Below, piece by piece: positions 1 to 64,000 of a stretch of DNA of 64,000 bases. The notes under the pieces are model-generated. The model worked only from the letters and a program-made list of their open reading frames with translations. It ran no database searches and was not told the DNA's origin. The translations under genes were made by a program, and so were the position numbers. This DNA comes from Yuukianura sp. NJ FZ-2021 (Eukaryota). The stretch spans positions 1,240,001 to 1,304,000 of the forward strand of contig CM102283.1 of the NCBI GenBank assembly GCA_046563655.1, given 5' to 3'. Numbering within the stretch: the first letter of the stretch is position 1; the number at the start of each line of letters is the position of its first letter.

Positions 1-3000
1 ACTAATTGAAAATAAAGTTAATTTGAAATTGGAAAATGGAGACTGAAGGGAGAGACTGACGAGAGGAGTTGTTGTTGTGTCGGAAGGTGGGAAGCCACTG
101 AAGTTGTGTGTGCCGAAGGGAGACGGAGAAGAGCCGAGTCGTACTTTGGGTTGCCTTGAGGTTGGGTTGCATAGGCTGTAACCCCTCAGTACTCAACGAT
201 TTTTGAAAAAGAGACAATTTTTAGTAATGGTCTTGTTAAGTACCGAGGGCTTCAGAAGCTTTTGAACTTTCCAGACATACGGTTTGCTTGAAACTGTTTT
301 GTTCAAACAGAAGTAATTCTAAACCTACTTCAGTTTGCGCTTCGTTTGCAAAAAAAAATGCAAGAGTAACTTTTGTTTGCATTTTGAAGAAGGATGTAAT
401 TGCATTTTATGTGAAAACTTTGTATTATTGCGTCCCAAAGTCAAATGAGATGCTTTTACTTCTATCTTACTGCTGGTCTGGAAGCTCCCTAGAGAAATTC
501 AACTAAATAAATTGGCAACTTTCGTCTGGAGAAGGACAAATGCAAAGTTCTTTTTGTGTGTGTGATTTTTCGAAAAATAAACAAACTTTATTTTTTTCAA
601 AAACTTTTTTTTGAGGCAAATAAATTTGCTTTTAGACAGTTGAAAGATTTATCATATATTCCACACTATAGTCAAAATTGTTATAAACTTTTTAAGCTGA
701 AGTGACAGTTTTCCAGTAACTCCAAAGTTTTTTCTAGTTCAAAACTTTTTCAAATCAAATTTTGACAGGATATCCCACTTCCAATTTTTTGATATCGTTT
801 TGAAAAAGTGTGGTTTTGCTGAACATGGCACTTTTAGTGCATAAAGATAACCGTGCCATACTTTTCCCGCCAAACTTCAAAACTTTCAAAAAAAACTTAT
901 CTAATAAACTTCGTTCGTAATAAAGTTACTTCGTGACAAAATAAAAAAAATCGAAAAAAGTTCTCAAAATATTAAATTAAAAAACATTTTTGGAACTAAC
1001 GAAAAGAAAAACAATTTAAAAAAAAAGTGCTACGAAAAAACTTTTCGACTTTTCAGCCTTACGATCTTTTATATGACCTTGTAAAAATAAAATTTTCAGT
1101 TTTCTTTCCCTAAAAATTGGAAAAGTTGTAAAGTCGTTTGGAAAAAGTTGTTCAAACAGAAAGCTTAAACAAAGAGAGTGTGAACCACAAATGACCAATT
1201 TGTGTTACAGTTTTGTGCTCAATAAATGTCAACATTTAGATATGATCTTGGTGCTTAGAGTTCACACATTTCCACTTTCTGCTTCATATGTCTCAACTAT
1301 TCCAAAATGAAAAAATTAGAAAAAGTGAAAAATGGGAAATAATGAAAAAATTATTAGCACTTTGTCACGTGAAACAAGGAAATGAAAAAATGATGAAAAA
1401 CTGTGTAAATAGCAGGAAATGAATTTTATTTCTTGTTGTTCCAAAAGTCTTCACTTTTTTGCCTCCCAAACTTTTTTGTGAAAGGGAAAGCAAACAACCG
1501 TTAAAAAACATTTTCACGCCGTTTCGAATTTCCTTTCATTTTGGCACCGTATAACTCTTCTGTTTTTATTTTTCTTTGTTCAGGATATGTCATTACGCCA
1601 AAAAACTTAGTCATGTATTGCAAAAAGTAATTTTCAGAGGACAATATTGTACATATTGATTAAAAAGTTGAATTCTGCATAGAACGAAATAACACGTAGG
1701 CACAAATCCGGTAATTTGAAAATCAATAGCACTTTGAGAGCGAGAATTAAAACGGGGAAGGAACTTCCTTTTGCAGCACTTTTCATTTCCACACAAAATT
1801 CTTCCCTAAGAACCAAAAGTGGAAAGCGTCATCGATTTTAAGTGATTGGCTTTGATTTTCAAAAACAGCAGCATTTCATAAACTTAATTGCATATAGTTG
1901 GATTAAAATGTGGTTATGTTAGGTAAATCACGTTAGCTGAAATCAAAGCAAAGTCAATGCTTGAACTAAATTTAGTTAAATTTAAATTATAATTAAGGGT
2001 AGGTTAGGTTTCTCGCTCAAAAGCTTATTGATTACAAATAAATTTTGGGTTGAAGCAAAACAACTTTGCATTAGTTGTAACCATGACGTAACCGCTGATG
2101 CCATATTCGTAACCACTCGAATGGTTACGTGTCCAACTATTGTCCAGTCTTTTAAAATCCTAACACAATGTAACCATTGCGTAGTTACTTAACAGTAGTG
2201 GTTACAACACGTGGTTACAACTGGGTCGCTTTTGTGCCGCGTCAACCGGACGCGTAAAACTTCAAAGACAAGCGACAAAGCGGAACTAACATAAACCGTA
2301 ACCTTCCGCTTTCTTTGTCGTGTTTTCTTAAACTTATTTGTGTCCTTTTGCCACGTGCGTCCTTAAAATTTTGAAATTTAGTTAACGTTGAAAAGGAAAC
2401 GGAAATCAAATTAGAAAATTTATCTGATACCAGAATCTTTGAAACTTTGTAATGGAGTGTGAAACGAACCATCGGAAGCAGAAGCCACAAGACTGCAAAC
2501 GAGCTCAATAAATGTTTAATTTGAAATTATCGAGTAGAACACAGGTCTGATTCGTTTTTTTAAACAACCTGCTTTCTCCGCTCCTTTTGAATTTAACAAA
2601 ATTTTGAAAGAAAACTGCTTTCCTTGTTTTCAAAAAGTCAACTTTGAATAAAGTGGCTCCTTTGCATTGTTTGAATTTTTTTTTGTGTCCACTTTTAGCA
2701 AGTTAAATTTTAAAAAGTGAAAGTTGAGGTTATGTGTAGCCTTGGTTGAACCAAGATTACCGTAGAGCTTCTAAATAAACGCTGGTTTCCAGAAAAGCCC
2801 AATTTTCTTCAACGTTGGGGGTAAAAATAAGGATTTAGAATAAACGCCCGGGCGTTTAGCATTTGAAGTTGCACGGTAACGTAACTGGGATGAAGAAAGA
2901 TGAAAATGGGAGAGAAAGTAAGTTGATTTGTGGCGTAAGTCTGGCGGAGGAGGGAACCATTGGTTCTCTCATCGTTCCTCCCGGGAAAATCAATCAATCA

Positions 3001-4297
3001 CCCGGGGAAATAGATTTCCCACTTTTCGGGGAAGTACATTTCCCACTTTCTCCGTCGTTTTCTCTTTTCCTCTAACCTATAGCCTATTTCCCAGAACATT
3101 TCCCCTTCATCATCTTTTCCTTTCTCCTTCGGATCACCCGTCACTTCCATCATTTTTACGTTCCAGAACATAAGCTCAGCTAAACATAAAGTAACATCAA
3201 CATATACATTCCCATATGCCATGTTGTGTTTCATTTTGTTATGTTAAGTAGATGCGTGCACGGGAACCTGGATGCATATGATGATCTCTAGAAAATCCAA
3301 AGTGGCTTTTCCATTTTGTGCCATGTTTTTGTTCATTTAAAATTAATCTGATCCCTCCTGCCAAAACTCCTCTTACATTTTCTCTGCCTCTTTTTGGTTT
3401 TGAGCCCTATTCATTTTTTAGTGCTTTTCACTTTTACTTCGTTTCAGGTTAGAACACAAGGTTCGGTTAAGTTGAAGTCATTCAAGTTGAATAAAGTAGT
3501 AGTTGTAGCACATAGCACGAGATCATATCAAATTGGTTTTGGCAATAAAAGTTCATCTCTGCCTGAGAGAAAATGGACGGAGGTTTGTGTGGTTTGTGGG
3601 TAATAAAAATGGCAATTACACCCAAAGCACAAAAAGGACAAATTTCGATGTATAATTGAATTTGAATTTGAAACTAACATGCCACCAGCCTCTTTTTTTT
3701 TCTTGTTTTATGTGTAACGGACTTTATTAGTTGAAATAAAAAGAAGTTTTTCGGATTCTTCATAAATTTGAGCTTTGCGTGTTCCGCCTTCTGCCCGCCC
3801 AATTTTAATTTGTTTCCGTCACTAAAGAGCTCTTCTCAAGAACGTCCAAACTCCAAACATTGTTTTTACCAAAATTGAAAAATGGCTCTATTACGGAAAT
3901 TTGTTCAACACGCACTACCATACAATAAGTACAAGATGATTCCGAAAAACAAAAAAATAAGATAAATTTTGTAAAATGAAATATAAAAACAAAAATTTCG
4001 AAGAAAAAAACGAAGCCGAACCCGACCACGCCCAAGTGCTGATAATAAAACTGTATCTTGAAAAACAAAAGTCTAAAAAAACTAAACAAATAAAATACAA
4101 AACGTAAAAATGCGGCTAGATTTTGGGTTTTCGCTTTTGTTCTATTTTATCTTACCAGCTTTTCTTTCGCGCATTTTAGGCTAAAAGTCAGCTTGTAAGT
4201 TAGGATAGATCAGGCTTAAGGCTGTGGTAAGCTAAAGTTATGCAACATTAGGTTATATTAGGTTGTAAGTTAGGTTTAGACGAGTCTTTGTGGTTAC

Positions 4298-4536
4298 CTG
4301 AGTAGAGACAGACGAGAATCGGCCATTACAAAGGCTCCGAAGACAATAAAAATGGCAGAAGTGAGTCCCAGCACGGCATTTGAGGAGAAGATCCACATTC
4401 GGTAGTATTCCATGGAATCTCGGATGGTTCGTCCGTCAATGCCAGCGCCCACCAGTGTCCTTCCAGAACCTGAGCCACCATGCCCCACCGCCGCTCCACC
4501 ATGATCAGAGTCCTTGCTCTGCCCTCTCTCCTTCAT
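4298..4536 (-). CDS. Tetraspanin-like protein, first coding exon (remaining exons not identified, probably beyond the left edge)
   Basis: ATG at 4536 (MKERGQSKD...), then YYRMWIFSSNAVLGLTSAIFIVFGAFVMAD, resembling tetraspanin TM1 with its conserved Asn. Upstream acceptor aaacag| at 4581; donor cag|GTAACC at 4297. Confidence 0.6.
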
Positions 4537-5275
4537 CGACTTCTTTGGAGGGTCCACTTTCCACGTAAACCTTACATTTCCTGTTTTTAGAAGAACTGAA
4601 TGAGATGGAGAGGCAGAGTTGGGTCACGGATGAGTGGACTTTCTGCTACTACGTCAACTTCATGTTAATAATGAAACAGCTACACTGACATTCCGGACAG
4701 GTCCATGTTTCCGATTCGTTGCTTTTGCTCACTTACGACACTTTTACTCACTCTCCTGTTACGCAACTTACGTTTGACCACTTTACTGTTGACGAATTTG
4801 TTGATCATTTTTGGTCACTTTTTGCTGGTCTTTATTATTTGCTCATGTTCACTCTTTATTTTCTGTTCCACAGATGGTTGCTCCGATTGTTCCTCACTTG
4901 ATCTCCGATTGTCGCACAGTTTTCTGTTGCTCAGATTGTTGTTGACGTTTCTGTTGTTTAGTTTTGTGTTCATAGTTTGCTTACAGTGTATACACTCCTC
5001 TTTCTTTGATGTTTCTCACCTTTGGCTTGGGTTTGATTTTACTCACTTTTTTTGTCCCGGTTTATTGCTTCTTTGCTCCGTTTTTTCCGTTTCTCGGTTT
5101 CCACCAGGTCTTCCGTATTTCACCTTTGCCCAGCGTTGTATTCCTGGTGATCAGTTTTTTCACAATTTTCTGTTCATCGCTTTTTGAACTCCGGTGTTAT
5201 TTTGCTTAACTCTTTGTTGCTCATAGTCCATCCTTTGCTTGTGTTTCTGCTGCTAATTAAACAGCGTTAGCCACT

Positions 5276-5795
5276 TTATGCTTCGAGCATGTCTGTCCGT
5301 CTGTCACTCTAGACTGGCGGGCCGTCACCGTCAATTATCTCGGAGTCGGATCAACCTTCCCATGAAATATTTCCAAAGTAGATAACCTATAGTGGGTTAT
5401 TCACTTAGATCGGATTGATCAAAAAGAGAGATTCTCGAGTATTTTCCTGGTGAATCAATTCATTATGGGCCAAATATCAAGGTCAACCCGTTTAATTCTC
5501 AGGATTTCACAGGAAAAATAACCTAAGCAAAAGTTGTTTATCTCATCGACTACAAATAATGTATACATGAAATGACCCCAGGCAAATAAAGCTTCCGGAT
5601 CAAAGGTCAACTAATCTCCTAACATTTTCATTATAGCTCTCCGCAGCGTACATTTGTCCGCTCAGTGATATAATTTAACATCCCGGGGTCACTATAGCTG
5701 GTCAAGGAAATGTTTTTTGCAGTTTCCCAGATAATTGTCGCCTACGGCCGACCAGACGGACAGACAGACAGACTTGGTCAATATATAAAGTATTA
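5276..5795. mobile_element. Degenerate Helitron/DINE-1-like non-autonomous element
   Basis: GTCY microsatellite near the left end and its complement (GACAGACAGAC) near the right end. Shares short motifs (atgacccc, cttccgg-tcaaaggtcaa, aaaagttgtt) with the 39762-41609 element. Ends not defined. Confidence 0.4.
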
Positions 5796-7020
5796 GCTTT
5801 TTGTTGACACTTGGTTCCCTTTGTGTTGCTTTTTCACTATTTGCTATTGGTCACATTCGTGATGCTCACTGTTTGCTTTGATAATTTTTTTGTTGTTCAA
5901 TTTTGGTCTCTGTTGGTGGTGTTGACCTTCGATCATACTTGTGCACTCCACAGGAAGTCTATTACAATTCTTAACTCTGAGTCAGAAAGCTCCGTTTGTG
6001 AACCGTTTGTCTCCATTTGGGAGCAACAGCAGTCAAACACTGCTGTGCCCAAAGTTCATACACGACACCACTGGGCACAAAATGCTTCTTAACGAAGTTG
6101 GTGAAAGTCTCTTCACTTTCTCCGCCTCCTTGTCAACGCTCTCCTTTCTTGTAGAACTGAAAGGAAAATGAAAAAGCAAACAAGACAAAAGTTGTAATTT
6201 GTTTTTGAATTATTGCGCCTCTCCGACTTTCCTCTCCAATTAACTTATCCTTTTTCCCTTGTTCAGAGTCCAATTTTTGACAGACCACACCAAAGTGAGA
6301 GCCTTCGTTATTCCATTCCGTCCAGACTCCTAATGACTCCAATTGAAACTTGTGCTAATGAAAGCCAAGGATTTTGAAACTCGGCTTAGCCACGAACTTT
6401 TGAATTTCATTGTAAAGGGTTGTTAGAGTAGTCTTGACTTGGGAATGGAAGTTGAAAGGCTACGTAACGTTATGTTTTGTAGAGTCTAATCCACAGTGGG
6501 ATGTGTACTTAAGAGGAAACCACCATGAAAATGGACTGGGTTTTCCGGGTAGCTTTCACTACTCTCCAAATGGATTCAGAATAAGGTCGTGGCATGGCAA
6601 ATTCAGATGCCTCAACAACTGTGCTATGCTGCAGTATGAAAAGAAGAGCAAAGGGAAAGTTCTGTGAGTGAAAACTCACTTTCACCCGTCATCTCCTCTT
6701 CAGTCCCACCCCTCCCCACTCCTCTCCCCTCCGCCCCACTGTCAGCAACTAAACAGATCATTATTAGTCTATGTATCATTGGTCACGATGATCAACAACT
6801 ATCCAGTCAACAACAAGAAGTAAACACGAGTTTTGAAAAAATAAGTAACTTAATTCACACAAAAAAAAACTGCCACTACCTTATGCCAAAACTTGTCAAT
6901 TTTTAATTCATTGCTTTTTTTGAAAAAATAAGCCATGGAGAGGTTTTTAGAGGTTTGCAGTTATCGGAAATTATGATACCGTATTTCTAACATTTCAAAA
7001 TTCAGTTCCTTTGTTATAAT

Positions 7021-7455
7021 CAGAGGCGCAAGGCATATGTTGTTAAAACCGGTGACTATTTTGTGACTATGTTGTGACTATGTTGTGGTGTGGCTATGTT
7101 GTGGCTATGTTGTGGCTATGTTGTGACTATGTTGTGACTATGTTGTAACTATGTTGTGACTTTGTTGTGACTATGTTGTGGCTATGTTGTGACTATGTTG
7201 TGGCTATGTTGTGACTATGTTGTGACTTTATTGTGACGATTTTTCAAAATTATATTATAACGAATAATCCCAACACTACATGGACCCTTGATAAACGATT
7301 TGTGCATGAAAAATAGTAAACATTTGCAAAAATGCCACTTTTTTGGCAAAATCTTAAATTACTTTGCTAAATATTTTGTATATTTTTTTTTCAAGAAATA
7401 TTTTTTAAAAATATAAAAATATGTAATATGTAAGAAAATATGTTTTGCGCCTCTG
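7021..7455. mobile_element. hAT-type MITE carrying an internal 11-bp tandem repeat
   Basis: TIRs cagaggcgcaaggcatat / atatgttttgcgcctctg; perfect 8-bp TSD gttataat at 7013-7020 and 7456-7463. Confidence 0.85.
7053..7240 (+). repeat. Minisatellite (GTGRCTATGTT)n, roughly 16-17 units
   Basis: Directly visible tandem 11-mers gtgactatgtt/gtggctatgtt. Confidence 0.9.
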
Positions 7456-9283
7456 GTTATAATTCTCAAAAAAAAATTTTTTTTTTGTATTTTGTAAGTA
7501 ATTTTGAAGAAAGTTTTCTATAAATCACACTCAACGGAAACCGCAGAAAATTTATGTTTTGTTTCGAAAATTTTTAATTCCGTAATAATCTTTCTTCGCA
7601 AAAAAATGTAATCCATAATTTAAGAAACTAATTTTAAATTGTAAATTTATTTGCTGTTAACTGATTTAATTCTTGTTTTTTGAAGCTATAGATCAGCAAA
7701 TTAGCAGTTTACTGTTTTGTGTAGGCCAAGTTGCTTTTGACATTTAGTTGTGAATATGGTACACTGATGTTTTGGATGCGATAGGGTTGCGGAGGCCTAT
7801 CATATGACTCTCATGAGCCATGACTTCCTTATCTTCGTGCCTTCTCCGTATCTCTCCCAGCTCTGACTAAAAGGTGAAAGGAGAAAGCACAGAACGGGAT
7901 TCAACCTTTCTGTGAGTGACAGGTCAAACGGAGAACAGTCGAAATAAAACCAGAAACTTTTTTTTGATTTTTTTTCTTGGTTCTTTTGACCCGTTTTTCG
8001 TAGGCGTTCTACCACAAACTTTCTCTTTGTCACCCCCAAATTTGTGCGAAGGAAGAAAGAAATGGAAAGGAAAGAAGACAGAGCTCTTTTTTCTATGCGG
8101 TTTCTAAAGTAAAATTGGATGTCCGTTTTTTTCTTTGCTCCAAAGTTTGAAGTCAGCATCCAATATCACATAGAATGATGGACGACCAGGAGTGCCAACT
8201 CCTTGACATGACTTTAATTTCATGACAAGCTGAGGCGGGAACGTCGTTTTTTGAAAAAAAAATTGCCACATATTTTGAAACCTCGCGCTATAAATCTTTG
8301 GAAGAAGTACAATATGGCGTTAACACAAACAAAATCTTCCTGAGGTCAATATTTTACTGAAAAGAGCAGGAGGCTAAACTGCGTTGGCGTTTTTTCTAGT
8401 TCAAAAGTAAATTGTGTTTTAAAATACGTTTTTTGAAAAATGACTTTGTAAAAAAAACGAGAAAAAGTTGTGCGTGTCATTGAAAAATTAGAGTCCTACT
8501 TTGAAATTTTTTTTCTGCAAACTTTTTTTTTCGTTTTTGAAAAAAATGGACCCGCCACATTGAAACAAAGCTCTGGAGGGCAAGAGGCGGCTTCTGTGAA
8601 TCATTAATCAATCAAATTACATGTCATAAAAATTGCTTCATCTTTTGATTGATGACGATCGAAATAGAAAATGATATTTTTTTTGTTCCCTCAAAAGCCT
8701 GGTCCTGTGTGTCAATTGCGTAATCTTTCTATCCGAGGAGAAAAATGGCATTTTGCATCATCAAAATTACATCAAAAAGTTCAAATTCAAAACTTATAAA
8801 AAAAAAACAAAGATGAAAAAAGTTTTCATAAGCTCTCCTTTTTAAGATCAAAGTGTCGCTTTACATATTTATCATGCCAAATCGTCCTTAGATGATGATT
8901 AAATTAGATCACTATCTAAAATTTTGAAAATTGAGATTATGAAAAAATTTTTCTAAATAAATCCAAAGAAATAATTAAATCAAATTTTTAAAACTACAGG
9001 AGAAAAAAATTGAAATAATAAAGTATCAAAGTTATGAAACATACAATCGAGAAAATTAAATTGAAACCAAAAAAAGCAAATGCGAAAGTAAAAAAAAAGT
9101 TAGGACGGGAAACAATGCCAAGATAAGAGAAAACTCGAAATCGGAAAAGAGGTTTTTAATTTTGCAAATTGAAATCTCCATGCCAATGGAGGAAGGGGTT
9201 GCCAGGAGCATAATCCTTGGCCTAATCCCTAACCTAAGAATTTAACTTAACCTGACTTCAGTTTTTTGTATGTTATTATTCGA

Positions 9284-10713
9284 CTAGAATCTTCGGTGGC
9301 CTACGGCCACCGAAAGATTCTAGACTGTAGCGTACGTACCAGTTTGACTGACTAATCGCACAAAAAACGATTACACAATAGTTAAATTTAGAAAAACACG
9401 GGCCAAAAACAAATGTTGGGTGCAATTATCCAATATTTAGTTTATTTCAACCGTTGCTTGTACAAAATTGTCATGCGCGCAGCGGAGGGTAGATTCGCTA
9501 TTGGGAGTTATTCGCTATTCTTTCTGTTGTGATTTCTGCTTTCCTTTCCGATTTTTCGGTTTATAGTTGCCTTTCTGGTGACAACAGAATTCCTCACATC
9601 TTTCTGATGTGAAACAATCAGGGAACGGAATTGCATTTATACATTCCGTTCCTATGCCATTTCTCTTTACTTTCCTTCATTTTAAAAAGTTGAACCGAGT
9701 TCAACTTTTCGAAGGAAAGTAGAGGGGAAAAGATTTAAATAATAATCTCCATGTGTTGCTCAGGGGATAAGCTATTTTCCTAAATCAACGGTTTACACTT
9801 TCTCTGCAGAATTCAGCAAGGAAAGAAGAATGGCTTTGGAAAAAATTCCTCTCTTCTGAATTTTGGCAGCAAGTATAAATGAAACACTGAACGTAAAGGT
9901 AACGGCATGGGAACGTTCACGGCATGGTAACAGAATGTCTAAATTCGGCATAAATGAGGAGAGTGGATAAGAAGACCACTACACTATGGTCGGATTCTGA
10001 AAAAAAAGTTCAGTCCTATTTTGAAACAAACTTTAATCACACCGTTTCCATTGACAACTGAGGCGGTTGAAAGAAGGGAAGCGTGTAGAGGTTGAGTAAC
10101 CGTTGACTCTGGCTCGAAAAACGACTTGGCCTTGATTGACAACCGAGCAGACAGACATAAAAGACAATGAAAAGTTTGGTAACAGATTTTTTTTTGAAAG
10201 TATGCTAAATCTCAAGGTACAACATCAAGTTGTCAGTGCGAAATCACAAATTCGCAAATAATGATTATTGCAACCAAGAAAATAAACAAAAATTTAGAGA
10301 TACTTTGGATAAGCTTTGGGCAATAACTAAGCATTATGAGCCGATTTGCACCTCAAAATATCAAAGACCAAGTCTTCCAGAACGCTAATCACCCTTTGGT
10401 TTGTCATTAGAGGGTGAGGCTTTTTGAGGCCAAAAATCAATCGGTACGTCAATTTTTTGGTCAAAATGCGCTGATAAGTTAGTTTGTTTACAAAATTTAT
10501 TTGATTCCCTGGGAACCAAAAAATAAAATAAACGACCATAGTGCACTACTATGACATATAGCTTGTTTTCCTCGTGTGCTTGAGTGAGAGTTAACTGTTT
10601 ATGTTTTGCTCCTGTTCACACAAAGTGAATAAGAGAGCCAGGAGTTAACTCTCATTTCACTCACACACAGAGGACAGGAGGACTGTGTTAGAGATGCTGT
10701 AATATGTAGTAGA
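9284..10713 (-). mobile_element. Non-autonomous Helitron, copy 1 (1430 bp)
   Basis: On the minus strand it starts TC (TCTACTACATA) after A and ends with the hairpin ctagaatctttcggtggccgtaggccaccgaagattCTAG before T. No TSD. Near-identical to 16641-18071. Confidence 0.85.
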
Positions 10714-11304
10714 TTTTGGCTCCAAACTCCTAGTGAAATTGAGTTTGGAAACAAAGTAAACTCTCAGTAAAATGTTCACGTACTGGAGCCAAAAGAATAA
10801 AAACGAAACATATGGGAAGAGAATCAAGAAACGATAAAAAGAGTCTTTATTTTTAGAAATTTCTGCGAACCAACTCGGAAACAATCAGATTCAAAAACAT
10901 ATTTGTCAAGCTCAACCTTTCAAGCATTTCTCTGAAAAATATTCGGAAAGATTCAGCTTTGCAGTAATTTTGGAGAAAAAAAAACTGAATTTGGACTGGG
11001 CGGCAGAACTTTCAATCAAGTTCGGGAAGAAGAATTCTGTCAAGAAATTCTAGTGCGATGTGTCCAGATTGTAACTAGACGGAAAAGCTGAAATTGCTTT
11101 CTCTTTTGTGTCCAGTCCCACCGGAGACCAAATCCTTAGAAGGACAAAGTTCCGCTTTTCAGAGGAAAAGAAAGCTCCTATCTAATCTCAATTGTGCCAT
11201 TTCCAACAACCGTCGTGTTGCTTATGGACGGTCACGTGGCACCCATTGACGGATATTCATGGACGGAAGTCTCTGGACCAATTTATTTGTGGACTTATTT
11301 TGTA

Positions 11305-11825
11305 TAGGGCTGCCGTCGTGCGTTTTGTTTCCGTTTTTTTCCTAAAAACGGAAACAAAACGGAACGGTAGGAACGCAAAACGAAAACGGAAACGGTGACA
11401 TAACAGATAAACAAAAACGGAATAAAGAAAAAACGGATTAAAAACGGTAAAACGATAAACTAAATAGCGGAATTTCAAAAATTAAATTTCATGTTCTGCT
11501 TTTCAAAAATCCACCTCTTGTCGTTCCAAATGTGGTTAAAATAGTTAAACTGGGCTAGCCTTTAATTTTTAATTTCCCAAGAGTTTAGTATGGCGTCTCT
11601 CAAAGATAAACATTTTCCCTGGTTTTTCTGCTTTCCGTTTTTTTCGTTTTTTTGATTTCGTTTTCGTTGTGTTTTTTGTCAAAAACGGAAACGAAACGAA
11701 AGGTACCGTTTAAAAAAATTGGAAAAACAGCAACGAAACGAAAGGTACCGTTTGGAAAAATTGGAACGGAAAAAAAGGAAATTCCGTGTCGTTTTCCGTT
11801 TTACACGGAAACGGCGGCAGCCCTA
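11305..11825. mobile_element. hAT-like MITE with AAACG subterminal repeats
   Basis: TIRs tagggctgccg / cggcagcccta; degenerate 8-bp TSD attttgta / attctgtc; many aaacgg/ccgttt motifs inside. Confidence 0.7.
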
Positions 11826-14800
11826 ATTCTGTCAAATTGAAATTCGTTTCTTGGCTACGTTAAAACATGAATTCAATCTAAGTTGCATCAATCAGAATTC
11901 CTCTGTACACCTCGTCCCTGAGAATCCGTGCATGCGCGTTCGTTCGTAAGAGTCCAGGAACCGTCACGGACACAACCAGGGAGCAACTAACGCAACACGG
12001 CGAGTCTTGGCAATGGACTTGGCGTTTTCTCTTGTTTCGATTTCAGGATTCTGCAGATTCTACTTTTCTGCTTTTCTGAAACACTTTCTAGAACAAGGTT
12101 TGCTAAAAAAACTGTTCCTAGAACAAGCGTTAAAAAACATTTTCTGGAACAACGCTTGCTTGGGTTCAGTGGTTGTGTTGGTTAGATTTTCTCCAAGGAT
12201 GAATTCTCAGTCCAAGACAACATAATCAGACAGGCCACGGAATACGAATTTTGAGAAAGCAAAAGGACGTGCTCCACCCTTCCGCGAGAACTCAGAGTTT
12301 CTTCTTGAATCCTCTTTCATCTTCTGTTGCTCGTGGATTATATGCAAATTTGAAAATACCCGGGCATCTCCCGCCTAGTTTAACCTAACTCCCGCCTTCC
12401 CTGTTACCTACTACGTCAGTTTCATGGAAATCAAACTACTCCACAGTGCCTCATTCCACTTTCACTTTCTGATAATCACTTTCTCCTGGGAACGCGGCAA
12501 ACTCATAAAAAACTCCTCCTTTTCAGTTTTTTAAATTACAGAATTATTAAAAAGGAGAAAATGAAACAAGTTTTAAAAGAAAGAGAAAAAGGAGTTGTGA
12601 AACTTTAGAATTTTTAATAAAATCTGGTTCCATTTGAAAAAAAGAAGAAGCCTGAACTTTTCTTTTCTCTTCGCTCGTTCGCTCTTCGTTTCATTTCCTT
12701 TTCGACTTCTCGAGTGCGTATGTTCCCTTTCAGAAATTGCGATTCGCTTGACTGAATTTGAAGGTCTGTAAACAATGAGAATCTCATTTTTATTTAAAAG
12801 GCTTACATTCAGAGACTGCTACGCAGAAAGTTGTGGAAATCGGAGTAAAACGACGTCGTTGGAATTTTGGGCGTGTCGGAGAGGATACGGTAGTGCTAAC
12901 GGCCGAAGCGTGTTAAACCAGAGTTTGAGTTTCACCAGCGGGAATGTTAAGGAAGGCTTAGTGGGATGGTGTCGTTTAGCTTTCATTATTGGATTACTTT
13001 GGAGTAAACCAGAGTTCAGTATCCCACCGAAACGAAACGAAAAAAAAAACTGTACTCGATATGCGGATGGAGAAGTTTCACAGAAAGTTTTACAATTTTT
13101 TTTTAAATTGCACAAGCTAACCCTTTTACCGTATTTCAAAAGTCAACCGGTTTTTCATGTCAAAAGTTAAACTTTTCTCGTTAGTTTTTAGGTTTAGTTC
13201 GTTTTTGGATTTAGGTTTCGGGTATGGTTTAGAAGTGAAACAGAAAACCATAAAACAAGCCAACCACAAAACATCATACATTAAAACATATAACGCGGAA
13301 AATATAAAACTTGGAAAAAGTTACTAAACCCTCGAAAAAAATTCAGCAAAATATTTTTTACTGAATCCGTCTTAAATTTTTTTTTCCTGTACAGGCAAAA
13401 TTTTTTAGAACTATCCAAATAAATTTAAATTTTTTTGTTGACGTAAATGTAAATGTTTTTTAAAAGTCGACGTTTGACCGTACCCTATTATCGAACGTAC
13501 CGTTTCGTTTCGGCGGTACATCAGCCATGTCAGTCCTAGTTGCCGAAAATAATGAGTCTTCAAAGTTTCTCTCTTTTCGGAGTTTCAGACCTTTTTCTTT
13601 TACTCGTCGTCGGTTCTCTTTTGAGTTTCCGAAGAAAGAAGACGAAAAAGACATCCCATCCAAATGCGCACTTTATTAAGACAAGCTCAGAATTCCAATT
13701 CCATAAAATTTGCAACACTTCATCTGTTTCCCTTTCTTCTGTCTCCTATTTCATGTCTACTGCCTCACTTCCAACTTTTAGGCTAACCTAACCTGCTTTG
13801 GGAGAGAGGAGTACAGCCTGCCAAGACTCCCAGAGAAATAAGTTCTGAGTCAAAAGAGAAAGTGTGAAATGTTGAATCTGTTGACTTCAAACCCTCAACT
13901 TTCTTCTGAAGTTCTGCAAAGGACAGGCACAAACTCAATTTTACAATTTCTCGCGTCGAAACAAGGCACGAAACAAAATCAAATTATATTCACCAGCAAG
14001 ACAGATGAATATCCAAGTTCCTAAAGCCCGTATATTATGTTCCCACTTCACAACTTGTAAAATAGGACATAAGAATATAAATTTCCAAGAAAACGAAATT
14101 TTTCAAAAATAATTCTTTTGACAAATAACACCATTTTTCAAAAAAGTAATACTGAGGCAATGCCTCAGTGAGGCATCCCGAAAATGTACCGCAGAGAATT
14201 TGTTTAACATAAATTCCATTACTGCTCCTTTTGTAAGGAATTCAAAACCCTAAATTTTAAACAGTTCTTGGGTTTGTCGGTTTTACCGGTTTAAATGTCG
14301 AACCGGTAAAGTTTGGAACTGAATTTATTGAATTATGTGATACGTTATGGGCGAGGGTAAGTGCTCTCTTGAGGGCATGACCACTTGAGTTCCTGTTACC
14401 ATCTTTTGTCTTTTGTGTGCATTTTTCATGGAAAATGTTGCAGACGCATGTTTTGTGGTGTTCCACTTTCCCACAGACCAATAAAAATGCAGTGCTGAAT
14501 TAATCAATAGCAATTCCATTATTTTCAACACTAATTTTACCCTCGAGTCTCGTTCGTTTCCTTTGCTAGGCAGATATTGCGCGACCTTCGGCTTTTTCAA
14601 AAAAGTCAAAAAAAATTTTTTTTTCCTACCTTGTTTTTTTTTTGTCTTGCTGTTCCTTTGTGTAACTTCACAAGCTTTGTTCTTTTTTTTGATTTGCAAC
14701 CTTTACAACTAACTTTTTTTTATTTTCCAAGATTTTTTTTCTGAAATGTTACACCAATGGGGAAATACTTTGAGTAGAACAACTTTCCTGTTGAAGTGCT

Positions 14801-15531
14801 CGGATTCAACTGAAAGCTAAAAAGAAGAAGAAGCGAAGATCGTGGAGAAAGTATTTTTTCAACTCAGACTTGTGTGCGTCACTTTCACTTTTTTTTTTAT
14901 TTTCGCTAAAAATAAAAGCTGATTCGTGCAGCGGCGCCAAATATAAAGCCAAAATTTCAGGAAAGTAAAGCAAAAGTGTAAACGTTATTTCAAAATTTTG
15001 TTTCTAATTTTTAAAGTTAGCTTGAATAACTATATTCTAAAGCGGGTTGAAGTAGTTCGACAAATGGTATTAAACTTTTTCGTAAAGTTGGAAGAAGTCT
15101 TTTTCTCAAAAATATTCCTCTTTGCTTTTAACAATTTAAAATATTTAACTTAAAGTACTTTGTACGATACTTGTATTTAACACAAGAAATTTACAAGTAC
15201 ACATAAATACTTACATATTTGCATCATATTTGCGTCCCTTCCTATTCAAGGTAACCGTTGGTTTTGACTCGAGTTTCCTGCGTCACAACTGTTTTGGATT
15301 GAATAACATAAATTCCCTCCGCTAGTCGGCTGGTGTTGTTAGTTCCATGTTTTCAAGAATTCCATAAACATTAAACACCGGAGTGAGCGGAATACAAAAT
15401 ACCTAACTAGTTATAGCTATAAAAAAAATGCGGAACGTGCTTAATTTAAATTCAGCGCCTTTGTCACATTGATTTGAACTTCAAATTTACCGTAACGCTT
15501 ACTAAAGTCCTCCATCCATTGCCTCATCACG

Positions 15532-16251
15532 ATGGGTTTTGCTAACTCACGTACGTCCAACCAGTTGTCGATTCCGTTTCCACAAAAGCAGTTAGATGGC
15601 GCCGTAGTCCGGCTCGAGCGAAAGGCAGCTGATAGAGAGTTGATACATAGCCCACTCGAGAAAGAACCAAAATGTGAATTCTATGCCGGTGTTATTGGAT
15701 CTCTGATGCATACATATTTAGCCATGCCTGTACCCGACTCTCAGAAACTCCCTTTTTTGTTTCCCTTCCTACAAAATTTGATACACCGTGGTATTCGAAG
15801 AGCTTCATTAAAGTTACACCATGGCAGGCGAGAGGTTACTGGAACCACAATTACAGTCTGGACTCCTGCTATCACATTAGTGGGTAAAGTTTATGACATA
15901 AATGAAATACATTTTTCCGTGATTAATTTGTGCTTTGGCTGATCATGCTTTGGTTTTGTTTAAATATTTTTCAGTGGTATGAAATGCCCAACAACTGCAA
16001 GCGGGGAGCATTGTAGTGTGGGCAACCGCTACAAGTTGCGATACGTGTTAACTGGAGTTTTATGGTCCAACGTTGCTCAAGTTGAAGAAATTTTAATCAA
16101 ATGTGGCATCAAGGCTCTGCAGCTGGTGAGGTGTACTTTGACCGAAGGATCAAGGGCAAGCATAAGCAAAGTTATTGTCGGGGTAGATATCCCAGTGAAT
16201 TTTGTGTCTTACCTTGAGAAAAAACTACTAGCATTACAAAACCAGCGTTAA
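15532..16251 (+). other. Possible small hypothetical gene or pseudogene (two ORF blocks)
   Basis: 136-aa and 90-aa ORFs in a GC-richer island, with a GTAAAG donor near 15884, a tttcag acceptor at 15975 and AATAAA near 16377. The frames join only with a frameshift; no family recognised. Confidence 0.25.
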
Positions 16252-16640
16252 GGTATTACCAGATAACCTGTTTCGGGTTCAAGGTGAAGATAGAAAAAAA
16301 AATTTACATAGCAATGAACTAGTCGTAACATCTTCTATTCTCATATCTAGATTTTACTTAGTACATGTTAACTTGTAATAAAATCAGTGATAAGGCACAC
16401 TTCTCTAAAAAACTATAGCCTTGAACTTGTGAAACGAGTTACGAGTTACTTATGACTAATTGCTGTTTCAGACGATACAAGTTGGAATTTCTTTAGACTA
16501 AATCTAATATTAAAGAGTAATTGCAAACCGAAATATAGAGCGAATTATAGAATATAAATATAGATTCTATATTCATATTCTATATTTTGAAATATGGAAC
16601 AGCTACACTTACAGCACAATTTATACGAAAAAATTATAAA

Positions 16641-18071
16641 CTAGAATCTTCGGTGGCCTACGGCCACCGAAAGATTCTAGACTGTAGCGTACGTACCAGT
16701 TTGACTGACTAATCGCACAAAAAACGATTACACAATAGTTAAATTTAGAAAAACACGGGCCAAAAACAAATGTTGGGTGCAATTATCCAATATTTAGTTT
16801 ATTTCAACCGTTGCTTGTACAAAATTGTCATGCGCGCAGCGGAGGGTAGATTCGCTATTGGGAGTTATTCGCTATTCTTTCTGTTGTGATTTCTGCTTTC
16901 CTTTCCGATTTTTCGGTTTATAGTTGCCTTTCCCGTGACAACAGAATCCCTCGCATCATTCTGATATGAAACAAGCAGGGAACGGAAATGCATTTATACA
17001 TTCCGTTCCTATGCCATTCCTCTTTACTTTTCTTAATTTTCGAAAGTTGAACTCGGTTCAACTTTTCGAAGGAAAGTAGAGAGGAAAAGATTTAAATAAT
17101 AAACTCCGTATGTTGCTTAGGCGATGAGCCATTTTCCTAAATAAACGGTTGACACTTTCTCTGCAGAATTCAGCAAAGAAAGAAGAATGGCATGGGAAAA
17201 AATTCCTTTCTGCTGAATTTTGGCAGCAAGTATAAATGAAACACTGAACGTAAAGGTAACGGCATGGGAACGTTCACGGCATGGTAACAGAATGTGTAAA
17301 TTCGGCATAAATGAGGAGAGTGGATAAGAAGACCACTACACTATGGTCGGATTCTGAAAAAAAAGTTCAGTCCTATTTTGAAACAAACTTTAATCACACC
17401 GTTTCCATTGACAACTGAGGCGGTTGAAAGAAGGGAAGCGTGTAGAGGTTGAGTAACCGTTGACTCTGGCTCGAAAAACGACTTGGCCTTGATTGACAAC
17501 CGAGCAGACAGACATAAAAGACAATGAAAAGTTTGGTAACAGATTTTTTTTTTGAAAGTACGCTAAATCTCAACGTACAACATCAAGGTGTCAGTGCGAA
17601 ATCACAAATTCGCAAATAATGATTATTGCAACCAAGAAAATAAACAAAAATTTAGAGATACTTTGGATAAGCTTTGGGCAATAACTAAGCATTATGAGCC
17701 GATTTGCACCTCAAAATATCAAAGACCAAGTCTTCCAGAACGCTAATCACCCTTTGGTTTGTCATTAGAGGGTGAGGCTTTTTGAGGCCAAAAATCAATC
17801 GGTACGTCAATTTTTTGGTCAAAATGCGCTGATAAGTTAGTTTGTTTACAAAATTTATTTGATTCCCTGGGAACCAAAAAATAAAATAAACGACCATAGT
17901 GCACTACTATGACATATAGCTTGTTTTCCTCGTGTGCTTGAGTGAGAGTTAACTGTTTATGTTTTGCTCCTGTTCACACAAAGTGAATAAGAGAGCCAGG
18001 AGTTAACTCTCATTTCACTCACACACAGAGGACAGGAGGACTGTGTTAGAGATGCTGTAATATGTAGTAGA
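16641..18071 (-). mobile_element. Non-autonomous Helitron, copy 2 (1431 bp)
   Basis: Same TC...hairpin-CTAG termini and A|T insertion site as 9284-10713; identity stops exactly at the termini. Confidence 0.85.
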
Positions 18072-18149
18072 TATAAGTTACAGGAATTTCAAACGGTTGA
18101 GTCCTGTTTAAACCCGCCAAAGTAGACTGCGCTGGCAAAGTGGGTAAAA

Positions 18150-19002
18150 TAAATGTCGCGAAGGTATATGTCGCCAAATTAGTGTCGCCAGGTAAATTGT
18201 CATTTGTCGCCAAATGCTAGCGTGAAGTTTAAGGAATTACAAAACACTTAAGTAACTTGTTACGGCGGGAAAGTGTCAAAAATTCTGCCACTTGGCGACA
18301 TTCATCACTTAACGACATTTGTCGGGCGACATATCTTTTGTAACATTGTATTGACAAAATTCGACATCTTACGAAATTTCTGACGGCGACATTCAAATTT
18401 ACAACATTTATCTTTCCAACATTCGCACGGCGACATTTCAACTAACTCGAATCGGCGACATTCCTAAGTTATTTGCCACAAGCAACAACATTCGTTAATT
18501 GCAATAGGGGTGACTGGCGACCTTGAAACCGGCGACACGCGTTTCGGCAGCATTGCAGTTAAGGGCATCAGTTGGCGACATTGCAATTTGCGACAGGTTA
18601 TGGCGACATTGAAACTAGTAAAATTCGACCCGGCGACATCGGTTACGGCGGCATTATCGTTTTAGGTTGTCTCTATTGGCGACTGACGTTGAAATTGGCG
18701 ACATTTCAAATGGATATATGTTATGGCGACATTTCATGTGGCGACATTTCAAATGGCATACGTTATGGCGACATTTCAAATGGCATACGTTAGGGCGACA
18801 TTTCAAGTGGCGACATTGCAATTGGCGACATTTCAAATGGACATATGTTATGGCGACATTTCAAGTGGCGACATTGCAATTGGCAACGTTGCACTTGGCA
18901 ACATTGCAATTGAAAATGCAACTGGCGACATTGCTTTAGGAGGCTTAGGTTACGGCGACATTGTCATTTAATCTTATTTTAAGAAGCTACATGGCGACAT
19001 TT
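18150..19002. repeat. GGCGACATT-based satellite / foldback-like repeat array
   Basis: Dozens of ggcgacatt motifs, inverted (tgtcgcc) at the left end; higher-order units of about 15 and 28 bp at 18700-18900. Confidence 0.75.
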
Positions 19003-19491
19003 AGTAACGATACGTTTAAAACAAGACTGTTGTTTTAAAAATTACGCTGCGCGTCTCAATTTTCCCAATCAAAGGGCTTTTCCTCCTGTATTCTATATTT
19101 CATAATCGAAATTACAGAACTTTTCTATATTTCCCATAATCGCAAAATATAGAATATGGAGCGTTCCATATTCTATATCTATATTCTATATTCTATATTT
19201 TCCATAAACTGAGTTGCTATAACTCTCTATTATTTTTAGGGTTATTAAATTATTAGTGAATCTAGTAATACTTTGGGTATATTCAGCAAAATGAAATGAA
19301 ATAGATAGTATTGCCGTATTTAAGTCATAATTACATTTGAATATTCCATTGGCAAAGTTTTTATTATGTGTAAAATATGGTCAGTGATTTCTCAATTCAC
19401 TAGAGAGTAATGAGTAATGATGGAACTATGGAACCATATAAATACTTCAGACAATCCCAAACACTAAAAGCATAGTGTAGTTTAACCTTGT

Positions 19492-21792
19492 TTAAATTCG
19501 AGTGGGTATGGATTGGGGAAAGTAGAAAAAGTTGGCGGGATCGTACTTCCGTTTGATGCGTACCAACTTTTCTACGTGTTGGCCATAGTACCTTTCCAAA
19601 TAATCGGGAAGGTCTCCATCTATGTCGTTTTGGTAGGACTCTGTACTACCGAATGTATTTACTCCAAAGTCGAAGAATTTCTGGACATAGCCAACTCCAA
19701 TGGCGTCCTCGGTAGGAGTAGGCGATGGATTCATGTATGTAGCTATGGCACAGTACAGAGTTGGCCCTCTATGAACGAACGCCGTTTCATTGATCCCGAT
19801 TGACCTTACTGCTCCACCAGAACCATCCAGAAAGACGTTCACTGTACTCGGCATTTCTTGCAATAAAGTTTGAAACTGGGCTAGCCCCTCATCTCCAATG
19901 ATTTGTTGTACATAAAAGGACTTGGGTTTCATGTAGACAACATTGTCTGATGAACGGTTGATTTTGAGCATATCCGGAGGTGTGTTGAGTTCCTGTGTGG
20001 TCTGTGCATTCAGCATTCCTTCGGTATGAATTTAAAGCAAAATTAATGCTAACGCAGTAGTAATGTTAATACTTGAAAGAAAATTAATAAAATGTAGTCG
20101 TTGTATATGTTTTTTACAAACCTGGAAATTTTGCCCAGTATAAAATATACTCTGGATAGGTACGAAATGACTCAGTGACAGACATTGGTTGCGGTAGTAG
20201 AGGCCGGAATTTTTCAAAATTTTCAGAAGTACCGCTCACATCAGTGAATCTCAGTAAAAAATCAGCGCTGTTTGGGATTATTACTTTGGTTGTTACATTG
20301 CTTGTCTTGTCTTCCTCGTTAAGAAAATTTTGCCAAACATCTAGCACTGCTGCCAATTGCTCCGTGGTAAACATTACGATGGCTTCATAAACGATAGGTG
20401 GAGTTGGATGCGTTCGGAACAAGTATTGTGTTGCGATGCCAAATGAAACTGCTCCACCACCGCGCATTGCCCAATACAAATCTAGATGTTTAGGCAAAAA
20501 ATTAATAACTTTTATTAAATGTTTATAAGCTCAGTGAGGTTAGATTTTTCAATAAGCTCTTGATTTTCTCAAAATCAAATGGTTTTCATTTTTAAATTTA
20601 AACCATTCACGGATGATACCCTTTTTCTTGATAACCAGGGATGTCAAATATATTTAGTCTAAATGTCCGTAATGTGAAAAAAAACATTTGTGGGTTTTCG
20701 TATCCAAATATTTATTTGCCCATGCCCATTTGCCCATATATTTTAAATCTGAATTAAATTTAAAAAAGAAATATTTTTTTTGTCAATATTTCGGGAGTTT
20801 TTAGGACATATTTTTGACATCCCTGTATAATTTATTCACAGAGACAAAAAAAATTGTTTTGTGACCTTGTTTATTGTAAATACAAAATTTTACCTTGGTG
20901 CTCGTCGGAATTGGCCCGAACAACTTCGCCATTAGCCAGGACAACCCGTATTTGTAAAATGTTGTCCAATGCGGCTCCATAGGTGCCTTCAAAGGCCCCC
21001 AGCCCTCCGCCAAGCACAGTTGAAATACCCACGGCCGGACAGTTTGTCACGGGAACAAGCACCTTCAGCCAAATTTTTGTGCTTTAGCGAAACCATGTTT
21101 ATCTTCTTATTTTTTATATCAGATTTGCAATCTTTTAATATTGAGAGGCTCTTAAAGTTTTTTTTAAAGTCACTTTATTTCTTTAAAAAAAACTGGAACG
21201 AAAGAAAAAATATGGGTGAAAAACGGCTATTTCTAGGCAAATTTAAGCCTTTTATTAAAAAGCCAATTGGCGCCTATTTTCCAAAATATAAAAAATTTAA
21301 TAAATTGTTAACTTCCCTTACCTCAGAATCGGCCCACAGTTGATACGTAAGTGGTGCGTTGAGGTTCCCTGGACCAATAATAGCCGTTTCCTCGACGCTG
21401 TTGACCTTGACCTCATTCAAAAGTCGGAGGTCAATCACAACACTGGAGTTATCTCCATATGAATACTTTTCAAAAGAATGACCACCGCTTTTCGGGACGA
21501 CTCGAACTTTCAATGATTTACAACAACGAACGGTTGCTGCTACGTGTGATTCAGTTTGTGGAATAACAAATGCAAATGGGTTAATGGTGCTTGGTTTCAG
21601 TTGCCAATGTTGATTAAATTCTGCATATCGAGCGTCGTTCCGAAATACGACTGCCGAATTGGGTATACCAAACGCAGCAAAACATTTTTTCAAAACTTCC
21701 ATATTCAAATTTTCCAGTTGAAGGCTGGAGACGTGGAGTGTGAAAAACACTACGATAGAAAACACAACCAATGTTTTCATGGTAGTAGCCAT
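19492..21792 (-). CDS. Secreted berberine-bridge-enzyme-like FAD-linked oxidoreductase, copy A (exons 21792-21322, 21062-20894, 20481-20122, 20018-19492; ~508 aa)
   Basis: Signal peptide; PKSGGHSFE FAD-His motif; VIDL; NCPAVG second flavinylation Cys; DLYWAMRGGG..FGI; C-terminal YQN..D...YYG..L..IKRKYDP.NFF BBE domain. GT-AG introns keep the frame. Confidence 0.9.
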
Positions 21793-22741
21793 GGTCAAAA
21801 CAAAGTTTAAACTTTTAATTTAAAAAAAATTAAATATGATGTGCACTAAATAAGAATATTCTACTCGTTCACTTCAACTTCTTTGCGATCTTTTGAAATT
21901 TCAATTAGTAATGGCATTTGGAGTCTGTTGTGGATAGAAAGTAAATTGCGAAAAGAAACTGAGAAGATTGTAATTTATATACTCGAATATTGTACAGTTA
22001 GGTTCGAAACAGTCTCTTAAACTAGGCGTTATGGTAAGGGCTCTTTCATAGGAAGTCAAGGTCAGAAAAAGGTGAGATGTATTCAAGGGCACCTAGTCAT
22101 TCTAGAGCCCTTGATTAAGGGACCCTGACCTCTATTCAAAGGCCAGGGTTATCAGCATGACGCATATGTCAAAGTCGTCTCGCACTTATCAATTTCAGAA
22201 ATAAAAAGCCTAGTAATTTAACACAATTCCAACAAAGTTGGAACATCGCGGTTTCATAATGCTAGACTGTTTTTAATTAAAAAAAATATTAATAATGAAT
22301 AATAAACGATTATGTGTATATGTTATAATAAGCTTATTAATTACTCCCAATTTGCCGTTTTAGCGCTATAACTTATTTCTCCGAAAAATAAAAAACAAGA
22401 AATAGAACCATCCATTTATTTGATGAGTAAAGGAATCGGGTTTCAGAAGGAAGAAATGTAATTTCGATACGAACATTAAACTTAAGTTAGTTTTTTTTTG
22501 GGCGTTTTTTTGAGCAGTTTTGAGCTGACAATGAAATGAACTGAAATGGATTAAACGAAATAGTATTGCCGTATTCAAGTGATAATTTTATTTTAATATT
22601 CCATGGACAAAGTTTTTATTATGTGTAAAAGATGATTAGTGATTTCTCAATTAACTAGAGAGTAATGAAGGAAAGATGGAAACATAAATACTTTAAGCAA
22701 TCCTAAACACTAAGCATACTAGTGTATTAGTTTATGCTTGT

Positions 22742-25311
22742 TTAAATTCGAGCGGGTATGGATTGCGGATAATGGAAAAAGTTGGTGGGATCGTACTTCC
22801 GTTTGATACGTACCAACTTTTCAAGGTGTTGGCCATAGTACCTCTGCAAATAATCGGTAAGGTCTCCATCCACTTCGTTCTGGTAAGACTGTGTGCTGCC
22901 AAATGTACTTACTCCAAAGTCGAAAAATTTCTGGACAAAGCCAACCCCAATGGCGTTCTCGGTAGGGGTAGGAGATGGATTGACGTAGGTAGCTATGGCA
23001 AGGTACAGAGTTGAACCTCTATGGACAAACGCAGTTTCATCGACACCTATTGACCTTAGTGCTCCACCAGCGCCATCCAGAAAGACGTTGACTGTACTCG
23101 GCATTTCTTGCAACAAAGTTTGAAACTGGGCTAGCCCCTCACTTCCAATGATTTGTTGTACAAAGAAGGACTTGGGTTTTACATAGCCGACATTGTCAGA
23201 TGAACGGTTGATTTTTAGCATATCCAGAGGTGTGTTGAGTTCCTGTGTGGTTTGTGCATTCAGCATTCCTTCGGGATAAATTTTTTGAAAAAAGTTTAGG
23301 TGAGTAACAGTTAGCAATAAATCTGCAATAATAGGGAGTTTGCGTTTCAAATCATTTATAGAATTTATAGAAAGTATAGAATTTAGCAAGCCCCGCCCCT
23401 TTTAACACCACTCCACTCGTTTTGTTACGGCTCTCGAGATTGGTCAATTTCAAATCCGTGACGTCATTTTCTAAACTTTTATTTATGGAATTCATAGAAC
23501 GTGTTTATAAATTTTGGAGATCCGGAAAGTTGAAGAAGTGACGTCACTTCCTCACTTCTCACCGTAAATTCTATACTTTCTATAAATTCTATAAATGATT
23601 TATAACGCAAACTTCCTTATAATGCTATAACTTAAAAGAAAATTAATAAAATGTAGTCGTTGTATATGTTTTTTACAAACCTGGAAATTTTGCCCAGAAC
23701 AAAATGTATTCTGGGTAGGTACGGAATGATTCAGTGACAGAGATTGGTTGTGGCAGTAGAGGCCGAAATTTTTCAAAATTTTGAGAAGTACCGCTCACAT
23801 CAGTGAATCTCAGTGAAACATCAGCGCTGGTTGGGATAAACACTTTAGTGGATACATTGCTTGGCTTGTCTTCCTCGTTAAGAAAATTTTGCCAAACATC
23901 TAGCACTGCTGCCAGTTGCCCCATGTTAAACTGTACAATGGCTTCATACACGATAGGTGGAGCCCGATGTGTTCGAAACAGGTATTGTGTTGCGATGCCA
24001 AACGAAACTGTTCCACCACCACGCATTGCCCAATACAAATCTAGATACGTTTGGGGGAAAATGGATAATTTTTAAATGTTTATAAGCGAAGTGCTATGTC
24101 GTTCTGCACAGAAGTAATTCCCGAGTTTTGAAAAAAACCGCCAAAGACACTTTGTCGAACTAAAGGAAGTTTACTTGGCGGTTTTTTTTCAAAATTCGGA
24201 AACTACTACTGTATCCTTCTTCTCTTTTCGTGATAAGTTATTGACAAAAAAAAATTTGTTTTGTGATCAAGATTTTAATGTGAAAAGAACAGGAAAAGGA
24301 ATTTAGTTATAAATCCAAAATTTTACCTGGTCGCTTTTTGGAGTTGGCCACAACTACTTCGCCATTAGCTAGGACAACCCGTATTTCCAAAATGTTGTCC
24401 AACGCGGCTCCATACGTGCCTTCAAATGCTCCCAGTCCACCGCCAAGTACAGTTGAAATGCCCACGGCTGGACAATTTGTCACGGGAACAAGCACCTATA
24501 ACAAAGTTCTTATGATTTACCGAAACCGGTCATATATTTATCTTCTTATTTTTTAAATATAACTTTAGCAATGGTTTAATATTGAGAGGCTCGTAAAGTT
24601 TTTTTTTTAAGTCATTTAATTTTTATTTAAAAGAATGTTTAGAAACTTGTATCCAAAGTTTTTTGGCAGTCAAAAAACTTTTGTTTTTATCCCTAAGCCA
24701 ATTTACACCTTGAGTTTCTCTCAACTGTCCAAGATGAGATTACTACGCAAACTGTGAAAAACTTTAGTAGAATGTTTTAAATCTTTGTTGTTACGTTTAA
24801 AACAATTTCGAAACTTAGTAAATTGTAAACCCTCCTTTACCTTAGAATCGGCCCACAGTTGATACGTTAGTGGTGCATTGAGGTTCCCTGGACCAATCGT
24901 AGCCGTTTCCTCGACCCTGTTGACCTTGACCTCATTCAAAAATCGGAGGTCAATCACAACACTGGCGTTGTCTCCATATGAATACTTTTCAAAAGAATGA
25001 CCACCGCTTTTCGGGACGACTCGAACTTTCAATGATTTACAACAACGAACGGTTGCTGCTACGTGTGATTCAGTTTGTGGAATAACAAATGCAAATGGGT
25101 TAATGGTGCTTGGTTTCAGTTGCCACGGTTGATTAAATTCTGCATATCGAGCGTCGTTCCGAAATACGACTGCCGAATCTGGAATACCAAACGCAGCAAA
25201 ACATTTTCTCAAAACCTCCATATTTAAATTTTCCAGTTGAAGACTGGAGACGTGAAGTGTGAAAAACACTACGATAGAAAACACAACCAATGTTTTCATG
25301 GTAGTAGCCAT
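22742..25311 (-). CDS. Secreted BBE-like FAD-linked oxidoreductase, copy B (exons 25311-24841, 24495-24327, 24040-23681, 23268-22742)
   Basis: Tandem paralog of copy A with identical exon lengths (471/169/360/527) and the same motifs. Confidence 0.9.
23333..23617. mobile_element. MITE in intron 3 of BBE-like copy B
   Basis: ~50-bp TIRs (agggagtttgcgtttcaaatcatttatagaatttatagaaagtatagaattta and its complement); absent from the equivalent intron of copy A. Confidence 0.8.
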
Positions 25312-26021
25312 GGTCAAAACGCAGTTTAAATTTTTGATTTAAAAAAAAATTGAATTGTGCACTAAGAATATTCTAGTCGTTTAAACTCTTTGTGATCGCT
25401 TGAAACTTCAAATAATGGCAGTAGAATGCACAAAGAAACACGAAAGAACAGAATTTATAAACTCGTGTGTTTTACATTTAGGTTTTAACCCATGCCCTCT
25501 CCAAAATTAAGCCTAATGGTAAAGGCCTCTTTCATAGGAAACAAAGGGCCGCAAAGCATTAAATGTATTTAAGGCGTAGGACTAAGGGCCCCTAGTTATT
25601 CCAGGGTCCTTAAGTGCCTCTGGCCCATAGTCAAGGGTCATGGCTATCAAAAAGTCGTAAATGTCACGGTACTTTCTCAGTTGAACCTGTGAATTTCAGA
25701 AATAGAATAAAAAATATTCTATTCAACACAATCGCCGCAACAAAGTTGACAACATCGCAGTTTCAGGATAAAGTTTACATTTTCAGCATGTATTTATTTC
25801 GTGCCAAGAGTATTCCACATGTATTGAATCCTTCTCAAATTGATTGACACTTCTGAATTTAACTTGATTTTAATTAAAAATTCAATAATTTTTGAAATGC
25901 AAAACACAACTTTGGCATTGATTGGGATTTCAGTATTTGCATTACTAAAGCTGATTTAGGTTTTGAACTAAAGAATTAGCTTTTAGGTCTTAAACTATGT
26001 ATTGACGACAAGGTCAATTTT

Positions 26022-28806
26022 CTATTTAAGATATGGGTACATTGCATTGAATTTTTTGTAGTGCAACTCCTTGGGATTAACCATAACGACTACTCGAGTA
26101 GTGCTGTGTTTCCTAGTGCGCAAGCAGGAAACAAATTCCGCCAAAATTGAAATCAGCGTGAGGAAAATACATAGCACGTAGATGTAAAAGAGAATCCGAA
26201 TTTTAGTATTCAAATTCATTGCCTTTGGAATTTTGGTTTGATCTTCTAACTTTCCATACTTTTCTCTGAAGTCTTGCATCCAAGATATCGTGTCATTTAG
26301 TTTTGCTAATTTGTCCAGTCTGTCGTTGATTCCCGCTTCGACAAAAGCCGATAGATGGCGCTGTAGTTCCTTACGAGCGATATGCATTGGATGGAGTGTG
26401 ATGCCCCACTTTGTACTTTTGAGTACCTTTGTTTTGTCCTGTAGGACGTAGATGCTAGGGGTTAGTGACCTGTTGGCGTCAAAGATGTCCATGTACAAGT
26501 ACTTGTTAAGCAGGTCAAGAGGGTCAATGTACATTACCCCATCGCAGGCATCCAGTGCCTCCGTAATCGATGAGTTACATTTGTGCGGTTTTGTGTTTTT
26601 TACAAGTTTCATCAAAAGTTGACCTTTGCGCGTTTCAAGCACAGACTCGTTGAAATTTTCAAAAGACTTTTTAGGTCCCAGTTTTGCGTAAACTGCAAGT
26701 CGTGATTCGATGGACTCCGGAATTTGGTCTATGAGACCAAATCGCGTTTTGTAAGTAAAGTAATCTGCACAAGTTCCCTGGATTTCACCTCCAGTTAACG
26801 GGTGAGGAACTTTAAGTTTTCCGAAACGTAACTCCAGGAGTGAATTGAACGACGTTTCAAGGTCATTCGGGTAATTACAGCATCCAAGGTAAAGTCCTTT
26901 GCTGTACTCAAAGTGCTCGATAACTGAAGTAAACCCAAGGTCAATCGCTGCTTCGAGTGACTCTACCCCTGATGCATCAAAAGGCTTGACAACTGATGTT
27001 ATGACTACTCCTTTGTACCCATTAGATAGAACAACCCCGGTCAGAACGAAAACGGCAAAAATTGGCGGGAAAGACAAAAGTTTGAATTTTCTGGACGTAA
27101 CGTCAAATGACTCCTCTAGGAAGATTGACATAAGTAAAAATGGGAGGATGTCTTTGATTTTTTTGAAGTGGGGAATAAGGTAGTAGCCGACGCACGGAAC
27201 AACGCATGCGCAGATGAGACACAGCCAAACTGCCCAGCTGAACGGTTTGACGTAGTCGTAGATTCCCATTTTCATGTTGAGTCCAGAGCATGTGATTGCA
27301 CCTAGGTTAACATCAGCCACAGAGAGGAATAGTACGTCTGACCCCACTGTTTTCTGCATAAACGGTTGCAGACTGAGGTCAACCACCCACGTATTGGTTT
27401 TCCAGGAGCTAGCGAGTAGTTTAAGATATCTACGGACATCATGACTTCCGTCGACGATGAGGGACGAGTTGAATCCTGCCGCGATGAACGACACGATTTC
27501 CGACTGTGTTGCGTTAATTGCCGGGTAGTAAATTTTATCTTGGGGTTTTGGCGGATCTTTGAAGTGAGAGTGAATCAGGATCGCAATGCTGGTTTTCCTA
27601 AATCCAGCTACGATGTTTGCAATTTCAGTCTGATCCAAACCTAATTTTTTTTTAAACTCCAGTAATAATTCATCATCATCCTGAAATCTTAACTCACCAA
27701 GGTTCCTTGACAATGAAAAGTGAATTTCTTTAAAGGTTGAGTACTACCTCGCTTGTTGGTTGAGTACTACCTCGCTTGTTGATAAAAAAAATGAAAACAA
27801 CAAAAATTGGCACCAATCCAAATAAATTGATACCAATTCATATGCAAAATTTAAAAAATTCGGCCGTACTGTTATGAGTACAACGACCTGATATGAAAAT
27901 ACACTTTTTCTAGTAAAATAGGTACAACATGAGGTATTACCCAACCTGTTAAAAAAATCAAACTCGACAAACCTTGTACCTAACTACATAAAGACTATTA
28001 AGATTACCGTTCAGAAACGTTAAACGTTGCTCGAACTCAGCGAAGTAAAGATTCCGCGGCAGAGAAATTCCAATATGGCAGGTTACGCCATCTACCTCCT
28101 GCGTTTTCCACTGTGGCGCCATCGTCACAATCGGAATGTGGAAAAATGACATCGAATTCCTCTCCTCTGAATCCAAGTCCATTTCCCAAGCTTTTCGCAA
28201 CCTCCGATTCTTATCCAAAAACGCCTCAGGGGAGGTCATCACCCCAATGTAAATTTGAGTGGGAAAAAATGGCGGGAAAGTATAAATTGAGGTGTCTAGA
28301 ATATCAAGGGGTTTGGATTTTTTCGTCCATAAGAACTCCTGTAAGTCTGCTCTACTCCAATAGTTATTGAGGTACCAGTAGATGTCGACTTCGTCTTTGA
28401 CTTGATCTTCTGGGTACATGCTCAGAACACCCAGACAACGTACACCTCGAATCATGTAGTTTTGAAGGACATATGAGCAGATATTGATGTTGAAACTGAA
28501 GGAGTGTTGAGATCCGGATTCTCCTTGACCATCTTTGCCCTCCTTGCCCAAGAAACATGATGTGTTGGCGTAGGGGTCAAAGTAAGGCGTCGCAATTGCG
28601 ACAGGAACTGACGCCGAGAAAATGTCGCTCAAGATGGGTGGAAATGATGGTGTAATTGTGCGGTTGTAGAGAATAAGATGAACGTAACAGTTTTCCCATT
28701 GTTGAATGAAAGGACTCAAATTTATAAAATCTGGAACCGAATTTGCAGAAACAAAATGTACAAATATTGTCCAAAAATTAACCGTAGCAAAATAGTTGTT
28801 CGCCAT
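26022..28806 (-). CDS. Divergent ionotropic receptor (IR/iGluR)-like protein 1 (exons 28806-28008, 27640-26022)
   Basis: Signal peptide; YDYVKPFSWAVWLCL (pre-M1/M1); LSNGYKGVVITSVVKP (M3-like); AFVEAGI; terminal TM helix. Phase-1 GT-AG intron. Confidence 0.7.
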
Positions 28807-29419
28807 TTTCCACCGTATTGAGAAAGGAATTTTCAAAACATTCAGAACTTCAAAAGCTTAAACTCCGTGCAAAACTGGAAATCCCATGAGATGCTGTTCG
28901 CTGGACAATTAAACTTCAAAGAAATGATACGGAATACTTGTGTGCTCAACTTTGTATTATCATGTATAGTTATTCGCAGACTCTCACAAGGGAAATTAAC
29001 ATCGTTGTTGACTACGGGCTGGCTTGCGAATATTTTACGCTCAACCACAAAAATAAGTAGAGCATTGAGAACAAAAAAGGCTATCTAATTGCTTAAAACT
29101 ATTATTTGACAATATGAAATTAGTAAGTATTACTTTATAAAATTGTTTAAAAAAAGTATGAACAAGTTCCATCGATTTGTCGCGATCATGAATCGCGATG
29201 GCTCATCCCGATCGACGATTCCCTCACATTGATATAAATAAACAAAGGATTCAACTTAACAAAACAGTTTTAATTAATAATTCTGGGGTTAATTTGGTTT
29301 TTAATTAGAAGTTCCACCAGCTTTTGCACTGTAAAAAAAACAACTTACCGATTGGAAAAAACTCAATGTTATGAACTAACTAAGCTGTATTGTAATCTAG
29401 TGAAAATGCCAATTTTTAT

Positions 29420-29510
29420 TGAAGGTATGGGTACATGGAATTGAGTTTTTTGTATTGCAACCCCTTGTGATTAACCATAAAGCCTACACAAGAAGTGCTG
29501 TGTGTTTTAG
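29420..29510 (-). pseudogene. 3'-end relic of a third IR-like paralog
   Basis: Reads ...KHSTSCVGFMVNHKGLQYKKLNSMYPYLQ*, versus KHSTTRVVVMVNPKELHYKKFNAMYPYLK* in IR-like 1. Confidence 0.75.
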
Positions 29511-29769
29511 GATTCCATGTGAATTGGTCAGAATAATTTGGTCAAAAGTGAAATGATCAGAGGTGAAAAGGTCAGAAGTGAAAAGGTCAAAAAGTGAAAA
29601 GATCAGAATTGAAATGGTCGGAATCCTAAAAGATCGGAAAGTGAAAAGATCAGAAAGTGAAAAGAACAAAAATGAAATCTTTTCACTTTTTGACCTTTTC
29701 ACTTCTGACTTTTTCACCTCTGATCATTTCACTTTTGACCAAATTATTCTGACCAAATCACCTGCTACG
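29511..29769. mobile_element. Mutator-like (MULE) foldback MITE
   Basis: ~80-bp TIRs (ggtcagaataatttggtcaaaagtgaaatgatcagagg...); 9-bp TSD gtgttttag at 29502-29510 and 29770-29778. Confidence 0.8.
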
Positions 29770-30187
29770 GTGTTTTAGTACTGACGTAGAGGATTACTAC
29801 ATATACACCAGAGGAAATGTTGGGACTAATAGACAGACATACAGACATGCATCCTATTATAATAATAGCTTCGCTATTATACTAATGACAACAGCACTTA
29901 CATTAAAGTTGAAACTTATACAAATAAAGTTATAAAAAACAGACTATAGTCATACCAGCACCGTTTTAATGAGTGGTTGTACAGTGTAGCTCTTTAAAGA
30001 ACGAGAATAAACGAATTTAAAAAAGAGATTGTGCGCAAAAAGGAATAATCCGCATCATACGGAGAGTTGGAAAATGGATCACGCGTGAAAACTATCCACG
30101 CATGATCCATTTTCCAATTTTTTCTTACTTCCGTTCTTTAGGGAGATTGGGTTTACTATATATTGTTAGATTGTAATATTAGAGAAA

Positions 30188-31555
30188 TCAAAATGTTAGC
30201 AGTAGATTAATGATGCTGCCCAGGATTATGTCTCCAAATAGTACGAGAACAAATTCGCGGCTTTCCACGATAAATGAATTGCCCACCCAAATGTCCAGTG
30301 GGCGGATGGCTCTCCACGTCAACACAACTCCTTTGTCATTCATGCAACAATGATCAACATGGAGCCGCATGACTGAAATTGCACCGACTGATGCTGATCT
30401 CAATCCAACCAAGCATGCCATGAGGAACCAATGACACGTCATGCATAGAATGTCAATTCCAAGAAACAGAATTCCGAATACTATATTTGTCGTACCGAAT
30501 TTAATCAGTGCAAACGTAACCAAAATTATTAATGTGACGACAACGTAATGTAGCAGTCCCAAGGTCATTGTAAAACTGTAGTTGAACATTTTGGTTAAAA
30601 TAGCTCTTTTTTGGTGTAGTCGTATAGCGTTCTTCATCAGTATTCTTTCATCGCTATCTTGTTCTTCGGCACGAAATGGTTTGCTAAAATACGAAATTCA
30701 TAACACTGCTTGAAATTGACATGTAACAAAGCTTTCCAATTAATTTCGTTTTTTTTTTTCGTTGGTTGAGCGTCATACATACCTCAATGCTGTGACAGTG
30801 AGCGATGTAGAGTTGAGGTACATTATATACAAAGTAATATAGAATATACTACAGGCGCTGCAGTTTATAGTACCATAGAAAACCCATCCCACTAAAATAA
30901 CTTTGATGAGGTACATTTCAGCACTGTTGTGTGTGTAGGTTGTGAAGATATTAATTAGTGTTGTTGCACCTCTTCCAATTGGTTGATCAGTTACAATTAG
31001 CAACAGTATGTAAAAAATGGCACCGATAATTAAATTTACAACTACCAAGTGGCCAATTTTTGAAAAGGTCTCTAAGCCATCTTTTTCTTGTTTAAATATA
31101 TTTGCTATACGTATTGGAATAAAACCATTAACTCATTTTGTTTTGCAAGAAAATATAATATTATTCACATAGGTGCGTGTCATACCTTTCCATTCATCTG
31201 AATTGAGCCGAAAAAAAATATTTGTGAATTCAATTGCATTGGTTTCGTTGATCATGTAAACTATTTTGTAAATTATAAAGATAGCCATCAATATAATATG
31301 TACACATACGAAAAGAATAAATAGGAAGTTCTGTTCAGCCACAGTTTGTGACGCAGTAACGCAAAGAATCAGTATTGCCGTTAATATTCCGCATAAACTG
31401 ACCACATCCCCTGCGAATACATTTGTAACGGATTTTTTCCATAACACAAGTCTTGGTACTGAAAAGACGTATTTTACTTTGAACCGACCGCACTTGAATC
31501 CTGAAATAATTTTGAAGATTTTGATACAGTTCGAAAGAGTTGAATCGGATATCAT
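30188..31555 (-). CDS. Multi-pass membrane protein, 7TM chemoreceptor (GR/OR superfamily)-like (exons 31555-31186, 31104-30783, 30683-30188)
   Basis: Three hydrophobic ORF blocks joined in frame by GT-AG introns; C-terminal AIRPLDIWVGNSF...IILGSIINLLLTF resembles the GR/OR TM7 region. Start codon uncertain. Confidence 0.6.
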
Positions 31556-33612
31556 GATAATGCGTGCTAACTTATCCCAATCAGAAGTATTGACCTTTGT
31601 TAGCAAAATCGAAGTAGCATAAAATTTAAGGGAAAAGAAAATAATTAAATAATTTCCCGCGTAAATCGCTTCTTATCTTTACGGTTAAAGGGTAAAAAAC
31701 CAATTATTGGCGAAAAACTTTGTTTGAAAAGATTTTGTGTATTCGTCGCATCCGAAATTCGTACTATACATTACTGTGCAATATTCTACGTTACCATATA
31801 GCTTTTCTTTAACTCAAAAGTAGTAGTGTATTTAAATTGTTACACAGCAATTTTGTAGTATACCTATTCGCATACAAAGGAATACCGTAAAACTCTTGAT
31901 GAAAATAAGTTAGCATTAACTGTTGTCCAAATTCGGTAGAATACCAATTCAAATATTTTATGAGGGTAAATCTTGTTTATATTAATTACCCCCTCTCCCT
32001 TCCAGAAGCAAAACGAATAAAATCCCAAGACTCCTGCTTTTTCATCATTAAGCGGCTGTTAATATTTATTCCTCGTATGGACTTTGTGAAGTCGACGCCC
32101 TAATGACTTACGAAGTTATGAGGTTGGGTTTAGAATTTTCCTAGCGTTTATTAAGCGAGAATTCTTTTTTGCATTTCTTAAACGGCCTACGTAAACGATA
32201 ATGAGGGCCTCGTTAAATAAGATGCATAAGAATAGGTTGCAATTTGATAGTATAGTCCTGTTTTTACCGAATTTGAGGTTTGGTAGAATCACTGTCAAAT
32301 ATTTCATAGAAAAAAACCGGCTCCGCAAAATTACCATTTCATAGCAAAACCAGTAAAACATCCTCGCTCTTTTTTTTTCACTATCAACGCCTATAAATAT
32401 TTACTTCATTTCTGATTTTGGCTCGTTAGCTTCAGCACAAAAACGAGCTAACTATGAGGTTTTGGATTGAGGCGTTTATGTGAAATTAAAAACCCGAAGT
32501 ATTTGAAGTTGTGATCTTACGACATTTGAAAACAGCTAGATTTTTTGTTCGCAAGACCTATGGGAGGAATACATAGTAATGGATAGTAACGGACCAACGG
32601 ACGTTTAGGTTAGGTTATCTTCATGTCAAGTTCAACGTACAAACAAACACCCTGATTTTGGTAGTATCTAGGGGCATGAGAGTTTTTGTCGTAACGTTGC
32701 TAGGGACATCTCACCGTCTGCACGGCATGTGCGAAGTGGTGACAAAAGTTTGTTGATTTTCAAAAATTGTGGGTGTGCAAACAAATCACACAAAAATCAT
32801 CCAAAGTCACTACCTCTAACAGCTTACCGGCTTCACAATTAACTGATAAAGATTTATTCGCATTGTTTTAATAAATTTTGAAATACTATGATAGACGACA
32901 AAGCTTTTTGAAAAAAAAAACATTGCTACGAAACGAGCTGACATTATTATAGAAGTTACAAAATAAAGACTTTCAAATAATTCTGCATTCGGTTGCGCGT
33001 TGCTGCAAATGTAAAGTTTGAATTTACACAAATCAATCTGAACTTAACAAAAAATCAAAAAGCCAATCTGTTGCATTTCTATATCTGTTTAAACTTAGTT
33101 TTGACCTTGTCAGACAATTTGGACCGAGGCCTACCCAGCATGTAATGTAAACCTACCTGCAAATAGTCACGTTGGTAATTCAGAACAATTATGCGGAAAA
33201 TTATTTTTTTAAAATAGTTGCCCTCCGCATGTTCTCAAATTTTCGCAAAAATAAAGTTTTAAAAAATTCAGACTCTTTCTCATGGCTTCTGTTTGACAAT
33301 TTCGTAAAGGACTGAAACTCTTGGGATTATATGTGGTTGTCAACAAAATTTATTTGCACAACTTTTTTAAACAATGAACGATGTCCCACAAAAACATTCT
33401 CCCTCTGAACTCTACGTTTCATGCTTTTCCCACTTGGGAATTCAATGTCGCATTCAACCATTGCCCAATCGTGCACAAAATATGATTCAAAAGAAATTAG
33501 ATACATAGGCGATTCTTTTTTACGAATTTACGGGATTCTTTGCGAATTTACCACAGAACTTTAATTACCTTTAATTAGTTTATTTAAATTCATATAATTA
33601 TTATAGTTATAT

Positions 33613-34250
33613 TTTTTTCATTTCATTTCATTTCATTTCATTTATTCTCCTGTTTCTGGCAGGCTTTTCAGAATAAGTACTTAAAGATAGTTTTAATGGT
33701 GTGTAATTAATATTAGCAAATATGTTTAGTGTAAATGTAGCAGTTGTAATTTAAGAACGTTATGTATGTTAATAGTTACTAGGATTATTGTTGAGAAGTG
33801 ACTTTTCTAAGAATTAATTTTTTAAAAAAATGCTCTAATCGTTACTTTAAAATTAAAAAATTTAAGATTTATGATTTAGGGTGGCTTAATTGTAATTATA
33901 ATTATTATTATTATTATTTTTAAATCTTTCATTTATAAAATAGCTATATTGCAATAAGTATGTTCAATTGCTACTCTTCTTCGTCTACCTCAATTCGGCG
34001 TTCGAGTTCTTTATGTTGGGCTTCCAGAAAATGGTCCTTAAGTTTCATTTTTAGTGCCGTCAGATTGGTAAGACGTCGGACATCTTCTTTCGTCTCCATC
34101 CACTTACGGAAACCACTTGCTTTGAAGGATTGAGGATGAATTTTTCGGTTTAGGTTTGCGACGTGAGTTTTCTTTCTAGTTGTTGTGCTTGATTGTGTAG
34201 ACTGATATATAGTTATTGTAGATTTGATAGATTGATTGATGTAGATTGAT
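33613..34250 (-). mobile_element. 5'-truncated LINE (ORF2 C-terminus + 3'UTR + (GAAAT)n tail)
   Basis: 34202-33971 reads STQSSTTTRKKTHVANLNRKIHPQSF...LKMKLKDHFLEAQ..., homologous to the ORF2 end at ~60470-60700 (SSQSSNTTSTRSGTYVVNNRKYHPKSF...YFLERQ). 21-bp TSD atataattattatarttatat at 33592-33612 and 34251-34271. Confidence 0.8.
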
Positions 34251-34291
34251 ATATAATTATTATAATTATATATTCACTTTGCTTTTACGTA

Positions 34292-37186
34292 TTATCTAAG
34301 GTATGGATACCACATATTGAACTGTTTCATTTGATACTGCTTTGACCCCACTAAAACAATTACGCGATGACCCTGCTTCTGCATTCTTTTTTTAACTGAA
34401 AATTCGGTGCCCATCGTCACGAGAGTTATGATGACGCAGGCCGCGTAAATGTAAAAAAGCACGCGGATTTTCGTTTTCAAATTGAGTGCCTTTGGTACTT
34501 TTGATTGGTCCTCCAGTTTACCATACTTGACTCGGTAAAACTCCATGTAATGCCGCGTTTCGATAGTTTTCGCCAATTCATCCAACTTATCATTGATTCC
34601 CGACTCTACAAAAGCTGATAGATGGCGCAACAGAGTTTCTCGTGCGATGTGTGACGGTTGTACCGCAATGCCCCACTTTGTGCTTCTGAGCAGTTGCGTT
34701 TTGTCTTCAAGAATGTAGAAGTTAGGCTGCGATGATCTATCGGGGTCAAATCTGTCCATGTACTTCATTCTCGTGAGGAGATCAACAGAGTCGATATACA
34801 GAGTAGCATTGCAACTGTAAAGTTCATCTGTAATATCAGTGTAGCACTCATGGGCCTTCGTGTGTTGCGCCAATTTCAGCAGCATTTTACCCTTGCGACT
34901 GTTAATCATGGCGGGGTCAACGGACTCCAATGAGTTGGTCGCAGCCATTTGTGAGTACAACTCCATGCGACGGTTCATACACTGCGGAATGTCGTCGATT
35001 AGTTGAAAGCGACTTTTGAAGGTGACATAGTCTGCGCACGTCCGAATGAATCCACTATCGACCAATGGGTCATCGGCGATCCAAGGCCGGTTAAGGGCCA
35101 CCGCGGCAGTTTTCATTGGTGTGTGAAGTAAGTCATTGGGTTTACAACATTCAACTTTATTCCTGGCGTAGTGTTCGATGATAGAAACATAGCCTAAGTC
35201 GACTGCTGCTTCAAGCGATTCGATACCGGATTGGTCGAGGGGTTTGACCAATGACGTTATGACAGTTCCCTTATAGCCGTTCGATAGTACAATACCGGTG
35301 ATGATAAAGGCAGCAAAAACTGGCGAGAACGACAAAAGTTTAAATTTTTTGTTTGTGATGCTGAATGACTCTTCGAAGAATATGGATATAAGTAGAAACG
35401 GGAATACGTCTTTGAGTTTGATATACTGAGGCAGAAGACAGTACAGGACACTGGGCACGACGCATGCGCAGATGAGAAAAATCCAAACTGCGTGGCTAAA
35501 TGGTTGAACGTAGTCGTATAAGGCCATTCGAGTGTTGAGTCCGGAACAGGTCGTTGCGGCTCGGTTGACATCGGCAACAGATATGAACAGAACGTCTGAG
35601 CCTATGTGTGTCGACATGTAAGGCAAAAGGCTCAGCTCAATCACCACCTCATCTTTTTTGAAAAACGTCTTAAAAAGCTCGTAAGCGACCATTTTGGTCT
35701 CCGCATCCATCATTCTACTCGAATTGAAACCTAAATTAGATATTATATTAAAATAATATTTAGTTATATAAACTAACAAAAATTATGGTAGTTCCTAACC
35801 TACCTAATAATTAATAATTATAATTAAGTTTTAATTTGACTTTAGAAGTTATTCAAGCTGAAATATCTGACCTTGGTTCAAAAAAGAAATAATTTGGAAT
35901 TGTACAAGCGGTCGAGACGGGTAATAAATTTGTTCGTGTGGTTTTGGCGGGTCTTTGAAATGCGAGTAGATCAGCATTTTCACGTCCGTTTTTAGGAAGT
36001 TCGCAACTTCATTTTGAACTCGAGCGCTGTTCAAACCTGAGGGCAGAAAATAACTAACATTTCCCAGAAAAATTTAAAGAACAATAAAAAAAAATTGCAT
36101 TTTTGAATTTCTCTGGGAAGTTAAAAGTTTTGTTTTCGATACAAATCACATTATTTTATGACTTATTAAGTGCGACCTTTTTTTTTATTCTTAACAATTT
36201 TAAATTTTTTGAAACTTGCCTTGTCTAGTTGTTACCCATTCGCTGTACTCTTTGAAATACAAGTTTTCCGGAAGTGAAACTCCGATTAAGCAGCTAACAC
36301 CTTCAATCTCGCCATTGGTTCCATACGTCGACCAATCCGGAACTACCGTTACTATCGGCAAATAGAAAAACGACATCCAGTTTCTAATGTCATTTTCAAA
36401 GTCGATTTCTTCTCCTTCCGTGACATCTTCCTGTCGTTTCAAATAAAACGTTTCTAGCGTCACTAAAATAGTGATGTAAATTTGAGTTGGAAAAAATGGC
36501 GGAAAGGAAAACTCTCTGTCGTCATTTTCGTCAAGGATCTGCTGGTACTTTTTTTCATCAACCGTGGCGTTATTCCCGGTGACTTCGATACTTTCATTAC
36601 CAACAGCTTCAGATGTTGGTTTAGCATTTTCATTAGCGAGATTGACGTTCTTATTCATGAATTTGTCTTTTTCATGGCCAGGGTTTTCAGGTCGGCGCGT
36701 TTTGTTTCTGGCTCGATCATTTTCGCGCCATTTCAACTCCTGCAGGTCAGCCCTGCTCCAGAAGTGGTTCAAGTACCAGTAGATGTCCTCCTCCTCTTTG
36801 ACGTTCACCTCTCCAGATTCTGGATACACTCCCATGACTGCAACACAGTTGACCCCACGGCGCATGTAGTTTTGCAGGACGTAGACGCAAAGGTGGGCGT
36901 TGTAGTTGAACGTGTAGTTTGCACCAAACGTCCACTTCTGCTCTTCTCCGCACGAGGTGTTGTCGTACGGGTCAAACCGGGGAGTAGCTATGACCAAGGG
37001 AACAACTGATGAAAATATGTCAGAGTTATTGGAGTACAGAATGAGGTGAATGAAGCAACGTTCCCACTGTTTTACAATGGGATTTATGTTTAGCAGAGCG
37101 GGAACGGATGTCCCGGTAGATGAATTTAGAAGACAGGTAAACGTTAGTAACGATGTCAAAACGGCAGAGAAATAGGTGAGGTACAT
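34292..37186 (-). CDS. Divergent IR-like protein 2 (exons 37186-36220, 36036-35872, 35730-34292)
   Basis: Paralog of IR-like 1 (YDYVQPFSHAVW, LSNGYKGTVITS, MWYPYLR). Intron 1 has a GC donor (AG|GCAAGT) at the homologous position; intron 2 is extra. Confidence 0.7.
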
Positions 37187-38046
37187 GTTGAAAAAAAAAT
37201 GTGGAATGATTTGCTGTTCTGAGATGACTTTGACTTTGACTTTGCAATATCAAAAATTCCAATTCCGTGCTTAGGGTGGGTGTTTTTAGAGAAAAAATAT
37301 TTCCGAAAAAGTAAATCCCGAGTGTACTAACATTCCCAAGGGGGTATATTTTTTATTTCCATTTTCATGTTTGCTTTGCCCTAAAAAACTGGCCTTGTTT
37401 CATTCCTCTGTTCGTTGTTAAAATGAAAAGGTAAAAGGTCAGCTTCAATGCCAAATTAAATCGACCGTTGTAAACTCCGTACTGGAGGTAGCTCAAAAAT
37501 CAGGGTCACTTACGCGAAAGTTGTTTGGCTGAATTTGACGGCTTATATTCGGCAATACGGCCACTCGATTTTTTACGATTACAATATCATTTTACGTCAA
37601 CTTTTGGATGCAGATTCCAAATCTGAAATCCGTTTTGAATAATAGGGATTGCAAAAAGAATGATATAATAACTATAAATATGCATGACAACTTAGTTTAA
37701 TCAGATGATTCAATGAATCAGACACCTTTTCATAGAATTTATCTTTTATGACTCCTCATATACTTAACGATGAGACAGGATAATAACACTTCAGTGAGGT
37801 CGTTGATTCCATAAGCTCAGATTACTTATTTCCAACACTACTTGACTAACTAACCAATTAATTAACTAGCCTAAACTATAACTAACTTTGGGTTAAGTCG
37901 ACGGAAGAGTTTCAAGCTTGAACAGTCTAAAATTTGAAATTCCAAATTCTCAGTTGGTGAATGTAACTATTGACAGTACCTTAGTGCAATTCAGCTAGGC
38001 GTAGTTCAGACGTCAATTCTTGGTGACTGCAGGAGGTCGCCACAAA

Positions 38047-39656
38047 ATGACAGGGGTTGGTGAGAATGGTGTGGGTACAAATGGGGATATATTGTTTGCT
38101 TCAACTGGAGAAGAATACGTAATGTACAAACGAAGATGGATTGGAATGGTCAGTATTTGGTTACTTAACATTTCCACTGGCTTGGTTTGGTTGACTTTTA
38201 GTGCCGTGCCGCAAATCTCTGCCACGTGGTTTAACACGGGCATGACAAGGTATCAACCTCTCCGTAATTCTGTATTTTGTTGGAACCATTGTAGCCTCAA
38301 CATTCAGTGGTTTTGTCTTCGAAAAGTTTGGAATCAAACGGGCAGTAAGATTTGAACTCAAATTAATTAAACAGCGGGAGGAATTTAATTTAAATGAGAG
38401 AGAAGAAAACTGTGGTGACCTTTGCCTTGACCTTTAGTTGATGCTGGGTGGGATCATCAACGTTGTTGGAACTTGGATTAGATTCTGTGCTGTCTTTGTA
38501 GAAAGCAGTGCAGAGTCAAGCGAAGGGCGTCTGGCGGTTGCTCTGATTGGTCAATTCATTGCTTCAACTGCACAACCGCTTTTCTTAAATGCGCCGCCAA
38601 AATTTGCTGCTGTTTGGTTTAGCGAATCCAGTCGAGCAACGGCCACCACAATCGGAAGTTTATGTAAGTTTTAGCTGTCCAAAATGTAGATTACTTTTTT
38701 CGCAATTTTCAAAAATCGGCGGTTTTTAATTGAAATTTTGATTCTTTTAGCCAATCCGGTGGCAGCTGCGGTGGCCATGCTCCTTATACCCGCGATTTGC
38801 TCAGAAGAGAATGGCTCCGACATGCCGCTAGCAGTAAGTTCGACTTCAAACTCTTCGCGGTTTTTATAAAAACTTACAAAAAATTAAAATTTTAAACTTT
38901 TTTTTAAAACTTGTTTTTGAATAGCTTTTTGTGACTGGAGTAGTTGCAATTGGTGCGTTTCTGTCGACGTTCCTGACCTCTGACCTTCCACCATCGGCTC
39001 CTTCGGCTTCAGCCGCAATGGCTTTAGCCGAGGCTTCAGACGAGCCGTTCTGGCGTTCCATTCGAAAAATTTCAGCAATCGGACAGTTCTGGGTTCTCCT
39101 CTTCGCGTTTTCCGTCCACGTCGGTTTACTCAACACTTTCATTTCGCTAATCAACCAAATCGTAGGTCCCTACGGCTATTCAGATGACGATGGTGGACTG
39201 TTCGTCGCGTGCATGATTTTGACCGGAATTGCCGCCACGGTCGCAGTAGGCGTCCTTATTGTCAGAACGGAGAGATACGTACACCTTCTCGAAACCTCCG
39301 CGGTATCCCTGTGTGTGTCATACGCAGCGCTCGCATTGCTAATCGGCCCGAACGTTTTCTGGGGAATCGCTTTCGCTTGCATGGTTCTCGGTTTTTCGTC
39401 GTTTTCTCTCCTTGCAGTTGCACTGGAGCTCGGAATGGAATGCACATACCCAATTCCACCGTCAAGTTCAACCACGACGTTATGGATGGGCGGTCAACTG
39501 TTTGGTGTAGTTTTCTTGGTTATTGCAGACGCCTTGCGCGACGAAAGTGGAGATCCACCAGATAACATGAACATTGCGCTCGTTGCTGCTAGCGGGGTGG
39601 CTTTGACTACATCAGTTAGTAATTTTTTCTATATTTTCAAATATTCCAAATCATAG
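38047..39656 (+). CDS. MFS transporter (FLVCR/SLC49/MFSD7-like, fungal-looking) with a +1 frameshift near 38248; exons 38047-38344, 38438-38663, 38751-38833, 38925-39656
   Basis: YKRRWIGM..WLTF; GQFIASTAQPLFLNAPPKFAAVWFSESSRATAT; LELGMECTYP; ALRDESGDPPDNMNIAL. Exon 1 needs one base removed (ATG ACA a GGT ATC) to read GINLSVILYFVGT...FGIKRA. Confidence 0.8.
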
Positions 39657-39761
39657 TTTAGTAGCTGAAAAAAAGGCAAAAGGATCAAGAACTGGTCAAT
39701 AAATTAAATAACTAAATATTTTGTGTGTGAACAGTTTGAATCGTTTTTTTTTGCTTTTGTG

Positions 39762-41609
39762 TTATTATAATAGCGAAGCTATTATGATAAAAGTGGTTTG
39801 TCTGTCTGTCTGTCCGTCTGTCTGTCTGTCTGTCTGTCCGGATTAATTATCTCAGAAACTACTGGTCCGATTTGATTCCAGTTTTCACCAGTGACCATGT
39901 CATGACCCGGGCTTGGTCACTATTGAATATGACCCCCGTGTGTCAACTCCTTCCGGGTCAAAGGTCAAGGTTAACCGGTTTCATCCCCGGTAATATGGAA
40001 AATGACCTCTACAAAAGTTGTTCATCTCATCAAGGGGAACAACTTTTGTGTGTAATGTGTGACCCTAGGTCACCTGCTTCCGGGTCAAAATCGATTTCAA
40101 AGGTCATTTGTAATGCAAGTGTGTGTAAGAAAAACTCTGCTTGTGAGACTGGAAAGGCAATTGGCATGGGACTTGGTTCTCTGCTTAGCAAAAAATCTAT
40201 TACGCAGTTGACATATACACTTTACACACTCATGCACTGTGTCCACCGGGTGTCACCTGTCACTTGCCGGGTGTCACCTGTCACCTGTCACTTGCCGGGT
40301 GTCACCTGTCACCTGTCACTTGCCGGGTGTCACCTGTCACCTGTCACTTGCCGGGTGTCACCTGTCACATACCGGGTGTCACCTGTCACCTGTCACGCCT
40401 CAGCTGTCACGTCTCACCTGTCAACACCCCCTGGGGGGGCGGGAAAGTGGGGGGAACACCCCCCCACTACCCCGGGGGGGGGGCGGGAAAGTGGGGGGAA
40501 CACCCCCCACTACCCCGGGGGGGGGCGGGAAAGTGGGGAAAACACACCCCTACTCCCCGGGGGGGGGGCGGGAAAGTGGGGGGAACACACCCCTACTCCC
40601 CGGGGGGGGGGGCGGGAAAGTGGGGGAAACACACCCCCGCGCTTCCTGGGGTGCGGAGCAAAAAAGCGGGGGAACACACCCTCACACCCCTCGGGTGACC
40701 CACCCTCACATCCTGGGGTGCGGAGCAAAAAAGCGGGGGAACACACCTCACTCCCCCCGGTGGGGGGAGGCGGGAAAGTGGGGGGAACAAACCCCCTTCG
40801 GGGAGCCTATTGCTTCGCTATTATCAGTATGGGCGGTTTACAACCGGTTTATTATAATAGCGAAGCTATTATGATAAAAGTGGTTTGTCTGTCCGTCCGT
40901 CTGTCTGTCTGTCTGTCCGGATTAATTATCTCAGAAACTACTGGTCCGATTTGATTCCAGTTTTCACCAGTGACCATGTCATGACCCGGGCTTGGTCACT
41001 ATTGAATATGACCCCCGTGTGTCAACTCCTTCCGGGTCAAAGGTCAAGGTCAACCAGTTTTATCCCCGGTAACCGGGAAAATGACCTCTACAAAAGTTGT
41101 TCATCTCATCGAGGGGAACAACTTTTGTGTTTAATGTGTGACCCTAGGTCACCTGCTTCTGGGTCAAAATGGATTTCAAAGGTCATTTGTAATGCACGTG
41201 TGGGTACAAAAAACTCTGCTTGTGAGACTGGAAAGGCAATTGGCATGGGACTTGATTCTCTGCTTAGCAAAAAATCTATTACGCAGTTGACATTATACAC
41301 TTTACACACTCATGCACTGTGTCCACCGTGTGTCACCTGTCACTTGCCGGGTGTCACCTGTCACCTCTCAGCTGTCACGTCTCACCTGTCACCTGTCACG
41401 CCTCAGCTGTCACGTCTCACCTGTCAACACCCCCTGGGGGGCGGGAGAGTGGGGGGAACACACCCCTACTCCCCGGGGGGGGGCCGGAGAGTGGGGGGAA
41501 CACACCCCTACTCCCCGGGGGGGAGGCCGGAAAGTGGGGGGAACAAACCCCCTTCGGGGGGCCTATTGCTTCGCTATTATCATTATGGGCGGTTTACAAC
41601 CGGTTTATT
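39762..41609 (+). mobile_element. Head-to-tail dimer of a DINE-1/Helentron-associated non-autonomous element (39762-40850 and 40849-41609)
   Basis: Each unit has a subTIR ataatagcgaagc and its inverse gcttcgctattat near the 3' end, a (GTCY)n microsatellite, a terminal stem-loop cggtttacaaccg and TT junctions. Internal tgtcacc and G-rich minisatellites. Confidence 0.8.
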
Positions 41610-42488
41610 GTTTATTGATTTTCCAGGTTGTGATATTTCTTTTGAATTAAGTTTTAGAGTTTAATATTTCTTTTATTAATTAATTTTGAACAATGGGTAA
41701 AGGTAACTGTTTTTTCTGGCAATGCAAGAACATGATTCTAACGTTTTGAGAAGAAAAAGGAAGTTTCTGGGCAAAGTAAAGTCGAGAGATATGAAGCATT
41801 CGGATATTCCCATACATTTGTGAAAACGAAATGGTCAAAGGCCATACCTCCTAAAGTTCACTAACTAACTTTTCCTCTATTTCTGTTCAATATTTTAAAC
41901 GTTTAAATGTCTTGAAACAATTGACTACTTCATATTTCCTATCCTTAGTTTGGCAATAGGAATGTTGCCAAATGCCATGCAAATAAAAACACTACACCCA
42001 TTAACAAAACATGCTTCTAGTATTAAGATGCTGAAAAGACAAAAAAAAATTATTGTTGAATGTTTGTTTGATGAAAAAGGTGTACACACTTTAATAAATT
42101 TTTTACCCTTACGTTTCATCAATTAATTGCGTGTTAAGGAAGCAACTACTGACACTTTTTTCACAAAACCTATTTGGAAATTAAAAAAAAATTGTTAAAA
42201 CTTGTTATACCTAACTTCAAGGTTAATGGAGAGTGGAACGATAATGGAAACTTTGCGTGTTTAATTAAAAGTGTTGCTAGGTGAAAAGCATATTTAATGC
42301 GGAGCAGCTCCAACAAACCACTTTACAACATTTTTAGACAACATTTCAGAGTTGTTTTTGAACATTTCCAACCTCATTATAATTTTGCTTAAGGCTTTCA
42401 TAGGTTGTTATTGAGTCGTTGTTGACAAATCCCAATTATTTTTCTATTTTTAGATTTAATTTAAAAAAAGTAGCAATTTTTTTTTTAA

Positions 42489-43410
42489 ATGGCTGACGAC
42501 ACCTTACCAGATTTTGTGCAGGACATGGATGCCATTCTGCACCACAAAGCAGAATGGTCGAAAGGAGCTCCACCCAACTACAGCACAGTGAACAAAATAT
42601 ATTACTTTCATAGTAATTCTTTTTGTTTCAGAAAAGTTAATGTTTTTATGAAAACATTTAGACTTGAAATTTTCTGGAATAAATTCGATAGTGAAAAACA
42701 AAGGATTTTGTATTTACGGAGGAGACTTTTTTCAACAAAACATGACTAACAATATGGAAAAGATCCTCCAGAGAAGATCTTATTGCAAAAATAGGATATT
42801 TTTGAATATCAAGGTTTTTGAAATTCGCTACTTTTTCTTGCACATTTTTTTGAAATTTTGAACAGAACGATGGATCACCCCAGAGAAAGGTTCCTTGGAG
42901 GATATAATCACCAACTTGATCAAAAACTGGGAAAAGGAGTTGCTGCACAAAGCAAATCCAGCCGATTGGGTGACGACTGCGCCCGAACTGTTCCGATTGG
43001 GCGTCAATGGAGGTCCCTTGAAGGGGCTGGCAGAAATAGGGTACCTTGGAGCTTACAATGTATTCATAGGAGACACGGAGCACTACTGTGCAGGCAAGGT
43101 CACAGATCCGGCTCAAGCCGATCGGATTTTTCGCACAGCGTTGCCAAAGGGATTTGCGTGGGAATGCCTCCAAGTTTACTCAAAACCACCAGAGGTGGCT
43201 TTCAAATGGCGCCACTGGGGCTACATGGAAGGAGATCTGGAATGTCCAGGACGAAATGGGGAAATCAAGGTCAAAGGTCACGGCAAAAAAGTTGAAATTT
43301 TTGGAATGAGCACGGTGACGTTGAATGACAAGTACCAGATAATTGAAATGCAACATTTCTTCAGACCGGATGATCTTTTGGAACAAATGATTGAAGCGCC
43401 GACGGTTTAG
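42489..43410 (+). CDS. Pathogen-related (plant/fungal PR-family, SnoaL/NTF2-like) protein, copy 1 (exons 42489-42612, 42866-43410)
   Basis: GSLEDIITNLIKNWEKE..HK...DW; VNGGP; GAYN; GFAWECLQVYSKPP.VAFKWRHWGYMEG, matching the family signature FAWEVLEVYSGPP.V.F.WRHWG. Phase-1 intron. Confidence 0.85.
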
Positions 43411-43859
43411 AGTGTTGGGAAAGATGGTCTTCCACATTGATAAAAACATCGTAGCATACATGTCTTTGGATGTTCATGATTTTGTCTAATGCCAAGCCAG
43501 GTAAAGTTACTTTTAGCTTCTATTTTGTTGATAGTGAAATAGTTTCTTCTACCGTGTTATATCTTGCTTTACTAAAATTCCGATTTTTTACCATCAAAGT
43601 TCTTTGTTAACAGCCAACATGGAGCAAGTGACGATGTGAGATGAACGTTTTCTCAGCGAGATTTTTCTATGACAAAACCAGTTTCATCATGGTCAAGGTG
43701 ATCAATGTGAATTGATGTACATTCCGTGTTTTTGAGAAGCATCACTCCAGTATTCACACAAAAGTTTCAGCAAAGCGTTTTACAAAAAGGTTTAGCATTA
43801 CATCTTGAAAAGTGTGGTTTGGAAAAACACAACCTTTGCAATTTTTATCAAAACTGGGA

Positions 43860-46177
43860 ATGGGGCTAAGTTTAATTTTGGTTGTTGGAATTTTGGCACA
43901 AAATTGTTGGGCCAGTGACGAATTCCTGACGGTAAAAACAAATTCAGGATACATCAAAGGGATAAAATCAACTTCAAGAAATGGAGTAACCTACACAGGA
44001 TTTCGCGGGATTCAATACGGTGTACCGACGAAAAGATTCCAGGTTGAGTTAAAATTTTGAAACAAGTTTTGAAATCAAAAATGATGAAAATTCGAAAATT
44101 TATTTTTTTTTGGTTGAATTTTAGGAGGCTGATGCAGTTCAACCGTGGGATGGAGTGAAAAACACATTTGAGTTTGGAAATGACTGTGCACAGATCAACG
44201 TTTTCAAGCAAGCTGTAGTCACTGTAGAAGACTGTTTGTTTCTCAACGTTTATGTCCCAGAAATCCAGGTAATAGCGGGAAACTAGTTTCTTTTCAAGTT
44301 TTCTTTCAAAATTTGAAAATGCTCAAAATTTTGCATATTTTAGGACGGGAGGACTAAGAAGCCAGTGATTGTTTATATTCATGGAGGAGGATGGGAGTGG
44401 GGAAGTAGTCGAGAAGTTGGGGAAAAATTCTTTATGGATAAAGATGTTGTTTTCGTTTCCATAAACTACCGGTTGGGCCCGTTTGGTACGAAATTTCGAA
44501 AATTCTAGAAATGCCTTTTTGAAATTTTAGAAAACAATATAATTTTTTGCAGGATTTTTGGCGGTAAAAGACAACGCCAGAGCAAAAGGGAATGTTGGAA
44601 TGCGTGATCAGTTAATGGCGTTGAAGTGGGTAAAATCCAACATTGAGAACTTCGGCGGTGACCCGCAAAATATTGCAATCATGGGGGACAGTGCTGGAGC
44701 AGGTGAATTTCACAAGCATTTCTTTTTACAAAAACCGAAGATTACAAAAATATTGAACTTAAAATCTGAAAATTAACATTTGCCAGGTTCCGTCTCCCAT
44801 TTGCTCGTTTCACCTCTGGCAGAAGGTAACTTTTCTCCTGAATCCTGTACCTTATAATTAGTTTTAAAAATTGACAGAAAACCAATTCCACAGTCTGTTT
44901 TTGTCAGGATTGTTCCACAGAGCAATTCATCACAGCGGTTCGTATTTCAATCCATGGATGTGGCGCTCCATTGAAGATATGCAAGGAAATGTTATCAAAC
45001 TTGCGCAGCACTCGGGTTGTTCGACCAACTCTACCGACGAAATAATCGATTGCTTAGAGCAACAAAGTGTTGAGAGCATCATCTTTGCTCAGGAAAAACT
45101 CTACGTACGTGAAATTATTACATGCAAACTAATTTGAGGATTTGAAAAGTTTTGAAGCTGGATTCCTTTAAAAACAGAAATTCTACATCGATCCAGTGAT
45201 ACGTTTCCCGCCCATAGCGGATGGAAGCATTGCTGGTGGCTTTATGGCTAAAAATCCAGCCGACGCCCTTCACGAAGGACGATTCCATAAAGTACCAATC
45301 ATTTTTACTGCATGTGCGGATGAGGGTCTCCTACTTCATGCTGCGTGTAAGATTAAGAAAACAACCTCGCGAGAAAGAAAACCTCAAACATTTTCGCCCT
45401 TTTTGAATTTGAATTTCTTTTAACAGCGATTGTCCAAAGTGAGGAGCATATCAAAGCTCTTAATGAAAACTGGGCAGAAAATGGCGGGGTCGAGGCCTGG
45501 CTTGATGAAGATCCAAGAATTCCCGCGCTAAGTTCAGAGGAAAAACAAAGGTTAATGACCTCTGTGTGGAACCACTACTTTGGACAAGGGAAGAAGCTAA
45601 AGGTGAATGACCCCTGGTCCCTGCAAAGGCTAACAGAGTTCTACAGTGACCGGTTCTTCCTACATGGAATTGGGAAAACAGCTCTGGCCATGTCTCACTT
45701 TACCCCAGTATACGTCGGGCTGTTCACTGACGTTGGTGCTGACAGCACAACGCGTCTGTTTGGCTACAATCAAACCTTGGGCGTGGCACATGTCGATGAC
45801 CTCCAATTTTTCTTTCATGATTTTGGTCTTGGGGAGTTTCCACATACTCCAAAGCAAACAGAATTTTCTGAAGGACTCATTGACATTTGGGTTAACTTTG
45901 CAGCTACCGGGTAAAAATGAGTTCAAAATTTTATTTAACTTGAAGTAATTTGGATTTTGAATTTTGGTTTTCCAGGGTGCCTTCTGGAACGGTTGGAAAG
46001 GAGCGATTTGATTGGCCTAAAGTTGCTGAACATGAGAGGAACACAGGTCAATTGTTTTGGGTGGATCTAGGCAAAATTCCAAAGACAGTTCGAATTCCGT
46101 TTGCCAAAAGACTTGAAATTTGGGACAGAATTTATGAACAATATGGAAGTGATCAATTAAGCCACGATGAACTGTAG
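43860..46177 (+). CDS. Type-B carboxylesterase with signal peptide and C-terminal HDEL (9 exons, ~569 aa)
   Basis: EDCLFLNVY, HGGGW, NYRLGPFGFL, GDSAG nucleophile elbow, CADEG, GVAHVDDL, HDEL*. Exons 43860-44042, 44125-44268, 44344-44485, 44553-44702, 44787-44825, 44908-45104, 45178-45346, 45427-45910, 45976-46177 all join in frame. Confidence 0.92.
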
Positions 46178-46456
46178 TGTATTTATGATGCATTTGGAAA
46201 TAAAGACCTAAACATTAACCGATTTGGAAAATAAAGTACTAAAAAAATTGAGACAAACAGCTTACAAGATTAAAAAAAAGGATACGATTTTTGACCGTTA
46301 GTAATTACGGTACGAAAGCTGCTTCGTGCATCCACCCCGTCTGTTTGTCTGCCTTATTACTTATTTCTGATTCATTTAATTTTTCTCAGCATGGATAACA
46401 CATGGAGTTGAAAAAAAAAACGCGCAGTGCTTTTGAATTTTTCCTTGTCGAAATTG

Positions 46457-46735
46457 GGGAAGAAGCTCAAGGTCAATGACCCCTGGACCCTGCAAAAGCT
46501 AACAGAGTTCTCCAGTGACCGTTACTTATTTCATGGAATTGGAAAAACTGCTCTTGCCAGGTCTCACCTTACCCCAGTGTATGTCGGGCTGTTCACTGAT
46601 GTTGGTGCTGACAGCACAACGCGACTTTTTGGCTACAGTCAAACCTTGGGCGTGGCACATGTCGATGACCTCCAATTTTTCTTTCATGATTTTGGTCTGG
46701 GACTATTTGCACATACTCCGAAACAAACAGAATTT
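46457..46735 (+). pseudogene. Carboxylesterase exon-8 fragment
   Basis: GKKLKVNDPW...GVAHVDDL...KQTEF, a near copy of 45588-45866 with no flanking exons. Confidence 0.85.
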
Positions 46736-47581
46736 CGCTATTAGATTTGCTGTTCTGAAATGAAATTCTGCATTGACTTTGCATTATAAAAAAATTCCGT
46801 GCCTTGACTGGTTGTTCTTGAAGTCAAAATATTTCCGAAAAAGTAAATCCCGAGTGAACATTCCTAAGTGAGACTATTTTTCAATTCCATATTCATATTT
46901 ACTTTAACCTCAAAAACTAGCCTTTTCCCATTTCATGTTTGAGACAAAATCAAAATGTCGTAGGTCACGCGGCCTGGCTGATTCATTTTTAGTCTTCTGC
47001 ACGGTCTATGGTCTAGGTCTATCTTCAGCACGACTTTAGTTGTATTTAGCCCCCAAAAGGTTAATACTGCCCTCGTGAACAAAACGTAGTATCTCTAGAA
47101 TAGTATTTAGATGCTAAGATGGTAAAAAAAAGTATAGAATGTTGTCAGTAGAAAAAAATTAGCTAGAAAAACAGTAGTTTTTTTCCCATAAATTTTCATT
47201 ACAGTTAAATTATTCCGTGCAAAAATATTAACAACTGAGAGACTTTTTTGGTTGAACAGCACACATTTGGAGGTAACAAAATTGGTTAAAACTTGTTATA
47301 GCTAACTTCAAGGTTAATGGGAACTGGAGCTATAATGGGACCATTGCGTGTTTAATTAAAATTATTTCAAGGCGAGTGGGATATTTAAGGCAGAGAATCT
47401 CCAGCAGACGACTGTCAAATATATTTAGACAACGTTTTTAAGTTTCTGTTTGAGCACTTTCCAACCTGTTTATAATTTTGCTTGACTCTTTCTTTAGGTC
47501 TAATTAAGTGAATAGTTGTTACGAACTCACCAATTATTTTTGGATTTTATTTGAAAAATTAACTAGGTTTTTTTTTTTGAA

Positions 47582-48496
47582 ATGGCTGACAACACCTTAC
47601 CAGATTTTGTGCAAGACATGGATGCCGTTCTGCACCACAAAGCAGAATGGTCGAAAGGAGCTTCACCCAACTATAGCACAGTGAACAAAATATACTTTGA
47701 TGGTAAAATATTTTTCAAAAAATTTGCCACGTATAAAACTTCACCTAAAATGCAGAATTTTTAATTTTCGGAAATAATTCCATCTTAAAAAAAATCTTTC
47801 AAGATTTGCATTTATATGCAACATTTTGTTAAATAAACTTCGACTATTTTGGAAAAGCTCTGGTGGAAATTTCAATTCAGAAATTGAATATTTCTGGGCA
47901 TAGTGTTTTTGAAGTTTTTAAATTTTGCAAACATTTTTAAATTTTGAACAGAACGATGGAACACACCAGAGAAAGGTTCGCTAGAGGATATAATCACCAA
48001 CTTGATCAAGAACTGGGAGAAGGAATTGCTGCACAAAGCGAATCCAGCTGATTGGGTGACATTCTCACCCGAACAGTTCCGATTGGGCGTCAATGGAGGT
48101 CCCTTGAAGGGACTCGCTGAAATAGGATCCCTCGGAGCGTACAATATATTTATAGGAGACACAGAGTACTACTGCGCAAGCAAGGTCACTGATCCCGCTC
48201 GAGCCGATCGGATCTTTCGTACAGCGTTGCCAAAAGGCTTTGCGTGGGAATGCCTCCAAGTTTACTCAAAACCGCCAAAGGTGGCGTTCAAATGGCGTCA
48301 CTGGGGCTACATGGAAGGAGATCTGGAATGTCCCGGACGAAATGGAGAAATGAAGGTCAAAGGTGACGGCAGAAAAGTTGAAATTTTTGGAGTGAGCACG
48401 GTGACGTTGAATGAAAAGTACCAGATAATTCAAATGGAGCATTTCTTCAGACCGGATCATCTTTTGGAGCAAATGACTGAAGTGCCGACGGCTTAG
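47582..48496 (+). CDS. Pathogen-related (SnoaL/NTF2-like) protein, copy 2 (exons 47582-47702, 47952-48496)
   Basis: Close paralog of copy 1; intact frame. Confidence 0.85.
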
Positions 48497-49432
48497 AGTC
48501 TTTGCAAAGGTGGCATTTGACCTTTATAAGAAACTAAACATATATGCCTTTTGCGTTCATAATTTTTTCTGATGTTAGGCTAAACAACGTTACTATTAGC
48601 TTTCATTTTGAATGAAGTTAGTTACTTGTATTCTTATCCTGGGTCTACTGAAGTTCCGTATTTTCATCATACCACAAAAAATAATCTTTTTTTTAACAAA
48701 AAAATACTTTTGGGACCTTGTGTTTATGACCTTGGACGGGCGCGGGTTCGAGTCTCGGTGTCGCCGACACGAAAGTCGTTTTCCAGAAATAGTTTTTCCA
48801 CTTTCCTAGCCCGGATGGGGGGGGGGGGTGTTCGGATGATAGGTCATGTGAGTGCGTGTGATGAGGTCGCCAATAGCAGTGGCGACGGGTGGACTTAGGC
48901 CGGTATGTGTACGACGCTGTTCCTGTTACTTGCCATTGGCTGTGAAATGTGGTAGGACCGTGGCACAGTGGGGCAGGAGTCCAGAAAAGCAAAAATGAGT
49001 TTCCATAAGAAGGTTGTGTGTTGACTCATTTCGTTCTTTTGGGGTTTTGGGTAACGTGCGTTGTCCGTTCAGCTCCAGCAGAAAGCTTCTCGTTCCTTCC
49101 ATCAGAACTTAACGCGAACTACGTGACTGGACCACCGCCTCGTTCCATAGGACCTCAAAGCCAACCCAGAAATTCCCTACCCCTCATTGATGTAGCATTT
49201 GTTTACGTCAATTAATCCTACAAAAAAATTCTTGCATGGTGAGTGGGATAGTTAAGACGGAGAATCTCCAGCAGACGACTTTAAAACATTTTTAGACAAC
49301 ATTTCTAAGTTTCTGTTTTGGAACTTTTCCAACCTGTTTATAATTTGGCTTCACTCTTTCTTTAGGTCTGCACAACTTACTTTTTCCATCGTTATAGTTG
49401 ATTTCAAAGAATTAACTAGTTTTTTGTTTGAA

Positions 49433-50331
49433 ATGGCTGACAACACCTTACCAGATTTCATACAAGACATAGATGCCATTTTTCACCACAAAGCAGAGTG
49501 GTCGAAAGGAGCTCCACCCAACTACAGCACAGTGAACAAAATATACTTTGATGGTAAAAAAAAGTTTTCAGAAAAGCTACAAACTAAAACTAACAAAAAA
49601 AAAATCAGAATTTTAAATTTTCGAAAATAATGCGATATTTTTAGAAAAGTTTTTGAGGATTTGTATTTCTGTAGAAGATTTCCAATTTTCCAGAAGGGAA
49701 ATTCTAATGCAGAAATTGGACATTCTGGTCATTGTGTTTTTCAATTTTTTAATTTATACAATTTAATTTTTTTTAATTTTGAACAGAACGATGGAACACA
49801 CCAGAGAAAGGCTCGCTAGAGGATATGATCACCAATTTGATCAAGAACTGGGAGAATGAGATGCTGTACAAAGTGAATTCATCTGATTGGGTGACGATTA
49901 CACCCGAATTGTTCCGATTGGGCGTCAACGGAGGTCCCTTGAAGGGAGTCGCAGAAATAGGATCCCTTGGAGCTAACAATGTACTCATAGGGGATACAGA
50001 GTACTACTGCGCAAGCAAGGTCACTGACCCAGCTCGCGCCGATCGCATCTTCCGTACAGCGTTGCCAAAAGGCTTTGCATGGGAATGTCTCCAAGTTTAC
50101 TCAAAACCACCAAAGGTGGCGTTCAAGTGGCGTCACTGGGGCTACATGGAAGGAGATCTTGAATGTCCCGGACGAAATGGAGAAATCAAGGTCAAAGGTC
50201 ACGGCAAGAAAGTTGAAATGTTTGGAATGAGCACGGTGACGTTGAATGAAAAGTACCAGATAATTCAAATGGAGCATTTCTTCAGACCGGATCATCTTCT
50301 GGAACAAATGATTGAAGCGCCGACGGCTTAG
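49433..50331 (+). CDS. Pathogen-related (SnoaL/NTF2-like) protein, copy 3 (exons 49433-49553, 49787-50331)
   Basis: Paralog with an intact frame; GAYN is changed to GANN. Confidence 0.85.
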
Positions 50332-50699
50332 CGTTTTTGGCAAAAAAATGGAATTTGACATTTACAAAAAAAAAACTGTAGCATATATGCGTTCTGCGTT
50401 CATAATTTTTTCTGATGTTAGGCTAAGCATAGTTGCTTTTAGCTTCCATTTTGGGTGAAGTAGATACTTGTATTCTTATTGGGCTGCTAAAGTTTAGCAT
50501 TTTTTTTATGTTACCAAAAATGTGGTAATGTGGACTTGGAATGTGGGACCGAATTTGTGAACACTACGGAAGTGACAAATCAAGCCATGATGAATTGTAA
50601 TATTTACAGTTTGTTTCATTTGCCATGTTTCATTTGATCACTACAAATTACAGAGTAGGCCCATTTGGTACCTGATTATGAAAAGATAGTTATAAGTAG

Positions 50700-51711
50700 C
50701 AGGGTGTCGTTGGTTTAAACCAGTTGGTTTAAACCATGGTTTAAACCACGGTTTAAACCACTTGGTTTTTTTAAAAAAACCATTGGTTTAAACCAAATCA
50801 AGAATTTCATGCGAAATCATAAAAAAAATTCGAAATAGTTTCACAGGAGCATTGTTTTTCTCATTTTCTGCCAAAATATTTTTAGTTTTGCTTGAAAAAC
50901 CGAAACCTCCTGCTGTTTCCAGTGTATTTTCAGAATTAGACCGCCTTAACGAGCATTCAAAGTTATTCTTCTATCTTATTGTTCAATACGCCATCGTTTT
51001 AAGGCTAAAATTGTTTGTAGTTTTGAGTTAATTGAACAATGAGTAGCGGTAGGAAACGTGAAATCGTTTGGTTAAGCTTCCAGGAAGTAATTTCTCGTGA
51101 CCAAAAGGGCAGTAGGGCAAAATGTAACGCCTGTGGACAAGAAGTGGAAGGTCAAGTGGCAATTTTTAACTGCAAAGGTTTCGAAAAATGTAATGGATTC
51201 CACTAGGAAGAGAATGTCGCAGGCCAGTGCCTGCGACATTCTCCTAACCTTCCTATTCATTATTTGGCCAATCTGATGCATTCTGTCTAGCTTGGCAAAA
51301 AAAACTGTCGGAGCATGTAAATTGAACTCGCCGTTACTTATGCAGCATTGAAAACGAAAGGGCTCCAGGATTTTTAGCAGTCTTTACGAAGTACAGAGCA
51401 CAAGCGGAACCATTCCAAAAAGTTTTGTTTTCTGACACTGTTTTGACGACATGACATATCTGCTTCTGATTGTTGGAACTGTTTTAGTTTAGTTTAAATT
51501 TCAACTTGATTCGAAAGGGTACCTAATGTAAATATACCAGATATCCTTGGCACCCATTTTAATTTACTTCTAGACCCTTCTTTTTTTTGCACATCGCACA
51601 TAAATCCGCAAGCTTTGGTTTAAACCAAAAAAACCGAAAAAACCTGGTTTAAACCAAAAAAACCGGTTTTTTTGGTTTTTTTCAAAAAAACCGAAAAAAC
51701 CCGACACCCTG
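50700..51711. mobile_element. Non-autonomous hAT element
   Basis: TIRs cagggtgtcg / cgacaccctg; perfect 8-bp TSD ataagtag (50692-50699, 51712-51719); subterminal ggtttaaacc palindromic repeats. Confidence 0.9.
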
Positions 51712-51911
51712 ATAAGTAGGTATATTAATATATTAATTCATAGTATTTTAGCTATATTTCATTACGGTTTTTTTAAATGTTTTCTCTTGATTTTCTAAAA
51801 CGTTTGGTATTCCAAAAGGGAATCTTCAGAAAGCAGCATCACAAGATGCTGCTTCACTTTTAGTAGCACTGCATTTTGTGAAAGCAAATTATTCATAACT
51901 TTGGTGGTGTG

Positions 51912-52120
51912 CCAAAGGTGGCGTTCAAGTGTACTAGACGTACATGGAAGGAAATCTGCAATGTCCCGGATGAAATGGGGAAATCAAGGTCAAAGGTTAT
52001 GGCCAAAAAGTTGAAATGTTTGGATTGAGCACAGTGATTGAATGACAAGTACCACATAATTCAAATGTAGCGTTTCTTCAGATTGGATCGTCTTCTAGAA
52101 CAAATAATTGAAGCACTTAG
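51912..52120 (+). pseudogene. Degenerate 3' fragment of a pathogen-related gene
   Basis: ccaaaggtggcgttcaagtg...ggaaatcaaggtcaaagg...gaacaaataattgaagc with stops and indels. Confidence 0.8.
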
Positions 52121-52604
52121 AATCTGTGTAAACGTGACTTTTGACCTTTATAAAAACTATAATAGCTTTTGTTGTTCATAATCTTGTCTAATGTTGGGCT
52201 GCGTAGTGAACTTTAGCCTCCATTTTGAAAACTCATGGCCATGCAAGTTCAGGCACTCATCCATTTCTTACACTTGATATCTTATTAAATTATTACGTGA
52301 TAAGGAGTCAACAACTGACACTTTTTTTTGTTGAATAGCACACATTTGAAGGTTAAAAAAATTGTTAAAACTTATCGCTAACTTTAAGGTTAGTGGTAGG
52401 TGCGGAGCTATTGTGGGATCTTTGTGTGTTAACCAAACTAAAACATTTTCAGACAACATTTTTAAGTTTCTATTTTGCAACTTTTCCACCCTGTTTATAG
52501 TTTGGTTTGGCTCTTCGTTGGGTCTAATTAAGTGAATCGTTGTTACGAACTCAACACTTGGGTTTTGAATTGAATTTCAAAAAATTAAAGTTTTTTTTTT
52601 TGAA

Positions 52605-53533
52605 ATGGCTGACAAGACGTTACCAGATTTTATGCAAGACATGGATGCCATTCTGCACCACAAAGCAGAATGGTCCAAAGGAACTCCACCCAACTTTAGC
52701 ACAGTGTACAAAATATACTTTGATGGTAAAGTATTTTTCAGAAAAGTTGCCACGTATTATAAACGTTAACATAAAATTCAGAATGTAAAATTTTTGGGAA
52801 TAAGTCGATATTAAAAAAAGTTTTTGAGGATTTGTATTTATGTAAAAGATTTAGTTAAATAAACTTTTTTTTTAGATTTTTTTAGAAAGCTGTAAGGGAA
52901 ATTCGAATGCTGAAATTAACATTGCTGGACATTGTGCTTTTGAAATTGTTAATCTTTAAAAAACATTTCTTTTTGAAATTTTGAACAGAACGATGGAATA
53001 CCCCAGAAAAAGGTTCCCTAGAGGATATGATCACCAACTTGATCAAGAACTGGGAAAAGGAGTTGCTGCACAAAGCGAATCCAGCTGATTGGGTGACATT
53101 TTCACCCGAACTGTTCCGATTGGGCGTCAATGGAGGTCCGTTGAAGGGGCTCACAGAAATAGGATCCCTTGGAGCTTATAATGTATTCATAGGAGACACG
53201 GAGCACTACTGTGCAAGCAAGGTCACTGACCCAGCTCGCGCCGATCGTATCTTCCGTACAGCGTTGCCAAAAGGCTTTGCGTGGGAGTGTCTCCAAGTTT
53301 ACTCAAAACCACCAAAGGTGGCGTTCAAGTGGCGTCACTGGGGCTACATGGAAGGAGATCTGGAATGTCCCGGACGAAATGGAGAAATCAAGGTCAAAGG
53401 TCACGGCAAAAAAGTTGAAATTTTTGGAATGAGCACGGTGACGTTGAACGACAAGTACCAGATACTTGAAATGGAACATTTCTTCCGACCGGATCATCTT
53501 CTGGAACAAATGGTTGAAGCGCCGACGGCTTAG
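52605..53533 (+). CDS. Pathogen-related (SnoaL/NTF2-like) protein, copy 4 (exons 52605-52725, 52989-53533)
   Basis: Paralog with an intact frame and splice sites. Confidence 0.85.
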
Positions 53534-53959
53534 AGTCTTTGCAAAGATGGCATTTGACCTATACAAAAAAAACTTCAACATATATGCCTTTTGCGTTCAT
53601 AATTTTTTCTGATGTTAGGCTAAGCAAAGCTACTTTTAGCTTCCATTTTGGGTGAAGTAAATACTTGTATTCTTATTGGTCTACTAAAGTTCAGCATTTT
53701 TATGTTACCAAAAAAAAACCTTCTTTTCACAAGAAAAAAACTTTTACCACGTGTGCGATTATGCGACAAAAGTCTTAGGCCGCCAGATTTTTTTTTGAAA
53801 CAAAACCCATTTCATCATGGCCAAGGTCGTAGTCAACTATACTATATGAGTTTTCCGCGTTTGTGAAAAATGTCACTCCATTTGTCACACTGTTTTGAGC
53901 AAACGGTTGCAGGAAGGCCTTCATCCCAACTCATGTGGTTTGCAAAAACTTTACCTTAG

Positions 53960-54050
53960 CAAATTTTGTCAAAATTGCGAATACGGCTATGTATAATTTT
54001 GGTTGTTGGAATTTTGGCGCATTGTTGTCAGGCCAGTGACAAATTCCTGA
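53960..54050 (+). pseudogene. Carboxylesterase 5' (signal peptide) relic
   Basis: aattttggttgttggaattttggcgcattgttgtcaggccagtgacaaattcctgac matches 43874-43930, then switches abruptly to PR-gene 3'-flank-like sequence. Confidence 0.7.
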
Positions 54051-54472
54051 CTTAGAGTCATAATTTTTCCTAATGTGAGGCTACGTAGTTAGTTTTAGCC
54101 TCCATTTTTAGCTGAAAGTGAAGTTGATATTTTACGTATCTTATAATTAACCGCTTATCTTTGTTAATTAAAACGCGACATTTTTTATGTTAGAAAAAAA
54201 AATTGTTTTTTTTTTGCCAAAAAAAATGTGGAACGTGGGTGTGATAATGTGACATTAAAAGCTAATCTCAATTAGAGTTTTCTATAAAAAAAAAACTCGT
54301 CTCATCGTGACCAAGGTCATGGTCAACTGATGAGGTTTCGCGTTTTTCAGGAACGCGTGGCCCCATTTCTGACACAGACGTTTTCAGTGAAGCGTTGCAG
54401 GAAGGCCATCAGTTATCACAACTCGAGCAGTTTGCAGAAATTCAACATTTTCAAATTTTCCAAAAAGTGGGT

Positions 54473-55917
54473 ATGAAGTTATTTATAATTTTGATTTTTG
54501 GAATTTTGACACATTGTTGTTGGGCCAGTGAGGAATTCCTGACGGTAAAAACAAATTCAGGCTACGTTAGAGGAATCAAATCAACTTCAAGAAATGGAGA
54601 AAAACTTCAAGACAATGGAGATCAACTTCAAGAATTCAAAAACTATTTTTCAGGATTGTTCCACAGAGCAATTCACCACAGCGGTTCGTATTTGAATCCA
54701 TGGATGTGGCGCTCCATTGAAGATATGCAGGAAAGAGTTATCAAACTTGCGCAGCACTCGGGATGCTCAACTGACTCGAGCGACGAAATGATCGACTGCT
54801 TAGAGCAACAAAGTGTTGAGACCATCATCTTTGCTCAGGAAAAACTTTTCGTACGTAAAATTATTAACAACCAGAAACTAATTTTGCATAAGCTGTTTGC
54901 AAAATTTTGAAAATGCATTCTTATAAATACAGAAATTCTACTGGGATCCTATTATACGTTTCCCACCCGTAGCTGATGGAAGCATCCCCGGTGGCTTTAT
55001 GGCTCCAAATCCAGCCGACGCTCTTCACGAAGGAAGATTCCACAAAGTGCCAATAATTTTTACTGCATGTGCTGATGAAGGTCTTCTGTTTCACGCTGCA
55101 TGTAAAAATTCAAACACAGTTGGCGTCAAATATTTTCGCGATTTTTTAATTCTCATTTTTTGTAACAGCCATTGTCCAAAGTGAAGAGCATATCAAAGCT
55201 ATGAATGAAAACTGGGTAGAAAATGGCGGGGTTGAGGCTTGGCTTGAGGAAGATCCAAGAATTCCTGCGCTAAGTTCAGATGAAAAGCAAAGGTTAATGG
55301 CCTCAGTGTGGAACCACTACTTTGGACAAGGGAAGAAGCTCAAGGTCAATGACCCTTGGACCCTGCAAAGGCTAACAGAGTTCTACAGTGACCGGTTCTT
55401 CCTACATGGAATTGGGAAAACAGCTCTTGCCATGTCTCACCTTACCCCAGTGTATGTCGGGCTGTTCACTGACGTTGGTGCTGACAGCACAACGCGACTT
55501 TTTGGCTACAATCAAACCTTGGGCGTGGCGCATGTCGACGACCTCCAATTTTTCTTTCATGATTTTGGTCTCGGGGAGTTTCCCCATACTCCGAGACAGA
55601 AAGAATTTTCTGAAGGACTCATTGACATTTGGGTCAACTTTGCAGCTACTGGGTAAAATGAGTTCAAAATTTTATTTAACTTTCAGTAATTTGGATTTTG
55701 AATTTTTGGTTTTAGTGTGCCCTCTGGAACGGTGGGAAAAGAGCGATTTGATTGGCCGAAAGTTGCTGAAGATGAGAGGAACACAGGTGAATTGTTTTGG
55801 GTGGATCTAGGCAAAATTCCAAAGACAGTTCGAATTCCGTTTGCCAAAAGACTTGAAATTTGGGACCGAATTTATGAACAATACGGAAACGATCAATTAA
55901 GCCACGATGAACTGTAA
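54473..55917 (+). pseudogene. Internally deleted carboxylesterase lacking the oxyanion hole and catalytic Ser; ORF still in frame to HDEL
   Basis: Exon 1 (to ...STSRNG) is fused through a short filler to the exon-6 equivalent (GLFHRAIHHSGS). Exons 2-5 are absent; the later exons and splice sites are intact. Confidence 0.75.
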
Positions 55918-56534
55918 TGTATTTGAATAAAATTTTGGAAACTCACGCCTTGAATATCTCTACAACTTGAACAACTTTTTGATAAATTTTTGGATATTTT
56001 GAGTATTGGTACTTAGAATAGGAATTTGAAAATTTAAGAGCACTACCAAACCACTGTTTTAAAAATGCTTGCAACATGTGAAAAATGCTTTTACGATGAT
56101 TGCTGTTGGTAGCAGTGATTCGTTTTAAAGTATTTTTAAGTCCAATTCCAACATCTTTTGGGGCAATGCACGCTTCATCAGATCACAATTATTGTTTTAT
56201 TTTTTGCAAAACCTACAAAGCTTTTATTAAAATTATTCTCATTAAAAATTGTAACTTAATTTTTAAAAAAAGTGTATTTTCATATAAAAAATAGTGTACT
56301 TTTTTGTTTTGAAAACAAATACATTTCTCCGTAAGTGTATTGCTGAATTTTGCTAAAAACTTAAATTTTTGTCGATTTTTCACGGAAACTTGGTCAGGTA
56401 CATGTTGCAAATTATTTTTCGTTTGGTTTTGCTAACTAATCAAATCAATGAAGCGGTTACCGGTATTCTTGGAAGGAAAAAAATTAAAGGATATCCATTT
56501 CCTTCGCTCGATTTTTCCTTAATTTTATCAAGAC

Positions 56535-56542
56535 TATATAAA
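56535..56542 (+). promoter_or_regulatory. TATA box of the knottin peptide gene
   Basis: TATATAAA about 90 bp upstream of ATG 56628. Confidence 0.5.
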
Positions 56543-56627
56543 TGCTGGATATTTTGCGACAAGTAAATTAATCCGATTTTTTGAAGATCAAGTCAATTTT
56601 TATCCAAGCTCTGATACCCGGGTGAAA

Positions 56628-59600
56628 ATGAAGTTCTTTGCATTCTTGGTTTTGGCCACAGTCCTAGTCATCTCGGCCAATGTGGTCCAACAGGCTGAAG
56701 CAGTAATTAGCAATTCAAATATTCTTATTGTCACATTAATTATATTAATATTAATTATATTTTATTATATTTTATACATACAGAGACAACCAACCAAACA
56801 CTTGTAAAGTTTTTACCTTCAACCAGTATTCCGGAGCAAACGAATTGTTTTCCAAAATCAAACTAATCAACCTAATCAACTTGTAACATTGGATTACGAC
56901 GTTCGTCTATCAATATCAATTACAACTGGAACAGCTGATCTTACGTAAAAGTAAGTTCACATGTAAATGTTGACTCGAAGGTGCATATCCTATCCTACCT
57001 TGCATAAAGTCAAAAGATACTGGCACCACTTTGGTATATATCTAGGATATGCTGAATTGATGTTCTCTGATGACCTCAACCGATGATCAAAAAACTCGTG
57101 GTAGGAAAAGAAAATCCAAAAACGAAGATTCTCCCTCCTCAAAAGCGATGAAAATGGGTGATTTCGATCCTTCTACACTTCTCGCAGCCATAAACAAATT
57201 AAACGAAAATGTCAATGCAATCAACTCTACAATGGCCACCAACCACGCTGAGATTACCCGACAATTTCAATCCTTGAGTGCGGAGGTGACTACTATTAAA
57301 AATAGAATCCATGCTGCTGAAGATATCCAGAAGACACTCACTTCCCATGTCAATTCGCACGATTCAGACTTGGAGAGATTGCAAATTGCAATTAACAAAA
57401 GTAATTTAATCCTACACGGTCTCCAGTACACAAGCAACGAAACTACCGACTCCCTTAAGCTCGAACTTGACAGAATCTTTGCACTGGCCCTTCCAAATAT
57501 CAGTATTCCACTCATAGACGACAACTACCGTTTGGGTCGCCCAAGTCCGCAGAATCCATCAAAGCCAGTGAAGATCATTTTCAAATCACTGGAAGCTAGG
57601 AATACAATATGGAAAAATCGGAATCTCATCAAAAACGTGTCACCCCACATGAACATTACCCAGGATCTTCCACTCCAGACCAGGAAGAAACTTGCCGCCC
57701 GTCGTCAAAACCCGAACATGACCGAAATGCCGATCCAGAACCAGTCTAATCAAATTACGTACTCTCAAGCTACAGCACCACTTCCGAGTCAAACCACCTC
57801 TGGTTTTACACGCAGTAGCCTCACTCCACGTTCTCCGAATCGTCCTCCACAACCAAACCATAACTCAGCATGACTAACAACTAATCCCACAAGCAGAAAT
57901 CAGCTAAAAATTAGTGCACTAAATGTGTGTGGTTTCAATTCTAAGTGCGACTTAATAAAATTATTTCTTGACATGTACGCCATTGACATTCTTTGCATCT
58001 CTGAAACTCATCTCAACGTTGAACATCCTCCTCGTATCATTGATGGCTACTATTTCCTTCACAGTGACCGACTGTGGCAAGCGAAGGGTGGGGTTGGTAT
58101 CCTAATCCGATCATCTTTAAAATTTACACAAAAAGCAATAGTTTTGACTGAAAACCGTCAATTTGAGGCGATCAGTGCCTCCGTCCAACTTAATTACAAC
58201 AAATCCATCATCATTTCTAGTGTCTACAGAATTCCAATTTACACTTCAAAGGCAATCGATGCAGACCTCAACTCCATGACAGAACTTTTTAAAGAACTTG
58301 CGCTCTCCAAGAAAAATTGTTTTGTTCTTGGTGATTTCAACTTAAACAAAACGTACATTCCAGCCAAGTGTCACGCCAATTTCAAACAAACTACCTCCAT
58401 CTTTAACCAACTCATCACCAACCCAACCAGAGGCAGTTCAACACTTGATCTAATTTTTACTAATAATCCTAGCCTAATAGAAAACACAAGTGTATTTGAT
58501 CCCAGTATTTCAGATCACCGTGCTACCCTAATTTCAGTCAACCTAGTGAAACCCAAACTCCCAAAAGTGAACATTCTTTACGAAGACTATGCCAACTTTG
58601 ATTTTGAAGAATTTGGCCTGAAGTCCACTTTCACTACCTTCAATCACACTGAAAGCAACTTAGACTTGCAATTTCATGAATTTATTTCCAAAGTCAGCAG
58701 TAACTTCAGTGACACTATCAAACTTAAGAAATTATCGTTTACCCAACGCACGACTCCACTTACGATCTCAAGTAAAACGAAAACTCTTATCGCTGAGCGT
58801 GACTTACTGGCGAAAGATGCAAATTTGTCCAACCTTCAGAACGTGAAGCTCAACAAATTAAAAAAATTAGTGAAAGTGAATGTGAAATTAGACATGAGAG
58901 ACACACTAAATATTGCGATCAGTAAGCTTGGTCCTCACAAGGCAATAAACAAAATTCGCCCAAAAGCACAAAAACCAAAAATGTGCCTACACTTCACTCC
59001 TGACGAAATTAATGACTACTATATTTCAATTACAACTCCAAAATTTATTTCAAGTGTACTTCCGGTTAAACCTCCCGCAATCATTACACCCCTTGAACAA
59101 TTCAACTTCACCAAAATCACAACATCGGCACTGATCAAAACATGGAAGACAAGCAAGAATAAACTGAAAAAAACTAAAGATCAGTGTGGGTTCTCCAATT
59201 GGATTCTTTCCTATTGCATTGAAGCACCAAACATTTCAAATCAATTAGTTCACATTATTAACCAAAGTTTGACAAGTGGAGTCTTCCCACATTCGCTTCA
59301 GAACTCGGTTGTGATCCCGTTGCCAAAAGTTTGCAACCCAAAGCATCCTTCTGAAACACGGCCAATATCACTGCAACCACTCATCGCAAAATTATGTGAA
59401 AAATTCGCACATCAGCAGCTGAAAACTTTTTTCAATCGCCACAGTCTAATACACAAAAATCAATTCGGCTTTAGACAACACCACTCCACCACCACCGCTC
59501 AATTGGCTCTAACTGAGCTAGTTTATTCTAAATTACATCTTGGTGAAGTCTGCCTAATCATCTCCTTGGATTTGCAAAAAGCATTCGACACGGTTGACAA

Positions 59601-60938
59601 AAATATTTTAATTGAGAAACTCAAATGGTACAATGTTTCAACTCCATGGTTCGAATCTTACCTCAACAATAGGACTCAACAAGTAAACATCAAAGGGAAC
59701 CTTTCACAGCGAAAAACAACAATACTCTCAGTGCCACAGGGATCCATCTTAGGCCCGCTGTTATTTTCAATCATGATCAATGATTTACCATGGATAATCA
59801 AAGATGGATCTCCAATACTATTCGCCGATGACAATAACATTGTCATTGGAGGGAACCCAAAATTGATTGATCAATTAATTCTGAGAGCGGAAGTCATCAT
59901 TACCGCAATTGTTCAATGGATGAAGATCAACCATCTCAACATCAATATTGAGAAAACGAAGGTGCTACTGGTTGGAAACAAAAATACTGTGAAAAAAATT
60001 GGTCTGATCACCCTAAATATTGGAAATACTACAATCACAAGTGTAACTTCCTTCAAGACACTTGGACTGATACTAGATAACTCATTATCATGGTGTGAAC
60101 ACATAAGTGAAGTGGCTAAAAAGTGCAACAAAATCTTGTGGTCTTTTTACCCTATTCAGGACTTTCTATCCGAGTTTAACAGAAAACTAATGATAACTTC
60201 ATACGTTCTACCAATTCTAAACTACATGATCATACTTTGGTCCAACTGCAATAAGTCGACTTTCAACTGCGTCAACAAAATATTTAGACGGGCCATCCGA
60301 TTCATTTTCAAAATGCGCAAAAGAGACTGCGTTCGTTCCAAAGTCAACTTTACACTTAATTGGCTATTTCCAACCAACACCGGCATTGTAGAACACCTAC
60401 TCATCTACCGAAACTTGGTTTGCAACAAAATTCCGTACTTTGAGTCCATCACCTCAGAAATTTCGTCTCAGTCGTCCAATACAACATCTACCAGATCCGG
60501 TACATACGTCGTAAATAACAGGAAATACCACCCGAAATCGTTCGTTCCGACCGTGTCGCGTCTCATTAATTTATTACCCTTGGAATATCGTCCACTACTA
60601 ACCAGTACCAGTCCCTCCAAATTGCGTACAACCATAGCAGCGTACTTCCTAGAGAGGCAGCAAATCTCCGAACTTAACTATTTAAATTCTCTAGATGATA
60701 GCCTAGAATCGCTCCTTTACAATTTTAACTTACCTTAAAAAAAACAAAACAAACAACAACAAAAATTAATGAACTTTTAATTCAATTACATCTACTCATA
60801 TTTTTAACTAATTTTACAATTTACACCTTAACTTAAACTAACGTATCGCAATACTTCATTCATTACACTACTCACTACTTCTTATTTCACTGCAAGCATC
60901 CACGATGTAACTACCTGCATGCAGGGTATCAGTGGCAA

Positions 60939-60970
<32 letters not shown>

Positions 60971-61171
60971 ATTATTAACATAAGTTATATTAATATACTA
61001 ACTGTATTATATTAATAATTTAACTTGTGTATTTTCCGTCAGTGCGTCGGCCACGACGGAGCTTGCGTTGGAGCCAATGGGTCTCAAGGAAACTGCTGCG
61101 GTGGAATGCACTGTCAAAAGAATGATCCTTCATGGGCTCAGGGAAGATGCTACTACAACCCTGGAAAATAA
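56628..61171 (+). CDS. Alo-3/psacotheasin-like knottin (ICK) antimicrobial peptide precursor (exon 1 56628-56702, exon 2 61043-61171)
   Basis: Exon 1 = MKFFAFLVLATVLVISANVVQQAEA|gtaatt. Exon 2 after ttttccgtcag| = [48 protein letters not shown] pattern, NGSQGNCC and W..G.C as in beetle Alo-3. AATAAA at 61203. Confidence 0.88.
57070..57873 (+). CDS. LINE ORF1 (coiled-coil + RRM-like nucleic-acid-binding protein)
   Basis: Basic RGRKRK patch, heptad-rich region, NLILHGL, YRLG, PVKIIF, ITQDLP motifs typical of L1-transposase-like ORF1s. Confidence 0.85.
   Translation: MTSTDDQKTRGRKRKSKNEDSPSSKAMKMGDFDPSTLLAAINKLNENVNAINSTMATNHAEITRQFQSLSAEVTTIKNRIHAAEDIQKTLTSHVNSHDSDLERLQIAINKSNLILHGLQYTSNETTDSLKLELDRIFALALPNISIPLIDDNYRLGRPSPQNPSKPVKIIFKSLEARNTIWKNRNLIKNVSPHMNITQDLPLQTRKKLAARRQNPNMTEMPIQNQSNQITYSQATAPLPSQTTSGFTRSSLTPRSPNRPPQPNHNSA
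57874..60738 (+). CDS. LINE ORF2 (AP endonuclease + reverse transcriptase); open from the codon right after the ORF1 stop, with no AUG before the first EN motif
   Basis: LNVCG, ISETHL, GGVGI, GDFN, TLDLIF, SDH; RPISL, QFGFR, DLQKAFD, VPQGSILGPLLF, FADD. Confidence 0.93.
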   Translation, partial: LTTNPTSRNQLKISALNVCGFNSKCDLIKLFLDMYAIDILCISETHLNVEHPPRIIDGYYFLHSDRLWQAKGGVGILIRSSLKFTQKAIVLTENRQFEAISASVQLNYNKSIIISSVYRIPIYTSKAIDADLNSMTELFKELALSKKNCFVLGDFNLNKTYIPAKCHANFKQTTSIFNQLITNPTRGSSTLDLIFTNNPSLIENTSVFDPSISDHRATLISVNLVKPKLPKVNILYEDYANFDFEEFGLKSTFTTFNHTESNLDLQFHEFISKVSSNFSDTIKLKKLSFTQRTTPLTISSKTKTLIAERDLLAKDANLSNLQNVKLNKLKKLVKVNVKLDMRDTLNIAISKLGPHKAINKIRPKAQKPKMCLHFTPDEINDYYISITTPKFISSVLPVKPPAIITPLEQFNFTKITTSALIKTWKTSKNKLKKTKDQCGFSNWILSYCIEAPNISNQLVHIINQSLTSGVFPHSLQNSVVIPLPKVCNPKHPSETRPISLQPLIAKLCEKFAHQQLKTFFNRHSLIHKNQFGFRQHHSTTTAQLALTELVYSKLHLGEVCLIISLDLQKAFDTVDKNILIEKLKWYNVSTPWFESYLNNRTQQVNIKGNLSQRKTTILSVPQGSILGPLLFSIMINDLPWIIKDGSPILFADDNNIVIGGNPKLIDQLILRAEVIITAIVQWMKINHLNINIEKTKVLLVGNKNTVKKIGLITLNIGNTTITSVTSFKTLGLILDNSLSWCEHISEVAKKCNKILWSFYPIQDFLSEFNRKLMITSYVLPILNYMIILWSNCNKSTFNCVNKIFRRAIRFIFKMRKRDCVRSKVNFTLNWLFPTNTGIVEHLLIYRNLVCNKIPYFESITSEISSQSSNTTSTRSGTYVVNNRKYHPKSFVPTVSRLINLLPLEYRPLLTSTSPSKLRTTIAAYFLERQQISELNYLNSLDDSLESLLYNFNLP

Positions 61172-62800
61172 TTCAACACAAAATCTAAATGCAATTTAAA
61201 CGAATAAATCGATTTGTGCAATTAAAAAAATCGGTCTTATTAAAAAATAAATCCTCAAGCACTTTTGGTCAAATAAATCTTATTAGATTGGCACCAGCAA
61301 ACTTTTTTTTTGTGAAAACGTGATTCCGTAGATGTGAATTAAACTTCACATGAACGGCTCAGTAAAACCCAACAAAACGTAATCGAATCATTCTTGAGAA
61401 CATTTTGTTGTCGTCAAGACGCGCACCGATAGAGTATAACTATTCGAATACGAATATTCGAATACGAAGCCCTCTTTTTGGGACCTTCGAAATCCGAATA
61501 CCAATTCGAAGTATTCGAATAATTCTGCGGGAATACAATCTGGAGGAGAGGTTTGAAATATTTACTATACGTGTGCATTGTAACTGGCACAGTTTACAAT
61601 CTGTCTCACTCTGTTTTAAAAATTACAGTCTGTTTTGATTACTTTTACGTAATTAAATTAACAATTGTAATTATCAGAGTCTCAAAAAATATTTTCTATA
61701 AACTACCGAAATTATTTATATACATGTTTACTAAAAAAAACTGGCAAAATATTTGCTGAAATATTTAGTGAAAACAACGTTTCTGAAAATCACTGCAGTT
61801 AGACTCCCAAAAACATACAAATCATAAGGTTTAACCTTATAATTCTTACTCGAACCTTTAATTTGTGCTGTCGATAGACACTGGAAGTAATTTCCGGTAC
61901 AAATTTATACCCAATTTTTTTTAGTAAATCCGTTGGAATTTGGTAAGTAATTTCGGCGACTTCTTTACAAAAATCTTACCTGAAATAGTATGGTCATCGT
62001 TTTCTAGGACACCTCATACCGAAAAATATTCGTTTTTGGCCAAAATTTGGCTCAATAACTACAATTTTCTCAAAAACCCCCAAATATTTAGTAAATATTT
62101 CTTATTTTCAAAAATATTTATAAAAATTAATATTTAAAATATTGATAAAAAATATTTTTTGGGACTCTGGTAATTATAAAGAGACAATGAGTAAAGAGCA
62201 TAATAATTCAAAGAAATTGGTGGATTTAAGGTTTACCGATGTCCAAAGTAAAAGTTCGGACACTACATCAATTTGGCACATCAAAATAGGTGGAAGTATC
62301 TGGCAATATCAGTATCCACTTCTATCCAGCCATTTCTTCCGGATAAAACCGAATGAACTATACTATCCACTGGATGTCCACTGGACAAAACGTCAAAAAA
62401 TTGATATCCAGCAACTCTGTCTAATACCTCTCAGAATGGATGACACTTGACATTAAAAAAAACTTGACACGTAGTCCAATTGATTTTTTTTATCGAAATT
62501 TAGTCTGGGTAGACTAATCTATTTGTTCAAAGTTCACTCAAATTAGACCGTTTCAGTGCCTCAACTTTAACAATTTGTATGCAACCTATACTAAAGTGTG
62601 GAAAAGGAAAACAATAATCTTGTGGGATACTGATATGACAGGAATTCTCATAAGAGTTCAATATCACAAGACCGATCTCACCAAGATCAAGGTCTCATGA
62701 CGTCGAAGAGCTCCGCGTTTTGACGAGTGTCACTTGATTTCACACACATTAGTTTGCAGCAAGGCCGGTTACTCCAACTCAAAAGTTGTTAAAATTGGCA

Positions 62801-64000
<1,200 letters not shown>

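Follow-up and report, generated by a model that had tools for sequence, protein, structure and literature searches.

A probable two-exon gene for an Alo-3-type knottin peptide with a sense-oriented LINE in its intron

A signal-peptide-like reading frame and a six-cysteine reading frame lie about 4.3 kb apart on the same strand of the DNA analysed here (the window, 64,000 nucleotides), with a LINE between them. This arrangement raises the question of whether the two segments belong to one gene and, if so, what its peptide is related to and whether the allele still works. We consider it likely, with a probability of about 0.8, that the locus is a two-exon gene, presumably from an arthropod, for a secreted knottin (ICK) peptide of the Alo-3 kind with a complete sense LINE in its intron. 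The features of the gene are as follows.

56535..56543, + strand: TATA-like box in the context CTATATAAATG, about 90 nt 5' of the ATG; putative promoter element
56628..56702, + strand: coding part of exon 1; 25-residue signal peptide (P0002) ending in AEA, phase 0
56703..61042, + strand: single intron, 4340 nt, GT...AG, phase 0
60996..61002, + strand: branch-point-like TACTAAC, 40 nt 5' of the acceptor and followed by TATTTTCCGTCAG; putative function
61043..61171, + strand: coding part of exon 2; 42-residue knottin peptide (P0001), TAA stop
61203..61208, + strand: AATAAA, 32 nt past the stop codon; probable poly(A) signal for this gene

Translation of 56628-56702 from the ATG at 56628 gives MKFFAFLVLATVLVISANVVQQAEA. 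This translation and that of 61043-61171 bear out the exon coordinates, the AEA end, and the phase 0 junction of the initial annotation. The coding parts measure 75 nt in exon 1 and 129 nt in exon 2. An A occupies position -3 relative to the ATG, the donor directly 3' of exon 1 is GTAATT, and a pyrimidine tract with AG (TATTTTCCGTCAG) is found immediately 5' of the exon 2 acceptor. Exon 1 would supply the signal peptide alone and exon 2 the entire 42-residue mature peptide, which has six Cys in the pattern C-6-C-9-CC-4-C-11-C and a C-terminal GK. The absence of exon 2 from the ORF track, which had been pointed out earlier, is explained by its stop-to-stop frame: an ordinary ORF listing misses the exon because this frame has just 50 codons and no ATG. 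The GC3 of the exons is 0.47-0.60 versus 0.37-0.51 for neighbouring genes, and the composition is not foreign. A tblastn search for paralogs, proposed as a check, gave no second copy of exon 2 within the window; the self-match was the only one below E 0.1.

Exon 2 alone was compared with protein databases. All eight scored candidates from 5.8 billion proteins match with E values of 1e-13 to 1.4e-20 and 74-93% identity, and the window's own protein is flagged in none of the eight. From 1.84 billion proteins, 33 cluster representatives are obtained at E<=0.001. The matching of exon 2 is therefore far above chance. Subfamily members 74-93% identical to the window peptide belong to Tardigrada, Nematoda, Rotifera, and Hymenoptera. 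The tardigrade orthologues are RvY_16174 and RvY_16173 of Ramazzottius varieornatus and BV898_04740 of Hypsibius exemplaris; the others are A0A914QSM2 of Panagrolaimus davidi, 'hainantoxin F5-22.36-like' of Belonocnema kinseyi, and I4U23_011791 of Adineta vaga. These six are 74-88% identical over the entire mature peptide, and no characterisation or mention of them appears in the literature searched. A signal peptide directly before Cys1 is common to five of the six, and RvY_16173 has neither a hydrophobic pre-region nor Cys1.

Exon 2 needs an upstream exon, because it has no in-frame ATG and a stop lies eight codons upstream. The sole candidate first exon agrees in phase, lies 3' of a TATA box, and has its ATG in a favourable context. 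AT-rich DNA often has short hydrophobic ORFs followed by GT, so that the upstream signal-like ORF might be a coincidence and exon 2 a relic or part of another transcript. The exon 1 peptide was aligned with the pre-regions of homologues. A score of 47 is obtained with homologue P0026 versus 21+-4 for shuffled sequences (0/500 reach it), and a score of 38 with Hypsibius P0008 versus 19+-4 (1/500). Homologue P0021 has the same length as the exon 1 peptide and a common MK...SA...AEA frame. Seventeen pre-regions were examined, 16 of them long enough; in eight, more than 25 of the 500 shuffles reached the exon 1 score, and some of the dissimilar pre-regions are probably mis-called N-termini. The resemblance to some homologue pre-regions supports the 56702/61043 splice. 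The spliced product would have the precursor architecture of the named full-length relatives, in which a hydrophobic pre-region of 22-25 residues ends in QA, EA, or MA just before Cys1, and cleavage after AEA is predicted from the -3/-1 Ala rule together with these homologues. With two homologue pre-regions matched beyond 499-500 of 500 shuffles, and with no ORF of at least 120 codons at 61.2-64 kb to serve as an alternative downstream partner for exon 1, it is highly improbable that the two exons are not partners.

The initial annotation had likened the peptide to Alo-3, an antifungal peptide of the knottin type found in the beetle Acrocinus longimanus. The best solved relative, and the sole significant one, is indeed Alo-3 (1q3j_A), with a significant if modest E value of 0.0099 for the single sequence and 0.0031 when a profile of 17 sequences is used. 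The six Cys follow the order C-C-CC-C-C over a span of some 35-45 residues and all align with those of Alo-3, and 17 identities occur in a 37-residue stretch that includes a common N-G-S-Q-G-N-C-C block and a K..P.W..G.C pattern. The mature form of both peptides starts at Cys1. The window peptide has 42 residues versus 36 in the Alo-3 chain, and the alignment places three one-residue gaps in Alo-3. Alo-3 is cationic, whereas the window peptide is near-neutral with an amidation-type Gly-Lys end. The likeness stands, yet the loop lengths differ and PF11410, the Alo-3 domain (PMC4874388), is unmatched: none of the 17 aligned members matches it at E<=10, a search in which very faint similarity may be lost to the HMMER filters. 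P0001 matches no Pfam family at E<=1.

In the portions of PMC10051947 that deal with them, Alo peptides are catalogued from Collembola, Coleoptera, Hemiptera, Hymenoptera, Diptera, spiders, and a mite. The arthropod precursors described there are short like that of the window, at about 61-62 residues, and likewise join a signal peptide to a knottin with six Cys. The same portions describe a patchy family distribution with gains and losses, and excerpts of PMC4874388 and PMC10051947 discuss horizontal transfer. The catalogued spacing is C-6-C-7..9-CC-3-C-10-C with a mature length of 34 residues (PMC10051947); the window peptide departs from it, loops 4 and 5 each being one residue longer, and its subfamily reaches beyond arthropods. 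Judged by sequence comparison, this subfamily is a distinct one, marked by longer loops and not captured by Pfam. Alo-3-related venom knottins with a signal peptide, LhKNOT among them, are described for Leptopilina and Ganaspis wasps in the relevant parts of PMC9865768, where a defensive role is proposed from modelling. These wasps are cynipoid Hymenoptera, the superfamily of Belonocnema. LhKNOT as presented in those parts has a core of 36 residues together with a 'CPC clip' (R1-S3-R14) that is cationic (PMC9865768), and the window peptide is without those basic residues.

The mature peptide was modelled using AF2. The mean pLDDT is 89.7, and a two-stranded hairpin (22-25/34-38) is present in the model. 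The three disulfides would form a 1-4, 2-5, 3-6 knot. A Foldseek comparison of the model with the PDB gives 49 matches, about 30 of them knottins by title; all 49 have E>0.1 and none has E<=0.001, so the structural likeness is suggestive without being significant. Alo-3 is found at rank 30 (TMq 0.44, 47% identity over the alignment, E>0.1). Tachystatins A/B, which are horseshoe-crab ICK antimicrobials, and the fungal CBM1 cellulose-binding domain appear at ranks 4, 6, 7, 9, 15, 24, and 25 with TMq 0.33-0.62, every E>0.1. Both are small polysaccharide-binding knottins, and tachystatins bind chitin. Aromatics of the exposed type are invariant in the window family at W31, Y37, and Y38. Neither tachystatins nor CBM1 knottins show significant sequence similarity; the Tachystatin_A Pfam family matches 1/17 members at E 0.58.

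The conservation of the subfamily was examined in a 10-sequence alignment. The window peptide retains all 22 invariant columns, and Gly21-Pro29 (G-M-H-C-Q-K-N-D-P) is invariant except for a single His-to-Leu change. All ten members have a net charge between -1 and +2; the value of +1 for the window peptide (K+R-D-E) agrees with the earlier description of a near-neutral rather than strongly cationic peptide. The proposal that GK is an amidation signal is strengthened by 12 close single-domain relatives, which end in Gly plus 0-2 Lys/Arg (G, GK, GKK, GRK); the six named orthologues all terminate in Gly plus 0-2 basic residues as well. The terminal Lys would be removed and the Gly converted to give a C-terminal Pro-amide.

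We infer a role in defence, most likely antifungal. In the favoured mechanism, the invariant C-terminal half with Trp31, Tyr37, and Tyr38 would recognise a conserved target such as chitin or a different component of the cell wall. The near-neutral charge makes bulk cationic attack on membranes less likely. One relative, P0032, consists of a signal peptide, a window-type knottin, and a GH19 chitinase (PF00182, E 1.7e-8, 35 bits, cut-off 25.5), a fusion that hints at chitin or cell-wall binding. Cross-phylum conservation and near-neutral charge are unusual in an antimicrobial peptide and would equally fit a ligand or toxin-type function.

The peptide might instead act within the animal as a conserved ligand or as a modulator of channels, comparable to a neuropeptide or a toxin of the ICK type and kept almost unchanged by receptor co-evolution, a reading that we regard as unlikely. 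It would accommodate the 74-93% identity across four phyla, the nearly invariant Gly21-Pro29 segment, the charge range, and the conserved amidation-type C-terminus. Spider-toxin clusters (Toxin_12) are the nearest in an Atlas feature search at 0.88, under the 0.9 lead threshold, and the hainantoxin-like name of the wasp orthologue is the one assigned by NCBI. The sole characterised relative from sequence searches is nevertheless the antifungal Alo-3, and the GH19 fusion also speaks against a ligand. In addition, the domain is present in 2-14 copies in 12 of the 33 relatives; with the Pro/Ala-rich linkers seen in the sequences inspected, it has the look of a binding module and not of a hormone. 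Venom is not known from tardigrades, rotifers, or free-living nematodes.

A more far-reaching proposal is that the peptide represents an undescribed subfamily conserved like a hormone, with an invariant G-M-H-C-Q-K-N-D-P core in arthropods, tardigrades, a panagrolaimid nematode, and a bdelloid rotifer, maintained by a single invariant target or spread by horizontal movement; its probability is low. The proposed subfamily would be marked by the pattern C-6-C-9-CC-4-C-11-C, near-neutral charge, and an amidation-type end. A single target could be a fungal-wall or chitin epitope or a conserved receptor, and horizontal movement could have occurred among soil and moss micro-animals.

The intron accounts for most of the locus. 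About 140 nt of it are original and AT-rich, and the remainder is the LINE, with the features listed below.

56776..60972, + strand: full-length-looking LINE oriented like the gene; approximate 5' end (between ~56776 and ~57060), the 3' end is that of the tail
57070..57873, + strand: LINE ORF1; 267 codons when counted from its first ATG, ended by TGA
57874..60738, + strand: LINE ORF2 of 954 codons, with SETH and SDH in an APE-type endonuclease and FADD in a reverse transcriptase
60940..60972, + strand: LINE 3' tail, (TAAA) x 8.2, 100% matches

The splitting of the gene by a LINE, as first annotated, is borne out by the APE and RT domains, the (TAAA) tail, and the 4340-nt intron. ORF1 lies in a 270-codon open reading frame between the exons; no zinc knuckle and no Pfam or PDB match is found in it, with weak coiled-coil-type matches at most. 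ORF2 is in the same frame as ORF1 with a single TGA between them, and its first ATG is at codon 34, within the endonuclease domain. Exo_endo_phos (PF03372, E 2.1e-10) and RVT_1 (PF00078, E 7.2e-31) both match this one ORF. The best database protein relative of ORF2 is 34% identical and unnamed, and the PDB matches are distant RTs only. No second copy of the LINE occurs anywhere within the window, and no target-site duplication could be defined. The flanks at 56733-56774 and 60978-61022 share a 42-45-nt AT-rich similarity inside a low-complexity tract of the ATTAT type, with a score of 42 versus 22+-4 for shuffled sequences (0/300 reach it). Judged from its reading frames, the LINE is apparently intact. 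Its open ORFs and the lack of decay in the host gene make a young age probable. The LINE would have inserted sense-wise into the AT-rich part of a short phase 0 intron, 5' of the branch point, leaving the donor, branch point, pyrimidine tract, acceptor, CDS, TATA box, and poly(A) signal intact.

Whether this allele is active is a separate matter. The sense strand of the intron contains 14 AATAAA/ATTAAA hexamers, eight of them clustered at 60938-60966 (the LINE tail plus ATTAAA at 60938), and the allele could be silenced or hypomorphic because of these poly(A)-like signals. At best the LINE would make the intron about 30-fold longer; at worst most transcripts would be truncated at its poly(A) signals. 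There is an appreciable chance, short of even, that the gene is real and the allele disabled, with transcripts ending at the LINE poly(A) signals or elongating poorly. The product would then be an exon 1 read-through that meets its first stop in the intron after 59 codons, or there would be no product. The sense orientation and intact ORFs of the LINE, the growth of the intron from about 140 to 4340 nt, the 59-residue product of an unspliced reading, and an A-rich LINE (A content 34.8%) are in keeping with such a loss. For human L1, sense-oriented A-rich LINEs lower host transcript levels. The splice signals, the CDS, and the 22 invariant residues are nevertheless intact in this allele, although a young insertion would spare them in an active and in a disabled allele alike.

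For annotation, the locus is a short two-exon gene of defence type, likely to be missed by gene finders, with a transposon-swollen intron of 4.3 kb. It would also provide a natural test of the effect of a sense, poly(A)-signal-rich LINE on a tiny host gene. The near-neutral, knotted, and probably amidated scaffold may be of use as a stable antifungal or binding module, and the same domain has modular use in secreted proteins with several copies of it and in one GH19 chitinase. The gene is an additional member of the Alo-3-type knottins, and its cross-phylum conservation is the interesting part: the peptide connects the beetle antifungal Alo-3 with near-identical peptides of tardigrades, nematodes, rotifers, and wasps, all of them uncharacterised. 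Rapid divergence is the norm for antimicrobial peptides, yet this subfamily is conserved, which suggests a specific conserved target. If a single invariant target is responsible, no other 'antimicrobial-type' peptide would be as highly conserved among the phyla of protostomes.

The initial annotation had placed a knottin precursor gene here, divided by a LINE of approximately 4.2 kb. On re-reading of the sequence, the coordinates claimed for both exons are exact. The elements of the gene and of its single intron are as follows.

Features of the knottin gene and of the LINE in its intron
About 90 nt upstream of the exon 1 ATG, plus strand: TATA-like box CTATATAAATG, read from the sequence
56628, plus strand: start codon ATG in the context GTGAAAATGA, with A at -3, opening a 25-codon frame
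56628-56702, plus strand: exon 1, encoding peptide P0002, translation MKFFAFLVLATVLVISANVVQQAEA
57061-57873, plus strand: LINE ORF1, 270 codons, first ATG at 57070
57874-60738, plus strand: LINE ORF2, 954 codons
60940-60972, plus strand: 3' tail of the LINE, a perfect (TAAA)8.2 repeat
60996-61002, plus strand: TACTAAC, followed by TATTTTCCGTC and then AG, the acceptor side of exon 2
61043-61171, plus strand: exon 2, a 42-codon frame encoding knottin peptide P0001, with six cysteines spaced C-6-C-9-CC-4-C-11-C, a Gly-Lys end, and TAA
32 nt past the exon 2 stop, plus strand: AATAAA

The exon 1 peptide begins with basic residues, continues into a hydrophobic core, and carries alanines at positions -3 and -1, and GTAATT directly follows the end of the exon at 56702. 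Unspliced reading from exon 1 gives only a 59-residue product. The stop-to-stop frame that holds exon 2 is 50 codons long and contains no ATG; exon 2 therefore cannot stand alone and is missed by ordinary ORF lists, as was previously remarked of the ORF track. The tBLASTn search for paralogs proposed in the initial annotation was run within the window with the peptides of both exons and returned self matches only, with no paralog.

Homology searches were conducted with exon 2 alone. All eight scored candidates matched with E-values from 1e-13 to 1.4e-20 at 74-93% identity, and a search against 1.84 billion proteins, with filters off, gave 33 cluster representatives at E ≤ 0.001. The named relatives are full-length precursors of 62-68 residues. 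They come from the tardigrades Ramazzottius varieornatus (two neighboring locus tags) and Hypsibius exemplaris, the nematode Panagrolaimus davidi, the gall wasp Belonocnema kinseyi, and the bdelloid rotifer Adineta vaga, a taxonomic range drawn from these six named matches only. Contamination is argued against because four of the named relatives reside on contigs of 0.7-162 Mb (the Panagrolaimus entry carries no figure). A foreign origin judged by base composition was rejected, as the GC3 of the exons (0.47-0.60) lies in or near the range of the neighboring genes (0.37-0.51). A scan of genome contigs for prokaryotic relatives, using the 10-sequence subfamily alignment, gave 55 stretches that fit the pattern, none of which was confirmed.

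The predicted junction between the two exons is mirrored in these relatives. A hydrophobic pre-region of 22-25 residues, ending in QA, EA, or MA immediately before Cys1, is present in five of the six named sequences, and joining 56702 to 61043 yields the same architecture. The exon 1 peptide aligns to the pre-region of one relative, P0026, with a score of 47 (21 ± 4 for shuffled sequences; none of 500 shuffles reached it) and to that of the Hypsibius relative (P0008) with a score of 38 (19 ± 4 shuffled; 1 of 500). The pre-region of a further relative, P0021, is 25 residues long like exon 1 and has the MK...SA...AEA frame in common with it. The likeness is not general: 17 pre-regions were examined, and for 8 of the 16 that had sufficient length for the test more than 25 of 500 shuffles reached the score. 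Several of the poorly matching pre-regions look like miscalled N-termini. The N-terminus of the relative P0005 is not signal-like and resembles a translated AT-rich intron ending with a CAG codon; judged from its sequence, this relative may carry an intron near the same junction of signal peptide and Cys1. The second Ramazzottius copy, RvY_16173 (P0009), lacks Cys1 and a signal peptide, and Tyr occupies its Cys2 position; either this tandem copy has decayed or its gene model is poor.

In the alignment of the 10 subfamily members, 22 columns do not vary, and the window peptide has the conserved residue in each; it thus shows no sign of decay. Variation among these 10 closest sequences is found mainly at positions 2, 6, 7, 9, 11, 17, 20, 32, and 33. 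Residues Gly21 to Pro29, Trp31, Gly34, Cys36, Tyr37, Tyr38, and Gly41 are invariant, barring one change of His to Leu. The identities do not follow the phylogeny, with 83% between tardigrades and 88% between Ramazzottius and the window peptide. This pattern would fit a peptide in which few positions are free to vary and the rest are strongly constrained; taken alone, it is no demonstration of horizontal transfer. The anatomy and homology of the gene are demonstrated; the split knottin gene is confirmed as an observation, and its earlier interpretation is supported.

The best and only significant relative of solved structure is Alo-3 from the beetle Acrocinus longimanus (PDB entry 1q3j), detected with an E-value of 0.0099 for the single sequence and 0.0031 for the profile of 17 members. 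Barbault et al. (2003) is reportedly the structure paper for Alo-3. Six aligned cysteines and an N-G-S-Q-G-N-C-C block are common to Alo-3 and the window peptide, and the label "Alo-3-like" is right on these grounds. The initial annotation therefore stands with respect to the sequence match, whereas the Pfam assignment, the loop spacing, and the charge depart from the Alo-3 pattern. None of the 17 members, at thresholds up to E ≤ 10, matches PF11410, which PMC4874388 gives as the Alo-3 family of Pfam, and the window peptide has no Pfam match at E ≤ 1. Among the 17 members, Pfam matches are limited to scattered, weak ICK-toxin families, such as Toxin_35 in two sequences, with a best E-value of 0.0082. 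Each of the last two loops of the window peptide is one residue longer than the arthropod Alo spacing in PMC10051947. Cationic charge is a defining feature of Alo-3, but the K+R-D-E count of the window peptide is only +1, in agreement with the near-neutral charge first proposed for it, and the counts across the subfamily extend from -1 to +2.

An AlphaFold2 model calculated on the alignment is confident, with a mean pLDDT of 89.7. Approximately 30 of its 49 Foldseek matches in the PDB are knottins by title, although the E-values of all 49 exceed 0.001; Alo-3 itself ranks 30th, and the other knottin-type matches include asteropsins, spider toxins, tachystatins A and B, and a CBM1 cellulose-binding domain. 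The best ESM Atlas score for the peptide, 0.88 to spider-toxin clusters, is under the lead threshold. The window peptide is assigned to the Alo-3 kind in the broad sense, where it falls in a separate, hitherto undescribed subfamily. Earlier papers (PMC10051947, PMC4874388, PMC9865768, and PMC6406012) already document the Alo family, which is patchily distributed. Literature searches with the locus tags of the relatives, the NCBI name, and three short peptide motifs, conducted outside supplementary tables, returned nothing, and the pairing of "knottin" with "tardigrade" found only a general review of HGT, in the text accessible to the search.

The intron is 4340 nt in length, of which approximately 140 nt remain once the LINE is removed. 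The insert, a non-LTR retrotransposon in the same orientation as the gene, has its reading frames open. ORF2 matches the Pfam families Exo_endo_phos (E 2.1e-10) and RVT_1 (E 7.2e-31) and contains the motifs SETH, SDH, and FADD; together with the (TAAA)8.2 tail, these domains bear out the claim that a LINE splits the gene. Its closest protein relative is 34% identical, and its PDB matches are distant reverse transcriptases only. The Pfam matches of ORF1 are weak, of coiled-coil type, and all under the Pfam cut-offs, and a search of the PDB found no relative of ORF1. A single TGA, within 57868-57876, separates ORF1 from ORF2, which are in the same frame. The first ATG of ORF2 is codon 34, inside the endonuclease domain, and none precedes the endonuclease motifs; production of ORF2 must therefore depend on read-through or some other nonstandard initiation, unless the stop arose only recently. 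The LINE is probably young because its reading frames are open. No second copy was found in the window by blastn or tblastn, so the 5' end (~56776) is approximate. In the search for a target-site duplication, the flanks proved to share only an AT-rich similarity of 42-45 nt whose score is reached by none of 300 shuffles, but it lies within a low-complexity tract of ATTAT type.

The LINE is located upstream of the putative branch point (TACTAAC), and all of the splice signals are intact. The sense strand of the intron is A-rich (34.8% A) and contains 14 AATAAA or ATTAAA hexamers, eight of them in or at the LINE tail. Work on human L1 elements is the source of the expectation that sense LINEs cause premature polyadenylation or poor elongation, and by this analogy either effect is plausible here. 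A young insertion would look alike whether it silences the knottin gene or not. The LINE part of the finding is ordinary transposon biology.

Searches of the window for Rfam families and tRNA genes found none. The other features of the window are listed below.

Other features of the window
19492-25338, minus strand: a tandem pair of FAD-linked oxidase genes of the berberine-bridge-enzyme type (FAD_binding_4 and BBE), both split by introns
26022-28857 and 34292-37249, minus strand: two ionotropic-receptor-like genes, divergent paralogs of each other
39791-41664, plus strand: two adjacent GC-richer units, ~69% identical in protein, Pro/Gly-rich with internal repeats of "VSPVTC" type
42862-43407, 47948-48496, 49783-50331, and 52985-53533, plus strand: four copies of a 182-codon ORF, 88-92% identical

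One exon-sized ORF of the oxidase pair matches only four proteins at E ≤ 1e-10, the best being a metagenome protein of 47% identity, and its named matches are bacterial (Phycisphaerales, 35%; Brevibacillus, 33%); from these matches, and in a probably arthropod genome, the pair resembles a gene that was acquired horizontally, has been duplicated, and carries introns. The receptor-like genes contain large ORFs of 573 and 496 codons, preceded by ORFs of 299 and 349 codons, respectively. None of these ORFs matched a Pfam family; the 573-codon ORF has an Atlas score of 0.97 to mostly arthropod clusters, some labeled ionotropic receptor or Lig_chan, and weak PDB matches to glutamate receptors (AMPA receptors). 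On the strength of its Atlas clusters, the DNA of the window is probably of arthropod origin. The copies of the 182-codon ORF, which has no Pfam match, alternate with tandem carboxylesterase gene pieces in a locally amplified block at ~43.8-55.7 kb. The GC-richer unit at 39791-41664 may be a repeat element.

The C-termini of 12 close single-domain relatives consist of Gly plus 0-2 Lys or Arg residues (G, GK, GKK, or GRK), the signature expected of carboxypeptidase trimming and amidation. The predicted reading of the terminal GK as an amidation signal is considerably strengthened by these ends. The domain is present in 2-14 copies in 12 of the 33 representatives, with Pro/Ala-rich linkers in the sequences inspected. 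The relative P0032 combines a signal peptide and a knottin with a GH19 chitinase (PF00182, E 1.7e-8, a score exceeding the curated cut-off). Hevein-chitinase fusions are a precedent for chitin binding, and tachystatins bind chitin; the analogy suggests that the knottin domain may be a cell-wall or chitin-binding module.

In the proposed mode of action, the peptide would be secreted cotranslationally and cleaved after AEA, and the mature peptide would fold oxidatively into a 1-4/2-5/3-6 knot. Lys42 would be lost, followed by amidation at Pro40, and the product would act extracellularly as a defense peptide, most likely antifungal. A specific, conserved target is favored over nonspecific cationic membrane damage because the predicted peptide is near-neutral and the C-terminal half is invariant. 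Added interest is provided by the membership of this peptide in an unusually conserved, undescribed subfamily that spans phyla.
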